Shown here one piece after another: positions 1-64,000 of a DNA stretch of 64,000 nucleotides. A program made the translations under genes and the position numbers. Positions within the stretch are counted from its first letter, which is position 1. The number at the start of each line of letters is the position of its first letter. This DNA is from Halarcobacter sp. (lineage in GTDB: Bacteria; Campylobacterota; Campylobacteria; Campylobacterales; Arcobacteraceae): assembly GCA_963676565.1 (NCBI GenBank), contig OY781089.1, forward strand, positions 480,001 to 544,000. Reading direction: 5' to 3'. A model generated the notes under the pieces. The model made no database searches. It saw only the letters and a list, made by a program, of their open reading frames with translations, and was not told the DNA's origin.

Positions 1-408
1 TCCTAACTTATGGTGTGATTTTGGTTTTGATTCTTCAACTGTTAAAATTGTATTTAATAAAAGAACCCCCTCCTTTGCCCAAGGATTTAAATCCCCATCT
101 AAGCATGAAGAATCTTTTTTTAAATCATCTTTTATCTCTTTTAAAATATTTACCATAGAAGGTGGATTTTTTATCTCTTTAGGTGTAGAAAAGGCTAAAC
201 CTTGTGCTTGCCCTTTACCATGATAAGGGTCTTGTCCTAGAATAACAACTTTTAAATCTTTTAAAGAAGATTTAGAAAAGGCATTAAATATTTTATCTTT
301 TGGAGGGAAAACGGTAGTCGTTTCATATTTTTTATCAATTTGCTCTTTTAGATTTTTAAAATAATCTTTTTCTTTTTCAATATTAATTACATCTTTCCAA
401 TTTTCCAT
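1..408 (-). CDS. ung: Uracil-DNA glycosylase, 5' part (runs off the window start)
   Basis: Manual translation from ATG at 408: MENWKDVINIEKEKDYF...VVILGQDPYHGKGQAQGLAFS...NPPSM...GVLLLNTILTV, with the family-1 UNG GQDPYH motif. Not in the ORF track because it is truncated. Confidence 0.95.
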   Translation of the reverse strand, partial: MENWKDVINIEKEKDYFKNLKEQIDKKYETTTVFPPKDKIFNAFSKSSLKDLKVVILGQDPYHGKGQAQGLAFSTPKEIKNPPSMVNILKEIKDDLKKDSSCLDGDLNPWAKEGVLLLNTILTVEESKPKSHHKLG

Positions 409-492
409 TATATCTCTTATTAAAAATTCTTTTCATTATTTGTTAATCAAACTTTCAATACTATACCATAAAATTAAATAAAGGTTAAAAAA

Positions 493-1083
493 ATGAAAGC
501 TTTTTTAATAGGACTAGGTGTAATTGTTATTGCAATTATTGCCTTAATTGCAACAAATATAAATAATGTACCAAAATTGGATGAAAATGTTAAAGCATCT
601 TGGTCTCAAGTTCAAAACCAATACAAAAGAAGAGCAGATTTAATTCCTAACCTTGTATCAACAGTAAAAGCTTATGCATCACATGAAAAATCAACTTTAA
701 CAGAAGTTACCCAAGCAAGAGCAAATGTTGGAAAAATCAACTTAACTCCTGAGATGTTATCTAACCCACAACTTTTCAAACAATTCCAACAAGCACAAGG
801 AGCCCTAAGTTCTGCCCTATCAAAACTGATGTTAGTAGTTGAGAGATATCCAGAATTGAAAGCAAACAAAAACTTTCTAGCACTTCAATCTCAACTAGAA
901 GGGACAGAAAATAGAATCTCTGTTGCAAGAAAGGATTATATAGAAGCAGTAAGACTTTATAATCTTGAACTTAGAACTTTCCCTGGTAAAATAGTTGCAG
1001 CAATAATATATCCAGAAGCACAAGTAAAGCAAACTTTTACAGCATCACCTCAAGAACAAGAAGCTCCAAAAGTAAATTTCTAA
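493..1083 (+). CDS. lemA: LemA family protein
   Basis: N-terminal TM anchor; QYKRRADLIPNLV, ERYPELKAN and LEGTENRISVAR motifs. Confidence 0.95.
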   Translation: MKAFLIGLGVIVIAIIALIATNINNVPKLDENVKASWSQVQNQYKRRADLIPNLVSTVKAYASHEKSTLTEVTQARANVGKINLTPEMLSNPQLFKQFQQAQGALSSALSKLMLVVERYPELKANKNFLALQSQLEGTENRISVARKDYIEAVRLYNLELRTFPGKIVAAIIYPEAQVKQTFTASPQEQEAPKVNF

Positions 1084-1084
1084 T

Positions 1085-1978
1085 ATGAAAAAAATAGTTT
1101 TAACAATAGTATCTTTTCTTCTTTTACAAAATATACTATTTGCAGCTCCAACTTTTCCTTCCCTTACAGGAAGAGTTGTTGATAATGCTCAAATATTATC
1201 AAAACAAGAGGAGACAAAACTATCTTCTATATTAGAAAATGAAGAAAAAAACACTTCTAATCAAATAGTAATAGTAACACTAACTTCCCTAGATGGTTAT
1301 GATATAGCAGATTATGGTTACCAATTAGGAAGATATTGGCAAATTGGCCAAAAAGATAAAAACAATGGAGTTTTACTTATCATCTCAATGGCTGAAAAAA
1401 AGCTGAGAATAGAAGTTGGATATGGTCTTGAAGGAGCACTTACAGATAAGACAGCCCATGAGATTATAGAATATGTTTTAAAACCAAAGTTTAGACAAGG
1501 TAATTTTTATGGTGGTATTAGAGATGCAACAAATGCTATTATAAAAGCTATTAAGGGTGAATATAAACCAAGTGATTATGGAGTATTAAATGAAACTTCC
1601 GAAAATTGGTTTTTCCTATTTTTTGCAATAATATTTATATCTGCTATATTAGGTGGAGCTACTAGAAAATTTAAGAATATGCAGATTAGTAAACTATTTC
1701 ATTCTAGTATGTTAGGGGGATTTGCAGGTACTTTTGCTATTGCCTTTACCCAAAGTTTATTATTTGCAGCTATTACATACTTTGTTATTGGTATTATTGT
1801 TTATTTAACTACAAAAAAAGTTTCTTATGATTCTTATTCTAGTACTCATCCCTCTTATGGTACTGGATACAATGGAGGTTTTGGTGGTTTCTCTTCAGGT
1901 GGAGGGTTTAGCAGTTCTGGTGGCTTCGGTGGAGGTGGCGGAAGTTTTGGTGGCGGTGGCGCTAGTGGAGGATGGTAA
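1085..1978 (+). CDS. TPM-domain (YgcG-like) membrane protein with Gly-rich C-terminal tail
   Basis: Signal peptide, GRVVDNA, WQIGQKDKNNGVLL, RIEVGYGLEG, tail ending GGGGSFGGGGASGGW; follows lemA. Confidence 0.92.
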   Translation: MKKIVLTIVSFLLLQNILFAAPTFPSLTGRVVDNAQILSKQEETKLSSILENEEKNTSNQIVIVTLTSLDGYDIADYGYQLGRYWQIGQKDKNNGVLLIISMAEKKLRIEVGYGLEGALTDKTAHEIIEYVLKPKFRQGNFYGGIRDATNAIIKAIKGEYKPSDYGVLNETSENWFFLFFAIIFISAILGGATRKFKNMQISKLFHSSMLGGFAGTFAIAFTQSLLFAAITYFVIGIIVYLTTKKVSYDSYSSTHPSYGTGYNGGFGGFSSGGGFSSSGGFGGGGGSFGGGGASGGW

Positions 1979-2595
1979 TGTATTTAAACGAAAATGAAAA
2001 ACAAAAAATCTCACAAGAAATTGAAAACCTTGAGAAACAAAGTTCAGCTGAACTTGTTGCAGTTATGACTAAAAAATCATCTTCATACAAGTTTGAAACC
2101 ATAGCTTTAAGCCTATTTATCACAACTATTATTTCACTTATAACATTAGTTTTTGAAAACAATAGTATAAAACTATTTGAAATACAAACACTAAGTTTTA
2201 TCTTCTTTTATTTTATTTTTGATAAATCAAATAAAGCACTTTTATCTTTACTTCCAAAATCATACAAATATGAAAAAGCATCTATTTATGCAAATAAACA
2301 ATTTGCTAATCTAGGTTTACAAAAAATAAAAACAAAGCAGGCAATTATGTTTTTTGTTAGTTTAGATGAAAAATATGTGGAAATTATTACAGATAGTGTC
2401 ATAAAAGGAAAAATTGATGACTCTTATTGGCAAAATATTGTTGATGAATTTATCAAAGATGTAAAAAATAACAATATTTCAAATGGTTATATAAAAGCTA
2501 TAAAACAATGTAATGAGATTCTGATTAAAAATTTTCCTATTCAAGAAAATGATGAAAATGAATTATCAAATGAAGTGATAGAACTAAGAAATTGA
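1972..2595 (+). CDS. Second TPM-domain membrane protein of the lemA operon
   Basis: EKQSSAELVAV, EKYVEIITD and NELSNEVI motifs; overlaps the previous stop. Confidence 0.85.
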   Translation: MVMYLNENEKQKISQEIENLEKQSSAELVAVMTKKSSSYKFETIALSLFITTIISLITLVFENNSIKLFEIQTLSFIFFYFIFDKSNKALLSLLPKSYKYEKASIYANKQFANLGLQKIKTKQAIMFFVSLDEKYVEIITDSVIKGKIDDSYWQNIVDEFIKDVKNNNISNGYIKAIKQCNEILIKNFPIQENDENELSNEVIELRN

Positions 2596-3767
2596 AACCT
2601 TATATAAAACAGATTTTATCAGCTTTTTTAATTCTATTTTCATGTTTAGGATTTGGAAGATTTGCTTTTGGTATGATTTTACCAAATCTACAAGCATCTT
2701 TAGAACTCTCAACTACCCAAGTTGGTTTTATAGGTACAGCTAATTTTATAGGATACTTCATTGGTATTTTATTTGTAAACTCTTTATATACAAAATACCC
2801 AACATATAAACTTATCTTTGCAACAATGATTTTGCAAGCTTTATTTATGGTACTTATGACAGTTTTTTCAAACTACCTACTTATCTCTTTTTTCTATTGC
2901 CTTGCAGGATTTTTAGCAAGTATTTCAAATATCTCAATTATGTCTTATTTATCAAATGAGATTCCCAAAAATATAAGGGGAAAAGCTATAGGAATAGTAG
3001 TTAGTGCAAGTGGAGTTGCAATTGTAATTTCTGGACAAATTGTTCCATATATTGAAAATATTGTTAAAATAGATGCTTGGGAAACTTCATGGATTTTATT
3101 TAGTTGTATTATGGTTATTTTTGCTTTTGTTTCACAAATTGGAATAAAAAAAGACACCACACATCATTTGAGTGAATTAAAATCAAAAGCCTTTGAATAC
3201 TTTTTTATAAGCTCCTTTTGGAAGGTTGGGATATTATATATGATATTTGGACTAACCTATGCTGTTTATGTTACATATTTTGTAAGTGCAGTTATTAGCA
3301 AATACGATTTTACTACTTCTATCTCTGGAGACTTTTGGGCTTTAGTTGGATTTTTGAGTATTTTTTCAGGTTATATATTTGGTATTCTTGCAGATAAAAC
3401 AAGCGCCTATAAAGCTTTGATTTTGGTTTTTATTTTACAAACAATTTCTAACTTTATATTAACCCTCGACTTAAACTTTATTGCTGTTTGGATATCTGCT
3501 ATTACCTTTGGAATATCTGTTTGGAGTGTACCTTCACTTATAACACTACTTACTTCTATCCACTTTGATGTGAAAAAAAATGCACAAGTTTTAGCCCTAG
3601 TAACTTTGCTTTTTGCCCTATGCCAAACAATTGCTCCTGTAGGAGCTGGTTATCTTTATGATTTGAATAAAAGTTATGATTTAGTCTTTTTAATAAGTTC
3701 CATGTTAACTTTCTTTGCTATTATTTTATCAATTATTTTTTCAAGACATATAATAAAAGAACATTAG
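2592..3767 (+). CDS. MFS transporter (YbfB/YjiJ-like)
   Basis: LGFGRFAFGMILP N-terminal motif, ANFIGY, about 12 hydrophobic segments. Confidence 0.85.
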   Translation: MKPYIKQILSAFLILFSCLGFGRFAFGMILPNLQASLELSTTQVGFIGTANFIGYFIGILFVNSLYTKYPTYKLIFATMILQALFMVLMTVFSNYLLISFFYCLAGFLASISNISIMSYLSNEIPKNIRGKAIGIVVSASGVAIVISGQIVPYIENIVKIDAWETSWILFSCIMVIFAFVSQIGIKKDTTHHLSELKSKAFEYFFISSFWKVGILYMIFGLTYAVYVTYFVSAVISKYDFTTSISGDFWALVGFLSIFSGYIFGILADKTSAYKALILVFILQTISNFILTLDLNFIAVWISAITFGISVWSVPSLITLLTSIHFDVKKNAQVLALVTLLFALCQTIAPVGAGYLYDLNKSYDLVFLISSMLTFFAIILSIIFSRHIIKEH

Positions 3768-3774
3768 GATTTAT

Positions 3775-4428
3775 ATGAAAAACAAAGCTATTATATTTGA
3801 TTTAGATGGAACACTTATAGATTCTCTAAGTGATATAGCAATAAGTGCTAATTTAGTATTAGAAGAGTTTAATCTACCTGGACATGATATCTCTGAATAT
3901 AAAAATTTTGTTGGAGGAGGAGCATCTGTATTAGTTAATAACTGTGTTCCCAAAAATAGCAATGAAGATTTAAAAGAAAAAATATTAAATAGATTTAAAG
4001 AGGTATATGATCAAGAGCATCATCTAAACACAAAACCATATGATGGTATAAATGAAGTTTTAGAACAACTTACAAAACAAAATATCAAAATTGGAATACT
4101 TTCAAATAAACCCCATTATTTTACATGCAAATATGTTGAAGAATTTTTTAGTGATTATAATTTCTTAGAGGTTCACGGACAAAAAGAAAATATTCCTAAA
4201 AAACCTGACCCAATGGTTGCACTTGAAATAGCAAAATCTTTTAATATTAACCCTGAAAACATATTCTTTATTGGAGATAGTGATGTTGATATAAAAACTG
4301 CTATTAATTCAAAGATGATTCCCGTTGGTGTAAGATGGGGATTTAGAGGGCCTAGAGAGTTAATAGATAATGGAGCAAAATATATTGTTGATACACCACA
4401 AGATATTTTAAAGCTTTTTGAGAAGTAA
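3775..4428 (+). CDS. HAD-family hydrolase (phosphoglycolate phosphatase-like)
   Basis: DLDGTL motif I, LSNK, KKPDP, IGDSDVD. Confidence 0.9.
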   Translation: MKNKAIIFDLDGTLIDSLSDIAISANLVLEEFNLPGHDISEYKNFVGGGASVLVNNCVPKNSNEDLKEKILNRFKEVYDQEHHLNTKPYDGINEVLEQLTKQNIKIGILSNKPHYFTCKYVEEFFSDYNFLEVHGQKENIPKKPDPMVALEIAKSFNINPENIFFIGDSDVDIKTAINSKMIPVGVRWGFRGPRELIDNGAKYIVDTPQDILKLFEK

Positions 4429-4446
4429 GCTATAAAGCTTACTTCT
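4421..4446. terminator. Hairpin between convergent genes (likely bidirectional terminator)
   Basis: agaagtaagct-ataa-agcttacttct, perfect 11-bp stem. Confidence 0.7.
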
Positions 4447-5261
4447 TATTCAGGTTTTTTATATCCTAGTTTTGACATGATATCCATTGGACTCATGTCG
4501 TATTTTTCGGCAACTTGTTTAAATTTATCATCACTATTAGCTTCTACTCCCAAAGTTTTTAATTTTGAGATAAACTCATTTGTAGAAAGTTTTAAAGTCT
4601 GTGCAACCTCTTTTACAGTTTTTTTCCCAAGACCTGTTAGTTCAATAATCTCTTGTCCATTTTTTTCAAAATTAACTTTTAAAAGATTATAAATAAATTG
4701 AGGACTAACTGAGTTATCATGAGCTATTTGTGATAAACTCTGACTTGAGTCAAAAGTAATATTATTTGCTTTTAATATCTCTTCACTTTTTGTAATATCA
4801 AAGCCTAGTTTTTTAGAAAAACTTTTTAAAGACGATAACTCTGCATGTGAATAAGGTGCTGTTCCATAATCTTTTTCCCAAGAGTTTTTAATATCATCTC
4901 CAAACTCTATAAAAGAAGAAAAAGGGACGAAACCATTTAAAGTACCAATTAGAAAAACAAAAGTTAATAAAACAGCAACAAGCATATCTTTTGTAAATAC
5001 TACCATCTGTTTTGCTTTATTTTTCATATAACTTGTTATTGGCTTCCAGTTATAAAAAAGATGTAAAATTGTCATAAATACAATTAAAACCATAAAGGTT
5101 GTATGTACTTGAGCATATTGTTCTTTAGAAAGTCCAATAATTTCCCAATTTGCCCAATTTGCAATTCTCCCTGGAGGTGCAATAAATAACATAACTCCAG
5201 TATAAGTCATTACAACAATTGAAAGTAACATTGTAAGTGAAGTTATTTTTTTGAGATTCAT
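4446..5261 (-). CDS. DUF4405-like membrane protein (putative haem b-binding N-terminus) with soluble C-terminal region
   Basis: TGVMLFIAPPG, QVHTTF and LHLFYNWK His-bearing TM helices. Confidence 0.7.
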   Translation of the reverse strand: MNLKKITSLTMLLSIVVMTYTGVMLFIAPPGRIANWANWEIIGLSKEQYAQVHTTFMVLIVFMTILHLFYNWKPITSYMKNKAKQMVVFTKDMLVAVLLTFVFLIGTLNGFVPFSSFIEFGDDIKNSWEKDYGTAPYSHAELSSLKSFSKKLGFDITKSEEILKANNITFDSSQSLSQIAHDNSVSPQFIYNLLKVNFEKNGQEIIELTGLGKKTVKEVAQTLKLSTNEFISKLKTLGVEANSDDKFKQVAEKYDMSPMDIMSKLGYKKPE

Positions 5262-5334
5262 CTTAAATCCTTTAATTAATATACTGAAATTATAAAATAT
5301 TTATTTTAACAGCTTATTAATAAGAGTGGAAAGT

Positions 5335-5358
5335 AAGATAGAGATTGATCTCTATCTT
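5335..5358. terminator. Hairpin downstream of the 5359-5736 gene
   Basis: aagatagagat-tg-atctctatctt. Confidence 0.55.
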
Positions 5359-5736
5359 TTAAACTTCTAGTTCAAAAAAACTTTCATTGATTTTTTGATA
5401 TTCAGCAATTGAACAAGTTATCTTCACTGCATTTTCATAATCTTTGAAATATTCTAAGAAAAGTTTTTTTAACTCATTTACATTTGCAGTTCTAAAAATA
5501 AAATATCCCACGATATTTTTGTTTCTAGAACCTGCTTTTTCAATACCAAAACTGTCAAATTTCCATTCAACTCCCCTAGAATAGAAAAAAACTTCTTCTA
5601 ATCTTTTTTCTAATTCTTCTCTTACAGTATTAGTGTATTCTTTAAGATGAACATAAAAAGCGACATTTACATTATATTTTTCTTGTGTAAGTTTTTTTTC
5701 ATATGTTGTTTTTGGTTCTTCTATTTTATTATCCAT
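5359..5736 (-). CDS. Hypothetical protein (125 aa)
   Basis: ORF with a GAGGGA SD-like element upstream; no family recognised. Confidence 0.7.
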   Translation of the reverse strand: MDNKIEEPKTTYEKKLTQEKYNVNVAFYVHLKEYTNTVREELEKRLEEVFFYSRGVEWKFDSFGIEKAGSRNKNIVGYFIFRTANVNELKKLFLEYFKDYENAVKITCSIAEYQKINESFFELEV

Positions 5737-5799
5737 ATCTTTCCCTCAATAAAATTCTTTCGTAATTATAGTAAATAAGATTAAAGGCTAACTAAAATA

Positions 5800-6852
5800 C
5801 TACATAATATTTTTTTTTGCCCTTAATCTTAACATTTTTCTTCTAGCTACCTTTCTCATATCAACATGGGAATCTAGTTCATCTACAATTTCACGTCCAA
5901 GTAGAGTTTCAACTGCATCTTCTAGGGTAACAATCCCTTCTGTTTGTCCATAATTATCGACAACTAAATACATATGCTCTTTACTTTCTATAAACATATC
6001 AATCAGTTTTGATACAGGAACATTTTCGTTAACATGTAAAATTGGTTTTACAAGAGTTAATTTATTTTCAAGTTCATCGCTAATCTTTTCATAAAAATAC
6101 TCCTTAGAGATAATTAATCCCACCATATCATCTATATTGTTTCTAAATATAGGAATTCTCGAATACTCTTTTAACTTTTTTAAATCAATGGAATTATTTT
6201 TAAGAGAATCAAAACTTGATAAATAATCATTTTCTTGAATAGAATAAACTACACTTCTTGGAGTTAAAATATCTTTGACTCTAATATCATGAAGTTGTAA
6301 AACATTTTCAATTATTCCACTGTCTTCACTTCTAATAATGCCATTTTCATCGGCTATTTTTGCAGTTGCTATAATCTCTTCTTTTGTAATAACATTCTTT
6401 TTTGAATCAGCAAGAAGTACAGTAATTTTTTTCATAACTATAATAATCGGATAGGTAATATAAACTAAAACTTTTATAACCCTTGTACTAAAACCAGCTA
6501 AATTCTTCCAATAATAAGCCCCTAGAGTCTTTGGAATAATCTCTGAAAATACTAAAATCAATATAGTTAAAACAGCTGAAATATAAAACATATACTCTTC
6601 ACCAAATATTTTGGCAGCTTCTGCACCAACACCTGCTGCACCTAAGGTATGAGCAAAGGTGTTTAAAGTTAAAATTGCCGCAATAGAGAAATCAATATCA
6701 TCTTTTTGTTTCTCCATTAACAATCCAAGTTTTTTGTTTTTTTGTTTTACCAATTCAATATGGGAAGCACTTATTGATAATAAAACTGCTTCAAGTATAG
6801 AACATAAAAAAGATACCCCAATAGCAATTGAAAAATATATAATTAATAACAT
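5800..6852 (-). CDS. CNNM/CBS-domain protein (CorC/HlyC-like Mg2+/Co2+ transporter)
   Basis: SFLCSILEAVLLS, FSEIIPKTLG, YSRIPI, VVDNYG..GIVTLED. Confidence 0.92.
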   Translation of the reverse strand: MLLIIYFSIAIGVSFLCSILEAVLLSISASHIELVKQKNKKLGLLMEKQKDDIDFSIAAILTLNTFAHTLGAAGVGAEAAKIFGEEYMFYISAVLTILILVFSEIIPKTLGAYYWKNLAGFSTRVIKVLVYITYPIIIVMKKITVLLADSKKNVITKEEIIATAKIADENGIIRSEDSGIIENVLQLHDIRVKDILTPRSVVYSIQENDYLSSFDSLKNNSIDLKKLKEYSRIPIFRNNIDDMVGLIISKEYFYEKISDELENKLTLVKPILHVNENVPVSKLIDMFIESKEHMYLVVDNYGQTEGIVTLEDAVETLLGREIVDELDSHVDMRKVARRKMLRLRAKKNIM

Positions 6853-6917
6853 ATGAAAATCCTAAAAAATTTTCTTATTATAATAAAAACAGTTTAAAAC
6901 ATAAGGTTTTTAAAAGG

Positions 6918-6944
6918 TTGCATATGCAATAATTGCATACGCAA
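6918..6944. promoter_or_regulatory. Tandem palindromic operator TTGCATATGCAA / TTGCATACGCAA, likely MarR autoregulatory site
   Basis: Two 12-bp palindromes directly before the SD of the MarR gene; near-identical pair at 16584-16610. Confidence 0.75.
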
Positions 6945-6957
6945 CTAAAGGAGATTT

Positions 6958-7374
6958 ATGAAGTATGCATTAAAAGATTCAATTGCTTATAGATTAATAA
7001 GAAGTTCAAATAATGTTGTTTATACATTAAACAAAGCATTACTACCTTATGAAATTGCGACTGAACAAAGGGCAACTTTAGAGATTATAAAATTTGAGCC
7101 TGATGTAAACCAGACAAAAATTGCAAAACTCCTTGGTAAAGATAAAGCAACAATAAGTCGCTCATTAAGTTCACTTGAAAAAAAAGAACTTATAACTAGA
7201 GTAAATGATGCTAATAATAAAAGATCTAACAAAATATCACTTACAAAAAAAGGTGAAGAGATTCTTGAGTCAACAATATCTTCAGTTACCTCATTTAGAG
7301 AAGAATTAAGATCTAAAATTAGCGAACAAGAGCATGAAATGTTTCTTAACATTTTAGACAAGCTTGAATTATAG
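6958..7374 (+). CDS. MarR-family transcriptional regulator
   Basis: KDKATISRSLSSLEKKELI, NKRSNKISLTKKG winged-helix motifs. Confidence 0.93.
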   Translation: MKYALKDSIAYRLIRSSNNVVYTLNKALLPYEIATEQRATLEIIKFEPDVNQTKIAKLLGKDKATISRSLSSLEKKELITRVNDANNKRSNKISLTKKGEEILESTISSVTSFREELRSKISEQEHEMFLNILDKLEL

Positions 7375-7386
7375 GAAGGATAAACT

Positions 7387-7635
7387 ATGAATAGATACGT
7401 AAATGTTTCAAACGAATTGTATGAAGTTTTTGAAGATGCTGCTGTTAAGCATGAAGAGTGTGATATTGTCTATAAAGATAATAAAAAAGAAAAAGAGTTA
7501 CATAGTAAAGTAGTAGATATAAAAAATGTTAATCTACAAGAGTTTATTGAAATGGAAGATGGAACAGTAATTAGACTTGATAAAATTGTTGAGTTTAATG
7601 GAAGCCAAACAAAAGCTCTTAATAGATATCTTTAG
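7387..7635 (+). CDS. Rof/YaeO-like Rho-binding antiterminator (Sm-like small protein)
   Basis: 82 aa; YEVFEDAA, VVDI...QEFI and IRLDKI pattern resembling Rof. Confidence 0.6.
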   Translation: MNRYVNVSNELYEVFEDAAVKHEECDIVYKDNKKEKELHSKVVDIKNVNLQEFIEMEDGTVIRLDKIVEFNGSQTKALNRYL

Positions 7636-7663
7636 ATTAAAGAGGCTAACCCTCTTTAGTCTA
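7633..7663 (+). terminator. Hairpin terminator after the marR-rof pair
   Basis: tagattaaagagg-ctaac-cctctttagtcta followed by catttt. Confidence 0.6.
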
Positions 7664-7806
7664 CATTTTCAAAACTATTAGTTTCTTTTTAAAAAACTAT
7701 TAAAGAACAATCTACTAGATTATAATACCAAGCATTAATTTTTAAAGTTGATTACCTCTAATTAAATTATTGATTAGGTTCATACTTCCATATTGCAAGT
7801 CAAAAC

Positions 7807-7883
7807 TATATGAAGTAGCTTGATGACTTATTTCCTTAGGAAGGGAGGAGCGGGAAAGCTGAATGGACCAGCTACTTCATATA
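7807..7883. ncRNA. Candidate small RNA: 14-bp perfect stem enclosing a purine-rich (+) / CU-rich (-) loop
   Basis: tatatgaagtagct (7807-7820) pairs with agctacttcatata (7870-7883); TATAAT on - strand at 7887-7892 and on + strand at 7721-7726; no credible ORF. Confidence 0.55.
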
Positions 7884-7941
7884 CATATTATAGTAGTGAA
7901 AAAAGATGTAAGAAAAATGTAAAATGAAAAAATTTTATTAA

Positions 7942-8597
7942 TTAATCAAAAAAATATGGTTTTTCTTTTTTTAAGTCATCTATTTTAGAAATAGTTCTAG
8001 AAAGATGAGTTCTCATTGCCTTTTCTGCTTTTTTAAAATTTTTCTCTTTTATTGCCTCATAAATAGCTTTATGGTCTTCATAAAGTTTTTTACTTTTCCC
8101 ATTTATTGGTAGTTCTAATCTATTTGCTCTTTTTTTATGTCCATTTTTGATATTAATAAATTATTTAATTCCTCTTGACCTATTGAATTAAACATAATAG
8201 TATGAAACTCTTTATCAAGTTCATCAAACTCATTTAGTCTAGTAATATCTTCTGAAATCTCTTCTTGTTTTTTTAGATTTTTTTCAATTTTTGCAAGTGT
8301 TTTTTCATCATAGTTTTCAATCATCTCTCTTAAAACTTCAATTTCAATTGCAACTCTAAAAAAGTTACTTCTTTTAATTTCATCAATATTTATTTTGGTA
8401 ACTAAGGTTTTAGACTGAGGAAAGATTTTTACTAGTTTGTCTTGTTCTAAAAGTTGTAAAGCTTCTCTAATTGGTGTTTTGCTTATTTCTAATTGTTCTG
8501 CTAAGTCATTTCTTGAAATATAAGTACCAGGTGGCAACTCTAAATTAAGTATCCTTCTTAAAATTTCATTATAAGCTTTTTGAGTTGCATTTAACAT
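7942..8597 (-). pseudogene. GntR-family (FCD) regulator split by a one-base deletion near 8130-8148
   Basis: HTH ISKTPIREAL in the 8115-8597 ORF; the missing FCD C-terminus (KRANRLELP...YEDHKAIYEAIKEKNFKKAEKAMRTHL...YFFD*) continues in another frame to TAA at 7942-7944; adding one base gives about 218 aa. Confidence 0.85.
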
Positions 8598-8622
8598 CTC
8601 CTACCCTCCCACAAGTATTAAT

Positions 8623-8634
8623 CTAATATATTAG
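8623..8634. promoter_or_regulatory. Palindrome CTAATATATTAG upstream of the GntR gene, possible autoregulatory operator
   Basis: Perfect 12-bp palindrome about 25 nt before the start codon; AT-rich, so a chance match is possible. Confidence 0.4.
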
Positions 8635-8851
8635 TATATCAAACTATCAATTAATAGTTCAATCATAGAACTTCTAATACCTCTTTTATTTTTAAATCTA
8701 TTTTTATATTCTCATCTTCTAAAAACACTATGATATAGACTTTTATTAAAGGTTTTATACTTAATAAAAAGCATTTATATAAAAAGATTAATAAGATTTT
8801 ATTACTAGTATGGTATAAAAAGTGTATATAAATGAAAAATTGGAATTTAAA

Positions 8852-9040
8852 ATGAGTATAGAACAAAGATTTTTACAAAAAGCTATAGAGGATAGAAACC
8901 TTATCAGCTTTTCATATGAAGGTAAATCATACAAAGAAGTTAGACCTTTGATAATGAGTGATGAAAAAATCACTTGCAATGTAGGAAATTTTGAGATTAG
9001 GAAGATAAAAAAACTTACTGTTTTAAAGGAAAGGTTTTAA
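8852..9040 (+). CDS. Small hypothetical protein resembling a minimal WYL/Sm-like domain (62 aa)
   Basis: LQKAIEDRNLISFSY...VRP...FEIRKIKKLTVLKERF follows the WYL pattern; ATG 8852 preferred over GTG 8822. Confidence 0.55.
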   Translation: MSIEQRFLQKAIEDRNLISFSYEGKSYKEVRPLIMSDEKITCNVGNFEIRKIKKLTVLKERF

Positions 9041-9049
9041 TCTATTTCC

Positions 9050-9210
9050 TTACTTTTTTTAGAAAAAAGTAAACAAAAAAGCGTTCACAAATTCCAAAAA
9101 AACTAAAAAATATATACAAATTCTAAAATTTGAAAACTCGGCTCGTGCCTCACCTCAGACAGTTCAAATTTCTTTACGAATTTTTATAGATTTTTATTAA
9201 CGCTTTTTTG
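9050..9210. repeat. Nested palindromic intergenic element (REP/MITE-like)
   Basis: Hairpin ttactttttt/aaaaaagtaa (9050-9072); outer IR caaaaaagcgtt (9074-9085)/aacgcttttttg (9199-9210); inner IR aaatttgaa/ttcaaattt around a GC-rich core. Confidence 0.7.
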
Positions 9211-9217
9211 AAAATGC

Positions 9218-10027
9218 TCACGTTTCATAATCAATATTTATAAACCCATTATCAGTAAGAGTTGATTGTTTAAATTTTACATCGTAAGGAATATTATCAA
9301 TTATATATTTTTTAACTTTTTCAGGCATTCTCAAACCAAATATAATGGATTCTATATTTTCTGAATTGTATTTTATTTTTAGAAATTTATCATTTTTTTC
9401 AATAGCATTTTCAATCATTTCATCTCTAGCATGTATTCTATATTCCTCTTCATATACCCATTCATCATATTTTGTTCTTACTGATTCCCATAATTCATTC
9501 TCATTTATATTGCAAGCTATATTAAATCCCTTTCCCTTAAATTCAGCTCTTAGACAATCAATCATCTTTAATGAAGGGGATTTATCTTTGTAAATAACTT
9601 TATCTATATCTCGAAAAGAACTATCTTTAAACTCTATACAAAATCCATAATGTGAATTTCCATAATGTGACCACATTAAATTACTTGTATCATTTTTTGA
9701 AACACAATAAAAGAAATATTCCTCATCAAAAAATTTATTTAAATGTATTTCATAATCTGCAATAAAAGTTAAACCTTTTGCTGTAAAATTATTTCCATTA
9801 TAATAACTCTCAAACTCATATCTTAGATTAAGATTTTGTTTACCTATTTCATTTACAAATTCTTTTATTTCAGAAACAGTAGGCTCTACAAAAACTATTT
9901 TAGAATCTAGAGGATCATTGAAATTTATTCTTGATGAAAAAACTGCATGACAATTGAATAAACCATTTATCCGAGTATCTGAACTTAAATCTTTAGTATT
10001 TTTTATCATTTGATATTTATAAAACAT
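9218..10027 (-). CDS. DUF2971-domain protein
   Basis: FNDPLD, LMWSHYGNSHYGFCIEF, TKYDEWVYEEEYR, IIFG motifs; ATG 10027 has a GGGAG SD. Confidence 0.85.
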   Translation of the reverse strand: MFYKYQMIKNTKDLSSDTRINGLFNCHAVFSSRINFNDPLDSKIVFVEPTVSEIKEFVNEIGKQNLNLRYEFESYYNGNNFTAKGLTFIADYEIHLNKFFDEEYFFYCVSKNDTSNLMWSHYGNSHYGFCIEFKDSSFRDIDKVIYKDKSPSLKMIDCLRAEFKGKGFNIACNINENELWESVRTKYDEWVYEEEYRIHARDEMIENAIEKNDKFLKIKYNSENIESIIFGLRMPEKVKKYIIDNIPYDVKFKQSTLTDNGFINIDYET

Positions 10028-10037
10028 ATTTTCTCCC

Positions 10038-10156
10038 AAAATAGTAAATTTTGTTAAAGTTCAAGGCTAGAGGATAAATTTAGGAAGGAGTTTACTGTAG
10101 TAAATGACTTTCTAAATTTTGACGATAACGCAGAAATTTGACAAAAGAACTATTTT
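10038..10156. mobile_element. ERIC-like palindromic miniature element (about 120 bp)
   Basis: Terminal IR aaaatagt/actatttt, then ttttgttaaa/tttgacaaaa, aatttagga/ttctaaatt; core GGAGTTTACtgtaGTAAATGAC plus AAGGC and AACGCA as in ERIC-type repeats. Confidence 0.65.
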
Positions 10157-11376
10157 ACTAGCGACTTTCCAGCTAAGTAACCACTAGCCCAAGCAAACTG
10201 CAAATTATATCCACCCCTATTCCCAACTATATCCAAAACTTCACCAGCTAAATAAAGCCCTTCACACTTCTTACTCTCATAAGTTTTATTATCTACCTCA
10301 TCAGTTCTAACACCTCCGCCACTTGCTTCTGCGTGTTTAAATCCTTGGGTATCAGTTACTTTCATTCGGAGATTTATTAGTGAATTAACTATTGCTCTTA
10401 TTTGTTTTGCATTTATATCTTTTGCTTTTAAATCTTTATCTATATTATTCATTTCAAATATTACAGGGGCAAGTTTATTTGAGATAATCCCCGTTAGAAG
10501 TTCACAGGCATTTTGATTTGGTAAAGATTTAAACAATGATTCAATCATCCCTAAAACTTCATTTCTATTTTGTTTTGGAAAAAGGTTTATTGAGATTTGT
10601 ACATCTTGATATAAAGACAAAGGATAAACTGCATATTGGGAGATATCAAGTATTGCAAAACCACTAACTCCATATTTAGTAAAAAGAACATCCCCAAATA
10701 TTTCATTCTCTTTTTGACCATCTATAAATAAACTAACTTGTGATTCTTTTTTTACACCTTGAACTTTTGAAGCGTATTCAAAAGAGGTTTGAAGCCCAAC
10801 AAGCGATGGATAAGTCATATTAAAACTATGCCCAAATTTACAAGCTATATTCATACCATCTTCAGTAGCTTTTAGTTGTGGAGCCGCACCAAGACCAGAA
10901 CTAATTAATACCTTGTCATATTCTTTAAATTCATTTTCTTCTGTTTTTATAAAAAACTTTCCACCTTGTTTTTCTATATCTAGTACTTTTTCATTTAAAA
11001 TTAAATTTACACCTAATGATTCAAGTGAGTTTTCTAAAAGTCTTACAACTGATTTTGCTTCATTTGATAGAGGATAAACTTTCCCATCCTCTTTTATATC
11101 AAGTAAAAGTCCAATTGATTTACAAAATTTTTCAAAGGCTTTAAAATCAAACTGTTTTAGAGCATAGGAACAAAAAGATGGATTCTCACCTATATAGTTT
11201 TCAACTTTACAATCAATATTTGAAATATTACATCTTCCGTTTCCCGAAGCAAGTATTTTTTTCCCAATACCATTATTCACATCAAAAATATCAATATCTA
11301 ATTTTTCATTTTCTCTTTTAGCTGTAATAGCTGCTATAATCCCCGCTGCACCTGCGCCAACAATTGCGATTTTCAA
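10150..11376 (-). CDS. HI0933/BaiN-family FAD-dependent oxidoreductase
   Basis: GAGAAG, KILASGNGRCN, GEVLDIVGNRGGYNLQFAWASG; likely start TTG 11376 behind AAAGG. Confidence 0.93.
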   Translation of the reverse strand: MKIAIVGAGAAGIIAAITAKRENEKLDIDIFDVNNGIGKKILASGNGRCNISNIDCKVENYIGENPSFCSYALKQFDFKAFEKFCKSIGLLLDIKEDGKVYPLSNEAKSVVRLLENSLESLGVNLILNEKVLDIEKQGGKFFIKTEENEFKEYDKVLISSGLGAAPQLKATEDGMNIACKFGHSFNMTYPSLVGLQTSFEYASKVQGVKKESQVSLFIDGQKENEIFGDVLFTKYGVSGFAILDISQYAVYPLSLYQDVQISINLFPKQNRNEVLGMIESLFKSLPNQNACELLTGIISNKLAPVIFEMNNIDKDLKAKDINAKQIRAIVNSLINLRMKVTDTQGFKHAEASGGGVRTDEVDNKTYESKKCEGLYLAGEVLDIVGNRGGYNLQFAWASGYLAGKSLVK

Positions 11377-11442
11377 TATATACCTTTCTTTATAAAATCT
11401 GATTATACAATTTTTAATGTAAATATGAGTTTTTAAAAAGCA

Positions 11443-11459
11443 CTGGTACACTTTTTGCA
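11443..11459 (+). promoter_or_regulatory. Sigma54 (RpoN)-type -24/-12 promoter
   Basis: CTGGTACACTTTTTGCA, GG-N10-GC with TTGC, about 33 nt before the AAA ATPase start. Confidence 0.7.
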
Positions 11460-11491
11460 AACATAGACTTAGTCCAATACTAAGGAACTTT

Positions 11492-12493
11492 ATGACTCCT
11501 CAAAATACAAAGCATGCCATTTCACATCTTGTAAACAGAAAGATTCCTATTTTCTTGTGGGGTCCTCCTGGTATTGGAAAATCATCCATCGTAGCCCAAA
11601 TTGCAAAAGACAAAGGTATTGACTGTATAGATTTAAGACTTTCCCTTCTTGATCCTACAGACCTTAGAGGTATTCCATTTTTTAATTCAAACAATGACTC
11701 TGCAGTTTGGGCTCCCCCTTCATTTTTGCCAGATGGTACGGTAAAAGAAGGAATTTTATTTTTAGACGAATTAAACACAGCTGCTCCAATGGTTCAAGCA
11801 TCAGCTTATCAACTAATACTTGATAGAAAAATTGGTGAGTATCACCTTCCTGATGGTTGGTCAATAGTTGCAGCAGGTAATAGAGAAAGTGATAGAGGTG
11901 TAGTATTTAGAATGGCTTCACCTTTAGCAAACAGATTTGTACACCTTGAAATGGAGCCATATGTAGAAGATTGGCAAATATGGGCAAAACAAAATAATAT
12001 TGATACTTCAATAATAGCTTTTATATCTTATAGACCCGATGCACTTTTTACATTTAACACCCAAAATGATGAAAAAGCCTTTGCAACTCCAAGAACTTGG
12101 GAGTATGTAAACGAAATCTTATTATCAGATCCAATTGATGACCTACTTCTAACAATGATAGCAGGTGCTATTGGTGAAGAATTAGCTGCTTCATTCTTAG
12201 CATTTAAAGCTGTTGAAAAATCCTTACCAAATATGAATGAGATTTTAAATGGAACGGGTGAAGATGTTCCAACTGAAACCTCTGCACTACATATTTTATG
12301 TACCTCACTATCTATGAGAATAGATGATGAATCTTCAACAGATGAACTAAACAATCTTTTAGGCTATACTTTAAAACTTCCTGGTGAATTTGCTGTTATG
12401 ATAATCCAAGATTTAAGACAAAGAAATATTGAAGTTGACTATTTAAAAAATTGGCCATTGTGGTTAAAAAACTTTAATAAACTATTACACTAA
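11492..12493 (+). CDS. MoxR-like AAA+ ATPase
   Basis: Walker A GPPGIGKS, Walker B LFLDE, AAGN, LANRF, TPRTW. Confidence 0.92.
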   Translation: MTPQNTKHAISHLVNRKIPIFLWGPPGIGKSSIVAQIAKDKGIDCIDLRLSLLDPTDLRGIPFFNSNNDSAVWAPPSFLPDGTVKEGILFLDELNTAAPMVQASAYQLILDRKIGEYHLPDGWSIVAAGNRESDRGVVFRMASPLANRFVHLEMEPYVEDWQIWAKQNNIDTSIIAFISYRPDALFTFNTQNDEKAFATPRTWEYVNEILLSDPIDDLLLTMIAGAIGEELAASFLAFKAVEKSLPNMNEILNGTGEDVPTETSALHILCTSLSMRIDDESSTDELNNLLGYTLKLPGEFAVMIIQDLRQRNIEVDYLKNWPLWLKNFNKLLH

Positions 12494-12507
12494 GAGTTCC
12501 ATTTATT

Positions 12508-13656
12508 ATGGATGCAAATACCCTTTTAGTAAAAGCAAAAAGCCAACTAACAACCCAACATCCATATTTTGGAATGTTAGCTTCAAGATTAAAACATGAA
12601 GAGGATGAAAATATAAGTTATTACGCTAGTAATGGTGTAAGATTTAAATATAATCCTACATTTATAGAATCTTGTTCAAAAGATGAATTAAAATTTATCC
12701 TTACAAATTGTGTGATGCACCATATTTTATCCCATCAACAAAGAAAGTTAAACAGAAAAGGTATGCTTTGGCAACTTGCAACTGATTTTGCAATCAATAA
12801 TCTTCTTAAAAAAAGTGGTCTTAAAATCCCTAAGGGTGCTAATTACAATAAAGAATTTAAAAATATGTATTCTGAGGAGATTTATGAAATACTAAAAGAG
12901 GAAGTTGAACTTCAAGGTGCAAATGCCTTTGATGACAAACTTGATAAAACAGATAATACTTTAGTAAACTCAAATGAAGAGATGAAAAATTCTATCTTTA
13001 AAAATATAGATAAAATAGATCAAGAACTAGATGAAAGAGATGAAGAGAATTGGGAATATGCAGCAACTCTAGCAAAAGAAGTAGCCCAAAGAAAATCTTT
13101 GATGCCTAGTGGCTTTGAACGATTTGCAAAAAAGATGAAGGCTAATAATATTGATTGGCGATTTGAACTTTATAATGCAATCAATAAACATATGAGAAAC
13201 AACTATGCTTTTATGCCCCCTAATAAAAAACATATCCATAGAGGAATTGCCCTGCCAAGCCTTACTAGCGATACATTAAGTCTTGTGGTTGCAATTGATA
13301 CCTCAGGAAGTATTAAAGAGGAATTATTAGGTCTCTTTACAGAAGAGTTTAAATCAATCATGCAAAATTTTCCAGCTATTTCAATTGAACTAATAATTGC
13401 AGATGCTAAAGTTCAAGGACACTATAGTTTTAGAGGTGGTGATAAATTAGATTTTCCACTAAAAGGTGGTGGAGGAACAGATTATAGACCTGTTTTTGAG
13501 TTTATTGATGCAAATTTACCAATGAGTTCTATGCTTTTATATTTTACTGATGGTGAAGGGATTTTTCCAAGAATCCCACCATCATATGAAGTTTTATGGG
13601 CATTAAGTGCAAATAAAAACAAAATACCCTTTGGAAGAAAACTACTTTTAATCTAA
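12508..13656 (+). CDS. DUF2201-type protein: metallopeptidase-like N-domain plus vWA domain
   Basis: PYFG..., WQLATDFAIN, MIDAS IDTSGS, GGGGTDYRP, YFTDG; the HExxH position reads NCVMH. Confidence 0.88.
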   Translation: MDANTLLVKAKSQLTTQHPYFGMLASRLKHEEDENISYYASNGVRFKYNPTFIESCSKDELKFILTNCVMHHILSHQQRKLNRKGMLWQLATDFAINNLLKKSGLKIPKGANYNKEFKNMYSEEIYEILKEEVELQGANAFDDKLDKTDNTLVNSNEEMKNSIFKNIDKIDQELDERDEENWEYAATLAKEVAQRKSLMPSGFERFAKKMKANNIDWRFELYNAINKHMRNNYAFMPPNKKHIHRGIALPSLTSDTLSLVVAIDTSGSIKEELLGLFTEEFKSIMQNFPAISIELIIADAKVQGHYSFRGGDKLDFPLKGGGGTDYRPVFEFIDANLPMSSMLLYFTDGEGIFPRIPPSYEVLWALSANKNKIPFGRKLLLI

Positions 13657-13660
13657 TTTT

Positions 13661-14971
13661 TTAATTCAATCCCAAAATTTCAAACTGTAAATACCAAATT
13701 GCAATAGATACAAAATATCCTAACAAAATTGTCCATGCATATTTAAAATGAGCCCCAAAAGTGTAAATACCTTTTAATTTACCCATAACTCCAACACCTG
13801 CTGCACTACCAAAAGAGATTAAAGAACCACCAATACCAGCAGTAAGGGTAACTAACATCCAATTTGAAAGATCCATATCAGGATTTGCTTTTAAAATTGC
13901 AGACATAACAGGAACATTATCAACTAAAGCAGATAAAAAACCAACAGCTATATTTGCCATTGTAGGTCCTAAATAATCATCACGGTAAACAATCGAAGCA
14001 AGACTTAACCATCCAATAAAATATAAAGCACCAACGGCTGCCAAAATACCAAAGAAAAATAAAAGTGTGTTGTTTTCAATTTTTGCCATTGATTCAAAAA
14101 CATTAAAATGCTCTTTCCCAAATCTTTTTGTTAATTTATATGAGTGTAGTTTTAGAAGCACTAAACCAAACATCATACCCCACATTGCAGGGAAATCTAA
14201 AACTTGATGAGAGATTACAGCACAAATAATAGTTACAATTCCTAAAAAGATAATAATTGTCGCACCCTCTTTCATCTCTGGCTTTTCCTCTTTGTCGGCA
14301 TCAAAATGTGGTTTTGTATCAGGTACTACCCTTGAAAGTAAAAATGCCGTAACTAAATAACCCATAATAGATGAAGGGAATAAAAATAAAAAATCTACAA
14401 AGTGTGCTTTTCCTGCTGTCCATGCCATTAAAGTTGTAATATCACCAAAGGGAGACCAAGCTCCACCAGCATTTGCAGCAACAACAATATTGATAGCCCC
14501 AGGGACTAAAAACTCTTTTTTAGTTTTTTCAATAGTGATTAAAACAGTTGAAAGAATAAGTGCAGTTGTAAGGTTATCAGCAATAGGAGAAATGAAAAAT
14601 GCTAAAAATCCAGTAACCCAAAAAAGTTTTCTATATGTAAAACCCTTTGAGATTAAATTATACTTCAATCTGTCAAAAACACCCATATGAATCAAAGACT
14701 CAATATATGTCATTGCAACAAAAAGGAAAAAAACGATTTCTGCTATCTCTAAGATAACAGCCTCTGCCTCATCATGGACATGATGGATATTTAATCCATT
14801 TATGTAATAGTAAATTGCAATTAATATAAATGAGACAATACCTATAAACAAAGCAGGAACAGATTTATCAATTTCATACTTTTCTTCATTCGCAATAAAA
14901 TAGTACCCAATAATAAAAATGAAAAGTACTAAAAATCCAATCCAACTCATAGTTAAATTTAATAATTCCAT
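13661..14971 (-). CDS. nhaD: Na+/H+ antiporter NhaD
   Basis: SPIADNLTTAL, AANAGGAWSPFGDITT, VDNVP, GGSLISFGSAAGV. Confidence 0.93.
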   Translation of the reverse strand: MELLNLTMSWIGFLVLFIFIIGYYFIANEEKYEIDKSVPALFIGIVSFILIAIYYYINGLNIHHVHDEAEAVILEIAEIVFFLFVAMTYIESLIHMGVFDRLKYNLISKGFTYRKLFWVTGFLAFFISPIADNLTTALILSTVLITIEKTKKEFLVPGAINIVVAANAGGAWSPFGDITTLMAWTAGKAHFVDFLFLFPSSIMGYLVTAFLLSRVVPDTKPHFDADKEEKPEMKEGATIIIFLGIVTIICAVISHQVLDFPAMWGMMFGLVLLKLHSYKLTKRFGKEHFNVFESMAKIENNTLLFFFGILAAVGALYFIGWLSLASIVYRDDYLGPTMANIAVGFLSALVDNVPVMSAILKANPDMDLSNWMLVTLTAGIGGSLISFGSAAGVGVMGKLKGIYTFGAHFKYAWTILLGYFVSIAIWYLQFEILGLN

Positions 14972-14981
14972 AAAAAAACTC

Positions 14982-16136
14982 CTATTTTTTGTAGCCTCGT
15001 ATAATTAAAAATGCTACAAATGAGATAAATGCTAAACTAGTTCCAATTGGGACAAGTGAGTCACCATGGGATAAAACTCCTAATGATGAAATAATAGCAC
15101 CTAAACCAAATTGTAAAACACCAACTACTCCAGAGGCAACACCTGCATTTTTTTTAAAATGCTCCAATGCTAAAGCCATACAGTTACCAAATATAAATGC
15201 CATCATACTCATATACCCAGCCATTAAAGCCATTGTCAAAGGTAAGGTTTGAATATCAGCAGTTAAAGCCCATAAAATTGCAATAAACACTTGAATAATT
15301 AAACTAGTTTTGATTAAAAATAAAGGGGTATTAGATTTTAGAAAATATAAATTAACTCTTATCATTGCAATTAATATTACAAAATTAAACCCAAAAAAGA
15401 AAGGAAAATGGTCGGTTGAAACCCCATAATGTTCAATAAAAATAAAAGAGGACTTTGAAATAAAAATAAAAAATCCTGAAAATCCTAAAGATAAAGTCAA
15501 CATTGCTTTCATAGCAGTTTTATGACTAAGAACTATTTTATAAGAGTTATAGATACCTTGTTTCACATAGGTAAAACTTTCATCTAAATCTTTATAAACT
15601 AAAAAGGCTACAAATAGAGCATACAAAGTTAAAAATAAAAATACAGCTTCCCATGAATAAAAATGTATAATTAAGGAACCAATTGCAGGGGCTATAAGTG
15701 GAGCAATACTTCTAATTGTACCAATTAATGATAAAACCTTTGCAGCTTCTTGTCCATGAAATCTATCCCTTACTGTTGCCATTGCATTAACAACTACTAT
15801 TCCACCAAAAAATGCTTCAATAAATCTAAAAATCCATAGTTGATAAACATTTGCACTAAAAATCATAATAAAACTAAATAATGCAAACCCTAAAAGACCA
15901 AAAAGTGAACTTTTTCTTCTTCCTAATCTATCTGACATTGGACCACCAAAAATTTGTCCAACTGAAAAACCTATCAAAAAGATTGAGAGTGTTAATTCTA
16001 TTTTTTCAATACTAACATGAAAGGCCTCAGCTATATTTGGGATTGAGGGGATATAAGTATCAGTTGCAATTGGTGCAACTGAAGAGAGTATTGATAATAA
16101 TATAATTAAGTAGATATGATTTATCGCTTTTTTCAT
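14982..16136 (-). CDS. Bcr/CflA-family MFS drug efflux transporter
   Basis: TDTYIPS, GQIFGGPMSDRLGRR, APLIAPAIG. Confidence 0.9.
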   Translation of the reverse strand: MKKAINHIYLIILLSILSSVAPIATDTYIPSIPNIAEAFHVSIEKIELTLSIFLIGFSVGQIFGGPMSDRLGRRKSSLFGLLGFALFSFIMIFSANVYQLWIFRFIEAFFGGIVVVNAMATVRDRFHGQEAAKVLSLIGTIRSIAPLIAPAIGSLIIHFYSWEAVFLFLTLYALFVAFLVYKDLDESFTYVKQGIYNSYKIVLSHKTAMKAMLTLSLGFSGFFIFISKSSFIFIEHYGVSTDHFPFFFGFNFVILIAMIRVNLYFLKSNTPLFLIKTSLIIQVFIAILWALTADIQTLPLTMALMAGYMSMMAFIFGNCMALALEHFKKNAGVASGVVGVLQFGLGAIISSLGVLSHGDSLVPIGTSLAFISFVAFLIIRGYKK

Positions 16137-16570
16137 TATTCATAATCCTTTACACCCTCATCAACTTTATTTAAAAGTCTAAAAAGTGTTTCCCTTTCAT
16201 CTTCATCTAATTTTGAAACTAGTGCTTCCCTAAACTTACGTGTACTTTCTTGAGAAGCTTTCAAAGTCTCTTCCCCTTTTTTTGTCAAAACAATAAAACT
16301 TACTCTTTTATCATCCTTACTTAATGCTTTTTTTATAAGTTCTTTTTTTTCTAATGTCCTTAATGTTCTGCTAATAGTAGTTTTATCTTTTGATAAAGTG
16401 TTTGAGATTTTTGTTAAAGTAGCCTCTTTTTCTTGAAATATAATCTCTAGTGTAACCCTTTGCTCAATAGCTATATCAAAAGGTTGAAGCATATGATTAA
16501 ATAAACTATTCAAATTATTTGCAACCTTGTTAATTTTAAATCCTATTGATTTTTCTAAAGTAATTTCCAT
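16136..16570 (-). CDS. MarR-family transcriptional regulator (paralog of 6958-7374)
   Basis: KDKTTISRTLRTLEKKELI, DDKRVSFIVLTKKG. Confidence 0.93.
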   Translation of the reverse strand: MEITLEKSIGFKINKVANNLNSLFNHMLQPFDIAIEQRVTLEIIFQEKEATLTKISNTLSKDKTTISRTLRTLEKKELIKKALSKDDKRVSFIVLTKKGEETLKASQESTRKFREALVSKLDEDERETLFRLLNKVDEGVKDYE

Positions 16571-16583
16571 CTAAAACCTTTAA

Positions 16584-16610
16584 TTGTATATACAACTATT
16601 GCATATGCAA
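16584..16610. promoter_or_regulatory. Tandem palindromic MarR operator TTGTATATACAA / TTGCATATGCAA
   Basis: Same sequence, 3-nt spacing and distance to start codon as 6918-6944. Confidence 0.75.
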
Positions 16611-16665
16611 CCTTATTTCTTAATAAAAGTTGTTCATTAATTTCTTCATTTTATAGCTAATTAGA

Positions 16666-16690
16666 ATACTATACTAATTTAATAAGGTAT
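16666..16690. promoter_or_regulatory. Putative Rrf2 (CymR/IscR-type) operator, copy 1
   Basis: ATACTATACTAATTTAATAAGGTAT, 25-bp imperfect palindrome; second copy at 16767-16787. Confidence 0.55.
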
Positions 16691-16749
16691 AAATTATAAC
16701 CTCTAAAGTACCATAAAATAGTTATTTTAAATATTTAGTATCAATTTAC

Positions 16750-16787
16750 TTGACATTTATTTAGAAATACTATACAATTTCAATAAG
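16750..16787 (+). promoter_or_regulatory. Sigma70 promoter of the sulfur assimilation operon, overlapped by operator copy 2
   Basis: TTGACA (16750-16755)-N17-TACAAT (16773-16778); ATACTATACAATTTCAATAAG covers the -10. Confidence 0.7.
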
Positions 16788-16829
16788 AATTAAAATAATA
16801 GACTTTACAAAAGGTAAATGGAGGAATAT

Positions 16830-18098
16830 ATGAGAAAAGAAACTATTGCAGTTCATGGTGGATATAACAATAAAGAAGCGTGGGGAACAATGAATGTACC
16901 TATTGCTCAAACAACTGCATATGCATTTAGAGATGCTGAACATGCAGCAAATTTATTTGCATTAAAAGAGTTAGGTTCAATCTATTCTAGATTAACAAAT
17001 CCTACTACTGATGTATTAGAACAAAGATTTGCACAATTAGAAGGTGGAGCAGCAGCAATTTGTGTTGCATCTGGTCAATCAGCTATTTTTTATGCTGTTG
17101 CAAATGTTGCAGAAGCGGGAGACAATGTTTTAATCTCTGATAAGCTTTATGGTGGAGCAGTTACACTTTTAACTTATACTTTAAAAAGATTTGGAATCTC
17201 TACAAAAGTATTTAAAAGTGAAGATGCCTCTAATTTAGAAGAACAAATTGATGAAAATACAAAAGCTATTTTCTTTGAATCTTTATCAAATCCTCAAATT
17301 GCTATTGCAGATATTGAAAAAATTGTAGAGATTGGAAAAAGAAATGGTGTTTTAACTATTTGTGATAATACTGTAGCAAGTGCTGCACTGTTTAACCCAA
17401 TTAAATGGGGAGTTGATGTTGTAGTTCACTCAACTTCAAAATATACAAATGGTCAGGGTTCAGCAATTGGTGGAATTATTGTTGAAAGAGATGGTTTAGC
17501 AGAGTTCTTTAAAGAGAATTCAAAAAGATATTATCACTTTGTAGAGCCAGATGTTTCATACCATGGTTTAGTTTATGTAGATGTTCCTCTACCAAACTTT
17601 TGTCTAAGAATTAGACTTAATTTATTAAGAGATATTGGAGCTTGTCAATCTCCTCATAACTCTTGGTTATTATTACAAACAATTGAAACTTTAGATATTA
17701 GAATGGACAAACATTCAAATAGTGCATTAACTGTTGCTAAGTTTTTAGAATCTAATTCAAAAGTAACATCAGTAAATTACCCAGGATTAGAGTCAAGTCC
17801 ATATTATGAAAAAGCACAAAAATATTTTGAAGGTGGGAAAGCATCTGGTCTTATCTCATTTGAAGTAGCAGATTTTGAGACTGCTAAAAAAGTGATTGAT
17901 TCAGCGAAGTTATTTAGTGTAGTTGTAAATATTGGTGATTCTAAGTCACTTATTGTTCACCCAGCATCAACAACTCACTCTCAAATGACTGAAAATGAGT
18001 TAAAAGAAGCAGGAATTAATCCAACTACAATTAGGTTATCTATTGGATTAGAAGATCCTCAAGATTTAATTGAAGATTTAGAGCAAGCATTAAGCTAA
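16830..18098 (+). CDS. metY: O-acetylhomoserine/O-acetylserine sulfhydrylase (MetY-like, Cys/Met PLP family)
   Basis: IYSRLTNPT, SGQSA, HSTSKY PLP lysine, NIGDSKSLIVHPASTTH; ATG 16830 behind GGAGG. Confidence 0.9.
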   Translation: MRKETIAVHGGYNNKEAWGTMNVPIAQTTAYAFRDAEHAANLFALKELGSIYSRLTNPTTDVLEQRFAQLEGGAAAICVASGQSAIFYAVANVAEAGDNVLISDKLYGGAVTLLTYTLKRFGISTKVFKSEDASNLEEQIDENTKAIFFESLSNPQIAIADIEKIVEIGKRNGVLTICDNTVASAALFNPIKWGVDVVVHSTSKYTNGQGSAIGGIIVERDGLAEFFKENSKRYYHFVEPDVSYHGLVYVDVPLPNFCLRIRLNLLRDIGACQSPHNSWLLLQTIETLDIRMDKHSNSALTVAKFLESNSKVTSVNYPGLESSPYYEKAQKYFEGGKASGLISFEVADFETAKKVIDSAKLFSVVVNIGDSKSLIVHPASTTHSQMTENELKEAGINPTTIRLSIGLEDPQDLIEDLEQALS

Positions 18099-18113
18099 GA
18101 AGGTTTATTAATT

Positions 18114-18527
18114 ATGCCACTAATTTCAACAAAAGGAGTATATGGTTTAACAGCCATGTACCAACTTAGTAAACATAAAGAGGATACTCCTGTTCAAATA
18201 AAAGAGATATCTTCTAGTGCTAATATTCCTCAAAATTACTTGGAGCAACTGCTTAGTAAACTAAGACGAGCAGAACTTGTGAAAAGTATTAGGGGTGCAA
18301 GAGGTGGTTATATTTTAGCAAAAGAGCCAAAAGATATTTTAGTAAAAGATATTTTAATTGCTTTAGAGGGTGATTTAAAAGTTATTGATAGTAGCACTGA
18401 AAACCCTATTTTAAACATATTTTTTGATGAAGCAAAAGAAAATACTAAAAAGATTTTTAATATCTCTTTAGCTCAACTTGATGATTATCAAGATAAATAT
18501 AACGAATTTTTACATTATAGTATTTAA
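18114..18527 (+). CDS. Rrf2-family regulator (CymR-like, no Fe-S cysteines)
   Basis: YLEQLLSKL, SIRGARGGY; no Cys in the protein; adjacent to cysK. Confidence 0.9.
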   Translation: MPLISTKGVYGLTAMYQLSKHKEDTPVQIKEISSSANIPQNYLEQLLSKLRRAELVKSIRGARGGYILAKEPKDILVKDILIALEGDLKVIDSSTENPILNIFFDEAKENTKKIFNISLAQLDDYQDKYNEFLHYSI

Positions 18528-18547
18528 TAAAAACATAAGGATATACA

Positions 18548-19474
18548 ATGAAATTTGCAGAAAACGTAACAGAACTAATTGGAAATACACCACTAGTAAA
18601 GTTAAACCAAGCGAGTAAAGAATCAGGTGCAACTGTTCTTGGAAAATGTGAGTTCATGAACCCTACTCACTCAGTAAAAGATAGAATTGGTACAAACATG
18701 ATTAAAACTGCTTTAGAAGGTGGTTTAATCAATGAAAACACAACAGTAATTGAGCCAACATCAGGAAATACTGGTATTGCTTTAGCTTCTGTTTGTGCTG
18801 GGCTTGGAATTAAACTTATTCTTACAATGCCATCTTCAATGAGTATAGAAAGAAGAAAACTTTTAAAAGCTTTAGGTGCACAGCTTGTTTTAACTGAGCC
18901 AGAAAAAGGGATGAAAGGTGCGATTGATAAGGCAAATGAATTAGCAGAGTCTACTGATAATTCATTTATTCCTCAACAATTTGCAAATAATGCAAACCCA
19001 GATATTCATAGAAAAACAACGGCTAAAGAGATTCTTGCAGATACAGATGGAAAAATTGATATCTTAGTTGCAGCTATTGGTACAGGTGGTTCTATTACAG
19101 GCATTGGAGAAGTTTTAAAAGAACATAATCCAGATATCCAAATTGTTGCGGTTGAGCCTGAAGCATCTCCAGTTTTAAGTGGTGGTAAACCAGGTCCACA
19201 TAAAATCCAAGGAATTGGTGCAGGTTTTGTTCCAGATGTTTTAAACACGGATTTATTTGAAGAGATTGTTAAAATTTCTAATGAAGATGCAATTAAAGCT
19301 TCAAGAGAATTAGCAAAAAATGAAGGTTTATTAATTGGAATTTCTGCTGGTGCAAATGTTTTAGCAGCTACAAGAATAGCTTCTAAACCAGAAAACAAAG
19401 GTAAAACGATTGTTACAATTCTTTGTGACACAGGTGAGAGATATTTAAGTTCAGGACTATATGACGATGAGTAA
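18548..19474 (+). CDS. cysK: Cysteine synthase A
   Basis: [43 protein letters not shown]. Confidence 0.97.
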
Positions 19475-19516
19475 AAACTCATCCTCTCATATAAACATTT
19501 AGTTTGAGAGGTAAAA

Positions 19517-19741
19517 ATGGCAGAAAAGGCAAGACGATCCATTGCTAAAACTGTCTCTTGGCGAACTGTCGGAACACTTGATACTATAATCATCTCCTAT
19601 TTTATAACTGGTAACCTTACTATGGCCGCGTCAATTGGTTCAATAGAACTATTTACAAAAATGGCCCTTTACTACTTTCATGAAAGAGCTTGGAATAAGA
19701 TCTCTTTTGGGAAAGTTCAGGAACCAGACTATCAAATTTAA
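19517..19741 (+). CDS. DUF2061 small membrane protein
   Basis: RSIAKTVSWR and YYFHERAW motifs. Confidence 0.88.
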   Translation: MAEKARRSIAKTVSWRTVGTLDTIIISYFITGNLTMAASIGSIELFTKMALYYFHERAWNKISFGKVQEPDYQI

Positions 19742-19770
19742 TTGATAAAAAATAAATATAGGTAATAGAT

Positions 19771-20469
19771 ATGCATGAGATTAACGTATTAAATGAAAAG
19801 TTTGCAAGAGCAGAGGCAAATGAGATTTTAGAGTACTTCATAAATGAGTACAAAGACAAAACAGCTTTATCAAGTAGTTTAGGTGCTGAAGATCAAGTTT
19901 TAACTGATTTGATGTTAAAAATTGACAAAAATGCAAATATATTTACTCTTGATACAGGAAGATTGCATCCTGAAACATATGATGTTATGGATGCAACAAA
20001 TCTAAAATATGGTGTAAAGATAAATGTTTTCTTTCCTTTAAATGATGATGTTCAAAAATTATATTCATCTCAAGGGATAAATGGACACTTTGAAAGTATA
20101 GAAAATAGAAAAAGATGTTGTGGTATTAGAAAAATTGAACCACTAAAAAGAGCTTTAAAACCTTTAAAAGTTTGGATTACAGGTTTAAGAGCAACACAAA
20201 GTGTCACAAGAGTAGATATGCCAGTTGTTGAATGGGACGAAAACTTTGAAGTTATCAAAGTAAACCCTTTAATAAACTGGAGTGAAGAGGATGTTTGGAA
20301 TTACATTAAAACAAACAATGTTCCATACAACAAACTTCATGACCAAGGTTTCCCAAGTATTGGATGTGCACCCTGTACTAGAGCTATTAAAGATGGTGAA
20401 GATATAAGAGCTGGTAGATGGTGGTGGGAAAACCCAGAACATAAAGAGTGTGGTTTACACGCTAAATAA
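19771..20469 (+). CDS. cysH: Assimilatory APS/PAPS reductase, Fe-S type
   Basis: LDTGRL, CC pair (RCCGIRK), SIGCAPCT, RAGRW, ECGLH. Confidence 0.95.
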   Translation: MHEINVLNEKFARAEANEILEYFINEYKDKTALSSSLGAEDQVLTDLMLKIDKNANIFTLDTGRLHPETYDVMDATNLKYGVKINVFFPLNDDVQKLYSSQGINGHFESIENRKRCCGIRKIEPLKRALKPLKVWITGLRATQSVTRVDMPVVEWDENFEVIKVNPLINWSEEDVWNYIKTNNVPYNKLHDQGFPSIGCAPCTRAIKDGEDIRAGRWWWENPEHKECGLHAK

Positions 20470-20490
20470 AAAATTAACGGAATTATAGAT

Positions 20491-21414
20491 ATGAATGAAA
20501 TTAATATAAGTCAAGAAAGACTAACACACTTAAAACAACTAGAAGCAGAATCAATGCACATAATGAAAGAAGTAGTAGCAGAGTTTAGTAACCCTGGTAT
20601 GCTTTATAGTGTAGGTAAAGATTCTTCAGTAATGTTACACTTGCTACAAAAAGCCTTTTACCCAGCACCACCACCATTGCCTCTAATGCATGTGGATACT
20701 AAATGGAAATTTAAAGAGATGATAGAATTTAGAGATAGACGTGCTAAAGAAGTAGGTATGGAATTAATCGTTTACTCAAACCCAAAAGGGATTGAAATGG
20801 ATATTTCTCCCTTTGAGCATGGGTCTGCTTTACATACTGATATTATGAAAACTGAAGGTTTAAAAAATGCACTAAATATCCAAAAGTTTGATGCAGTGTT
20901 TGGTGGAGCAAGAAGGGATGAAGAAAAAAGTAGAGCTAAAGAGAGAATCTACTCTTTTAGAGATAAAAACCATAGATGGGATCCAAAAAACCAAAGACCA
21001 GAACTTTGGAATATATATAATGGAAGACATACCCAAGGTGAATCTATTAGAGTATTCCCATTGTCTAACTGGACAGAATTAGATATTTGGCAATATATCT
21101 ATTTAGAAAATATTGATATCCCTGATTTATACTTCTCAAAAGAGCGTGAAGTGGTAGAGTATATGGGTACAAAAATCATGGTTGATGATGACAGAATACC
21201 TGAAGAGCTAAGACGTACTGCTAAAAAAGAAAAAGTTAGATTTAGAACATTAGGATGTTATCCTCTAACAGGAGCAGTTAACTCTGAAGCAACAACATTA
21301 CCTGAAATTATTCAAGAGATGTTAGTTTGTACAACAAGTGAAAGACAAGGGAGATTAATAGATAGTGATGGTGATGCATCAATGGAGAAAAAGAAACAAG
21401 AAGGGTATTTTTAA
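20491..21414 (+). CDS. cysD: Sulfate adenylyltransferase subunit 2
   Basis: [40 protein letters not shown]. Confidence 0.97.
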
Positions 21415-21415
21415 G

Positions 21416-22879
21416 ATGGCACATCAATCAGATTTAATAGCAACAAATATAGAACAATATTTAAAAGAGCATGAGAATAAAGAGATTCTTAGATTTATTA
21501 CTTGTGGAAGTGTTGATGATGGTAAATCTACACTAATAGGAAGATTACTTTATGATTCAAAGATGATATTTGAAGATCAATTAGCCTCTATTGAAAAAGA
21601 TTCTAAAAAAAGTGGAACTACTGGTGATAAAATTGACTTAGCACTTTTAGTTGATGGATTAGCTAGTGAAAGAGAACAAGGTATTACTATTGATGTTGCC
21701 TATAGATTTTTCTCAACAGATAAAAGAAAGTTTATTATTGCAGATACTCCAGGTCATGAACAATATACAAGAAATATGGCAACGGGGGCATCAACTGCTG
21801 ATTTAGCAATTATTCTTGTTGATGCAAGACAAGGGATTTTAACACAAACTAAAAGACACTCTTATATTGCATCTTTATTAGGTATTAAAAATTTAATCGT
21901 TGCAATTAATAAAATGGACTTAGTTGACTTTTCACAAGATGTATTTGAAAAGATTAAAGCAGATTATCAAGAGATTATTGAATATCTACCTCATAATAGA
22001 GATTTAAATATTCAATTTATTCCTATTTCTGCACTTGATGGAGATAATATATTAACAAACTCTCCTAAGTCGCCTTGGTATAAAGATAAACCTTTAATGC
22101 AACTATTAGATACAACAGAGATTCATAAAAAAGAGAATAATAGTTTTAGATTCCCTGTTCAATATGTAATAAGACCCCACTTAAACTTTAGAGGTTTTTC
22201 AGGGACTATTGCAAGTGGTTCAATTAGTGTTGGTGATGAGATAACCGTACTTCCTTCAAGAAAGACTAGTAAAGTTAAATCAATAGTATCAAATGATATA
22301 AAAGATTTAAGACCAATAGGAAAAGATGAAGAGGTAGAGACTATTTCTAAAGCCTTTGCACCAATGACAACAACAATTACACTTGAAGATGAGATTGATA
22401 TTAGTAGAGGTGATATGATTGTAAAATCAACAGATATCCCTAAAGTATCAAATCATTTATCAGCAATGGTTGTATGGATGGATGAAACTCCATTAAAGTT
22501 AAATCAAAACTATGTAATTAAAAGAGCTACATCAGTATTAAATGGAGCATTTAATTCTATTGAATTTAAAAAGAATATTAATACATTTGAAGAGATTGAT
22601 TCAGATAGTTTAGAGTTAAATGATATAGCAAAAGTTACAGTATCTTTAGATAGAGAAATAGCAGTAGACCCATATCATGAGAATAGATATACAGGAAGTT
22701 TTATTATTATTGATAAATATACTAATTCTACTGTTGGTGCTGGGATGATTGTGAGTTCTATTGAAGGTTTTGCACATTTAGAAGAAGAGAAAAAAGTTTA
22801 TACTCAAGCAGAAATTGAGTTAAATGCATATATTAGAAAAAACTTCCCTGAATGGGGTTGTAAAGAGATTTTAGGATAA
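21416..22879 (+). CDS. cysN: Sulfate adenylyltransferase subunit 1 (GTPase), without fused APS kinase
   Basis: GSVDDGKSTLIGRLL, EREQGITIDVAYR, DTPGH, NKMD; start ATG 21416 just after the cysD stop. Confidence 0.96.
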   Translation: MAHQSDLIATNIEQYLKEHENKEILRFITCGSVDDGKSTLIGRLLYDSKMIFEDQLASIEKDSKKSGTTGDKIDLALLVDGLASEREQGITIDVAYRFFSTDKRKFIIADTPGHEQYTRNMATGASTADLAIILVDARQGILTQTKRHSYIASLLGIKNLIVAINKMDLVDFSQDVFEKIKADYQEIIEYLPHNRDLNIQFIPISALDGDNILTNSPKSPWYKDKPLMQLLDTTEIHKKENNSFRFPVQYVIRPHLNFRGFSGTIASGSISVGDEITVLPSRKTSKVKSIVSNDIKDLRPIGKDEEVETISKAFAPMTTTITLEDEIDISRGDMIVKSTDIPKVSNHLSAMVVWMDETPLKLNQNYVIKRATSVLNGAFNSIEFKKNINTFEEIDSDSLELNDIAKVTVSLDREIAVDPYHENRYTGSFIIIDKYTNSTVGAGMIVSSIEGFAHLEEEKKVYTQAEIELNAYIRKNFPEWGCKEILG

Positions 22880-22883
22880 ATCA

Positions 22884-24446
22884 ATGGCAGATAAAGAAAC
22901 AAAAGCTCAAAGAGTTGAGCGTATAAAAAAAGAAAAAGATGGACTTGATGTAATCAAGGACATCTATAGATATGCCGAAACGGGAGAAAATGTACATCCA
23001 GAAGATATTGATAGATTTAAATGGTATGGAATGTACACACAAAATAGAAATCTTCAAGATGAAAACGATGAAACTTTATATTTCATGCTTAGAGTTAAAC
23101 TTATTTCTGGAGAATTAACTTTACCTCAACTAAAAGTTATGGCTGAGATTTGTGAAAAGTATGCAAGGGGAACTGCTGATTTTACAACAAGACAAGATTT
23201 ACAATTCCACTTTATAAGAGTAGCAGATTTACCTGAAGTTTTTAGATTGCTTGATACTGTTGGATTAAGTTCTATTTTTGCAGCAGGAGATGTTCCAAGA
23301 AATGTTGTTTCTTGTCCAGTAAATGGTATAGATCATGAAGAGATAGCTGATGTAACGCATATTGTTGAAAACTTAAATGCTTATTTCAAAGGGAATAGAG
23401 AATTCTCTAATCTTCCTAGAAAGTATAAAGTTGGTGTAAATGGATGTTCTAAAAACTGTATGCACCATGAGATGCAAGACTTAAGTTTCAACGCTGTAAA
23501 ACTTGAAAATGGTGAAATAGAATTTGCAGTTAGTGTTGGTGGGGGATTAGCTTCAAATAGAAGAATTGCTGAACATATTGGATATGTAACTGAAGAGCAA
23601 ATTATTCCTTTGACTGAAGCAGTAACTAAAATATATAGAGATTTTGGATTAAGAGAAAAAAGAACAAAAGCAAGACTTGGTCACTTAATTGAAGTTTGGG
23701 GACTTGAAAAGTTTGTTGAGACTTTAAGTGAAAGTATTGATTTTAAAATCAAAGAACCAAATGAGATTGAATACACACACTCAAAATATAGAGAACATTT
23801 CGGTATTCATGACTCAAAAGTTGAAGGTTCAAGTTTTATAGGATGTGCTTTAAATTCTGGACATATAGGCTTAGATGGATTAAATAACTTAATATCTATT
23901 TTTGAAAAATATGAAGCGAAAGCTTTAAAAGCAACAGTTACGCAAAATATTGTAATAACTGATGTTCCATCAAAAAATGAAAAAGATATGGCTAATGATT
24001 TAGAACAAGTTGGCATTACACCATTTCCATCTAATTTTAAAGCTAGAATTCAAGCATGTACAGGACTTGATTTCTGTAAGTTTGCCATCTCTGAAACAAA
24101 AGGTGTTGCTAAAAATTTAGTTGAACACTTGGAAACAAAATTTCCAGAATTTAATGAAAGAGTAACCATAAGTGTAAATGGTTGTCCAAACTCATGTGCA
24201 CACCCTCACATTGTTGATATTGGACTTATGGGAACAAAAACAAGAGATGATGAAGGGAAAATGACTGAAGGATTTGAACTTCTAGTTGGTGGATTTTTAG
24301 AAGGTGTTAATTCACAATTTAATAAAAAAACTGGTATAAAATTTCCATTAAATAAAGTAAATGAAACTATTGAAGACTTAGTTATAAACTACCAAAATTC
24401 AGAGTTTACAAGCTTTAGAGACTTTTTATTAACAAAAGCAAAATAG
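22884..24446 (+). CDS. Sirohaem/[4Fe-4S] sulfite reductase (ferredoxin-dependent Sir/CysI type)
   Basis: FTTRQDLQ, NLPRKYK, ACTGLDFC and GCPNSC ligands; last gene of the cys operon. Confidence 0.9.
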   Translation: MADKETKAQRVERIKKEKDGLDVIKDIYRYAETGENVHPEDIDRFKWYGMYTQNRNLQDENDETLYFMLRVKLISGELTLPQLKVMAEICEKYARGTADFTTRQDLQFHFIRVADLPEVFRLLDTVGLSSIFAAGDVPRNVVSCPVNGIDHEEIADVTHIVENLNAYFKGNREFSNLPRKYKVGVNGCSKNCMHHEMQDLSFNAVKLENGEIEFAVSVGGGLASNRRIAEHIGYVTEEQIIPLTEAVTKIYRDFGLREKRTKARLGHLIEVWGLEKFVETLSESIDFKIKEPNEIEYTHSKYREHFGIHDSKVEGSSFIGCALNSGHIGLDGLNNLISIFEKYEAKALKATVTQNIVITDVPSKNEKDMANDLEQVGITPFPSNFKARIQACTGLDFCKFAISETKGVAKNLVEHLETKFPEFNERVTISVNGCPNSCAHPHIVDIGLMGTKTRDDEGKMTEGFELLVGGFLEGVNSQFNKKTGIKFPLNKVNETIEDLVINYQNSEFTSFRDFLLTKAK

Positions 24447-24511
24447 ATTTAGGAGTAAAACTCCTAGGTTTATTAATAGAATCTATAATAAAAATAAGTT
24501 AAAATTATTCT

Positions 24512-25834
24512 ATGAAAAAAGATATTTTTAGACCATTTTTTGATGAAAATACAAATGTATTAGATTTTATAAGATATAACACAATTGGTAAAAGCAAAAA
24601 AGAGTACTTTGATTATACAGCCTCTGGACTTGGATTTAGACAAGTAGAAAATAGAATCAGAGATGTATTAGAAACCTATGCAAATACTCACTCAAAGGAA
24701 TCTGCTAATGCCAATATTACTAATCAATATTATAATGAAGCCTTAGATTCTTTAAAAAACTCTTTAGAATTAAATGATGAATTTTCTATTATCCCTGGTG
24801 GTTGTGGAGCAACTGCTGCAATTAAAAAACTTCAAGAATTAATTGGAATATATATTCCACCAGCAACATTAAAAAGATTTAATATTACAGTTGCTAAAAA
24901 AAAGCTTCCATTAGTTATTGTTGGTCCATATGAACACCACTCAAATGAGATTAGCTATAGAGAAGCTTTATGTGAAGTAAAAAGAATCCAACTTGATAAA
25001 AATGGACTAGTTGATTTACGACAATTAAAAGAGATTTTACAAGAGAATAGACACAGAGAGATAATTGGAAGTTTTTGTATAGCTTCCAATGTAACTGGGA
25101 TTGTAACACCATTTGAAGAGATTTCAAGATTACTTAGACTTTATGGGGCAACAGTTTGTTTTGATGCAGCGGCAAGTAGTCCATATATGAATATCCCATG
25201 TGAACTTTATGATGCTTTATTTATCTCTCCACACAAACTTTTAGGAGGTCCTGGAAGTTGTGGTATCTTAGTTGTGAGGAACTCTTTAATTGACAATACT
25301 CTTGCTCCATCCTTTGCAGGAGGTGGTACAGTTTCATATGTAAATTCTCAAATACAAGAGTATGAAAAAGAGATTACCGTAAGAGAAACAGCTGGAACAC
25401 CAGGAATTTTACAACTAATTCGTGCAGCTCTTGCATATAAACTTAGAAATGAAATAGGGTTTGAATTTATTTGTAATCAAAAAAATATGCTATTAAAACA
25501 TTTCCTAAATGAGATAAAAAAGATACCTAATATTAAAATCTATGGTAACCTTGATTCTAAAAATATTGGGATAATCTCTTTTAATATTGAAGATATAAAT
25601 CCATATGATATATGTGAAAAACTATCACAAGATGACGGAATCCAAACAAGGGCAGGTTGTTCTTGTGCTGGACCTTATGGACACGATTTATTAGGCTTTA
25701 ACACAAAAGAAGAAGTTCAAGAAAAACCAGGGTGGATTAGGATTTCAATACACTATTCACAAACTTTAGAAGATATTGATAATCTTCTAAAAGCTTTAAA
25801 TAAATCTGTAGTAAAAGCAAGTAATCTAAAATAA
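24512..25834 (+). CDS. Class V PLP enzyme (cysteine desulfurase-like)
   Basis: DYTASG, YEHHSN, SNVTG, SPHK, RAGCSCAGPYG. Confidence 0.88.
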   Translation: MKKDIFRPFFDENTNVLDFIRYNTIGKSKKEYFDYTASGLGFRQVENRIRDVLETYANTHSKESANANITNQYYNEALDSLKNSLELNDEFSIIPGGCGATAAIKKLQELIGIYIPPATLKRFNITVAKKKLPLVIVGPYEHHSNEISYREALCEVKRIQLDKNGLVDLRQLKEILQENRHREIIGSFCIASNVTGIVTPFEEISRLLRLYGATVCFDAAASSPYMNIPCELYDALFISPHKLLGGPGSCGILVVRNSLIDNTLAPSFAGGGTVSYVNSQIQEYEKEITVRETAGTPGILQLIRAALAYKLRNEIGFEFICNQKNMLLKHFLNEIKKIPNIKIYGNLDSKNIGIISFNIEDINPYDICEKLSQDDGIQTRAGCSCAGPYGHDLLGFNTKEEVQEKPGWIRISIHYSQTLEDIDNLLKALNKSVVKASNLK

Positions 25835-25840
25835 ATTAGA

Positions 25841-27592
25841 TTACTTGCTTAACACTTTCTGTAACTTAGTTTCTTGACCATCACTTACTTGTTTATGTAC
25901 ATTTATTATAGGTTTAACATGGGCTTCTCGCCCTAAAGAGAAACTTTGTTCATCAACAATTACTTTATATGCTTTATTAAGCTGTAGAGCCCTTTTTGCA
26001 CTTGGTACTATCAAATAAGCAATATCCTTTTTTAATTTTTCAATCTCTTTTTCTTTTAACTTCCAATACTGTTTTTGATAAGCAAGTGGATTTTCTAACT
26101 TTTCATCTAAATCTTTTTGAATATTTTCTTTATCTTCTTCCCAACCTTTGACAAAAAACTTTTCCATAATCTCTTTATTTTGTCTAAACTCGTCACCTGC
26201 ATTATTCACTTTTAAATACTGCACATATTCAGTATCACCATTTTTAAGGAGTTTATCCTTTATACCTTCTAAGCCTTTTTGACTCCAATGATACCAACCA
26301 TTTTGAAAACTATTACCTTCTAATTTTCTTTGAAAAACAAAAGTAGAGTCTGCTATTGCCCCAATATTATTATGACATCCCATACAAAAAATTGTTTCCT
26401 CATAACTTTGTGGTCTTAGCTCACCTTCTACATCTTCAATAAAACCTTGATATTTCCATCCTAAGGCATTATAAACTCCAAGTTCTGCATCCCCTAAAAA
26501 TTCATCTAATCTATCGGGGTTATCATTTTTCCCTTTTAGTTTTGAAAGACCTAGATTTTTAAGTTCACTATATGAATGCCATCTTACTTTTTTCCCATAC
26601 CTAAGCTCCTTCATACGTGGAGCCATAACTATTTTTTCATCTTTATCAACACCAATATATCTAACTGTATGTAGAAATTCTGTTTGTATAGGATAAAGAC
26701 CTGGTGCTATCATTACTTTATTTTTTTCAAGAAGTTTTTTTGCTTTTCCAACATAGGTCATTGAAAAATCAGAAATTTTGAAAGTATCGTTATTATATTT
26801 TGGTTGAGTCCATTTAAAAACTATTTTATTTGCAATATCAAGTTTTCCATTTTGGTTTATATCAAAACCATATCTCTTTTCATCAGTTGCATCTATTTTT
26901 ACGTCAGCTTGTTTAATTAAAGACTCAACAATAGAAAGATTTAATTTATAAACTTCTTTATTAAACTTTCCATTTTCATCTAATCTAAAATCTTCACCTA
27001 ATCTAATAATTACATCATCAGTACTTCCATTTGTAGGCCAAAAAGTTCCTAAAAATGGTCTATATGCAAAGGATCTCCATCCTGTATAATTACCTTTTGG
27101 ATCTTTATCAAAACCTTCATTATCAAAATTAAAGTAGCAATCAGGGATAAAACCATCCCATTTGGAGTTTTTATTATAATCCCATTTTTTAGGAATGTTT
27201 TTTAGTTTTTCTCTTAGTATAATTTTATTGTCTTTAATATAATTGTTTTTATTTATATATTCTAAAATCTCTTTATCGCTTATTTTTGAAACCTCTTTTG
27301 TCCTATCTTTAAAAAGATTTGTCCAAGGATTTTTTAAAGCTGGAGCTGGAAAATCATAAGCTTCTTGTAAATCATCATCACCCATAGTATAATTTGGTTC
27401 TTTATTTTTAGTATGGCATGTGTAACATGGATTATGTAATAAATTTTTGTTTTTGCTATCTTCAGTTTTTGTATAACATTGTGAACTAATATATGCTGAA
27501 CCGTTTAATAATTTATTATGAAGTAAATCTACCTCTGCTGAAAAAAGATAGCTATTTAGTAGTACTAAAATAATAAGTTGCTTTTTTAACAT
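25841..27592 (-). CDS. Exported hypothetical protein with two CxxCH motifs (putative c-type cytochrome)
   Basis: Signal peptide; CYTCH near the N-terminus and CMGCH at about residue 403. Confidence 0.7.
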   Translation of the reverse strand: MLKKQLIILVLLNSYLFSAEVDLLHNKLLNGSAYISSQCYTKTEDSKNKNLLHNPCYTCHTKNKEPNYTMGDDDLQEAYDFPAPALKNPWTNLFKDRTKEVSKISDKEILEYINKNNYIKDNKIILREKLKNIPKKWDYNKNSKWDGFIPDCYFNFDNEGFDKDPKGNYTGWRSFAYRPFLGTFWPTNGSTDDVIIRLGEDFRLDENGKFNKEVYKLNLSIVESLIKQADVKIDATDEKRYGFDINQNGKLDIANKIVFKWTQPKYNNDTFKISDFSMTYVGKAKKLLEKNKVMIAPGLYPIQTEFLHTVRYIGVDKDEKIVMAPRMKELRYGKKVRWHSYSELKNLGLSKLKGKNDNPDRLDEFLGDAELGVYNALGWKYQGFIEDVEGELRPQSYEETIFCMGCHNNIGAIADSTFVFQRKLEGNSFQNGWYHWSQKGLEGIKDKLLKNGDTEYVQYLKVNNAGDEFRQNKEIMEKFFVKGWEEDKENIQKDLDEKLENPLAYQKQYWKLKEKEIEKLKKDIAYLIVPSAKRALQLNKAYKVIVDEQSFSLGREAHVKPIINVHKQVSDGQETKLQKVLSK

Positions 27593-27627
27593 TTAGATAT
27601 GCCTTAGTTTAAAATCGTTAGAAATAG

Positions 27628-27659
27628 AAAAAACCTAAGGGGAATTCCCTTAGGTTTTT
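27628..27659 (-). terminator. Intrinsic terminator after phoX
   Basis: aaaaacctaaggg-gaatt-cccttaggttttt. Confidence 0.8.
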
Positions 27660-27674
27660 AATATATTTATATAT

Positions 27675-29501
27675 TTATTTAAATGCTGGGAATGGTCCAA
27701 CTACACCAATCCAAGATTCAGTATCTGCTGCTGAATCTTTCTTATCTTTATCAGATTCACCAAATGGATGTTGAATAACTGTTGTCATATAAGCATTTCC
27801 ACCAATATTTGGATACCAAAATGGAGAAGTTGTTTCAGAACCATATGGAGAAGTTAAAATTCTTGTAATATCTTTAGTTTTAACATTATAAGCCCAAATA
27901 TAATCAATTTGATGTGCACCTGTATCTTCACCAATAATTAAGATATCAGAGTTATCAATAAATGTTAAGTTATCTGGTTCTGCAATCTTATCAATTGCAC
28001 ATTTATTTCCATCAAACTCACTACCTTTTGGATATGATTTCATCTCACCCATAACTTCACCAGACATTGAAGTGATTACCATCTTAGAATCAATCTCAAG
28101 ACCTTTTGAATCTTTTGCAACTCCAATAGGAAGTTTATAAACTCCACCACAACTATTTAATGGAAGTTTAATATCGTTGTTTCCACCAATATCATATTTA
28201 TCATTTTTCTTACCTTTTTTTGCAAAGTCTTCCATACCATATTGGATTCTTGACATTGCTAAATAAACATTTCCATTAGTCTTATCAAATGTTATACCCT
28301 CTTTTTTTCTAAACTCAGTAGTAGCACCTCTTAAGGCTGCAAATCTTCTTGATTCTAACCTTGAAGCAATAATTCCCATACCTGGTTTAACTTTTAAACA
28401 CTCGTGACCTGCTGTTGTGTTAATAGAACTAAATCCACTTGGACAAGTATCACCATTTGGTGTAGCCGAAGAGAATATATCTTCAAATGAAAGTCTTTTT
28501 TCAATAGCTTTTCTAATAGTTGCATCATCAGTTTTACCAAGATTTATCCAAGAAATATCAAACTCTCCACCATTTTTATCGCTATTTTGAGTAAGTTTGG
28601 CTGCATATAATCTACCAGAACTTAAATCTCTTGCTTCATCAGCAATAAACATAAATAAAGCTCCATTTGTACCATCATCACTTAAGTAAACAGTTTTTTC
28701 ATCAGGCATTACATAAGCTAACTCGTGTGCAAATCTACCCATAGAATAATGTTTTACATATTCAGTATTTCCAGTTGCACTTGTAATTGTAACCTCTGGT
28801 ATCCATCCCCAAAAATAAGGATTGAGTGCTGCTTTACCCTCTTTAAAATATAAATCAAAGTTTTGGTAATACTCATCTTTTTCAGCTTTATTAGCATTTG
28901 GTTCATACTCTTCAGACCCTAAATGTGAGCCCCAAGGAGTTTTCATACCAGCACAGTGAACCCATCCACCTTCGAATTTTGCTTGAGAAATATGACTAGT
29001 TGCAACAGCTTTTAATCCACCCTCTTCAGTTTTTTCTAATTTTGAGATATATATAGCTCCAGGTCCACACTCAAATTGAGTAATAGCAAAAAGGTTACCA
29101 TCTTTTTCGTGAAGTGTTGTATGATCTGGTCCTGAACCATCTTTACTAGTCTTACAAATAAATGGGCTTCCATCTTTATGGTTTATTGCTTCTCCCATTT
29201 CATTTTTAACTTGTCCAAAAATCTCCATTGTTTTACCATCTAAACTTGGAAGTTTTTGTCCAGTTCTTGCAATTGTATGCCATCCAATTTTGTGAACTTC
29301 TCCATTAATAACAACTTCACTTGATGTCATAATCTTTTTCTTTTCGGCATCCAGTATAGGAGCTGCAACTGGTTTGAAATAAATTTCATTATGTCCATTT
29401 TTATTTACAGAAGCCAATTCTGGCTGGCTACAGGCTGTAAAAGTTAAAGCAATAGCAGAACTTGCAAGTAAACTTTTAATAAGTGCATATTTATGGTTCA
29501 T
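27675..29501 (-). CDS. phoX: PhoX-family alkaline phosphatase, lipoprotein
   Basis: CAGMKTPWGSHLGSEE, MGRFAHE, VYLSDD, EPDN, IGED, SETTSP, IQHP; lipobox FTAC. Confidence 0.9.
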   Translation of the reverse strand: MNHKYALIKSLLASSAIALTFTACSQPELASVNKNGHNEIYFKPVAAPILDAEKKKIMTSSEVVINGEVHKIGWHTIARTGQKLPSLDGKTMEIFGQVKNEMGEAINHKDGSPFICKTSKDGSGPDHTTLHEKDGNLFAITQFECGPGAIYISKLEKTEEGGLKAVATSHISQAKFEGGWVHCAGMKTPWGSHLGSEEYEPNANKAEKDEYYQNFDLYFKEGKAALNPYFWGWIPEVTITSATGNTEYVKHYSMGRFAHELAYVMPDEKTVYLSDDGTNGALFMFIADEARDLSSGRLYAAKLTQNSDKNGGEFDISWINLGKTDDATIRKAIEKRLSFEDIFSSATPNGDTCPSGFSSINTTAGHECLKVKPGMGIIASRLESRRFAALRGATTEFRKKEGITFDKTNGNVYLAMSRIQYGMEDFAKKGKKNDKYDIGGNNDIKLPLNSCGGVYKLPIGVAKDSKGLEIDSKMVITSMSGEVMGEMKSYPKGSEFDGNKCAIDKIAEPDNLTFIDNSDILIIGEDTGAHQIDYIWAYNVKTKDITRILTSPYGSETTSPFWYPNIGGNAYMTTVIQHPFGESDKDKKDSAADTESWIGVVGPFPAFK

Positions 29502-29546
29502 TGTTTTCCTTTATTAATAAATTTACTGAAATATTACTTTTTGTGG

Positions 29547-29564
29547 GTTACTTCTAGATTACAG
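29547..29564 (-). promoter_or_regulatory. Pho-box-like direct repeat upstream of phoX
   Basis: Minus strand CTGTAAT-ctag-AAGTAAC (11-bp period), 10 nt upstream of TAATAT. Confidence 0.6.
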
Positions 29565-29617
29565 CCTTTAAACTATTTTCTATTATTTAATTTTTATTAA
29601 TCTTGCTTTGATAAGAT

Positions 29618-30736
29618 TTGCCTATGGGATTTTATATATTTATAACAACATTTATTAGTGTCATGACGATACTTACCTTACTTATTTCACGAAGATTAGT
29701 TAGAAAACTTCATTTTTCAAAAAAAGTAAAGTTCTTAATAAATATTTTTTTAGTAGTAAACCTTTTAGGTGTCATAGGATATATATTTGCAAGATACAAT
29801 CCAACAATACCAAACTGGGCATATTTTTTACTATCAATTCCAATTGGAATAATCTTTTTATTATTTGTCGCAACAATTTTTTATGAAATTTTTTCAAGGC
29901 TTATAAAAGTAATTCCAGTAAATGAAAATAGAAGGGACTTTTTCAAAAAAACTTTAGATATAGGTGCATTAAGTGTTGCTACAAGTGTAAATGCAAAGGC
30001 GATGCAAAATGCAAAAACAGTAGAGATTGAAAAAGTTGATGTAAAAATAAAAGGTTTAGGGAAACCATACAAAATAGTACAATTAAGTGATATTCATATT
30101 GGTGGCTTAATAGATAAATATTTCATTGCTAATTTAGTTAAAAGAGTTAATCAATTAGACGCAGATATTGTTGTAATCACTGGAGACTTAGTTGATACAA
30201 GTTTAGATTTTGCAAAAGATGCTTTAGATGAACTTAAAAATTTAAAATCAAAATATGGAAACTATTTTATAGTTGGTAACCATGAATATTTTCATAATGT
30301 AACAAATATCATTAAGTACGTAAACACCTTAAATATAAAAACCTTAGAAAATGAAAATGTATATATAGGAAAAGAGGATGAAGGTTTTAATTTAGCAGGG
30401 GTTTATGACTTAATAGGTTCAAGAATAAATGCCTATGCCCCTGATTTAAATAAGGCTCTTGATGGAAGGATGGCAAATAATCCAACAATTTTACTTGCAC
30501 ACCAACCAAAATTTATAGAAGAAGTAAAAAATGTAGATTTAGTTTTAAGTGGCCATACCCATGGTGGACAGATTTTTCCATTTAATTATCTTGTAAAACT
30601 TCAACAGCCATATGTAAAAGGTTTACATCAACACAATGAAAATACTCAAATTTATGTAAACAAAGGAACAGGATTTTGGGGTCCTCCCATGAGACTTGGA
30701 GCTAGTTCTGAAATAACTTTATTAAATCTAAGCTAA
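29618..30736 (+). CDS. Membrane-anchored calcineurin-like metallophosphoesterase (YkuE/YaeI-like)
   Basis: Three TM helices, then NRRDFFK; SDIH, TGDLVD, GNHE, LLAHQP, SGHTHGGQ. Confidence 0.92.
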   Translation: MPMGFYIFITTFISVMTILTLLISRRLVRKLHFSKKVKFLINIFLVVNLLGVIGYIFARYNPTIPNWAYFLLSIPIGIIFLLFVATIFYEIFSRLIKVIPVNENRRDFFKKTLDIGALSVATSVNAKAMQNAKTVEIEKVDVKIKGLGKPYKIVQLSDIHIGGLIDKYFIANLVKRVNQLDADIVVITGDLVDTSLDFAKDALDELKNLKSKYGNYFIVGNHEYFHNVTNIIKYVNTLNIKTLENENVYIGKEDEGFNLAGVYDLIGSRINAYAPDLNKALDGRMANNPTILLAHQPKFIEEVKNVDLVLSGHTHGGQIFPFNYLVKLQQPYVKGLHQHNENTQIYVNKGTGFWGPPMRLGASSEITLLNLS

Positions 30737-30759
30737 TCTGGATGTAATTTATTAAATAC

Positions 30760-30910
30760 AGTGGAAAGAGGTAGCTGGAATAATGTTTTATAGTGGTATA
30801 TAATTAGGGCTAAATAGTATGAATAAGAAAATCTAAAACATGTACAAATTTTTAAAATAAAATCTTATAAATTAAATTTATCAATGGAGAAAACACTACC
30901 TCTTTCCACT
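30760..30910. repeat. 15-bp perfect inverted repeat enclosing a 121-nt AT-rich spacer
   Basis: agtggaaagaggtag (30760-30774) / ctacctctttccact (30896-30910) between convergent genes. Confidence 0.8.
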
Positions 30911-30917
30911 ATCTTTT

Positions 30918-30941
30918 AAGGGAAGCTAAAAGCTTCTCCTT
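30918..30941. terminator. Hairpin at the 3' end of hsp20
   Basis: aagggaagct-aaa-agcttctcctt, imperfect stem. Confidence 0.5.
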
Positions 30942-31353
30942 ATTGAATACTAATAACCTTTTTACTTCTACTTTCATCTAGTTTTGGAATAACTAATTCC
31001 AATACACCATCAACTGATTTTGCTTCTATATTTTCTACATCAGCATTATCTGGAAGGGTAAAACTTCTTGAAAACTTACCAAATGAAGTTTCAACTTTAT
31101 AATAATCTTCTTCTTTGACTTCTTCTTTTGTTTTTCTTTCACCAGAAATTGTTAAAACATTTTTTTCTAAATCTACTTTAATATCATCTTTTTTAACACC
31201 TGGTAAATCAACATCAATATGAAAAGATGAATCCTCTTCTCTAGTATTAACTACAGGAATAAATCCACTTACTCCTTCATTTGAAGGATAATTATAAAAA
31301 CTTTTTTCTAATTCCCTCATTTGTCTAAAAGGGTCAAATCTTGTTAATAACAT
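30940..31353 (-). CDS. Hsp20/alpha-crystallin small heat-shock protein
   Basis: DLPGVKKDDI, LTISGER, FGKFSRSFTLP, DGVLELVIPK. Confidence 0.96.
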   Translation of the reverse strand: MLLTRFDPFRQMRELEKSFYNYPSNEGVSGFIPVVNTREEDSSFHIDVDLPGVKKDDIKVDLEKNVLTISGERKTKEEVKEEDYYKVETSFGKFSRSFTLPDNADVENIEAKSVDGVLELVIPKLDESRSKKVISIQ

Positions 31354-31377
31354 ATCAAACTCCTTTAAATGAATTTT

Positions 31378-31398
31378 CTTGATATCTTTCTTATCAAG
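31378..31398. promoter_or_regulatory. HAIR-like inverted repeat (possible HspR operator) or 5'-UTR hairpin
   Basis: CTTGATA-N7-TATCAAG versus HAIR consensus CTTGAGT-N7-ACTCAAG. Confidence 0.45.
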
Positions 31399-31421
31399 TT
31401 ATTGGAATATTAACATATTTT

Positions 31422-31448
31422 TTAGCACTTGTCAAGTTTAATTGCTAA
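31422..31448. promoter_or_regulatory. CIRCE-like HrcA operator overlapping the hsp20 -35 box
   Basis: TTAGCACTT-N9-AATTGCTAA versus TTAGCACTC-N9-GAGTGCTAA; TTGACA on - strand at 31430-31435. Confidence 0.75.
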
Positions 31449-31520
31449 ATTTTAAAAATAAAATATTTTCAATGTTTATATTTAGCCTATATTCTGGTAG
31501 TTTATATTGATTTAGTTTTT

Positions 31521-31547
31521 TTAGCGTTTAAGATATTTTAGTGCTAA
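31521..31547. promoter_or_regulatory. Second CIRCE-like element
   Basis: TTAGCGTTT-N9-TAGTGCTAA. Confidence 0.55.
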
Positions 31548-31565
31548 TTTTTAAAGTTTTTGTAT

Positions 31566-33617
31566 TTAAAGTGGTATATTTATTGTGAAATTCACACCAC
31601 TTCCCAACTCACTTTGGCAATCTATTGAGCCTTTTAAATTAGTTGTAACAAGATTATATATTATGTTCATCCCTAAACCAGAAGACCCTTCTTGTTTATT
31701 AGTAGTAAAAAATGGCTCATAAATTTTTAAAAGATTCTCTTTAGGAATTCCTTCTCCATTATCTGAATATTTAAAATTAAGCTGATTTTCCACTTTTTCT
31801 ATTGTAAAACTAATTTTTCCATTATTTGAATTTTTAAAACCATGAGTAATGGAGTTAACAACTAAATTAGTGATAATTTGTGCAAAAAATCCTGGATAAG
31901 AGACTATTTCTAACTCTTCTTCACAATTAATCTTAATATCAATTTTTTTATTTTGCATTAAAGAATCAATACTTATTAGAATCCCTTCTATATAAGCTTT
32001 AACCTTAAATAGTCTTTTTTGTTCACTTGTTTGATCAACTGCAACTTGCTTGAAACTTCTAATAATATCAGCTGTTCTATTTAGATTTGAATTAATTACA
32101 CTTACTAATTCTTTAGAACTTTCTAAATAATTCTTAAGGTCCTCTTGAGTCACTTTATCTAGTTCATATTTGTGAGACATATCCTCAGCTAAAAATTCAA
32201 GGTGAGAAGAACCAGTTAAACCAACACCTACTGGTGTACTTATCTCATGGGCAACCCCTGCAACTAAACGACCTAACCCAGCTAATTTTTCTGACTCCAC
32301 AAGTTTATTTTGAGTTTCTCTTAAATTTTCAATTATTGTTTCTAATTCATCATTTGATTCTTGTAAGTCAATATTTCTATTGTATAATTGTTCTTCTAAT
32401 TCCTTTTTCTCAGAAATATCTCTAACCGTACCATAAATTACGAATTGAGAATTTAGAACAATTTTGGAAAGAATAATTTCGGCCCAAAATTCTTGATTAT
32501 TAGGTTTTTTATGAATCCATTCAAACCTAGCACTACCAACTTTATCAAACTCTTTTGAAACCTTTTTTAAAGCTTCTTTTGTAGTTAAACCATTTTTTTG
32601 ATACTCTGGAGAAATATCATAAGGAGATTTCCCTATAACCTCACTTTTATCCTTTAATCCAAAAATTTCTAAAAAGGCTTTATTACAATCGATATACTTG
32701 CCATCTTCAAAGGAAAGCATAGAAAGACCATCTTTAGAATCATTAAACAGTGTCTCAAAAATCTCTTTTTGTTCTTTCAATTCCTGCGTTCTTTCTTCAA
32801 CTAATTTTTGAAGATTTTTATTTAATCCTTCTATCTCATTTTCACTTTTTTTCAAAGCTTCCATTTCAAATAAAATATGGTTTCTCATTTTTTCAAAGTT
32901 TATAGATAACTCTTTTAATTCTCTTACACCATTTATCTCAATTTTTGTATTTAAGTTTCCTGATAAAATCTCTTTTGTTGCATCAGATAGATTATCAATA
33001 GGTTTCAATACATTTTTTACAATTAAAATGATAATAAGTGAGATTATAGATAAAACTATAAGTGAAATTATTAAAAAACTTTGTCCAAATTTATAAAGTT
33101 CACTATATTTCTCATCTAAATTAATTCTATAGCCAATAATCCAATTCCATGGCTCATAACTTTTAAAAATAATCCATCTTTCATCATTCTCCCTATTTAT
33201 AACAAAATTTCCATTTTTTAGATTTAATATCTTTTTATATTCTTTTTGATTTTTATAAAGATTACTATTTTGAGCATTATATTTTCTATGTATAACTAAG
33301 TTATTATTTTCATCTATAACAAAAGGATAAATATTTTTTTCACCCTTATCAAAAATTTCTTTTATAGCTTTTAAAGTCCCCTCTTTAAAAGCTTCTTCAT
33401 AGGATTCTACCATTTGTGTTTTCAAAAGTTTTTGGTATTTTTGATCAATTAAATAGATTATATTATCAATTCTCTCTTCATATAAAACAGTTTTTGAAGT
33501 ATCAATCTGTTTTTTTAAATCATTATAAGATAAGTATAGTATCAACCCAATACCTATAATTATTGATAAAAGTATTGCTACTAATAATTGTGTTTGTAAA
33601 GAATTGTTTTTTATCAT
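31566..33617 (-). CDS. Sensor histidine kinase (Cache-like, HAMP, PAS, HisKA, HATPase)
   Basis: Two TM helices, WNWIIG, PAS FEWIH, GVAHEISTP, NSITHGF, DNGEG, GSSGLG. Confidence 0.92.
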   Translation of the reverse strand: MIKNNSLQTQLLVAILLSIIIGIGLILYLSYNDLKKQIDTSKTVLYEERIDNIIYLIDQKYQKLLKTQMVESYEEAFKEGTLKAIKEIFDKGEKNIYPFVIDENNNLVIHRKYNAQNSNLYKNQKEYKKILNLKNGNFVINRENDERWIIFKSYEPWNWIIGYRINLDEKYSELYKFGQSFLIISLIVLSIISLIIILIVKNVLKPIDNLSDATKEILSGNLNTKIEINGVRELKELSINFEKMRNHILFEMEALKKSENEIEGLNKNLQKLVEERTQELKEQKEIFETLFNDSKDGLSMLSFEDGKYIDCNKAFLEIFGLKDKSEVIGKSPYDISPEYQKNGLTTKEALKKVSKEFDKVGSARFEWIHKKPNNQEFWAEIILSKIVLNSQFVIYGTVRDISEKKELEEQLYNRNIDLQESNDELETIIENLRETQNKLVESEKLAGLGRLVAGVAHEISTPVGVGLTGSSHLEFLAEDMSHKYELDKVTQEDLKNYLESSKELVSVINSNLNRTADIIRSFKQVAVDQTSEQKRLFKVKAYIEGILISIDSLMQNKKIDIKINCEEELEIVSYPGFFAQIITNLVVNSITHGFKNSNNGKISFTIEKVENQLNFKYSDNGEGIPKENLLKIYEPFFTTNKQEGSSGLGMNIIYNLVTTNLKGSIDCQSELGSGVNFTINIPL

Positions 33618-34579
33618 TGAACTATCTCTGCATGATCAATAAAGTCAAAAGGGAAAATGATATTAAGCTTTTTTGCTAAAGTTGTATTAATTATAATTCT
33701 AGCTTCTTTATTTTTAACTATTTTAATATCATTCACTTTTTTCCCATTTAAAATTTCAAGAGCAGTTTTTGCAACCCACTCTCCTTGCTCTTCAGGCTTA
33801 TTTGCAAAAATCATTAATGCAAAGTTTTTTAAAGTTATATCCCAAGCAGCAGATGGAATTTTAGTTTCTTTTTTAACAAAAGCTTCTAACTCTTCTTTAT
33901 TTTTATTCCAATCTACTAAAGCCCCACTATTTCCAAGTAACAATATATCAACATTGTTTTGTAAATATATAAAATTTTCTTTCCATTCTTCTATTGTTTT
34001 TGCATACTTTGTAATGATTTTTTGATTTAACTGTTTTTCAAAAAATTGATTCTGTAACTTAACACTATAAGAATTATCATCTAAACTGCCTATTCTAATA
34101 CCTTTGGTATATTTTTTTAAAGTATCAACTATTTGAGGTATAAGCTGTACTTCTTCCATTCCTGTTATTTTATTAGGTAATTGTTCATATTTCTTTATAG
34201 TACCATTTATGCCACAAAAAATAATTGGAATAGTTGAATTTTTAAAATGGGGTAAAATAACATATTTAATAGCATTGTCATCGGAAGTAATAATCACATC
34301 AGGTTTAAATTTTTCAATTTGATTTTTAATCTCTAAAGCAGTTTTTATTTTATAGGATTCATTATTATTTCTTTTAGAATCCATCTCAACTCTTTTAAAT
34401 TCAATTGGTAACTTAGATTTAAAAAGCACTTTTTTAATATTATTTTCAATTCCATCACTCCAATAAAGCCCAGTATGATAGGAGTTAATGTAAAAAACCT
34501 TTTTAGGAGAAACACTTTTGGCTCCTAAATAGGAAGTTAAGGTAAATAATAAAAAGAAAAGAACAAATAACTTTTTCAT
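33614..34579 (-). CDS. Periplasmic ABC substrate-binding-like protein coupled to the kinase gene
   Basis: Signal peptide, INSYH..WSD, KPDVIITSDDNA, PIIFCGIN; ATGA overlap with the kinase; ATG 34579 behind AAAGG. Confidence 0.8.
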   Translation of the reverse strand: MKKLFVLFFLLFTLTSYLGAKSVSPKKVFYINSYHTGLYWSDGIENNIKKVLFKSKLPIEFKRVEMDSKRNNNESYKIKTALEIKNQIEKFKPDVIITSDDNAIKYVILPHFKNSTIPIIFCGINGTIKKYEQLPNKITGMEEVQLIPQIVDTLKKYTKGIRIGSLDDNSYSVKLQNQFFEKQLNQKIITKYAKTIEEWKENFIYLQNNVDILLLGNSGALVDWNKNKEELEAFVKKETKIPSAAWDITLKNFALMIFANKPEEQGEWVAKTALEILNGKKVNDIKIVKNKEARIIINTTLAKKLNIIFPFDFIDHAEIVQ

Positions 34580-34636
34580 ATAAGTACCTTTTCTTTTCAT
34601 TATAACATAAAGATTTGATTTTGTAATAATAAAATA

Positions 34637-34732
34637 CTATGCTATTGCTGCAAATGTAGTTGCTATTGTTAGAAAATAGATGATAATAACTATTACATAA
34701 TCTTTTTTATTTGTATTAATTTCTGTTTTCAT
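34637..34732 (-). CDS. Unannotated 31-aa single-TM peptide MKTEINTNKKDYVIVIIIYFLTIATTFAAIA
   Basis: ATG 34732 with strong AAGGAG SD about 8 nt upstream, stop TAG 34637-34639; below the ORF-track cutoff. Confidence 0.65.
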   Translation of the reverse strand: MKTEINTNKKDYVIVIIIYFLTIATTFAAIA

Positions 34733-34781
34733 TTTTTTATCTCCTTCATATAGGAGATAAAAAATCTCCTATATTTTTTTT
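34733..34781. promoter_or_regulatory. Overlapping, mutually exclusive hairpins controlling access to the peptide SD
   Basis: 34733-34745 pairs with 34752-34764 (13 bp); alternatively 34748-34757 pairs with 34765-34774 (10 bp), followed by a T-run on +. Confidence 0.6.
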
Positions 34782-34846
34782 ATTCTAATTAATCTCTTCG
34801 AGACATCATCGCTATTCAATCTTTTCCTTTTTTTTAAAATTTGGCA

Positions 34847-34882
34847 TAAAAAAAGGGGAGAGCTAAGAAGCTCTCCCCTTTT
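34847..34882 (-). terminator. Intrinsic terminator of typA
   Basis: aaaaggggagagct-aaga-agctctcccctttt with U-run on -. Confidence 0.88.
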
Positions 34883-34902
34883 CAGTTTAAAGTTAAGTTC
34901 TG

Positions 34903-36720
34903 CTATTCAGCGAACTTCGCCTTCTTAGCAGCCCTTTTCCTAACTGTAGGATCAAGCTCTCTTTTTCTAACTCTAATCGTTTGAGGTGTAACCTCAACTA
35001 ATTCATCTTCTTCAATCCACTCTAGTGCATTTTCTAGAGACATAACTCTTGGCGGGATAAGCTTAATTGCATCATCAGATCCCGAAGCTCTTACGTTTGT
35101 AAGTGCCTTTCCTTTAATTGGGTTAACATCTAAATCATTTGATTTTGCGTGTTCTCCAATTACCATCCCTACATAAACCTTATCTTGAGGCTTAATGTAC
35201 ATTGTTCCTCTTTCTTGTAGGTTAAAAATAGAGAAACCTAGTGCTTCACCATTTTCCATGGATACAAGTGCCCCGTTTTTCCTTGATTCTACTGTTCCAG
35301 AATATGGCCTAAACTCTAAAAATGAGTGGTTCATAACACCCTCACCTTTTGTATCAGTTAAGAACTCTGTTCTAATACCAATTAAACCTCTTGCAGGAAT
35401 TTCAAACTCTAACCTTGTAAATCCAGCACCCATAGGAACCATATTTGTCATATTCGCTTTTTTCTTTCCTAATTTTTCAATGATAGTTCCAGAATACTCA
35501 TCAGGAGTATCTATTACTAAATGTTCAAATGGTTCCATTACTACACCATTTTCTTCTCTTGTAATAACCTCTGGTCTACCAATTGAGAACTCAAAACCTT
35601 CTCTTCTCATATTCTCAGCTAAGATAGTAATTTGAAGTTCACCCCTACCGTTAACTTTAAATTTACCCTCACCAATTTGCTCATAATTCATAGCAATATT
35701 AGTGTTCATCTCAGCTTTTAATCTTTCATCAATTTTATTTGAAGTAACAAATTTACCCTCAGTTCCAGCTAATGGAGAATCATTAACTGCAAATGTAACT
35801 GAAAGTGTAGGTTCTTCAATATGCATAGGATCTAGTGGCATTGGATTTGCAGGATCACAAAGTGAATCACCTACGTCAATAGTTTCAAATCCAGCAACAG
35901 CACAAATATCTCCAGCTCCAGCTTCTTTGATTTCAATTCTATCAAGACCTTTAAATCCAATAAGTTTAGTAACTCTACCTTTTACTTTTTCACCATCTGC
36001 TTTTACAAGCATTACAGTTTCACCCATTGAAATTTTTCCATTAAAAATTCTAGAAATACCAATTTTTCCAATGAAATTATCATAATCAAGAGTAAATACT
36101 TGAAGTTGAAGACCATTTTCTTCACTACCTTGTGGTTTTGGAACTTCATTTAAAATAGTTTCGAATAATGGTTGTAAATCTTTTTTCTCATCTTCAAGGG
36201 CATGCATTGCATAACCATCTCTTGCTGCTGCATAAATAACAGGGAATTCTAATTGCTCTTCAGTTGCACCCATTTGGTCAAATAGGTCAAATACTTCATC
36301 AACAACTCTATCAGGTTCCCCAGCTGGTTTATCAATTTTGTTTACAACAACAATTGGTCTATGTCCTAAAGATAAAGCTTTTTTTACAACAAATTTAGTT
36401 TGAGGCATAACACCCTCTTGTGCGTCAACTAGTAATAATACTGAGTCAACCATTTTAAGAACCCTTTCAACTTCTCCACCAAAATCGGCGTGACCTGGAG
36501 TGTCAATAATATTAATTCTAACTCCCTCATAATCAATAGCTGTATTTTTAGAAAGAATTGTAATACCTCTTTCTTTCTCAATATCATTACTATCCATTAC
36601 TCTTTCATCGATTTGCGTATGAGCTGCGAAAGTTCCAGATTGTTTCAGTAATTCATCAACAAGTGTAGTTTTACCGTGGTCAACGTGTGCGATTACGGCA
36701 ATATTTCTAATGTCTCTCAT
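34903..36720 (-). CDS. typA: Translational GTPase TypA/BipA
   Basis: [56 protein letters not shown]. Confidence 0.98.
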
Positions 36721-36941
36721 TTATTCTCTTTATGATAATTTCTTTTAATTTCGCGGATTATACTAAAACTTTGCTTAAAGTCTTAAAAAATTTATATTTT
36801 AGTTTCATTTTGATTATAAAGTTTTCGAAAAGAGTAAAAAAGTGTCTAAAAGATAACTTTTAGTTCATTTTAGAGGTTTACAATTACAACATATAAAAAA
36901 TGAAGCTAATATAAATTTTTAAGCTTCAATTAAAAAAAGGA

Positions 36942-38345
36942 ATGAAAATGACAAAAAGAATAGAACACGATTTAATTGGAGATAGAGAAATTCCATTTGA
37001 AATCTATTATGGTGTACAAACACTTAGAGCAAAAGAAAACTTTAATATAACAGGAATAACACTTTCAAATTTTCCTACATTTATTACTTCAATTGCAAAG
37101 GTTAAAAAATCTTGTGCTTTAGCAAACTATGAATTAGGAATGTTAGAAGAGTATAAAAAAAGTGCAATTTGCGAAGCTTGTGATGAACTTATTGCAGGTA
37201 AATATCATGAGCAATTTGTAGTTGATATGTTCCAAGGTGGAGCAGGAACTTCTGTAAATATGAATGCAAACGAAGTTATCGCAAATATTGCTTTAGAACT
37301 TTTAGGACATAACAAAGGTGAATACTCATTTTTACATCCAAATAATGATGTGAATAAATCACAATCAACAAATGATGCATACCCTACTGCATTTAGAATT
37401 GCTTTATATGAAAAAATTTATGAATTAGTTGATTCTATGACTATTCTAAGAAAAGCATTTAGTGATAAATCTAATGAGTTTAGTGAAATAATTAAAATGG
37501 GAAGAACACAATTACAAGATGCAGTTCCTATGACTTTAGGACAAGAGTTTCATTCATTTGCAACAATGATTGAAGAGGATATACAAAGATTACTTGAATC
37601 TCAACAATTAGTTAGAGAGATGAATTTAGGAGCAACAGCAATTGGTACAGGAATCAATTCACATCCTGAATATGCTCGTTTAGTAGAACAAAAACTTCAA
37701 GATGTAACAGGAAGACCATTTAAAACTGCAAAAGATTTAGTTGAAGCAACTCAAGATACAGGTGCTTATGTACAAATCTCTGGAGTTTTAAAAAGAATTG
37801 CTACAAAAATCTCAAAAATCTGTAATGACTTAAGACTTTTAAGTTCAGGACCAAGAGCTGGATTAAATGAGATAAATCTTCCAGCAATGCAACCAGGAAG
37901 TTCAATTATGCCAGGGAAAGTTAACCCTGTTATTCCTGAAGTTGTTAATCAAGTTGCTTTCCAAGTTATTGGTACAGATATGACTATTACAATGGCAAGT
38001 GAAGGTGGACAATTACAATTAAATGTTTTTGAGCCAGTTATAGCATACAACTTATTTAATAATATGAATATGATGAAAAATGCTTTTGAAACACTTGCAG
38101 ATAAATGTGTAAAAGGGATTACTGCGAACGAAGAGCATTGCAAAAATTTAGTTCTTAATTCAATTGGATTAGTAACTGCTTTAAACCCACATATTGGATA
38201 TGAAAACTCTACTTCAGTTGCGAAAGAAGCACTTGAAAGTGGGCAATCAGTTTATGACATTGTTTTAAAAAGAGGTCTTTTAACTAAAGAAGAACTTGAA
38301 GATATTATAAGACCAGAGAATATGATTAAACCTAGATTGGTTTAA
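36942..38345 (+). CDS. aspA: Aspartate ammonia-lyase
   Basis: YYGVQTLRA, QGGAGTSVNMN, QSTNDAYPT, GSSIMPGKVNPV. Confidence 0.95.
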   Translation: MKMTKRIEHDLIGDREIPFEIYYGVQTLRAKENFNITGITLSNFPTFITSIAKVKKSCALANYELGMLEEYKKSAICEACDELIAGKYHEQFVVDMFQGGAGTSVNMNANEVIANIALELLGHNKGEYSFLHPNNDVNKSQSTNDAYPTAFRIALYEKIYELVDSMTILRKAFSDKSNEFSEIIKMGRTQLQDAVPMTLGQEFHSFATMIEEDIQRLLESQQLVREMNLGATAIGTGINSHPEYARLVEQKLQDVTGRPFKTAKDLVEATQDTGAYVQISGVLKRIATKISKICNDLRLLSSGPRAGLNEINLPAMQPGSSIMPGKVNPVIPEVVNQVAFQVIGTDMTITMASEGGQLQLNVFEPVIAYNLFNNMNMMKNAFETLADKCVKGITANEEHCKNLVLNSIGLVTALNPHIGYENSTSVAKEALESGQSVYDIVLKRGLLTKEELEDIIRPENMIKPRLV

Positions 38346-38376
38346 TGGCTTAAGTAAACTTACAGAAGGAGAAAAA

Positions 38377-39678
38377 ATGTTAGGTTTAGAAATTATTGTT
38401 GTACTTGGTGCAATATTTTTAGGAGCCCGAATGGGCGGAATTGGTATTGGTTATGCAGGTGGACTTGGTGTTCTTATTTTATGTTTATTCTTTGGTTTAA
38501 AACCAGGGAGTATCCCTATTGATGTAATTTTAATTATTATGTCTGTTATTGCAGCAATTGCTGCAATGCAAGTTGCTGGTGGACTAGACTATATGGTTAA
38601 AGTTGCTGAAAATATTTTAAGAAAAAACCCTAAGCATATTACATATTTAGCTCCTACTGTTACATATTTCATGACAATTTTAGCTGGAACTGGACATACA
38701 GCTTATTCAACACTTCCAGTTATTGCGGAAGTTGCAAAAGAGCAAGGTATTAGACCGTCACGTCCATTAGGTATTGCAGTTGTTGCTTCTCAAATAGCAA
38801 TTACAGCTTCTCCAATTTCTGCTGCAGTTGTATTTTTAAGTGGTATCTTAGAACCTCTTGGTGTTGGATATATTCAATTATTAGCTGTTTGTATACCTAC
38901 TACATTTGCAGCTTGTATGATTACAGCTTTTGTTAGTAACTTTTTAGGAAAAGACTTAAAAGATGATTCTGTTTATAAAGATAGATTAGAAAAAGGTCTA
39001 GTAAAACTTAGAGGTGAAAGCAATATTGAAATTAAAAAAGGTGCAAAACTTTCAGTTGGAATTTTTATTCTTACTATCCTTTCAGTAGTTACTTATGCAA
39101 CATTAATTAGTAAAAAAGTTGGGATTATTGTAGATCCAAGTTTACCTAGAAATGCTGCAATTATGGTATTCATGTTAGCTTGTGCAACAATTATTACCTT
39201 AGCTTGTAAAGTTGATACAGGAAAAATCATCAGTGCTTCAACATTTAAATCTGGTATGAGTGCTTGTATTTGTGTTCTTGGTGTTGCATGGTTAGGAACA
39301 ACTTTTGTTGGTGCACACTTAGGAGAGATTAAAGAGTTCGCAAGTACTTTATTAAACCAATATCCATGGATGTTAGCTGTTGCCTTATTCTTTGCAAGTA
39401 TGCTTTTATATTCTCAAGGTGCAACTACAAAAGCTTTAATGCCTGCTGCTCTTGCATTAGGTGTTGACCCAGTTACTGCTGTTGCATCATTTGCTGCTGT
39501 TAGTGCATTATTTGTTTTACCAACTTATCCAACACTTTTAGCTGCAGTTGAAATGGATGATACAGGAAGTACAAGAATCGGTAATTTAGTATTCAACCAC
39601 CCATTTATGATTCCAGGTGTAATTGCTATTTCACTAAGTGTAGTGTTTGGATTTATACTAGGTGGAATTATTTTATAA
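38377..39678 (+). CDS. dcuA: Anaerobic C4-dicarboxylate/aspartate transporter
   Basis: GARMGGIGIG, ASQIAITASPISAA, LPTYPT, DDTGSTRIG, NHPF; follows aspA. Confidence 0.92.
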   Translation: MLGLEIIVVLGAIFLGARMGGIGIGYAGGLGVLILCLFFGLKPGSIPIDVILIIMSVIAAIAAMQVAGGLDYMVKVAENILRKNPKHITYLAPTVTYFMTILAGTGHTAYSTLPVIAEVAKEQGIRPSRPLGIAVVASQIAITASPISAAVVFLSGILEPLGVGYIQLLAVCIPTTFAACMITAFVSNFLGKDLKDDSVYKDRLEKGLVKLRGESNIEIKKGAKLSVGIFILTILSVVTYATLISKKVGIIVDPSLPRNAAIMVFMLACATIITLACKVDTGKIISASTFKSGMSACICVLGVAWLGTTFVGAHLGEIKEFASTLLNQYPWMLAVALFFASMLLYSQGATTKALMPAALALGVDPVTAVASFAAVSALFVLPTYPTLLAAVEMDDTGSTRIGNLVFNHPFMIPGVIAISLSVVFGFILGGIIL

Positions 39679-40750
<1,072 letters not shown>

Positions 40751-40752
<2 letters not shown>

Positions 40753-40787
40753 TAAAAAGAAGAGAATTTAATTCTCTCCTTTTTATT
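40751..40787 (+). terminator. Intrinsic terminator after ansB
   Basis: aataaaaagaagagaat-tta-attctctcctttttatt. Confidence 0.65.
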
Positions 40788-40823
40788 TCTTAGATAAAAT
40801 ATCTAAAATATAAAGGATATCTA

Positions 40824-43034
40824 ATGAGAATAAAAACTCTTCTACTACTTATAATACTAATAAATATATCCTTATTTGCACAATCAAATAAAAACGTACT
40901 TGTAATTAATTCTTACCATAGAGGGTTTGAATGGAGTGATAAAGTAATCAATGGAATAGAAAAAACTTTATACAATACAAAAACAAATGTAAATGTTTTA
41001 TATATGGATTCAAAAAGAATCGCATCAGAAAAATATTTCAACAAAATGAAAGAACTTTATAAATTACAATTGGGAAAAAGTAAATATAATTTAATTGTTG
41101 CTGTTGATACTTTTGCCTATGAATTTATGCTAAAAAACTACAATGAACTCTTTAAAGATGAACCCTTATACTTTGTAGGGATTGAACAATATTCCCAAAA
41201 AGATGTTGACTTCTATAACTTGACAGATAAAGTATCTGGAGTATTAGAGAAAAGAGCAATTGACGAGACTATTCAAATTATAAATAAATCAATTCCAAAA
41301 TTAAATAAACTATATATTATAAATGACAAAAGTAAAAATGGAGACCATACGGACCCATATATACGAAATGCTATAAATAATCTAAATAAAAATATTAAAA
41401 TAGAATATATTAGAAGTTCAAACCTAGATAAATTAAAGAAAAAATTCTCAAAGTATAAAAAAGATGAAGCAATATTTTTTATACGTTTTTACAATAATGA
41501 AGATGGTTCTTTAAATAAAAACAGTGAAATTGCTTCAATGATAGATTCTTGTAAAATTCCTGTTTTCTCAACTGATACATTGTTTATTGGAAAAGGTTCA
41601 GTTGGAGGGAAACTTGTAGATATTGAAAAACTAGGAGAAAATGCAGGTGTTGATATTTTAAGAATTTTGAATAATCAATTAAAACTTTCATTTATAAAAA
41701 CTAATACCTCATATGAATATATTTTTGATTACAAAAAAATTAAAGAATTTAATATAAACCTTGAAAGATTAAACTTAAAATATACACTAATAAATACCCC
41801 AATAACTTTTTTTGATAAATATAGAGAGTTTATCGATATTGTTTTTATAATCAGCCCATTTTTAGTTCTTTTAATCCTTGGATTAATTCATAACTTAAGA
41901 TTAAGAATTCAAAAATCAAAGATATCTCAACAAAGAATAGAATTAGATAAGATTTTATTAAATGCTATAGATAATCCAATCGTTTGGCAAGACAAAGATG
42001 GGAAAATTGTTGAATATAATACTAAATTTGAAGAATTTATGAAATATAAAACACCTGATAATAAAGATTTGACTTTTTGTGATTTTATGAAAAACTATAA
42101 AAACAGACCCATAATTGATTGTTTAAAAAAATTTATAAATAAATCAGAAACTGAAAATCTATTAACAATAAAAACTAATACCCAAGAGAAATTTTACATA
42201 ATAAATCAAACAAACTATACTGAAAATATTTATAATACTAGTGGTACAGTAACTGTTTTAACAGATATAACAAAAGAAAAAGAAGCTATAAAAGAGAAAT
42301 CAAAACACCAAGAGTTTATTATCCAACAAAGTAAACTTGCTGAAATAGGTGAAGTTTTTTCATCAATAGCACATCAATGGAAAGCTCCTTTAGTAGAGAT
42401 TGCAACCATTGCACAAGAGCAAGCCTATAATGAAGATAGTAATTTTGATGGAAAAAATAATATATATGTTAACGATATTATGGTGCAAGTTAAATATATG
42501 ACTGATACAATAAATGACTTCCAAAAATTTATTATGCCATCTACTAAAAAAATAGCTTTTGATGTTCATGAATCAATAAGTGAAATGTTAGAGATTATAA
42601 ATCACAATTTAAAATATAACTATATTAATGTAGATATAAATGTTCCTGAAGGAACCCATCTAACAGTATTAGGTTATAAAAATGAGTTTATGCAAACCCT
42701 TCTTAATATTGTAAATAATTCAAAAGATGCCATTATAAAACAAAAAAAGATTGGCAATATAAAAAAAGGAAAAATTACAATAAATCTAATCAATATTGAA
42801 AAATATCTACAACTTGAAATTATTGATAATGGAGGTGGTATCCCTGAAACATTTATTGAAAATATATTCAAACCATATTTCACAACAAAAGAGAAAGGGC
42901 ATGGAATTGGTTTATATATGGCAAAACTAATTATAGAAGATAAAATTGGTGGAAAAATAGAAGCACAAAATTTAAAAGATGGCGCAAAATTTACAATTAG
43001 ACTGGAGACTTACGATGAAGATATTAGTTCTTGA
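40824..43034 (+). CDS. Sensor histidine kinase with fused ABC-substrate-binding-like periplasmic domain
   Basis: INSYHRGFEWSD N-terminus, TM, PAS-like, IAHQWKAPL, DNGGG, GHGIGLY. Confidence 0.9.
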   Translation: MRIKTLLLLIILINISLFAQSNKNVLVINSYHRGFEWSDKVINGIEKTLYNTKTNVNVLYMDSKRIASEKYFNKMKELYKLQLGKSKYNLIVAVDTFAYEFMLKNYNELFKDEPLYFVGIEQYSQKDVDFYNLTDKVSGVLEKRAIDETIQIINKSIPKLNKLYIINDKSKNGDHTDPYIRNAINNLNKNIKIEYIRSSNLDKLKKKFSKYKKDEAIFFIRFYNNEDGSLNKNSEIASMIDSCKIPVFSTDTLFIGKGSVGGKLVDIEKLGENAGVDILRILNNQLKLSFIKTNTSYEYIFDYKKIKEFNINLERLNLKYTLINTPITFFDKYREFIDIVFIISPFLVLLILGLIHNLRLRIQKSKISQQRIELDKILLNAIDNPIVWQDKDGKIVEYNTKFEEFMKYKTPDNKDLTFCDFMKNYKNRPIIDCLKKFINKSETENLLTIKTNTQEKFYIINQTNYTENIYNTSGTVTVLTDITKEKEAIKEKSKHQEFIIQQSKLAEIGEVFSSIAHQWKAPLVEIATIAQEQAYNEDSNFDGKNNIYVNDIMVQVKYMTDTINDFQKFIMPSTKKIAFDVHESISEMLEIINHNLKYNYINVDINVPEGTHLTVLGYKNEFMQTLLNIVNNSKDAIIKQKKIGNIKKGKITINLINIEKYLQLEIIDNGGGIPETFIENIFKPYFTTKEKGHGIGLYMAKLIIEDKIGGKIEAQNLKDGAKFTIRLETYDEDISS

Positions 43035-43671
43035 AGATAATGAAAGATTATCAAAATTAATAAAAAATGCCCTAAACAAACATGGTTATATTGTGGATTT
43101 AGTAAGTGATGGAGAAGAAGCCTTAGACAAAATTTTAGATGGATATTCTTGTTTTGTTTTAGATATAAATGTACCATCTTTAGATGGAATTTCAGTTTTA
43201 GAATCTATTAAAATGTATCACAAAAATGTGCCTACAATTATAATTAGTTCAAACCATGACTTAGAAAAAATTCAAAAATCATATGAAACGGGATGTGATG
43301 ATTATATAAAAAAACCATTTTTTATGTATGAACTAATCCATAAAATCCAAAAATTATGTTTTAAAGAGGTTTCAAAAATAAGCCTTGGTGAAAAATTCAT
43401 ATATGATATTCCAAAAAGACTTTTAACACATGATGATAATAAAATTGAACTAGCAAGAAAAGAGATACTTCTATTGGAACTTCTAACAAAAGATATAAAT
43501 AGAGTTTTTAGTTTTGATGAGATTGAGGAATATGTTTGGGAAGGGGAGCCTTCTACAATCATGAATATTAGAGCTTTGGTTAAAAGAATAAGAAAAAAAA
43601 TACCCGAAAAAGCTATAAAGATTGTAAAAGGGATTGGATATAGCGTAAATGCAACAAAAATAGACGAATAA
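43015..43671 (+). CDS. OmpR-family response regulator
   Basis: MKILVLED, LDINVP, DDYIKKP, GIGY; start ATG 43015 behind GGAG. Confidence 0.93.
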   Translation: MKILVLEDNERLSKLIKNALNKHGYIVDLVSDGEEALDKILDGYSCFVLDINVPSLDGISVLESIKMYHKNVPTIIISSNHDLEKIQKSYETGCDDYIKKPFFMYELIHKIQKLCFKEVSKISLGEKFIYDIPKRLLTHDDNKIELARKEILLLELLTKDINRVFSFDEIEEYVWEGEPSTIMNIRALVKRIRKKIPEKAIKIVKGIGYSVNATKIDE

Positions 43672-43729
43672 AAACCACTTTTTATACTCCATAGTTTAAT
43701 ATCATTTAGAAAAATTCTAAGGTGTGTTT

Positions 43730-44647
43730 ATGGATTATCAAAAAATACTTGAAGAGATACAAGAAGAGATTCAACCTTTTATAAAAGAAGGGAAAGTTGC
43801 CGATTATATTCCTGCACTTGCAAATTCAAATATTAATGATTTTGCAATGAGTATAATTGAACTTGATGGGAAAGAATATAATGTTGGATGTACCCAAAAA
43901 CTATTTTCTATCCAAAGTATTTCTAAGGTTTTTACCTTCACTATAGCACTTAAAATTTATTGTAAAAATTTATATAAAAGAGTTGGATATGAGCCATCAG
44001 GAAACCCTTTTAATTCCTTAGTACAACTTGAATATGAAAAAGGAATCCCAAGAAACCCATTTATAAATGCAGGAGCAATAGTAACTACTGATGCCTTATA
44101 CTCAAAACATAAAAGCAATACCTTTTATACAATTCTAAATTTTATAAAAAAGCAATGTGGCTATGCCGGAGTCCAAGCAAACAATGAAATATTTGAATCA
44201 GAATTAGCCCATGGTTTTAGAAATCTATCCTTAATAAACCTAATGAAAAGTTTTGGCAATATTGAAAATAATATAGATAATGTAATTTCCACTTATTTTA
44301 GACAATGTTCAATCATGATGAACACACAACAATTAGCTAAGTCAATGCTTTTTTTAGCAAATCATGGTATTAACCCTCTAACAAAAGAGCTAGTTGTAAG
44401 TGCAGCACAAGCAAAAAGAATAAATGCCCTTATGCTTACTTGTGGACACTATGATGCCTCTGGTGATTTTGCATTTCATGTGGGACTTCCTGGGAAAAGT
44501 GGTGTTGGAGGTGGCATAGTTGCAATAGTGCCACAAAAAATGGCAATATGTGTTTACTCACCAGGTTTAAACAAAGTGGGTAATTCTTTAGTTGGAACAA
44601 AAGCTTTAGAACTTTTTACAACAAAAACAAAGTTATCTATCTTCTAA
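43730..44647 (+). CDS. glsA: Glutaminase
   Basis: GKVADYIPALA, FSIQSISK, EPSGNPFN, NPFINAGA, PGKSGVGGG. Confidence 0.96.
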   Translation: MDYQKILEEIQEEIQPFIKEGKVADYIPALANSNINDFAMSIIELDGKEYNVGCTQKLFSIQSISKVFTFTIALKIYCKNLYKRVGYEPSGNPFNSLVQLEYEKGIPRNPFINAGAIVTTDALYSKHKSNTFYTILNFIKKQCGYAGVQANNEIFESELAHGFRNLSLINLMKSFGNIENNIDNVISTYFRQCSIMMNTQQLAKSMLFLANHGINPLTKELVVSAAQAKRINALMLTCGHYDASGDFAFHVGLPGKSGVGGGIVAIVPQKMAICVYSPGLNKVGNSLVGTKALELFTTKTKLSIF

Positions 44648-44648
44648 A

Positions 44649-44691
44649 GGAATATGAATAAAATTTCATATTCCATTCATAAAGGTGTCAT
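44649..44691 (+). promoter_or_regulatory. glsA 3' hairpin overlapping three TCAT repeats at 11-bp spacing (OmpR/PhoB-type site) upstream of the ABC operon
   Basis: ggaatatgaa/ttcatattcc IR (44649-44674); TCAT at 44666, 44677, 44688. Confidence 0.5.
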
Positions 44692-44732
44692 AAATAAAAA
44701 ATAAAATTCCTTAAAATACAAAAGGAATTTTC

Positions 44733-45815
44733 TTGATAGCTATTGCTTTAAAAGCGTTAAATGCAAATAGATTAAAAACATCACTTATCTATCTTAGTAT
44801 CATTTTTTCAATTACATCAATTTTTTTAATAAGTTCTATATCTAATGGAATTATTGCTATGTACTCGAATATGCTTAAAACTGATGGGGATATCATAGTA
44901 ACCCAAGCAAAGATCTCTGATACTTTTTTCTCAAATGTTGATATTAACTTACTTGAAAAAATAAAAAAAATTGAAGGGGTGAAAGAATCATCGGCAATTA
45001 TAGTTGGTGCTTCACCCGTTGAAGATTTACCCATAGTGGCGATATACGGTGTTACAAAAAATAGATTTAAAAACTATAAACTTATTTTAAACAACTATCC
45101 AAAAGAAAATGAAGTCTTAGTAGGTAAAAGTATTTATGAACAATTAACAAATAAAAAACAAATAGAAATAGCCGATAAAACTTTTAAAATTGCAGGAGTT
45201 TTCAAAAGTGATATAGGCTTTGAAAATGGTGGTGTGGTTTTAAATATTGAAGATGCTGGAGAGATTTTCAATAAAAGTGCCTCTATTCTTATGGTAAATG
45301 CAAATATTCAATCAGATATCAACTCCATAAAATCTAAAATAAAAAAGCTAAGTTCAAAAATAGATGTAAAAACAACTGCTAATTTTGTGGACAACTATAA
45401 TCAGTTTAAAATAATTCAAACCTCATCAAATACTATTTCATTAATCGCTTTTTGTATGGGTTTACTATCAATTGTAAGTATCATGAGTATAACTGTAAAT
45501 CAAAGAAAAGATGAGTTTGGTATCAAAAGAGCCTTGGGAATACCAATAAAAAAGATTATTTTGCAAATTATGAGTGAGAGCTTTATTCTAGGTTTTTTTA
45601 GTTTCATTAGTTCGTTTTTTCTTTCTCATATCATTTTATACTTTATAAAAAATATTCAATTTTTACATGGTTATGTAAATGGTGAGATTTCATTGAACTT
45701 GGCATTTTTTATTTTTGTAACTTCTCTTTCTATGTCTATTTTAGGTTCTATTCTGCCTGCACTAAATGCAGCTAAAACAGACCCACTTATGCTAATTCAA
45801 GGAACTAGAATATGA
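44733..45815 (+). CDS. ABC transporter permease, MacB/FtsX type
   Basis: N-terminal TM, large periplasmic domain, QRKDEFGIKRALG, three C-terminal TM, PALNAAKTDP. Confidence 0.9.
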   Translation: MIAIALKALNANRLKTSLIYLSIIFSITSIFLISSISNGIIAMYSNMLKTDGDIIVTQAKISDTFFSNVDINLLEKIKKIEGVKESSAIIVGASPVEDLPIVAIYGVTKNRFKNYKLILNNYPKENEVLVGKSIYEQLTNKKQIEIADKTFKIAGVFKSDIGFENGGVVLNIEDAGEIFNKSASILMVNANIQSDINSIKSKIKKLSSKIDVKTTANFVDNYNQFKIIQTSSNTISLIAFCMGLLSIVSIMSITVNQRKDEFGIKRALGIPIKKIILQIMSESFILGFFSFISSFFLSHIILYFIKNIQFLHGYVNGEISLNLAFFIFVTSLSMSILGSILPALNAAKTDPLMLIQGTRI

Positions 45816-46435
45816 TAAAAGTAATAGATATATTTCATAAATATGAAAAAGAATTAGCACTGAAAAATATAAACTTTGAAGCAAAAAAAGGTGAGTTTGT
45901 ATCAATTGTAGGGGAAAGTGGTAGTGGTAAATCAACTCTTCTTTCAATCCTTTCAACTCTACTTACTCCAACATCAGGAGAACTATTTTTTGAAGATATA
46001 AACTATAAACAAATAAAAGATATAGACCTATTTAGACAAAAGAATATAGGTTTTATTTTTCAGTTTCATTATCTAATAAACTATTTAACAGTTAAAGAGA
46101 ATATTCAAATAGCAAATGAAAATGTAAAAGATCAAAAAATCATAGAACTATTAGACTCTTTAGATATAGCAAATTTAAAAGATAAATACCCAAATGAGAT
46201 TTCAGGTGGACAAAGGCAAAGAGCAGCTATTGCTAGAGCATTAATAAATAAACCAAAAATCATTTTTGCAGATGAACCAACAGGAAACCTTGATTCTAAA
46301 AATGCAAAAAAAGTATTTGAACTTTTTAAAAGCTTATCAAATAAAGGGACAACAATAGTTATAGCAACACACAATAAAGATCTAGCACAAATGGCAGATA
46401 AAATATATGAGGTAAAAGATGGACAAATCAAATAA
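45812..46435 (+). CDS. ABC transporter ATP-binding protein, LolD/MacB type
   Basis: GESGSGKST, GFIFQ, ISGGQRQR, ADEPTGNLD, ATHN. Confidence 0.95.
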   Translation: MIKVIDIFHKYEKELALKNINFEAKKGEFVSIVGESGSGKSTLLSILSTLLTPTSGELFFEDINYKQIKDIDLFRQKNIGFIFQFHYLINYLTVKENIQIANENVKDQKIIELLDSLDIANLKDKYPNEISGGQRQRAAIARALINKPKIIFADEPTGNLDSKNAKKVFELFKSLSNKGTTIVIATHNKDLAQMADKIYEVKDGQIK

Positions 46436-48002
46436 TTTTAGTAATTTAATTAATAGACACTTTAAAATATCCCTAGTTTTTTTGTTTTTAGGTTTAACAT
46501 TTGGAATTATATATTCAGGGAATTTATTAGGTTTTTATATTGATTCTCAAACTTTAGATCCTGCTAATATGCGCTCATTGCATATTAGTTTGATGCTTTA
46601 TGGTTTTATTCCTTTAATGTTATCTTATCTTCCTTTTTTATTGATTGATAAAGATAGAGTTAAAAGTGATGAAGGATTATTCTATCTTAATTTATATACT
46701 CTATTTTGGTATATATTTTTAATTTTTATGATTAGTTCTTTATTATTTGGTAATCTTCGAGGTTTGGCATTTTATGATTTTCCATATGAATTAAATTTTA
46801 TTTTAGCCCTTGCTGGAATATTTTACATACTCTCTTTATATAAATATATAAAAGCATATGAAGTGATTCCTTTATGGATAAAAGTTTGTTTATGGATTAC
46901 AATTATTGCACCCGTAGCTCTTTTAATTCTAATGAATCCAATTATTGGTCAAGTTGAAAGTACAATTTCTGGACCCCATGGAGATAATACTTTGGGAATG
47001 AGTTTATCCTTAATACCTATTTACTATTTGATTTTTAAACTTTTAAACGAAACAGATTTTACAGCAAAATGGAATATCTTTTGGATAATACCAACAATTT
47101 TTTATTTTGCTTCAGTTTTATATAGAAGTTTTATTGGTCACTTAACATATGAACAAGAGTGGTTTTTACAATGGCTAACTTTAATGTATATCCCCCTTCT
47201 TTACAGATGGTATAAAGATTCAAAAATTGAACTTTTTGCAAAAAAAGCATTGCTTATTTCTATATTAGCTTTTCTTTTTGTTGATATTGAAGGAAACATT
47301 TTATTTATCCCTGAACTTAGATGGATATTTCATAGAAATGATTTAATAGTTGCCCATGCCCATGTTGCAATGGGTATTGGTGTATTTTTTATGGTTATAT
47401 CAATGTTTGTTTCACAAATAAAAGAGTTAAAGAAAGCAAGCTTTTATACTATGTATTTAGTTGGATTATTAGGAATCTTTACAGTTTTAAGTATCTCAGG
47501 ATTTATTCAAGCGGGAGTTTTTAACTCTATTTTAAATGTGGATATCCAAAAACTATGGGCATTTAGAACACTATTTGGAATAATAACTTTTTTATCTGTT
47601 TTAACTTTTATAAATATTAATTTGAAAATTACAAATATTGAAAAATACAATTTAATAGGAATCTTAGCTGATGGTTTTGGAGGAATCTTTCTAATTTTAT
47701 TTGCAAGTTTTGCCTATCCCCTATTAGGTTTTAAATTTACAGGAGATTATGAATATATTGTTTTTGCCTTTGTAAGTATAACAGGAGTTATTCACTTTAT
47801 GGCTATAAAATTTAAAGAGTATGAGATGATATTAACAAAACTAACCGTTTTGATTAGAGTATTTCTAAGCTCAATATTTTTTGCACTCTTTTACAAACAT
47901 TTATTAGGTTTTGAGGCACTTATGATTTCACTATTTGATATTTCATTTGCTTCATTTTATCTTCTATTCTTCTATAAAAAGGATTTTTTATGTCAAAAAT
48001 AG
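46419..48002 (+). CDS. Divergent haem-copper oxidase subunit I-like (CcoN/NorB-like) membrane protein
   Basis: RSLH (helix II), GLAFYDFP loop, HGDNTLG (cf. CcoN YGHNAVG), FHRNDLIVAHAH (cf. SHYTDWTIGHVH); extra C-terminal TM helices. Confidence 0.7.
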   Translation: MDKSNNFSNLINRHFKISLVFLFLGLTFGIIYSGNLLGFYIDSQTLDPANMRSLHISLMLYGFIPLMLSYLPFLLIDKDRVKSDEGLFYLNLYTLFWYIFLIFMISSLLFGNLRGLAFYDFPYELNFILALAGIFYILSLYKYIKAYEVIPLWIKVCLWITIIAPVALLILMNPIIGQVESTISGPHGDNTLGMSLSLIPIYYLIFKLLNETDFTAKWNIFWIIPTIFYFASVLYRSFIGHLTYEQEWFLQWLTLMYIPLLYRWYKDSKIELFAKKALLISILAFLFVDIEGNILFIPELRWIFHRNDLIVAHAHVAMGIGVFFMVISMFVSQIKELKKASFYTMYLVGLLGIFTVLSISGFIQAGVFNSILNVDIQKLWAFRTLFGIITFLSVLTFININLKITNIEKYNLIGILADGFGGIFLILFASFAYPLLGFKFTGDYEYIVFAFVSITGVIHFMAIKFKEYEMILTKLTVLIRVFLSSIFFALFYKHLLGFEALMISLFDISFASFYLLFFYKKDFLCQK

Positions 48003-48964
48003 CACTTGTATTTTTTATAGGTTTTGAACTATGTTATTATCTACTTATTGCTCAAACAGGTATTATTGAATACTTTAATTCAAATATCTTCTTAATTGCT
48101 CCACTTCCAGTAGGAGGAGTTATTGGCTCTTATTTAAGTTATAAAATCTCTGCCAAAAGTGAAACAAAAATAAAAGTATTTTTATTTATTCAGCTATTAT
48201 TGACATTTTTTTATCCAAACTTTAATTTAATAGAACTATTTATATTAGGTATTAGTGTTGGAGCATTAGCACCACTTGTAATAAATGAATTAAAAAAAGC
48301 CTCATATTTAGAAATAGGTTTAGCCCTTGCAATCTCTTATTCAGTTGGTACTTTATTGTTTAATTATGACCCAGCAAAAAGAGAATTTATTGCAATTTTA
48401 TTTACCCTTATTGTTTTTATATCATCATTTTTCCTTCCCCAAGAAAAAGAAAAAATAAATAATAGTGTAGTTTCATCATCTTTACTAATCATGATTCTGT
48501 GGATTTTTTTAGATTCTGCACTTTTTGAAACTCTTTCAAGAAATAGTGATATTTCAATTTGGAGAAATGGCTATACTTTTGAAATTGTTCTATTTCATAT
48601 CTTAGGGCTTATTAGTGCCTTTAAAATAAATCTACAAAAGTTCGAAAATGAGCTTTTTATAATTATACTATTTGCATTAAGTTACCTATTTTATTTTCTT
48701 GAAGAGAGTCTTTTATTATCAATTATTTATCCATTTGTAATCTCATATTACAATGTAACTATTTTAAAAGCTTTAAGAGAGGTTGAACTCAAAAAACTTT
48801 CTATATATATGATTTTTATTGGTTGGATAGCTTCGGGAGCGGGATTATTTACAGCTTTAGAAAATTTAACTTTATTTGTACCAACAATATTTTTAGTAGT
48901 TTTTATTCAATTCTTATACACGCAAAAAAATATTCAAACAAAGGAGAAAGAATGTATAAATTAG
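47990..48964 (+). CDS. Polytopic membrane protein (possibly MFS-like)
   Basis: About 10-12 short hydrophobic segments; FLDSALFETLSR, ISYYNV; overlaps both neighbours. Confidence 0.7.
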   Translation: MSKIALVFFIGFELCYYLLIAQTGIIEYFNSNIFLIAPLPVGGVIGSYLSYKISAKSETKIKVFLFIQLLLTFFYPNFNLIELFILGISVGALAPLVINELKKASYLEIGLALAISYSVGTLLFNYDPAKREFIAILFTLIVFISSFFLPQEKEKINNSVVSSSLLIMILWIFLDSALFETLSRNSDISIWRNGYTFEIVLFHILGLISAFKINLQKFENELFIIILFALSYLFYFLEESLLLSIIYPFVISYYNVTILKALREVELKKLSIYMIFIGWIASGAGLFTALENLTLFVPTIFLVVFIQFLYTQKNIQTKEKECIN

Positions 48965-49476
48965 TATTAATTTTATTTGTAAGTTTATTAGCAAATGCAA
49001 ATGAACTTTATTTAAAAGATGGTCAAATTAATGCCCATACAGAAGTTTTTGGAGATAGTACCATTGATCCCCAAACAAAAAAAATTGATCTAAGATTATC
49101 AAAAGATAAAGATATTGAATCAATAAAAGGTGTTTTTGAAATTGAGGCTTTATCACTTATTAGTGATAATGAAGATAGAGACAAACATATGTATGAAGTA
49201 TTAAATGCTAAGTTATCACCAAAAATCTCTTTTGATATCACTTCGATTAATAAAAAAGAAGAGCTTTATCAGATAAAAGGGCTTTTAAAAATGAATAATA
49301 TAAATAAAGAGATAAACTCTTTTGCACATATTACTCAAAATAATAAGGATATATCTATTAATGGTGACTTTTTTATTAATTTAACTGACTTCGGCCTTGA
49401 ACCTCCAACAATGTTTTTTTTAACAGTAAGAGATCAAATTGATATTAAATATAGTTTTAATTTAAAGGAAAAATAG
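48952..49476 (+). CDS. YceI-family periplasmic lipid/polyisoprenoid-binding protein
   Basis: Signal peptide from ATG 48952 (AAGGAG SD); SDNEDRDKHM, GLLKMNNINKEI, LTDFGLEPP. Confidence 0.88.
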   Translation: MYKLVLILFVSLLANANELYLKDGQINAHTEVFGDSTIDPQTKKIDLRLSKDKDIESIKGVFEIEALSLISDNEDRDKHMYEVLNAKLSPKISFDITSINKKEELYQIKGLLKMNNINKEINSFAHITQNNKDISINGDFFINLTDFGLEPPTMFFLTVRDQIDIKYSFNLKEK

Positions 49477-49929
49477 ATGAAAAGAATACTTTTAAGTCTT
49501 TTAGTAATGGGTTTATCGCTTTTTGCATCAGAGTTTAAGATAGGAGATAAAATAGGAACTTTTTCTATTTTAAATCAACACGATAAAAAAGTAACTATAG
49601 ATGATTCAATAGAAAAAATTATTGTATCTTTTGAAAAAGATACAGGGGCAAATATTAATGAGTATCTTTCAAAAAAAAATCCACTTTTTTTAAAAAATAA
49701 CAAAGCAGTATTTATAGCAAATATCTCTGGTATGCCATCAATTATTACAAAACTTTTTGCCTTACCTAAAATGCGTAAATATGATCATGAGATTTTACTT
49801 ATTTATGATGAAGATGACAAAAGATTTATATCTAAAGAGGAAAAATCTACTTTGTATACTTTAAAAGATGGAGTTATAAAATCTATAGACTTTATCACAA
49901 AAGATGATTTAGACAATATTTTTAAATGA
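49477..49929 (+). CDS. Exported redoxin/thioredoxin-fold-like protein with no cysteines
   Basis: Signal peptide; IGDKIGTFSILNQHD resembles an AhpC/TSA start; ANISGMPSIITKLFALPKMR. Confidence 0.6.
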   Translation: MKRILLSLLVMGLSLFASEFKIGDKIGTFSILNQHDKKVTIDDSIEKIIVSFEKDTGANINEYLSKKNPLFLKNNKAVFIANISGMPSIITKLFALPKMRKYDHEILLIYDEDDKRFISKEEKSTLYTLKDGVIKSIDFITKDDLDNIFK

Positions 49930-50660
49930 AAATCAAAGAAATAAATCATGTAGATATTAAAACTATTCATAAAAGCATGGATGGTTTTACTATTTTGCAA
50001 ATATCAGACCTACATATAAATAAAAAAACCACTAAAGCACAAATAAAAAACTTAGTGGAAACTTGCAATAATTTAGATTATAATATTTTAGTAATAACTG
50101 GAGATATCATCGATTGCAAAGTAAAATTTATAAAAGAAAAATTATCTATTTTGAACTTTCTAAAGGGGAAAACTTACTTTATTAGTGGAAATCATGATTT
50201 AGTTTATGGACTAAAAGATTTAATTAAACAACTTCAGAACATAACTTTTTTAGATAATAGCTATGAAAAAATTGTATATAAAGATGAAACTATCTTACTT
50301 GCAGGTATTAGTGATAGATTCTCTAAATTTTTCAAACATAAAAGAGAAGAAAAAAACCTTTTAAAGGTTTTAGAGAGAAACAAAAAAAAGATTTTGCTTG
50401 CCCATCAACCAAAAGACTATAAACTTGCGCTAAAATCAAATTGTGATTTATTTTTATGTGGTCATACCCATGGTGGTCAAATCTGGCCTTTCCATTATTT
50501 TGTAAGAATTTTTCAACCATTTTTAAATGGTTTACACTATATAAAAAACTGTCCAATTTATGTAAATAAAGGAATCGGAACATGGGGTATAGATTATAGA
50601 TATAAAGCACATAGTGAGATTGCATTATTAAGGTTTACAAGTGAAAATACTTATAATTGA
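49926..50660 (+). CDS. Soluble calcineurin-like metallophosphoesterase
   Basis: SDLH, TGDIID, GNHD, LLAHQP, CGHTHGGQ; no TM or signal. Confidence 0.9.
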   Translation: MKIKEINHVDIKTIHKSMDGFTILQISDLHINKKTTKAQIKNLVETCNNLDYNILVITGDIIDCKVKFIKEKLSILNFLKGKTYFISGNHDLVYGLKDLIKQLQNITFLDNSYEKIVYKDETILLAGISDRFSKFFKHKREEKNLLKVLERNKKKILLAHQPKDYKLALKSNCDLFLCGHTHGGQIWPFHYFVRIFQPFLNGLHYIKNCPIYVNKGIGTWGIDYRYKAHSEIALLRFTSENTYN

Positions 50661-51312
50661 AGATGATGAAAAAATAGTAAACTTTCTAAAAAAAGGTTTA
50701 CAAGAAGAATCATATAGTGTTGATTATTCATTAAATGGTGATGAAGGTATTTACTTAGCAAGTGTTAATACCTATGATTTAATTTTACTTGATATTATGA
50801 TTCCTGTTAAAGATGGAATTGAAGTTTGTAAAACCCTAAGAGAAGAGAAAATCAATACTCCAATCATCATGTTAACAGCAAAAGATAGTATTGAAGATAA
50901 AATAAAGGGCTTAGATATTGGAGCAAACGATTACATTTCAAAACCTTTTTCCTTTAGTGAATTACTGGCAAGAATTCGAGTTCAATTAAGGAATAAAGAT
51001 AATCTAGTTTCAACCACACTTCAAATTGCTGATTTAAAATTAGACTTATTAAAAAAAACAGTAACTAGAAAAGAAGATACCATTATCCTTACAGCAAAAG
51101 AGTTTTCATTATTAGAGTTTTTAATAAGAAACCAAAATAAAGTTTTATCTGAAACAGTAATTAGTGAATCTTTAAGTAATTTAGATGATGATAATCTAAG
51201 CAATATTATAAATGTTTATATTTACAGACTTAGAAATAAAATAGACAAACCATATGAGAAAAAACTTATAAAAACAGTTAGAGGAATGGGATTTAAGATA
51301 AGTGATGAATAA
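50641..51312 (+). CDS. OmpR-family response regulator (CusR/CopR-like)
   Basis: GTG start; ILIIEDD, LDIMIP, LTAKD, KPFSFSELLAR, TVRGMG. Confidence 0.93.
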   Translation: MKILIIEDDEKIVNFLKKGLQEESYSVDYSLNGDEGIYLASVNTYDLILLDIMIPVKDGIEVCKTLREEKINTPIIMLTAKDSIEDKIKGLDIGANDYISKPFSFSELLARIRVQLRNKDNLVSTTLQIADLKLDLLKKTVTRKEDTIILTAKEFSLLEFLIRNQNKVLSETVISESLSNLDDDNLSNIINVYIYRLRNKIDKPYEKKLIKTVRGMGFKISDE

Positions 51313-52675
51313 TATATCTATCAAAAAGAAACTATTAATATATAATATTTTAATACAAGTTATCATTCTTGGAGTTTTTTCTTTCTCTTTATATAAAACA
51401 TTAGAAATATCTAGCTTAGATAAGATTAAATCAACACTTAAAATTGTTCTTTTAGATGTAGTTGATGATATTATTGACCATAAAGATGAATTGACCAAAG
51501 ATATATTCCATGAAGAAATAGAGTATAAATTTAAACCTTTATTTATAAGACTACTTGAAATAGATAAAAAGGTTACTAAAATCAATGGTACTAAATTTCC
51601 TAATATTTTTAAATACAATTTAGATGAACTTAATAGTCTAAAAAAAGATATTATCTATTTTGAAAAAAATGATACATACGTTTTATCAAAAATAAAAATT
51701 GCTTTAGATGAAAAAACTTATGTTGTTGAAGTAGCAACTGATTATAGACTTCTAAATTCAACCTTTGAAAATCTTTTATATATTTTAATTTTTATTGTTC
51801 CTATAATTTTAATCTTTTCAATAATTGGAGGATATTTTTTAATCTATAAATCTTTTTTACCTATAGAAAATATTCTTATTAGTCTTAGAAATATAAGTGC
51901 AAAAGATTTATCAAAGAGACTTGAAGTAAATAATAATAAAAAAGATGAAATTGATTTATTAAGACAAGAGATAAATAACCTTTTATCAAGACTAGATAAT
52001 TCCTTTGAAAAAATTAGCCAATTTTCTTCAGATGCATCCCATGAATTAAAAACTCCTCTTACAATTATAAGGGGAGAAATTGAAATAGCACTAAGAAAAG
52101 ATAGAGAAAAAGATGATTATAAAAAAACATTATCTACTTGTTTAGATGAGATATTATCAATTCAAGAAACAGTAAATGATTTACTTTTTTTAGCAAAAAA
52201 TGAGTTTGTTATTGAAAATATAGATGATATTACATATTTAGATGAAATATCAATTGATTCAAAAAAAGAGCTTGAGAACTTTGCTAAAACAAAAAATATC
52301 CAGCTAATATTAGAAATTGATGAACCTCTTGAAATAAAAGGAGAAGCCAAATTTTTAAAAATAGCACTAAAAAATATAATTAAAAATGCCATTACTTTTA
52401 GTCACGAGAATTCTGAGGTCTTAATCAAAAATTATATATTAAATGATAAAATAATAATTGAAGTTGAAGATTTTGGAGTTGGAATAGATAAAAATAATTT
52501 GAATAAGATATTTGAAAAATTTTATCGTATAGATAAAAGCAGAAATAAAAACAGTGGTGGAACTGGTTTAGGTTTATCTATTAGTGAAAAAATTATCTCT
52601 TTACATAATGGAAAGATTGAAGTAGAGAGTATTGAAAACAAAGGAACGAAATTTAAACTTCTCTTTCATAGATAA
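51302..52675 (+). CDS. Sensor histidine kinase (CusS-like HAMP-HisKA-HATPase)
   Basis: QFSSDASHELKTPL, NAITFS, FYRIDKSR, GTGLGLSI. Confidence 0.93.
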   Translation: MMNNISIKKKLLIYNILIQVIILGVFSFSLYKTLEISSLDKIKSTLKIVLLDVVDDIIDHKDELTKDIFHEEIEYKFKPLFIRLLEIDKKVTKINGTKFPNIFKYNLDELNSLKKDIIYFEKNDTYVLSKIKIALDEKTYVVEVATDYRLLNSTFENLLYILIFIVPIILIFSIIGGYFLIYKSFLPIENILISLRNISAKDLSKRLEVNNNKKDEIDLLRQEINNLLSRLDNSFEKISQFSSDASHELKTPLTIIRGEIEIALRKDREKDDYKKTLSTCLDEILSIQETVNDLLFLAKNEFVIENIDDITYLDEISIDSKKELENFAKTKNIQLILEIDEPLEIKGEAKFLKIALKNIIKNAITFSHENSEVLIKNYILNDKIIIEVEDFGVGIDKNNLNKIFEKFYRIDKSRNKNSGGTGLGLSISEKIISLHNGKIEVESIENKGTKFKLLFHR

Positions 52676-52686
52676 AGGGGTTTTAA

Positions 52687-54264
52687 ATGCACATTAAAAA
52701 TAAAGTAAAGTATAGTTTTTTATTAATCACAATCCTTATATTAATGATATTTATAGCAAATAGTGTAATTTTATATCAAATAAATGAAAATGAAGAATCT
52801 AAAAAGAATATCACAAAACTAATCTTATTACAAGAAAATATGACCTCATTGACAAAAGATATTATAATATCTCAAAATGAGGATAGATTAAAACAAATAG
52901 AAACAAGATTTACTAATTATGAAAAAGAGTTTGAAACCTTACATTATCTGCTAATCAATGATACACAAAAAGATTTTATTGATTATGTTTTAAAAGATAT
53001 GCATCAAGAAAAAAGTGTTCTTAATCAGTTAAATATTTTAGCAACAAATGAAAAACAAATTGAAACATCCTTTGAAACTCTATTTGAATTACAAAGAGAA
53101 AAAATAAAATTAAATGATGAGTTTATAGAAGCATACCCTTTAGAAAATCGTTTACGAAATAACCTTGAAGAGTTTATATTAGAGAAAAAAGATTTTAATC
53201 TACTTAAAAACTTTTCAGATGTTAAGTATTATAGTAAAGAAGTGCTTTTTCAAAAAAAATCTATGCAATATCTAAATAAATGGCTTGATAAAGTAAATGC
53301 TTTAAGTGTTTTTTTGAAAAACAAAGATTTAGAATCTTACAAAACAGTAATAAAACAATTAGGTGAAAATGCTATTAATTCTAAAAAATTACAAATAAAA
53401 CAACAATCAGTTCAAGATACAATATATAACTCATTAAAACAAAACAAAAATATAAATGAAAAAATTCAAAATGATATAGACCTTTTATCAAAAGAATTTC
53501 TAACAACCATTAGGTCATTTATAACTATGATTTTATTTTTTACCTTAGCTTTTATAATCTATTTATCTATCAAAGTTAATAAAAATGTAGCATTAACAGT
53601 TGATGAGATTGAAGAAAAAGTACAAAATGGATTAAAAAAAATAAAAAAACTTAACCATGAAATAGAAGATACACAAAAAGAAGTAATTTTCACAATGGGT
53701 GCCATAGGTGAAAGCAGATCAAAGGAAACAGGGAATCATGTTAAAAGAGTTGCTGAATACTCAAAGCTTTTTGCCTTATATTATGGATTAGATGAGAAAG
53801 AAGCTGAGATGTTAAAGATGGCTAGTCCAATGCATGATATAGGAAAAGTTGCCATTCCAGATGCCATTTTAAATAAGCCTGGAAGATTTGATGATAATGA
53901 GAGAGAAATTATGAACACCCATGCACAACTAGGTTATGAGATGTTAAAACATTCAAAAAGACCTCTTCTAAAAATGGCTGCAACAATTTCAAAAGAGCAC
54001 CATGAAAAATGGGATGGTTCAGGTTATCCAAAAGGTTTAAAAGAAGAAGAGATAAATATTTATGGACGAATAACTGCCATTGCAGACGTCTTTGATGCAT
54101 TAGGTAGTGATAGATGCTATAAAAAAGCTTGGGATGATGAAAGAATTTTTAAACTATTTAAAGAGGAAAAAGGTAAACATTTTGACCCAAAACTTGTGGA
54201 TATTTTCTTTAAAAATTTAGATGAATTTTTAGCAATAAGGGAAAAATTTAAAGACACTATTTAA
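52687..54264 (+). CDS. Membrane-anchored HD-GYP phosphodiesterase
   Basis: Two TM helices, ETGNHVKRV, MHDIGK, HHEKWDGSGYP, ADVFDAL. Confidence 0.93.
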   Translation: MHIKNKVKYSFLLITILILMIFIANSVILYQINENEESKKNITKLILLQENMTSLTKDIIISQNEDRLKQIETRFTNYEKEFETLHYLLINDTQKDFIDYVLKDMHQEKSVLNQLNILATNEKQIETSFETLFELQREKIKLNDEFIEAYPLENRLRNNLEEFILEKKDFNLLKNFSDVKYYSKEVLFQKKSMQYLNKWLDKVNALSVFLKNKDLESYKTVIKQLGENAINSKKLQIKQQSVQDTIYNSLKQNKNINEKIQNDIDLLSKEFLTTIRSFITMILFFTLAFIIYLSIKVNKNVALTVDEIEEKVQNGLKKIKKLNHEIEDTQKEVIFTMGAIGESRSKETGNHVKRVAEYSKLFALYYGLDEKEAEMLKMASPMHDIGKVAIPDAILNKPGRFDDNEREIMNTHAQLGYEMLKHSKRPLLKMAATISKEHHEKWDGSGYPKGLKEEEINIYGRITAIADVFDALGSDRCYKKAWDDERIFKLFKEEKGKHFDPKLVDIFFKNLDEFLAIREKFKDTI

Positions 54265-54272
54265 AACTAAAT

Positions 54273-55229
54273 CTATTTAGATTTAGTTAAAAATAAAAGT
54301 CCACTAATAGTTATAAACAATCCCAGCCATCCTATTGTGTTCGGGAAACTACCATCTAAAAATAAAACTTCTCCAAATAAAGCAAAGAATACTGAACCAC
54401 ACTGTGTGGCATCCACAAGCATAAGTTTTGTTGTTGTATTTGCATGATTTCTTGCATATAAAAAAAGTGTTGTAGCAACAATCCCTGAAAGAATAGAAAC
54501 TAAAGCTACACTAATAAACTGCCCTGAACTTGGTGGTGTTGGATTTATAAAAAAATATAAAATCAACCAAAAAGGTGAGCTTCCTAAAATAAGCAGAAAA
54601 ACCTTTGCAAAGCTATTACTTAAAACTTGTATATCTTCACCTTCTTGCTCTTTTTTTATTTTTCTTTCCCAAACCAATTGATTACCAATTGGGTAAGAAA
54701 AAGCTGCAATTAAAATTGGGACTGAACCTAAAAGAAGCTTATCTAGATTTGATAAATCAAAATGGCTAAGATTTACTAGCGTTACTCCAATAAAAACAAC
54801 AAGGGTGAAAAACCAAATCTTTTTTGATAGTCTTTTACCAAAAAAAGTAAGTACAAAAAGTGAAGCTAAAATAGTCATCTGCCAAGTAGTAGCAACTACC
54901 CAAGCAGGTGAAAAATCAGCGGCATAACAAATAAGTGAATAAAAAAATCCAAAACCAATAGTCCCAGATATACTCCAAAATAAAATATTCTCAAAATACT
55001 CTTTTAAAATTGCTTTGTAAAAAGAAAAGCCTTTTAAAAAGACAAATCCCACACTCAAAAATAAAAGTGTATAGAGATATCTTAATGAAGCAGACCAATA
55101 CCAATGCCCTCCATCTAAAGAAATACTTCTATTGATTAAAAATGTTGCTGAAAAAAAAGAGGCTGCTAGAAGTCCTACAAAAAGGAGGTAAATTGGTTCG
55201 TTTTGATACTTGATAAGTTTACTATTCAT
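54273..55229 (-). CDS. DMT-superfamily transporter (YjlA-like)
   Basis: GGHWYWSASLRY, GFGFFY, VVATTWQ, AAFSYPIGN; about 10 TM. Confidence 0.85.
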   Translation of the reverse strand: MNSKLIKYQNEPIYLLFVGLLAASFFSATFLINRSISLDGGHWYWSASLRYLYTLLFLSVGFVFLKGFSFYKAILKEYFENILFWSISGTIGFGFFYSLICYAADFSPAWVVATTWQMTILASLFVLTFFGKRLSKKIWFFTLVVFIGVTLVNLSHFDLSNLDKLLLGSVPILIAAFSYPIGNQLVWERKIKKEQEGEDIQVLSNSFAKVFLLILGSSPFWLILYFFINPTPPSSGQFISVALVSILSGIVATTLFLYARNHANTTTKLMLVDATQCGSVFFALFGEVLFLDGSFPNTIGWLGLFITISGLLFLTKSK

Positions 55230-55291
55230 GATAAATTCCTAAAAAAAAGAAAAAATTATACAACAAAAACTATTGGTTTTAGTTTTTAAAT

Positions 55292-55309
55292 TGTAAAGAA
55301 AATGTCAAG
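55292..55309 (+). promoter_or_regulatory. Direct repeat TGTAAAG-N4-TGTCAAG, putative OmpR-family site for the SHP/DHC operon
   Basis: 11-bp period, about 60 nt upstream of the first gene; a cognate response regulator lies in the operon. Confidence 0.45.
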
Positions 55310-55369
55310 AAAGTTTAGACCCCAGCTTTAAAGTTTTTATTTATACTTTTAAAATGAAAAGGAGAAAAA

Positions 55370-55771
55370 ATGAAATATTTATTTTTAGGATTATTTGTAA
55401 TAAGTTTTGCAAATGCTAGTGTAGTTGATGACTATTTAAATAGTTTAAAAAAAGAGGTTCAAAGTCAAAACCCAACTTTTAAAGGTTTTGATTATAAAAG
55501 GGGTGAAGAGATTTTCACATCTAAACATATTGGTAAAAAAGGTAAAGAGATATCTTGCGTATCATGTCACACTGCAAATCTAAACCAAACAGGGGAAAAC
55601 TTTTTTACAGGAAAAGAGATAAAACCCCTATCACCAAAAGCAAATCCAAAAAGATTTACAAAAGTTAAAACAATTGAAAAATGGTTAAGAAGAAACTTCA
55701 ATGATGTTTATAAAAGAGAAGGTACAGCCCAAGAAAAAGGTGATGTAATAACTTACATCATAAATAAATAA
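55370..55771 (+). CDS. SHP-like (DUF1924) monohaem cytochrome c
   Basis: Signal peptide, CVSCH, KPLSPKANPKRF, KWLRRNFNDV, EKGD. Confidence 0.88.
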   Translation: MKYLFLGLFVISFANASVVDDYLNSLKKEVQSQNPTFKGFDYKRGEEIFTSKHIGKKGKEISCVSCHTANLNQTGENFFTGKEIKPLSPKANPKRFTKVKTIEKWLRRNFNDVYKREGTAQEKGDVITYIINK

Positions 55772-55780
55772 GGAGACAAC

Positions 55781-56272
55781 ATGAGATATTTACTAATACT
55801 AACAATAGGATTTGCATCACTTATGGCAAATGAGATGAATACAAAAGAAACTCTTTTTAAAAATGAGTGTTCATCATGTCATATGGCATATCAAGCACAA
55901 TTTCTACCAAAAAGATCGTGGATAAAAATGATGGATAATCTATCTGAGCATTTTGACACTGATGCTTCACTAGACAAAGAAGATACGCAGATGATAAAAG
56001 AGTATTTAGTTAATAATTCAAGTGATTCAACTAAAAGATTATATGGCGAGATTGCAGAATTTGCACAATCAATTCCAAAATCAAAAACTCTTTTAGCAAT
56101 CACTGAAATTCCAAAATTTAAAAGAGAACACAGAGAAGTTCCAAAAAGATTTATAAATCAAAAAGAGGTGAAAAGTTTAAGTAATTGTATTGCTTGTCAC
56201 ACAGATGCAAAAAAAGGTTGGTATGATGAAGATAATATTAATATACCAAACTATGGAAGATGGGACGATTAA
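55781..56272 (+). CDS. Dihaem cytochrome c (DHC)
   Basis: ECSSCHMAY..FLPKRSW, HFDTDASL, CIACH. Confidence 0.92.
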   Translation: MRYLLILTIGFASLMANEMNTKETLFKNECSSCHMAYQAQFLPKRSWIKMMDNLSEHFDTDASLDKEDTQMIKEYLVNNSSDSTKRLYGEIAEFAQSIPKSKTLLAITEIPKFKREHREVPKRFINQKEVKSLSNCIACHTDAKKGWYDEDNINIPNYGRWDD

Positions 56273-56289
56273 TTAAAAAGGATAATATA

Positions 56290-57406
56290 ATGCAAAAATC
56301 ATATATCTGGAGTTTACCAACAAGAGTTTTTCACGCTTTATTTGCTGTATTTATTTTGTTGGCTTTTTTAACTGATGATGATAATTTATTACAATATCAT
56401 GCAATAATCGGTTACTCTATTTTTATTTTGCTTTTATTTAGAATAGGATGGGGATTATTTGGTCCTAAACACTCAAGGTTTAAAGACTTTCCACTTAGTA
56501 TAAAAAAAGCAAAAGAGTTTTTAGGTGAAATGTTAACAGATAAATCTAAATATGTAGGGCATAATCCAATGGCTTCATTTGTAATGATTGCTATTTTAAC
56601 AACAGTTTTTTTAACTATTGTTACTGGTGTTTTAGCCTTTGGTATCCAAGAAGGTCGTGGAATAGCTTCAGGATTGAACAGCTCATTTTTTAAAGAGATG
56701 GAACTATTTGAAGAGATTCATGAATTTTTTACAGGTGTTTTAATAGCTTTAGTTGTAGCTCACTTAGGTGGTGTTTTAGTGGACAAAGTTTTACATGGGA
56801 AAAATAAAACTTTGAACTCAATTGCAAATGGTTATAAAATGACTGATGAAAAAGAGGATATCACTGTAAATTTTTATCAAAAAACATTTGCATTTATTAT
56901 GGCTATTTTATTTATAGGATTTTTACTATTTAATTTAACAAGTCCTAAAAACGTATTAACTGCCTCAGTTTTTGAACCAATTGATTACAAAAAAGAGAAC
57001 TCTTTGTTTGTATCTGAGTGTGCATCGTGTCACACTCTGTATCCCTCCCAATCTTTTACCTAAAAAATCTTGGGTGACATTAATGGGTGATTTAGAAAAC
57101 CATTTTGGAGATGATGCTTCTTTAGATGAAGAGGATACAAAAATCATATTGGATTTTCTAGTAAAAAATAGTGCAGAAAACTCAACTATGCAAGGAAGTT
57201 TAAACTTTTTGAATTCAATTGAAGATAAAGATATAATAGCCATGTCACAAACACAGTTTTGGAAAAAAACCCATGAAGATATTCCAAAAGAGTTGTTTAA
57301 TCATAAAGATATAAAAAGCAAAGCTAATTGTAAAGCTTGTCATACGGATATTGAGAAAGGATTAATAGAAAATGAAAATATTAAAGATATTTCTAGTTTT
57401 AATTAG
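56290..57406 (+). pseudogene. Cytochrome b-DHC fusion split by a one-base insertion at about 57043-57045
   Basis: WSLPTRVFH, GHNP, EEIHE, AHLGGV cytochrome b; ECASCHTLY then frame switch to PPNLLPKKSW..HFGDDASL..CKACH; removing one C from tatCCCtccc gives about 371 aa. Confidence 0.85.
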
Positions 57407-57797
57407 TCTATTTGTATTTTTAAATGCAGATGATGATTATAAGGATTTTGAAGAATACAAACATAAATATTATAAAAATCAAAAATACAATCTATATAAA
57501 AATTTTGAATTTTTAAATTTAGACTCCCAACAATATACTCTTATGAAAGATATTTTAATCAATTACAAAAAAGAGTATAAACAACTTCAAAAATATAAAC
57601 ACGATATAAAAGAAAAGATTGAAGATTTAGTAAAAGAGGATAGTTTTGACAAGAAAGAATTTATTGCTTTGTTAAAAGATTTAAAGTATAAACATCTTGA
57701 AATTGAAGCATATAAAATAGAAAGAATTCATAATATTTTAAATAAAAAACAAAGAAAAAAACTAGCCCATTATGTTGAGGAGTGGGAACTTGACTAA
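57372..57797 (+). CDS. Spy/CpxP-like periplasmic protein
   Basis: Signal peptide; LNLDSQQ and ILNKKQRKKL resemble the paired LTxxQ motifs. Confidence 0.65.
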   Translation: MKILKIFLVLISLFVFLNADDDYKDFEEYKHKYYKNQKYNLYKNFEFLNLDSQQYTLMKDILINYKKEYKQLQKYKHDIKEKIEDLVKEDSFDKKEFIALLKDLKYKHLEIEAYKIERIHNILNKKQRKKLAHYVEEWELD

Positions 57798-58455
57798 TAA
57801 TATATTATTAATTGAAGATGATACTGCTATGAATGAACTCATAGTTGATTACCTAAAAGATTTTGATTTAAATTGTACTGCATTTGTAAATCCTATTAAT
57901 GCCTTAGAAGAGTTAAAAAAAAACAGCAATTATGATATTGTAGTATTAGATTTAATGCTTCCTAATTTAAATGGATTTGATGTATTTAGAAAAATCAAAT
58001 CCATTGTTGATGTACCAATTATAATATCTTCTGCTAGAGGTGATATTGGTAACAAAATCCATGGATATGAACTAGGAGCTGATGATTTTTTAGCTAAACC
58101 TTATGAGCCAAGAGAACTTGTTTTAAGAATCAACTATATACTAAAAAAATCAACTCAAGAGACTTTTACAATTGGTGACTTTGAGATAAATACAAAAGAA
58201 AGAGAAGTTTTAGTAGATAATTATCCAATCGATTTTACTAAAGTTGAGTTTGAAATTTTTATGTTTTTAGTTAATAACTCAAATAGAATAGCATCAAGGG
58301 AAGATATAATAGAAAACACCTCTTTAGAATCTAATACAAAAAATAGAACTGTTGATATGCATATTTCAAACATAAGATATAAAATAGGTGATGATTCAAA
58401 GGAACCAAAATATATTAAGTCAGTTTGGGGTGTTGGGTATAAATTAATCTCTTAG
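57790..58455 (+). CDS. OmpR-family response regulator
   Basis: ILLIEDD, LDLMLP, SARGD, KPYEPREL, SVWGVGY; probable TTG start 57790. Confidence 0.93.
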   Translation: MTNNILLIEDDTAMNELIVDYLKDFDLNCTAFVNPINALEELKKNSNYDIVVLDLMLPNLNGFDVFRKIKSIVDVPIIISSARGDIGNKIHGYELGADDFLAKPYEPRELVLRINYILKKSTQETFTIGDFEINTKEREVLVDNYPIDFTKVEFEIFMFLVNNSNRIASREDIIENTSLESNTKNRTVDMHISNIRYKIGDDSKEPKYIKSVWGVGYKLIS

Positions 58456-58466
58456 AAAAGGTTTTC

Positions 58467-59669
58467 ATGTCTATATTTAAAAAAATTCTAATTTTATTTT
58501 CTTTTAGTTTTATTCTTATGAGTATTATTGGTTTTTGGATGGATACTATTAACTCAAATAGAATTGATAGCTTGATAAAAGAAAAATATGCAAAAATTTC
58601 TTACGAAATTTTAGATAACTTTGATGACATTAACAAAATAAAAGAATTAGAATTAAAATATGGACTAAAAAAAATTGACGATTTTAAAAGTTTAGAAAAT
58701 GAGGTTTTATATGAAGAGAATCTGACATTTGGCTTTGTTAAGATTTTCCAAAAATTTTTCCAAGATGAGTTTATACTTCAAATAAAGTATTTAGATGATG
58801 AATATATTTTTCAAACTAAAGATGAAGGAAGTATTAACGACAAATTTATACTAAATATTCTAATAGTTCTTGATGTTTTAGCGTTAATCATTATCTTTTT
58901 ATTTGTACTGAAGATTTTTTCACCTTTAAAACAAATTTCTAAACAAATTACTCAATTTGCAAATGGAAACTTCTCTACAAGAGTTGATATAAAATCAAAT
59001 GATGAGATTGGGAAACTCGCAGATACATTTAACAATATGGCATCTAAACTTGAAAACCTTATAAATACAAGGGAAGAACTCTTAAGAGATATTGGACATG
59101 AACTAAGAACCCCAATAGCAAGAGGAAAATTTGCAATTGAAAAAATTGATGATTTTTCACAAAAAGAATTAATGAAAAAAATTTTCAGTGATCTTGAAAT
59201 ATTAACAAATGAATTAATAGAATTAGAAAGATTAAACTCTTCAAAACTAAACTTTGAAAAATTTACCAATAAAAAACTTATAATAGAATCCCTACAAAAA
59301 ATACATTTTGATAATGAAGAAAAAATAAAATTAAATATAAAAGATGATTTTGAAATAGAAGGTGATTTTTACTACTTATGTATTGCTTTAAAAAACTTAA
59401 TAGATAATGCTTTAAAATATAGTATAAAATTCCCAATAGAAATCTCATCATCAAAAAATAATATTCAAGTTATAAGTTTCGGTGAACCATTATCCCGTGA
59501 GATTGAATACTACCTTCAAGCATTTACCCAAGAACTTCCCCAAAGAAATGGCTTTGGATTAGGACTTAGTATTGTAAAGAAAATTGCAGATAAACATAAT
59601 TTTAAAATCTCCTACAAGCATAATGAAAAAAATAATAGCAATAACTTTACTCTAGACATAAACTCATAG
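58467..59669 (+). CDS. Sensor histidine kinase (HAMP-HisKA-HATPase)
   Basis: DEIGKLA, IGHELRTP, NLIDNALKY, GFGLGLSIV. Confidence 0.93.
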   Translation: MSIFKKILILFSFSFILMSIIGFWMDTINSNRIDSLIKEKYAKISYEILDNFDDINKIKELELKYGLKKIDDFKSLENEVLYEENLTFGFVKIFQKFFQDEFILQIKYLDDEYIFQTKDEGSINDKFILNILIVLDVLALIIIFLFVLKIFSPLKQISKQITQFANGNFSTRVDIKSNDEIGKLADTFNNMASKLENLINTREELLRDIGHELRTPIARGKFAIEKIDDFSQKELMKKIFSDLEILTNELIELERLNSSKLNFEKFTNKKLIIESLQKIHFDNEEKIKLNIKDDFEIEGDFYYLCIALKNLIDNALKYSIKFPIEISSSKNNIQVISFGEPLSREIEYYLQAFTQELPQRNGFGLGLSIVKKIADKHNFKISYKHNEKNNSNNFTLDINS

Positions 59670-59732
59670 TTATTCTCACAAGTTTTATAAATAGAAAATA
59701 AGATATAATCTCGAAAAAACTTAAGGGATAAG

Positions 59733-60341
59733 ATGACTGCACTTGAGATTGCTGATATTGTTGGTATCATATCTTTTGCAATTAGTGGTTTTTTAATTGC
59801 TGTACATATGAAACTAGATATTTTGGGTATTTTTATATCTGCATTTTTAACTGCCTTTGGTGGTGGAATGATTAGGGATGTTATTGCAAATAAAACACCA
59901 TATATTTTTACAAATAACCTTCCTATTGTTTTGGTTCTAGTAACTATTGTTTTAGCAGTAGTATTTAAACTTCATAAAATACCAGATTTAGAAGGTAAAA
60001 CTGCTTTTGTTGTTACAGATACCATTGGATTAGCTTCTTTTGCTATTTCGGGTGCATTAATAGCTATGAAGGCAGATTTTAATTTTATAGGTATTATTTT
60101 ACTTTCACTTCTAACAGCTATTGGTGGTGGTACTTTAAGAGATGTTGTTATAAATAGAATTCCTGCAGTTTTAATAAGTGACTTCTATGGTGCAATAGCT
60201 ATTATCATCTCATTTGTAATAATTGCAACTGATTACTTTTATGAGATAAACAAAGTTACACTTTTAGCAATATTTATTTTTGGTATTGTTTTAAGACTTG
60301 TGGCATATTATAGAAAATGGCATCTACCTACTCTTTCGTAG
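59733..60341 (+). CDS. TRIC/UPF0126 family membrane protein
   Basis: Duplicated FAISG...TA(F/I)GGG..RD motifs. Confidence 0.92.
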   Translation: MTALEIADIVGIISFAISGFLIAVHMKLDILGIFISAFLTAFGGGMIRDVIANKTPYIFTNNLPIVLVLVTIVLAVVFKLHKIPDLEGKTAFVVTDTIGLASFAISGALIAMKADFNFIGIILLSLLTAIGGGTLRDVVINRIPAVLISDFYGAIAIIISFVIIATDYFYEINKVTLLAIFIFGIVLRLVAYYRKWHLPTLS

Positions 60342-60358
60342 ATAGATGTTGATTTAAA

Positions 60359-61711
60359 TTAGTGAGAAACTGCTTCTAAAACAGACTCACTAAGTGTTGG
60401 GTGAGCAAATATCATTTTTGATAAATCTTTCATAGTTAGACCTGCATTTATAGCAACTAAAAACTCGTGAATTATCTCTGTTGCTTCATTCCCAATAATT
60501 CCCGCACCTAAGATTTTATCAGTTTCCGTACTATAAATGATTTTAATAAAACCACTATCATCACCTTTTATTTTTGCTTTTGCATTTGGTTTAAAAAATA
60601 CCTTTTTAGCCTTAAAAGGCACTCCCTCTTCTTTTAAACTTACTTCACTAGCTCCAATACTAGCAACCTGAGGCGAGCAAAAAGTTACAGATGGCCAAAT
60701 CGAATTTTGTTCAAATACTTCTTTTTTAAGTATTTGTTGTGCCACTCTTTTTGCTTCATAATATGCTACATGAGCTAAAGCAGGAGTTTTAATCACATCA
60801 CCTATTGCATATACATTTGGATTTGATATTGATTTCAGATTTTCATCAACCTCAACAAAACCTCTATCACTTATGATATTTGCAAGCTCAAGATTTAAAT
60901 CATTTGAGTTTGGAACTCTTCCAATAGATACTAAGATTTTTTCAAAAATCTCTGTTTTTTGTTTTTTCCCTAAATCAATTGTTACCTCAACACCCTCTTC
61001 TTTTATCTCAAAAGATGTGATATTTGCCTTTACATCAACTTTTATTCCAGCTCTTTCAAACTCTCTTTTTAAAGTTTTACCCATATCATCATCTTCTGCT
61101 GGAATTAGCTTTGGTGTGAATTCTGCTATTTGCGTTGTAGTTCCAAGACTACTAAAAAAAGTAGCAAATTCACATCCAATCGCTCCTCCTCCAACTACTA
61201 AAATAGATTCTGGGAGTTTTTCTAATTGAAATACTTCTCTACTAGAGATAATATTTTTACCATCAACTTTTAATAAAGGGTGTTCCCTATGTGAAGAACC
61301 AGAGGCTATAATAAAGTTTGTAGCAGTAAGTACTTCATCATTTACTTTAATTTTATTTGCATCAATAAATGAAGCTATACCATATTTGATTTCAACTTTC
61401 CCTTTTTTTAACATATTAAAAACACCAGTTTTTGTATCACAAATAAGTCTGCAAGTATTGGCTTTCAACTTACTCATATCAAAACCACTTATTGATACAT
61501 CAACCCCACACTCTTTAAAATACTTAGCTTTTTTTACAAAAGTAGCGCTTTCTAAAAAGTTCTTTGCAGGAATACAACCTTCATTTAAACATGTTCCACC
61601 AACACTATCTTCACCTTTTTCAATAATACAAACACTTTTACCACCACTTCCAAGTAGTGAAGCCACTTCATAACCTGCTGGCCCTGCTCCAATAACTATA
61701 ACATCATACAT
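60359..61711 (-). CDS. lpdA: Dihydrolipoyl dehydrogenase (likely glycine cleavage L protein)
   Basis: GAGPAG, GGTCLNEGCIP, GGGAIG, HPTLSE; in the gcv cluster. Confidence 0.92.
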   Translation of the reverse strand: MYDVIVIGAGPAGYEVASLLGSGGKSVCIIEKGEDSVGGTCLNEGCIPAKNFLESATFVKKAKYFKECGVDVSISGFDMSKLKANTCRLICDTKTGVFNMLKKGKVEIKYGIASFIDANKIKVNDEVLTATNFIIASGSSHREHPLLKVDGKNIISSREVFQLEKLPESILVVGGGAIGCEFATFFSSLGTTTQIAEFTPKLIPAEDDDMGKTLKREFERAGIKVDVKANITSFEIKEEGVEVTIDLGKKQKTEIFEKILVSIGRVPNSNDLNLELANIISDRGFVEVDENLKSISNPNVYAIGDVIKTPALAHVAYYEAKRVAQQILKKEVFEQNSIWPSVTFCSPQVASIGASEVSLKEEGVPFKAKKVFFKPNAKAKIKGDDSGFIKIIYSTETDKILGAGIIGNEATEIIHEFLVAINAGLTMKDLSKMIFAHPTLSESVLEAVSH

Positions 61712-61714
61712 ACC

Positions 61715-62608
61715 CTACTCTCCTACATACTCATGAGCTAAATAAGAACTTCTAGTATAAGGACTTGAATGAACATATTCAAAACCAAGCTCTAGTGCAA
61801 TATCTTTATATCTTTTAAATTGTGAAGGTTTTACATACTCTTTTACTTTTGTAAACTCATTTGATGGAGCTAAATATTGACCAATACTTAGATAATCACA
61901 CCCAACATCTCTTAAGTCTTTCATAACCTCAATCATCTCCTCTTCCGTTTCACCAAGACCAACCATAAGTGCTGTTTTTGTTTTTACATTTTTAGGAGCC
62001 AAAGTTTTTAGTTTTCTTAAGACTTGAAGTGACCTTTTATAGTTTGCTGCTTTTCTGATTTTATACAAAGAAGGAACCGTTTCCATATTGTGTCCTAAAA
62101 CAACAGCTCCAGATTCCACTGCTATTTTAAGAGACTCCATATTCCCTTGAAAGTCAGGAATTAAAAGTTCAACTTTTGTATCAGGAAGCTCCTTTAAGAT
62201 TTTTTGAGTTACCTCATAAAATTGACTTGCTCCACCATCTTTTAAATCATCCCTAGCAGGACTTGTTATAACCACATATTTAAGCCCTAATGCTTTTACT
62301 GATTTATAAACTTGTTCTATCTCATCTTTATTTACAGAGTTTGGCTTTCCAGTTTCAACATTACAATAAGAGCATCTTCTAGTACAAATTCTCCCAAGGA
62401 TTAGAAAGGTTGCATTTTTCTTAGAGAAACACTCACTTATATTTGGGCATTTTGCTTCTTGGCAAATAGTATGGATACCCACATCATTTAAAAGTTGGTC
62501 CATCTCTTTTTGGGCTCCAAAGTTAAGCTTTTTTTGAAGCCATTCAGGTTTTCTCCCATTAACACTATTTTTTATAAATTCTCTAGAATTAATCTTTTTA
62601 GTCATCAT
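61715..62608 (-). CDS. lipA: Lipoyl synthase
   Basis: CQEAKCPNISEC, CTRRCSYC, IGQYL, RSSY. Confidence 0.97.
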   Translation of the reverse strand: MMTKKINSREFIKNSVNGRKPEWLQKKLNFGAQKEMDQLLNDVGIHTICQEAKCPNISECFSKKNATFLILGRICTRRCSYCNVETGKPNSVNKDEIEQVYKSVKALGLKYVVITSPARDDLKDGGASQFYEVTQKILKELPDTKVELLIPDFQGNMESLKIAVESGAVVLGHNMETVPSLYKIRKAANYKRSLQVLRKLKTLAPKNVKTKTALMVGLGETEEEMIEVMKDLRDVGCDYLSIGQYLAPSNEFTKVKEYVKPSQFKRYKDIALELGFEYVHSSPYTRSSYLAHEYVGE

Positions 62609-62629
62609 CTAATCCTTAAAATACACTAT

Positions 62630-64000
62630 TTAACAAGAACTACAAACATCAAGCTCTTTAATAGCCCTTGTATCATCAGGTCTACAAACACCTAATGTTT
62701 TTGGAAACTCTTTAAAAGCACTTGCATCTTCATGTGCTAACTTAACAGCCTCAATCATCCGGTCACAGAACTCATCTAAAGTCTCTTTATTTTCAGTTTC
62801 TGTTGGTTCTATCATAATTGCTTCTTTTACAATTAATGGGAAATAAACTGTAGGTGCATGAAGACCAAAATCAAGTAAATATTTTGCAATATCCATAGCG
62901 GTAACCTTATTCTCTTTTGCTAAAGTTTTAGCAGAGAATACACACTCATGCATACATAAAGTATCATATGGAGTATCTAAATGCTCTCTTAGTCTTGCTC
63001 TTATATAGTTTGCATTTAAAACAGCTTTAGAACTTGCGTTTTTCATCCCATTTCCACCTAAAACTGTCATATAAGCTAAGGCTCTTAAGCTAATTCCATA
63101 GTTTCCAAAAAATGGTGAAATTTTACCAATAGAATCAGCTCCACCTGAAGTAAATTCATAAACACCATCAACTTTACAGATCCCTAAGTCTGGTAAAAAT
63201 GGTTTTAATTTTTCATTTACTCCAACAGGACCCGAACCAGGACCTCCACCACCATGCGGCGTTGCAAATGTTTTATGAACATTAATGTGAATAACATCAA
63301 ATCCAATATCTCCTGGACGTGCAACTCCCATAATAGCATTCATATTTGCTCCATCATAATACATCATTGCATCATATTCATGGGCTAAATCACAAATCTC
63401 TTTAATTCTTTTATTATAAATTCCAAGTGTATTTGGAACAGTAAGCATAACAGCTGCTACCTCATCAGACATTTTTGCTTTAAAAGCATCAAAATCCATT
63501 GCACCATTTTCATCTGATTTAATAGTAATAACCTCATATCCAACCATTGCAGCAGTTGCTGGATTTGTTCCATGGGAAGAATCAGGAACAATTACATATT
63601 TTCTTTTATTTCCTTTGCTTTCATGATATTTTTCAATCATCATAATTCCAAGCATTTCACCATGGGCTCCTGCTTGTGGAGTAGTTGTAAAAGCTTTCAT
63701 ACCAGTTACTGCACAAAGCTTCTGTTCTAATTCATCAATAACTTGTAATGCCCCTTGAACATCCTCATTCATGTTATTTGTAACTAAATGTGGGTGAATA
63801 GATGAAAATCCTTCTAAACTAGCTACTTTTTCAGCTATTTTTGGATTATACTTCATAGTACAAGAGCCAAGAGGATAAAAGTTTTTATCGATTGCAAAGT
63901 TTTTAGTTGAAAGATTTGTAAAATGTCTAATCACATCAAACTCACTAAGCTCTGGTAATCCTGCTTTTCGTTCCCTTAATAATTTCTCATCAAGTTTTAC
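62630..64000 (-). CDS. gcvPB: Glycine dehydrogenase (decarboxylating) subunit 2, start outside the window
   Basis: LPELSEFDVIRHF, YPLGSCTMKYNP, AGAHGE, HGTNPATA, HKTFATPHGGGGPG, EPTETE; frame stays open to the window end. Confidence 0.96.
   Translation of the reverse strand, partial: VKLDEKLLRERKAGLPELSEFDVIRHFTNLSTKNFAIDKNFYPLGSCTMKYNPKIAEKVASLEGFSSIHPHLVTNNMNEDVQGALQVIDELEQKLCAVTGMKAFTTTPQAGAHGEMLGIMMIEKYHESKGNKRKYVIVPDSSHGTNPATAAMVGYEVITIKSDENGAMDFDAFKAKMSDEVAAVMLTVPNTLGIYNKRIKEICDLAHEYDAMMYYDGANMNAIMGVARPGDIGFDVIHINVHKTFATPHGGGGPGSGPVGVNEKLKPFLPDLGICKVDGVYEFTSGGADSIGKISPFFGNYGISLRALAYMTVLGGNGMKNASSKAVLNANYIRARLREHLDTPYDTLCMHECVFSAKTLAKENKVTAMDIAKYLLDFGLHAPTVYFPLIVKEAIMIEPTETENKETLDEFCDRMIEAVKLAHEDASAFKEFPKTLGVCRPDDTRAIKELDVCSSC

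Follow-up and report, generated by a model that had tools for sequence, protein, structure and literature searches.

The small membrane protein gene and its neighbors

In the window, by which we mean the whole 64,000-nucleotide stretch of Halarcobacter sp. DNA that was analyzed, the minus strand carries a 31-amino-acid (31-aa) ORF downstream of typA, preceded by a short upstream ORF (uORF) and a leader in which an anti-Shine-Dalgarno (anti-SD) segment can pair with a decoy SD to form helix P1 or with the true SD to form helix P2. The features, in window positions, are as follows.

34903..36720, minus strand: typA/bipA, the upstream neighbor (Pfam GTP_EFTU, 5.7e-55; BipA_C, 3e-46)
34848..34878, minus strand: GC-rich hairpin (GGGGAGAGC / GCUCUCCCC) with a U-run, resembling an intrinsic terminator of typA, as read from the sequence
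34825..34829, minus strand: AAGGA, SD of the uORF, as read from the sequence
34769..34819, minus strand: uORF, TTG plus 15 codons (LNSDDVSKRLIRIKKI), with its UAG stop (34771-34769) inside the decoy arm
34764..34774, minus strand: segment 1, the decoy SD arm AUAUAGGAGAU, 5' arm of P1
34748..34764, minus strand: segment 2, the anti-SD UUUUUUAUCUCCUAUAU, 3' arm of P1 (34758-48) or 5' arm of P2 (34764-52)
34733..34745, minus strand: segment 3, the true SD and A-run AGGAGAUAAAAAA, 3' arm of P2
34637..34732, minus strand: main ORF for a 31-aa single-pass membrane protein (ATG 34732, stop 34639-34637)
34748..34784, plus strand: complement of P1 with a T-run, terminator-like on the antisense strand and of doubtful function
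34599..34627, minus strand: promoter-like site ATTACA-17-TGtTATAAT with an extended -10 (10/12 matches, TG present)

The main ORF encodes MKTEINTNKKDYVIVIIIYFLTIATTFAAIA, a peptide whose N-terminus is polar and which is predicted to span the membrane once; at 31 aa it is below the 60-aa limit used for the small hydrophobic peptides of type I toxin-antitoxin systems. Both the position of this ORF (34732-34637, minus strand) and its single transmembrane span had been given in the first-pass annotation and were confirmed. A DNA search of relatives followed by ORF calling placed the ORF after typA in 20/20 same-genus loci. The family signature is KDYxI[VLI]xxI[YE]xx[TS][IV], with D11, Y12, I14, and I18 invariant among 18 sequences; the Asp at the membrane boundary does not vary, and the mid-membrane Tyr is replaced by Glu in two genera. 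At the invariant residues, entropy is close to zero in the first two codon positions and 1.0 to 1.3 bits in the third, the pattern left by selection on a protein.

We found the gene in 71 of 184 Arcobacteraceae genomes and 13 of 22 genera with a profile built from these 18 sequences. A second profile, from 72 distinct peptides, was positive in 12 of 24 sampled Arcobacteraceae genomes and negative throughout the 276 genomes that represented 25 further families of the order. Among 1.84 billion proteins, 35 representatives match, all of them 30 to 42 aa long and none fused to another protein. Three of 24 congeners lack the gene, and there typA is followed by a convergent gene. The first-pass annotation had named tBLASTn as a way to look for conservation and paralogs; both the ORF and the leader pairing turned out to be conserved in relatives, and the gene is single-copy in the genome, with no paralogue and a next-best tblastn match at E 0.15. 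No Pfam or NCBIfam family was found for the 31-aa peptide, the best values among the 18 members being E 0.2 (Pfam) and 0.057 (NCBIfam), and the best ESM Atlas score, 0.82, was below the meaningful level. For this locus of Arcobacter and Halarcobacter, a literature search returned, in the parts of the sources available, no account of a small protein, a uORF, or a type I system. On comparative grounds, the 31-aa ORF is a genuine, conserved gene, and it represents a small-protein family that these searches mark as new, without a Pfam or NCBIfam model and found only in Arcobacteraceae.

Upstream of the small gene, typA lies on the same strand in 22/22 inspected loci, sometimes with one inserted gene between, and its terminator hairpin is kept in most relatives in the intergenic alignment. 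The downstream neighbor varies over the same 22 loci: a substrate-binding protein (SBP) gene plus a kinase gene in 8, hsp20 in 5, a convergent sensor in 3, and other genes in 6. Here, the downstream genes encode an ABC-type substrate-binding protein (ABC_sub_bind) and a histidine kinase (HATPase_c/PAS/HAMP) by Pfam, and hsp20 lies beyond both at 31353-30940. The earlier suggestion that the small protein modulates the downstream kinase did not hold up; because the downstream neighbor varies, the association with the kinase appears accidental. We consider the promoter-like site at 34599..34627 to be a candidate promoter of the downstream SBP/kinase operon, separate from the leader element. Promoter-like sites near the locus occur at chance level (5 found, 3.7 +/- 2.0 expected). 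Metatranscriptome contigs from two runs were confined to typA and a portion of the SBP gene, a third run, presumed to be RNA, gave a single 174-nt contig over 34683-34854 at a depth of about 3, and the raw reads of a fourth gave no coverage.

A second subfamily of the small protein is found directly after hsp20 in several genera, within the hsp20 transcription unit, with no such hsp20-linked copy in the Halarcobacter genome under study. Our guess, given the typA and hsp20 neighborhood, is that the product may be a stress-linked inner-membrane protein.

The two-state leader and the upstream ORF

Read on the minus strand, the leader has the order AUAUAGGAGAU-UUUUU-AUCUCCUAUAU-GA-AGGAGAUAAAAAA-AUG. 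The minimum free energy (MFE) structure of the 66-nt leader is P2, the 13-bp anti-SD:SD helix (34764-34752 with 34745-33; -14.6 kcal/mol, ViennaRNA), which confirms the SD-sequestering helix of that length in the first-pass annotation; the fold has a z score of -4.56, and none of 200 shuffles was as good. P1, which pairs the decoy with the anti-SD (34774-64 with 34758-48), has an energy of -14.0 kcal/mol when considered alone. Since both helices use the anti-SD, P1 and P2 are mutually exclusive, as had been proposed, and the decoy hairpin exists with a length of 11 bp rather than the 10 bp first given. When longer upstream sequence is included in the fold, P1 wins over P2 in this genome. This locus is the one place in the 3.34-Mb genome with the three-part pattern GGRG..CTCC..GGAG..start, which Markov simulations produced 0, 0, and 2 times. 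Rfam gave nothing in 34640-34830, its sole matches, on the typA terminator, being far below the cutoffs.

The uORF had also been described correctly: it has 16 codons, starts at TTG 34819 behind a GGA at 34827-25, and stops at 34769-34771 in the decoy arm. Its end lies 38 nt before the main start. Among the 50 leaders compared, 46 have an SD-preceded uORF of 10 to 21 codons (median, 16) whose stop falls 2 to 7 nt before the decoy GGRG, as the UAG of UAGGAG or as a UAA just before the decoy; the other four lack an SD-preceded uORF. When the upstream 110 nt were shuffled, 2.8 +/- 1.8 such uORFs were obtained, with a maximum of 8 in 200 trials. The uORF peptides of relatives are of the MSDD(M/V)SKRINK type, and the intergenic alignment places an SD and ATG-TCC-GAT-GAT-ATG just after the typA terminator. 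In the 12 sequences of the MSDD class, codons 2 to 4 vary only at the third position; because these changes are synonymous, it is the peptide that appears to be conserved and not a DNA motif. At loci where a gene is inserted after typA, a different uORF, of the M..VNFNLL type, again stops at the decoy arm. Comparison of these leaders shows the conserved uORF to be real and the geometry of its stop codon to be conserved.

Two other ideas about the uORF region were considered and rejected. A sigma-28 promoter had seemed a candidate for the conserved TCCGATGAT, and its variants, TCA GAT GAC, TCT GAT GAT, and TCC GAC GAT, are synonymous Ser-Asp-Asp codons. Stop-codon read-through that would fuse the uORF to the main ORF is in frame here (39 nt with no stop) and not in relative L006 (35 nt). 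We also rejected a CsrA-controlled leader, to which two GGA motifs would correspond; the complete genome has no PF02599 match, and control genomes matched. A scan of 34300-35100 found no promoter for the uORF, and the typA terminator and the uORF start are separated by only about 25 nt, so transcripts of the element may depend on read-through of that terminator.

In the hsp20-linked subfamily, the upstream frame is hsp20 itself. In 14 of 18 distinct leaders, its UAA stop falls within or borders the 5' arm of a hairpin (GAAGGAG/CUCCUUC) before the SD, and in the other four the small ORF is coupled to the hsp20 stop at a distance of 8 to 14 nt. Judging from both sets of leaders, an upstream stop codon in the decoy arm is a recurring design.

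Covariation in the two helices

We compared 50 distinct leaders from nine genera in a MAFFT alignment. The CUCC of the anti-SD is invariant in 50/50. In P1, 97.5% of cells are paired, compared with 43 to 74% when the partner is slid, and at the base of the helix an A-U pair is replaced by G-C through compensation in 5 sequences from four genera. In P2, 95.4% of cells are paired, with compensatory change in 5 pairs (13 cells); slid versions give 0 to 3 pairs, and none of 500 shuffles reaches any of five measures, although the compared sequences are related and such shuffle statistics therefore overstate significance.

P2 is best judged by its U-run:A-run extension, since in P1 this stretch is a mere loop. 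An anchored count of the P2-specific extension gave 316 of 350 cells paired and 25 compensatory cells, which none of 1,000 shuffles equaled. Exchanges among U-A, A-U, G-C, G·U, and C-G are found at five of the 11 P2 pairs, and the compensatory variants come from genera g1, g21, g33, g36, and g37; in this genome, the A of UUAUCUCC has its counterpart in the U of GGAGAUAA. These natural compensatory variants already point to bases worth mutating.

Over the 50 leaders, the mean energies are -12.37 kcal/mol for P1 and -12.46 kcal/mol for P2, a difference of -0.09 +/- 1.5 kcal/mol, and P2 is the MFE structure in 31/50 full leaders. RNAalifold, run on the MAFFT alignment, returned one mis-registered 5-pair helix at -0.41 kcal/mol with zero compensatory pairs. 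The likely cause is that MAFFT placed the decoy or the SD off register in a minority of rows, and the presence of two competing folds perhaps compounded the failure. Because of this mis-registration, we counted the named structures and made the anchored counts. Some loci have rearranged leaders (L003/G010, L017, and L060). Taken as evidence from aligned leaders, these results show that P1 and P2 are both under selection. Thus, the part of the first-pass interpretation that saw a switch-controlled small protein is supported, with both helices conserved and covarying in 50 leaders from 9 genera, and that interpretation as a whole is partly supported.

A proposed leader-peptide attenuator and competing explanations

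The best reading of these sequence data is a variant of leader-peptide translational attenuation that would control a new small-protein family of Arcobacteraceae, and we think it probable that the small membrane protein gene is gated by the uORF together with a three-segment, two-state leader. Pairing of segment 2 (the U-run plus CUCCU) with segment 3 would form P2 and close the ribosome-binding site, and pairing of segment 2 with the decoy AGGAG of segment 1 would form P1 and leave the site open. Each fold would expose a single-stranded toehold, the U-run loop in P1 and a UAU in the P2 loop; since the helices are iso-energetic on average and have these toeholds, the leader should flip easily and fast.

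Counting from the first base of the A-site codon, a ribosome at termination occupies about 12 nt. With uORF stops at -2 to -7, such a footprint would mask the decoy GGAG and spare the CUCCU core of segment 2; with the decoy masked, the anti-SD would be free to close the SD, so termination on the uORF would favor the OFF state. With no ribosome at the 3' end of the uORF, the decoy would compete as an equal and recapture the anti-SD, and the main ORF would be translated. This polarity, in which uORF termination turns the main ORF off, we infer from the footprint geometry. Candidate signals would include the rate of uORF initiation, the speed of termination or recycling, the choice of transcript start, and a nascent-peptide effect of the conserved MSDD..R-I peptide.

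Leader-peptide attenuation of the kind known from ermC/ermB, cat, and cmlA involves an SD-preceded uORF and exclusive helices, with ribosome position deciding between them. The element described here resembles these systems in having a short uORF with an SD, exclusive helices of which one sequesters the SD, and a choice that would be set by the ribosome. We find a conserved, SD-preceded uORF with predicted translation, exclusive helices, one of which holds the SD, and a stop codon placed so that a terminating ribosome would overlap a helix arm (46 uORFs), all features expected of such an attenuator. It differs from ermC/ermB, cat, and cmlA in having three segments rather than four and in placing a stop codon in the first arm instead of an internal stall site, with termination predicted to close the SD. 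In addition, the regulated gene encodes a 31-aa membrane protein rather than a resistance determinant. The uORFs of SecM-secA and MifM-yidC2 encode secreted or membrane-inserted arrest peptides, and stalling on them opens the SD. Unlike these, the uORF peptide found here is short, acidic and then basic, and not hydrophobic. What is shared, on our proposal, is that ribosome occupancy of the uORF would reshape a downstream SD hairpin; for MifM-yidC2, the available part of the published account describes upstream ORF occupancy remodeling the hairpin that holds the downstream SD (PMC4423224).

Given the hsp20-linked leaders, we tentatively extend the attenuator reading to the family, and it is possible, if less than probable, that both subfamilies have a termination-sensing leader that toggles at the stop of the upstream ORF (the uORF after typA, hsp20 in the paralogues), with small-protein synthesis inverse to upstream translation flux. 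If this is true, such leaders would form a class of their own among bacterial translational attenuators, one that senses termination instead of stalling, and the new small-protein family would be tied to a typA/hsp20 stress neighborhood; if the mechanism holds, it would provide a compact inverse coupling of one gene's translation to ribosome traffic in the upstream frame. The family occurs in 13 genera, and the full arrangement of uORF and two-state leader occurs in 9 of these. Small proteins and their leaders are largely missing from annotation, and the comparative evidence here is strong enough for direct experiment design.

The opposite polarity remains a serious rival, although we consider it unlikely. 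It holds that P2 is closed by default and that ribosomes finishing the uORF remodel the leader or, held by the decoy SD, re-initiate about 38 nt downstream, so that production of the protein would require translation of the uORF or, in the paralogues, of hsp20. The 31/50 full leaders with P2 as the MFE structure are consistent with a closed default, and the direct link of 8 to 14 nt to the hsp20 stop in 4/18 paralogues suggests that coupling is ancestral. The geometry of stops at -2 also points this way, since the edge of a terminating ribosome there would extend into part of the P2 U-run. However, the stop lies in segment 1 and not in P2, so termination would melt the helix that keeps the SD open, and the CUCCU:AGGAG core of P2 is outside the expected footprint. 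A gap of 38 nt containing a stable hairpin is, moreover, a long distance for re-initiation.

The first-pass annotation had proposed a type I toxin-antitoxin system, a reading that the comparison of relatives does not bear out and that we consider improbable. On this reading, the peptide is a membrane toxin; a cis-antisense RNA, initiated within the ORF or shortly beyond it, overlaps the SD and the start codon and ends at the P1 complement and its U-run, and the SD-sequestering folds block premature synthesis, as in aapA/IsoA. The resemblance to the aapA/IsoA systems of Helicobacter and Campylobacter extends, as far as the available parts of two papers describe them, to an origin in Campylobacterota, a hydrophobic peptide of about 30 aa, and mRNA hairpins that sequester the SD (PMC5416894, PMC6733600), of which P2 has the backing of covariation here. 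A search of 34300-35100 for terminator-like sites returned just one (0.2 expected), the plus-strand P1 complement, noted earlier as a hairpin followed by a T-run. In relatives, the antisense tail has at least 5 U among 8 positions in 39/50 leaders. An antisense -10-like xATAAT is found at the Asp-Tyr codons in 39/53 sequences, and the gene is dispensable in 3/24 congeners. Systems of this type also have a full-length transcript that stays inactive, with 5'-3' long-distance pairing, until 3' processing, and a toxin that requires its antitoxin for viability; at the present locus and its relatives, 51 of 53 distinct 3' flanks are free of any terminator-like site after the ORF.

Several observations argue against the toxin-antitoxin reading, in which the antisense RNA is putative. 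The sequence TTGATT-N17-TATGCT that had been proposed as its promoter is present at 34615-34643 on the plus strand, but it matches only 8/12 consensus positions, is below the scan threshold, and lies in a 3' flank that differs between relatives. The xATAAT is an automatic product of the invariant GAT-TAT codons and is lost when these are GAC or TAC (5 and 10 of 53, respectively), third codon positions being otherwise free. The hairpin is also weaker on the antisense strand, with a mean of -10.5 kcal/mol compared with -12.4 kcal/mol for the sense strand. Sense-strand G·U pairs become C·A mismatches on the antisense strand, and because of them the antisense hairpin falls to -4 to -7 kcal/mol in 4/50 leaders; the P2 extension keeps 13 G·U cells on the sense strand compared with 3 C·A cells. 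The gene is single-copy and vertically conserved beside typA across 9 genera, and its conserved uORF, predicted to be translated, is foreign to aapA/IsoA. Compared with those systems, as far as the same partial sources go, the present gene differs in being single-copy and syntenic and in having a conserved uORF and a decoy SD. In hok/mok/sok, the frame targeted by the Sok antisense RNA is mok, which overlaps hok. The present locus shares with that system a small membrane peptide, a second small frame, and alternative mRNA folds, and it differs in that 38 nt separate the end of the uORF from the main start, without overlap. In Campylobacterota, a hydrophobic ORF of 30 aa whose SD is sequestered need not be a type I toxin, a caution for the annotation of such ORFs.

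It is very improbable that the leader is a temperature sensor independent of the uORF. The fourU and ROSE thermometers pair a U-rich strand with the SD in small heat-shock genes, and the U-run:SD helix here could act in this way, which would suit typA (cold growth) and hsp20 (heat). The U-run does pair with the SD region, a heat-shock gene is in the neighborhood, and the paralogues lie inside the hsp20 transcription unit. The predicted energy difference between P2 and P1 also shifts in the appropriate direction, from -0.85 kcal/mol at 5°C to +0.39 kcal/mol at 55°C on average and from -2.1 to +0.1 kcal/mol in this genome. However, this shift amounts to only about 1.2 kcal/mol across 50 degrees. 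P2 averages -12.5 kcal/mol at 37°C, still has -7.5 kcal/mol at 55°C, and is not marginally stable; classical RNA thermometers are far less stable than this. Unlike fourU and ROSE elements, the leader combines a complete CUCCU:AGGAG core with a competing decoy, and its predicted temperature dependence is weak, and a thermometer would leave the conserved uORF and the position of its stop unexplained.

The least credible reading, to which we give almost no weight, is that there is no switch, with P1 a leftover terminator or stabilizing hairpin after typA or the uORF and the SD complementarity a by-product of a purine-rich stem: relative G022, which is without the ORF, keeps a P1-like hairpin directly after the typA stop, and RNAalifold gives no good consensus, but the sense strand has no U-run after P1, compensatory changes (A-U, G-C, and C-G) occur in the P2-specific part that is only a loop in P1, and the helix energies are balanced over the 50 leaders.

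Leader variants

Rearranged leaders occur at L003/L021/L029 (genome G010), L017 (G009) and L060 (G094). In G010, the decoy SD arm appears to have shifted to the 3' side of the anti-SD, with both elements inside an additional helix. The G009 leader carries an additional hairpin between the anti-SD and the SD. As naturally occurring variants, the rearranged leaders of G010, G009 and G094 could help to explain how the switch works. We also found an alternative type of uORF at L017, L018, L020 and L035, with a peptide (e.g., MNINTNFNLKKE) that is similar to the N terminus of the main protein (MNNINTN..). The alternative uORF may derive from a partial duplication of the 5' end of the small gene.

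Two divergent family members in genus g26 (L083 and L098) adjoin neither typA nor hsp20. Their leaders contain only the anti-SD:SD pair (CUUCCCCUUA .. UAAAGGGAA), with no decoy visible in either one. At L110, from a congener that does not have the small ORF (G022), a hairpin resembling the decoy:anti-SD helix P1 (AAUAGGAGAAUUUUUCUCCUAUU) is kept directly after the typA stop and is followed by a convergent gene. This hairpin could be a relic or could have taken on a new role as a terminator.

Small genes next to hsp20

A second subfamily of the small protein is encoded directly 3' of hsp20 (L062, L063, L068, L070, L077, L080, L084, and L089 to L096, among others), with peptides that end, for example, in ..YIAQ. 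In 14 of the 18 distinct leaders of this subfamily, the 5' arm of a hairpin (in most cases UAAGAAGGAG..CUCCUUCUUA) contains or adjoins the hsp20 stop codon UAA, and the next SD is complementary to the 3' arm. In the remaining 4 leaders, the small ORF is coupled directly, at 8 to 14 nt. In the Halarcobacter sp. window, there is no small ORF in the corresponding minus-strand region after the hsp20 stop, only a hairpin-like sequence:

30880-30945, minus strand: hairpin-like sequence AAGGAGAAGC/GCUUCCCUU after the hsp20 stop

This sequence may be a relic of an hsp20-linked copy.

Within 90 nt after the small-ORF stop, inverted repeats that resemble CIRCE elements (TTAGCACT-N11-AGTGCTAA) are present at L005, L007, L009, L010, L012, L014, L053, L059, L065, and L068 to L070. 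Since these repeats overlap a TTGACA/TATAAT promoter upstream of hsp20, and the first TAGCACT half-site includes the TAG stop codon of the small ORF, the sequences suggest that hsp20 is under HrcA control directly beside the small gene.

Membrane span and start of the SBP gene

In the alignment of family peptides, genera g36 and g37 have Glu in place of the mid-membrane residue Tyr19 (..IEF.., ..IEL.., ..IEI..). A charged side chain at this central position of the span is a hint of a partner protein or an oligomer.

In the region 34579-34627, the first ATG of the 328-aa substrate-binding protein ORF (34600) overlaps the -10 element, TATAAT, of its own promoter-like site, and the ATG at 34579 is more likely to be the real start than the one at 34600.

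Follow-up and report, generated by a model that had tools for sequence, protein, structure and literature searches.

Members of the haem-copper oxidase (HCO) superfamily are customarily recognised by six histidines in the active site. In the cbb3 oxidases a tyrosine of helix VII is cross-linked to the CuB histidine of helix VI, and in the nitric oxide reductases of the cNOR type FeB has an additional glutamate ligand. A departure from the histidine pattern is on record for gNOR, a family with B-family affinity and a cupredoxin-fold subunit II, in which an aspartate replaces one active-site histidine; the available text of Murali et al. (2024; PMC11214002) terms this the first such case among HCOs. 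A second system of interest is LcoA, a dihaem cytochrome b561 that is genetically linked to the YceI lipocalin BcnA and serves protection from lipid peroxidation. Redox quenching of lipid-derived radicals, perhaps via a bound quinone, is the role proposed for LcoA/BcnA in the available part of Naguib et al. (2022; PMC9113575).

Here we analysed a window of 64,000 nt from Halarcobacter sp. (GCA_963676565.1, contig OY781089.1, positions 480,001 to 544,000 of the forward strand), in which a CcoN/NorB-like gene had been predicted to keep the haem ligands and to lack the CuB/FeB histidines. We found the reading frame and all the motifs quoted for its product (RSLH at residues 52-55, GLAFYDFP at 115-122, HGDNTLG at 187-193 and HRNDLIVAHAH at 305-315; Table 1). 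The CcoN motifs that had been used for comparison are real, because the true CcoN of the host genome (locus L081, 1462..2931) shows them as RPLH, WWYGHNAV, GGHH and HFTDWIPGHVH.

Table 1. Genes and protein motifs of the HCO-like locus (positions in the window; locus counts out of 80)
Feature	Position	Strand	Details
MacB/FtsX-type ABC permease with periplasmic core domain	44733..45815	+	360 aa; Pfam FtsX 60.3 bits, MacB_PCD 50.6 bits
ABC ATPase	45812..46435	+	207 aa; Pfam ABC_tran 125.8 bits
HCO subunit-I-like gene	46419..48002	+	527 aa; 12-helix core (residues 1-402) and four extra C-terminal helices
RSLH (R52-H55), helix II	46572..46583	+	H55, putative axial ligand of low-spin haem
GLAFYDFP loop (G115-P122)	46761..46784	+	D120 (80/80) aligned with the acidic KEYAELEWP loop of CcoN
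GPHGDNTLG (G185-G193), start of helix VI	46971..46997	+	D189 at the copper/iron His position; H187 two residues before
End of helix VII (Y229-H241), expected HH site	47103..47141	+	contains Y229, S232, Y235, R236; G240-H241 variable
HRNDLIVAHAH (H305-H315), helix X	47331..47363	+	aligned residue for residue with CcoN HFTDWIPGHVH
C-terminal extension, four helices (residues 403-527)	47625..47999	+	invariant D418, H459, R480, D507
MFS-fold membrane protein	47990..48964	+	324 aa; no Pfam family; AF2 pLDDT 91.6
Divergent YceI-family periplasmic lipocalin	48952..49476	+	174 aa; signal-peptide-like N-terminus; Pfam YceI 59.9 bits
Small periplasmic protein (p150)	49477..49929	+	150 aa; no Cys; no Pfam family; 57/80 loci
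Calcineurin-like metallophosphoesterase	49926..50660	+	244 aa; Pfam Metallophos 55.8 bits; 63/80 loci
OmpR-type response regulator	50641..51312	+	NCBIfam cztR_silR_copR 255.1 bits (cut-off 279.2), HprR 234.7; 57/80 loci
Sensor histidine kinase with periplasmic loop	51302..52675	+	NCBIfam cztS_silS_copS 227.2 bits (cut-off 292.55); 54/80 loci

Fold and family of the HCO-like protein

The AF2 model of the protein has a pLDDT of 75.5 and a pTM of 0.72, with pLDDT below 50 at residues 173-189, and its best 50 Foldseek matches are all HCO subunit I. In the VIA comparisons, which covered model residues 1-402, the best match was NorB 3o0r_B (Z 25.1, 367 residues aligned, rmsd 4.3), followed by the cNOR NorB 4xyd_A (Z 25.0) and by the cbb3 CcoN structures 3mk7, 9g6b and 8smr (Z 24.8-23.6); the scores were lower for qNOR (about 20) and the A-type oxidases (about 18-19), within an overall span of 25.1-17.3. 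The COX1 fold of 12 transmembrane helices, on which the original prediction depended, is thus clear by Foldseek and VIA. The structural match to HCOs stops at about residue 402, and AF2 places the helices of the C-terminal extension at residues 406-435, 445-464, 466-492 and 498-517. As modelled, the protein is a divergent member of the HCO superfamily, structurally nearest to the branch of cbb3 CcoN and cNOR NorB.

The link in sequence is far more tenuous. A search with the COX1 profile had been proposed as a check, and PF00115 was indeed matched (E 4.3e-4), but over residues 201-387 only and with 19.7 bits, below the gathering threshold of 34.8. COX1 is the sole Pfam match of the protein, and many of its relatives carry a precomputed match to PF00115. 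PDB sequence searches with the single sequence and with a profile returned zero matches, and a search of NCBIfam gave no match. The hhalign comparison reached E 0.005 (probability 7%) against CcoN and E 3.5e-4 against NorB over helices IX-XII, and HMMER fails to connect the family with the CcoN family. Because this link is weak, the mapping of residues in helices VI-VII is uncertain.

This is a small family: the search yielded 68 matches among 1.84 billion representatives, and the family was found in 196 species, almost all of them non-host Campylobacterota; one member (P0190) is labelled as a Deltaproteobacteria MAG. Our literature search found no paper that describes the family. Aliarcobacter ellisii, Halarcobacter ebronensis and Malaciobacter halophilus all carry it. 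In the available species table of PMC11214002, each of the three is entered with C 1 and with 0 for all other HCO families; this 2024 census of HCOs, as far as that table goes, omits the family for three species that have it. The same table gives 0 for gNOR in these species, and we rejected an identity of the protein with gNOR or 'N2O red'.

Haem ligands and the second-metal site

Conservation was counted over 80 family sequences with 45-92% identity, and H55, H187, D189, H305, H313, H315 and H459 are each present in 80/80. H55 is aligned with H62 in the RPLH of the host's CcoN, and R52 is kept in 78/80. In helix X, H313 is aligned with CcoN H358 and would be the proximal ligand of the high-spin haem, while H315, the putative second ligand of the low-spin haem, is aligned with H360. 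The H-x-x-D motif of the C-family corresponds to H305/D308, and D308 is also found in all 80. The C-family loop between helices III and IV has a role in the binding of Ca2+ and propionate, and D120 lies in its counterpart. Both histidine ligands of the low-spin haem and the proximal histidine of the high-spin haem are therefore present at the level of sequence, and the protein, judged by these alignments, keeps all residues needed for a low-spin and a high-spin b-type haem. It probably binds both.

The likeness to cbb3 CcoN comprises the 12-helix fold, RxxH in helix II, H-x-x-D-x4-H-x-H in helix X, the acidic III-IV loop and a tyrosine in helix VII; the protein differs in lacking the CuB histidines and in having the four extra C-terminal helices. 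NorB is the best structural match and has the same haem-ligand pattern, whereas the three FeB histidines are missing here. It could be argued that the protein is a relic without haem, in which the fold alone was retained and which serves as a structural subunit of the membrane, considering its strongly divergent sequence and the two in-frame TGA codons in one genome copy (G004). We consider this very unlikely, since the haem-ligand histidines, H-x-x-D, R52 and D120 are kept in 78-80 of the 80 sequences across 45-92% identity, and such conservation is not expected without cofactors.

The most conserved 9-mer of the whole family is GPHGDNTLG (entropy 0 in the 80 sequences). The exchange of the helix-VI histidine for an aspartate, as claimed originally, holds in that D189 and H187 are both found in 80/80 and that G-D-N pairs with the G-H-N of CcoN; this pairing with the copper histidine comes from a greedy sub-alignment (segment E 0.12), and the default full-length hhalign places a gap there. 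The AF2 model, too, has its lowest confidence at precisely this part of the chain (residues 173-189). The loss of the helix-VII pair holds whichever alignment is chosen. HH does not occur anywhere in the 527 residues, which contain nine histidines in total, and none of the 80 sequences has it in the stretch that corresponds to residues 210-263. The canonical positions fall on G240/x241 in the gapped alignment or on Y/H235-R/K236 in the ungapped one. Among the 80 sequences, position 235 is Y in 50 and H in 28, position 236 is R in 78 and K in 2, and position 241 is P in 29, H in 14, E in 12 and D in 11, with other residues in the rest. H187 is the single invariant histidine of helices VI-VII.

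Thus the three CuB/FeB ligands, one in helix VI and two adjacent in helix VII, are absent, and the canonical three-histidine centre that would have spoken against the original prediction was not found in the sequence. The protein is very probably an HCO-fold protein without the canonical second-metal site. Y229 (80/80) is aligned with the CcoN helix-VII tyrosine six residues before HH, but a Tyr-His cofactor of the cbb3 type presumably cannot form, because an aspartate takes the place of its histidine partner. That this tyrosine has been retained suggests that the family may descend from an ancestor of the cbb3 kind. The invariance of the key residues, the zero entropy of GPHGDNTLG and the lack of HH in all 80 sequences indicate that the motif pattern is more than chance. 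Because GPHGDNTLG is the most conserved block, the site is under selection and not decayed. D189 and R236 persist in an outlying branch (37-47% identical), where H187 is R in one sequence. We suggest that the pocket above the high-spin haem would be lined by D189 and H187 of helix VI and by R/K236, Y/H235 and Y229 of helix VII, so that an acid/base pair (D189 and R/K236) may occupy the expected place of the copper site. A scaffold of two haems with a missing or rebuilt second-metal site, different from a normal oxidase or NO reductase, had been proposed, and this fits all the tests that were run; it is supported because the COX1 fold was matched, the three-histidine centre is absent and the haem ligands are present in 80/80.

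Some databases label relatives of the protein as 'cbb3-type cytochrome c oxidase subunit I', and it might be an ordinary cbb3 oxidase or NOR subunit of which the ligand histidines were missed by misalignment. This is scarcely credible. In addition to the single invariant histidine of helices VI-VII and the absence of HH from the family, a search of 1.84 billion representatives with the family profile (E <= 0.001) did not bring up a single canonical HCO. The operon is wholly different from that of cbb3: no CcoO, CcoP or NorC-like gene adjoins the HCO-like gene, and the true ccoN-ccoO pair (at L081) and the true norCB lie elsewhere in the host genome.

A rebuilt site may alternatively belong to a nitrogen-oxide enzyme, such as an NO reductase or NO dismutase, with either haem only or a new non-haem metal centre, the ligands of which would be H187-x-D189 and one more side chain (H305/H459, or H235 where a member has it). 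H187-x-D189 could still bind a non-haem metal, with H235 in the 28 sequences that have it, and H-x-D with a further histidine resembles a 2-His-1-carboxylate motif. The nearest structural relatives, cNOR and cbb3, are in favour of such an enzyme, and so is the fact that the altered-site HCO families gNOR and NOD are proposed for NO chemistry in the available text of PMC11214002. An aspartate at an active-site histidine position is common to gNOR and the present family; the HCO-like protein, however, has all three positions non-His, a C-family/cNOR-like fold and no cupredoxin neighbour. The invariant Arg/Lys236 next to the site makes a cation less likely, residue 235 is Tyr in some members and His in others, and H187 is replaced by Arg in one outlying member. 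Moreover, the operon is without a NorC-like or cupredoxin partner and without nir or nos genes, the host genome already has norCB, and just 8/80 loci have a linked HD-GYP gene, whose 'NosR-family' similarity is weak. We therefore regard a nitrogen-oxide enzyme as unlikely.

The operon and its conserved neighbours

The operon runs from the MacB-type ABC transporter through the HCO-like gene, the MFS-fold gene, the YceI lipocalin, the small periplasmic protein and the phosphoesterase to the two-component system. Neighbours were counted over 80 related loci, and many of the absences fall at the ends of contigs. The permease gene is found in 70/80 loci at a fixed offset, and the ATPase gene in 74/80, starting about 604-610 nt upstream of the HCO-like gene in nearly all of them; the MFS-fold gene is in 76/80 and the YceI gene in 75/80. 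The last 17 nt of the ATPase gene are shared with the start of the HCO-like gene, the MFS-fold gene begins 13 nt before the HCO-like gene ends, and the ATG of the YceI gene at 48952 again overlaps the preceding gene. These overlaps are conserved among related loci, and from them the HCO-like gene is predicted to be translationally coupled to the MacB-type transporter upstream and to the MFS-fold and YceI genes downstream. The triad of HCO-like, MFS-like and YceI genes is kept even in L118, the sole divergent GC-rich locus recovered, where the MFS-fold gene again follows the HCO-like gene (40% identity, E 6e-75) and YceI scores 80.9 bits.

All parts of a MacB-type transporter (FtsX, the MacB core and an ABC ATPase) are present with Pfam scores above the cut-offs. 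The best solved relatives of the permease are generic MacB-type, and the best NCBIfam match of the ATPase is LolD (201.8 bits, under its cut-off), so the pair resembles MacB and LolCDE in its FtsX and MacB core domains and its LolD-like partner. No MacA/TolC-type adaptor and no LolA/B genes were seen in the operon, and the literature search found no transporter of the MacB/LolCDE type paired with an HCO-like protein. The best 50 Foldseek matches of the MFS-fold protein are all MFS transporters. We had considered it as a CcoA-like copper importer and dropped this idea, which is not disproved; its invariant residues include a single methionine (M274) and no Met-rich motif of the kind that would suggest CcoA. 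A predicted complex of the HCO-like protein, two haems and the MFS-like protein gave ipSAE 0.00 and 0.00, which speaks neither for nor against binding.

For p150, the atlas gave leads only (YtfJ_HI0045, 0.90; a cluster bearing AhpC-TSA, 0.90). The similarities of the phosphoesterase to YaeI and LpxG are weak and below the cut-offs. The two-component system is CusRS/HprRS-like: it is most similar to the heavy-metal and HprR families, yet it scores under both NCBIfam cut-offs. No cytochrome c or cupredoxin gene was found among the operon proteins. A scan for promoters and terminators found 65 promoter-like sites against 76.8 expected, which is uninformative in AT-rich DNA. Four RNA runs gave 0, 0, 0 and 1 read, too few to speak for or against expression.

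MacB-type pumps in other bacteria have reportedly been found to export protoporphyrin or haem, HrtBA among them. It is possible to imagine from this, from the translational coupling to the ABC transporter and the MFS-fold gene and from a two-component system nearest to heavy-metal sensors that the HCO-like protein is a non-catalytic haem- or porphyrin-binding accessory of the transporters. As a sink, sensor or hand-over station it would serve the homeostasis of haem/porphyrin or of metals, with the metal-type two-component system as its regulator. However, the permease resembles MacB-type proteins in general, with no feature particular to HrtB, and the strict polar pocket (GPHGDNTLG and R236) together with the two-haem geometry for electron transfer exceeds what binding needs. 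The YceI partner, moreover, points to isoprenoid or lipid ligands according to the available part of PMC9113575. An accessory of this kind appears improbable to us, and an HrtBA-like haem exporter, given the generic MacB/LolCE similarity of the permease, was set aside except as a part of it.

Possible function and its meaning

We believe that the near-constant transporter and lipid-carrier neighbours point to an undescribed cell-envelope redox system. The HCO-like protein is probably not a respiratory reductase of O2 or NO. As the best reading, we tentatively suggest an oxidoreductase with two haems and without CuB that serves an envelope-stress or lipid/quinone module, by analogy with LcoA/BcnA. 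With a similar reservation, the protein may be the redox component of an envelope module and work together with YceI. The operon's two transporters fit transport or cofactor handling as well as a redox role.

The resemblance to LcoA/BcnA lies in the YceI gene, which is linked to the gene of a predicted dihaem membrane cytochrome in 75/80 loci and in L118. It concerns a possible mode of working and not family membership: the protein has the HCO fold, is not a b561 and has no PF01292 match, it would have one high-spin haem, whose distal pocket is polar, and the module is larger, since a phosphoesterase, a dedicated two-component system and both an ABC transporter and an MFS-fold protein belong to it. 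Lipid peroxidation is connected with the operon solely through this analogy. The host genome has four YceI paralogues, including that of the operon. We also looked there for a canonical b561-YceI pair; two canonical YceI paralogues adjoin MarR/LigB/LysE genes and MbnB-like/regulator genes instead of b561.

In the oxidoreductase that we suggest, electrons from the menaquinol pool would reach the low-spin haem, possibly via the extra C-terminal helices (D418, H459 and R480), and would pass from there to the high-spin haem. At the high-spin haem, facing the periplasm or the outer leaflet, the Asp/His/Arg pocket would handle a radical or a small oxidant. Candidate substrates are a peroxide, the hydroperoxide or peroxyl radical of a lipid, and a quinone that YceI would carry. 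The hydrophobic partner would be moved by the lipocalin together with the ABC transporter, and the module might then be a functional parallel of the LcoA/BcnA defence against lipid peroxidation. Peroxidase-like chemistry in particular is doubtful. It is likewise an unlikely, if attractive, idea that this would be the first non-respiratory member of the HCO superfamily, copper-free, with a peroxidase-type or radical-quenching pocket of His187/Asp189/Arg236 and Tyr229 on the outer side of the inner membrane, and wired to a MacB-type extractor, an MFS-fold partner and YceI.

In about 200 species, and under clear selection, the family retains the haem ligands of the site but lacks all three copper/iron histidines, and no part of the protein is more conserved than the motif that stands in their place. 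The family is therefore a natural test case for what the HCO scaffold can do in the absence of CuB. Since members are known from culturable and non-pathogenic Arcobacteraceae and Sulfurospirillum/Sulfurimonas, the question is directly testable. The family may also lead to an envelope system in which a haem protein is joined to two transporters and to a lipocalin. If the unlikely idea of a non-respiratory, copper-free HCO is true, bacteria of oxic-sulfidic interfaces would possess a new redox-repair machine of the envelope, in which a lipid or quinone is shuttled.

Fold and haem ligands of P0001

The polytopic membrane protein P0001 (527 aa) is encoded in AT-rich DNA (GC 0.24-0.33); among database proteins, a hypothetical one from Arcobacter arenosus is the closest to it (92% identity). 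All the motifs quoted in the original prediction were found in its translation (see the table), and a check of the whole protein bore out the claim that HH is absent throughout. The motifs used for comparison were also sound, because the canonical CcoN of the same genome (L081, followed by ccoO) reads RPLH, WWYGHNAV, GGHH and HFTDWIPGHVH, and its NorB (L082, adjoining norC) reads VVHLWVEG, GHHY and AHGH.

By sequence, P0001 appears to be only barely a relative of the haem-copper oxidases (HCOs). Pfam COX1 reached 19.7 bits over residues 201-387, below the cut-off of 34.8; NCBIfam gave no match. The PDB sequences gave none either, whether P0001 alone or a 16-sequence profile was the query. From 1.84 billion representatives, a profile search returned only 68 proteins at E <= 0.001, all of them members of the same family or fragments, with no canonical oxidase among them. 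By predicted structure, however, the HCO subunit I fold is clear. With the AF2 model (pLDDT 75.5, pTM 0.72), HCO subunit I occupied all of the best 50 Foldseek rows, and VIA-align matched P. aeruginosa NorB (Z 25.1, 367 residues aligned, rmsd 4.3), Roseobacter NOR (Z 25.0), cbb3 CcoN chains (Z 24.8-23.6), qNOR (Z about 20) and A-type oxidases (Z about 18-19). These matches span model residues 1-402; residues 403-527 form four more helices without a counterpart in them.

When the 80-sequence family alignment was compared by hhalign with 30 Campylobacterota CcoN sequences, residues 9-398 of P0001 were aligned with CcoN 12-464 (E 0.005, probability only 7%). RSLH lay opposite RPLH, FHRNDLIVAHAH lay opposite AHFTDWIPGHVH, one residue to one, and D120 landed in the acidic KEYAELEWP loop of CcoN. 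At the level of the alignment these anchors seem convincing. We take them to be haem ligands, two for the low-spin haem and one, proximal, for the high-spin haem, together with residues that surround the propionates, roles known from cbb3 and cNOR structures. H55, H305, D308, H313, H315 and D120 are each kept in 80/80 sequences, and R52 in 78/80. P0001 would bind two b-type haems, and this retention of ligands speaks against the rival reading of the protein as a haem-free relic.

The second-metal site

The exchange of a copper-binding His for Asp in helix VI, with a new His two residues earlier, had been proposed by eye. A greedier sub-alignment agrees, setting G188-D189-N190 opposite G-H-N of CcoN and thus D189 at the copper-His place with H187 two residues before it, at E 0.12 for that segment alone and where the default hhalign run leaves a gap over WWYGHNA. 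In the helix VII alignments, Y229 lies opposite the CcoN Tyr six residues ahead of HH, and the place of HH itself depends on the alignment, being G240-x241 with a five-residue gap or Y/H235-R/K236 without one. Among the 80 sequences, position 235 is Y in 50 and H in 28 and position 236 is R in 78 and K in 2, whereas position 241 varies more widely (P 29, H 14, E 12, D 11 and others). Irrespective of the alignment used, HH occurs in the helix VII region of 0/80 family sequences, and the reading of P0001 as an ordinary oxidase that was misaligned is practically excluded.

H187 is the only invariant His within helices VI-VII. GPHGDNTLG (185-193) is under strong selection, being the most conserved 9-mer of the protein with zero entropy over the 80 sequences, and D189 and R236 are retained in an outlying branch of 37-47% identity, in one sequence of which H187 is Arg. 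Because of this conservation, the second-metal site is, judging from sequence, replaced rather than decayed. Since the confidence of the AF2 model is lowest at residues 173-189 (pLDDT below 50), we infer the placement of D189, R236 and H187 relative to the haem only from homology. The original two-haem scaffold with a missing or rebuilt second-metal site is supported within the limits of sequence and predicted structure.

Twelve or more HCO families are distinguished by Murali et al. 2024 (PMC11214002), among them gNOR, described there as the first in which a histidine of the active site is replaced; the 'N2O red' examples given are Flavobacteriia. Whereas gNOR has one His replaced by Asp, the HCO-like family has no HH left, and because its nearest folds are also those of the C-family and cNOR and a cupredoxin subunit is missing, a gNOR identity was ruled out. 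For Aliarcobacter ellisii, Halarcobacter ebronensis and Malaciobacter halophilus, the species table of that paper gives one C-family enzyme and zero for the other HCO families; each of the three carries the HCO-like family. No description of it was found in the literature searched, although such sequences may have been excluded from the census in PMC11214002 without mention. Members are named in databases as 'hypothetical', 'cbb3-type cytochrome c oxidase subunit I' or 'heme-copper oxidase family protein'.

Operon, neighbouring genes and distribution

The P0001 gene is part of a series of overlapping genes, nine in all (44733..52675 in the table). The operon is conserved: neighbours were sought by tblastn in the 80 related loci, of which many lie on short contigs, and their offsets were near-constant, with overlaps preserved. 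At L118, the sole locus recovered from a divergent GC-rich branch, the HCO-like gene is again followed by an MFS-like gene, at 40% identity (E 6e-75), and by a YceI gene scoring 80.9 bits; the contig ends upstream of the HCO-like gene, so that upstream neighbours fall outside it. The 324-aa protein has no Pfam family, and its model (pLDDT 91.6) gave MFS transporters in all of the best 50 Foldseek matches. The best models for the regulator and kinase were heavy-metal (CusRS/CopRS-type) and HprR, with scores below cut-offs. Genes for cytochrome c or cupredoxin are absent from the cluster, as are nir and nos genes. This absence speaks against the rival reading, favoured by the NorB-like fold, that P0001 acts on nitrogen oxides at a rebuilt site.

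Features of the window and of P0001, with the number of related loci in which tblastn found each operon neighbour
Feature	Position	Strand	Loci
Histidine kinase (N-terminal periplasmic ABC-substrate-binding-like domain, PF04392) and overlapping response regulator	40824..43671	+	
Glutaminase	43724..44647		
MacB/FtsX permease	44733..45815	+	70/80
ABC ATPase	45812..46435	+	74/80
HCO-like protein P0001	46419..48002	+	
324-aa MFS-like protein	47990..48964	+	76/80
YceI lipocalin	48952..49476	+	75/80
150-aa periplasmic protein (p150)	49477..49929	+	57/80
Calcineurin-like phosphoesterase	49926..50660	+	63/80
Response regulator	50641..51312	+	57/80
Histidine kinase	51302..52675	+	54/80
HD-GYP-type (HD_5) protein	52687..54264	+	
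DUF1924, dihaem cytochrome c (DHC), cytochrome b561, second DHC	55370..57797	+	
Intact DHC gene	55781..56272		
Cytochrome b561-type ORF	56260..57063	+	
Dihaem cytochrome c family ORF	56972..57406	+	
OmpR-type regulator	57772..58455		
RSLH	P0001 residues 52-55		
GLAFYDFP	P0001 residues 115-122		
HGDNTLG	P0001 residues 187-193		
HRNDLIVAHAH	P0001 residues 305-315		

Upstream, the glutaminase gene adjoining the PF04392 kinase/regulator pair is linked to the operon in only 11/80 loci. Downstream, the HD_5 gene comes after the operon in only 8/80; its product has a long coiled-coil/TM N-terminus and a weak match, at 129.7 bits against a cut-off of 400, to the NCBIfam 'NosR family' model for a c-di-GMP phosphodiesterase. 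In one relative, the HCO-like gene (G004:C27:8439-9992) has two in-frame TGA codons, perhaps because it is a pseudogene or was misassembled.

Lying a few kb from the operon, the separate DUF1924/DHC/b561 cluster forms a second membrane-cytochrome module; 3' of it are a small ORF of coiled-coil-like character and a further regulator of the OmpR type. The b561-type ORF of this cluster ends with a CxxCH motif and overlaps by 92 nt, in a different frame, the next ORF, whose match to the dihaem cytochrome c family starts at profile position 10. Set against the intact DHC gene, 56260..57406 resembles a cytochrome b-DHC fusion that a frameshift near 57040-57050 has broken in two; a sequencing error, a pseudogene or a genuine split could each account for this. 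Elsewhere in the genome, a 419-aa polytopic membrane protein (G000:C1:3267007..3268266; L083 1471..2730) matches COX1 weakly (E 3.9e-4, 19.9 bits) and no Pfam family at 1e-3; its gene follows a Crp/Fnr-like regulator and a hemerythrin-like ORF, both named by reading translations.

A relative of P0001 is encoded in 196 species in the related-loci search, the best 80 loci belonging to Arcobacteraceae, Sulfurimonas, Sulfurospirillum, Sulfurovum, Sulfuricurvum, further Campylobacterales and two oddly labelled MAGs. In an even sample of the phylum (301 genomes) the family was found in 19, with 6/15, 6/11, 4/23, 1/12 and 1/4 genomes in five families and 0/90 and 0/124 in the two largest families sampled; true CcoN was found in 115/121 sampled genomes. 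The small GC-rich branch lies outside this group, and one of its members is labelled as a Deltaproteobacteria MAG.

A possible role in the envelope

Because a cytochrome c partner is absent, electrons would reach P0001 from the quinol pool. The extra helices, which presumably resemble the quinol sites of other oxidases, carry invariant D418, H459 and R480 and are a candidate quinol site. The reaction would take place at the high-spin haem, with Asp, His and Arg on its distal side; haem peroxidases cleave peroxide with these residue types.

By analogy, the YceI partner is the best lead to function. According to one study, the YceI lipocalin BcnA of Burkholderia and the adjacent dihaem cytochrome b561 LcoA guard the envelope against lipid peroxidation, and its authors proposed that the cytochrome re-reduces the lipocalin-bound quinone (PMC9113575). 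Because of the YceI partner and this precedent, we suggest that the HCO-like module may serve redox reactions or detoxification in the envelope. The HCO-like protein would transfer electrons and carry out the catalysis, a hydrophobic ligand would be handled by the lipocalin together with the MacB-type transporter, and the two-component system would provide stress control. The transporter genes also favour a rival reading, against which the conserved replacement motif speaks, in which P0001 is a non-catalytic haem- or porphyrin-handling accessory of transporters. The genome has four YceI paralogues (L114-L117), of which two are canonical (167 and 144 bits), one is the divergent copy of the operon (60.7 bits) and the last scores 40.7 bits. 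The canonical genes adjoin MarR/LigB/LysE genes and an MbnB/TglH/ChrH-type gene, and no cytochrome b561 lies beside them.

The confinement of the family to free-living, redox-interface Campylobacterota agrees with the envelope redox reading and does not prove it. As judged from sequence and the predicted model, P0001 and its relatives are a new variant among the HCOs, in which the second-metal site has been replaced, and their genomic partnership is unprecedented.
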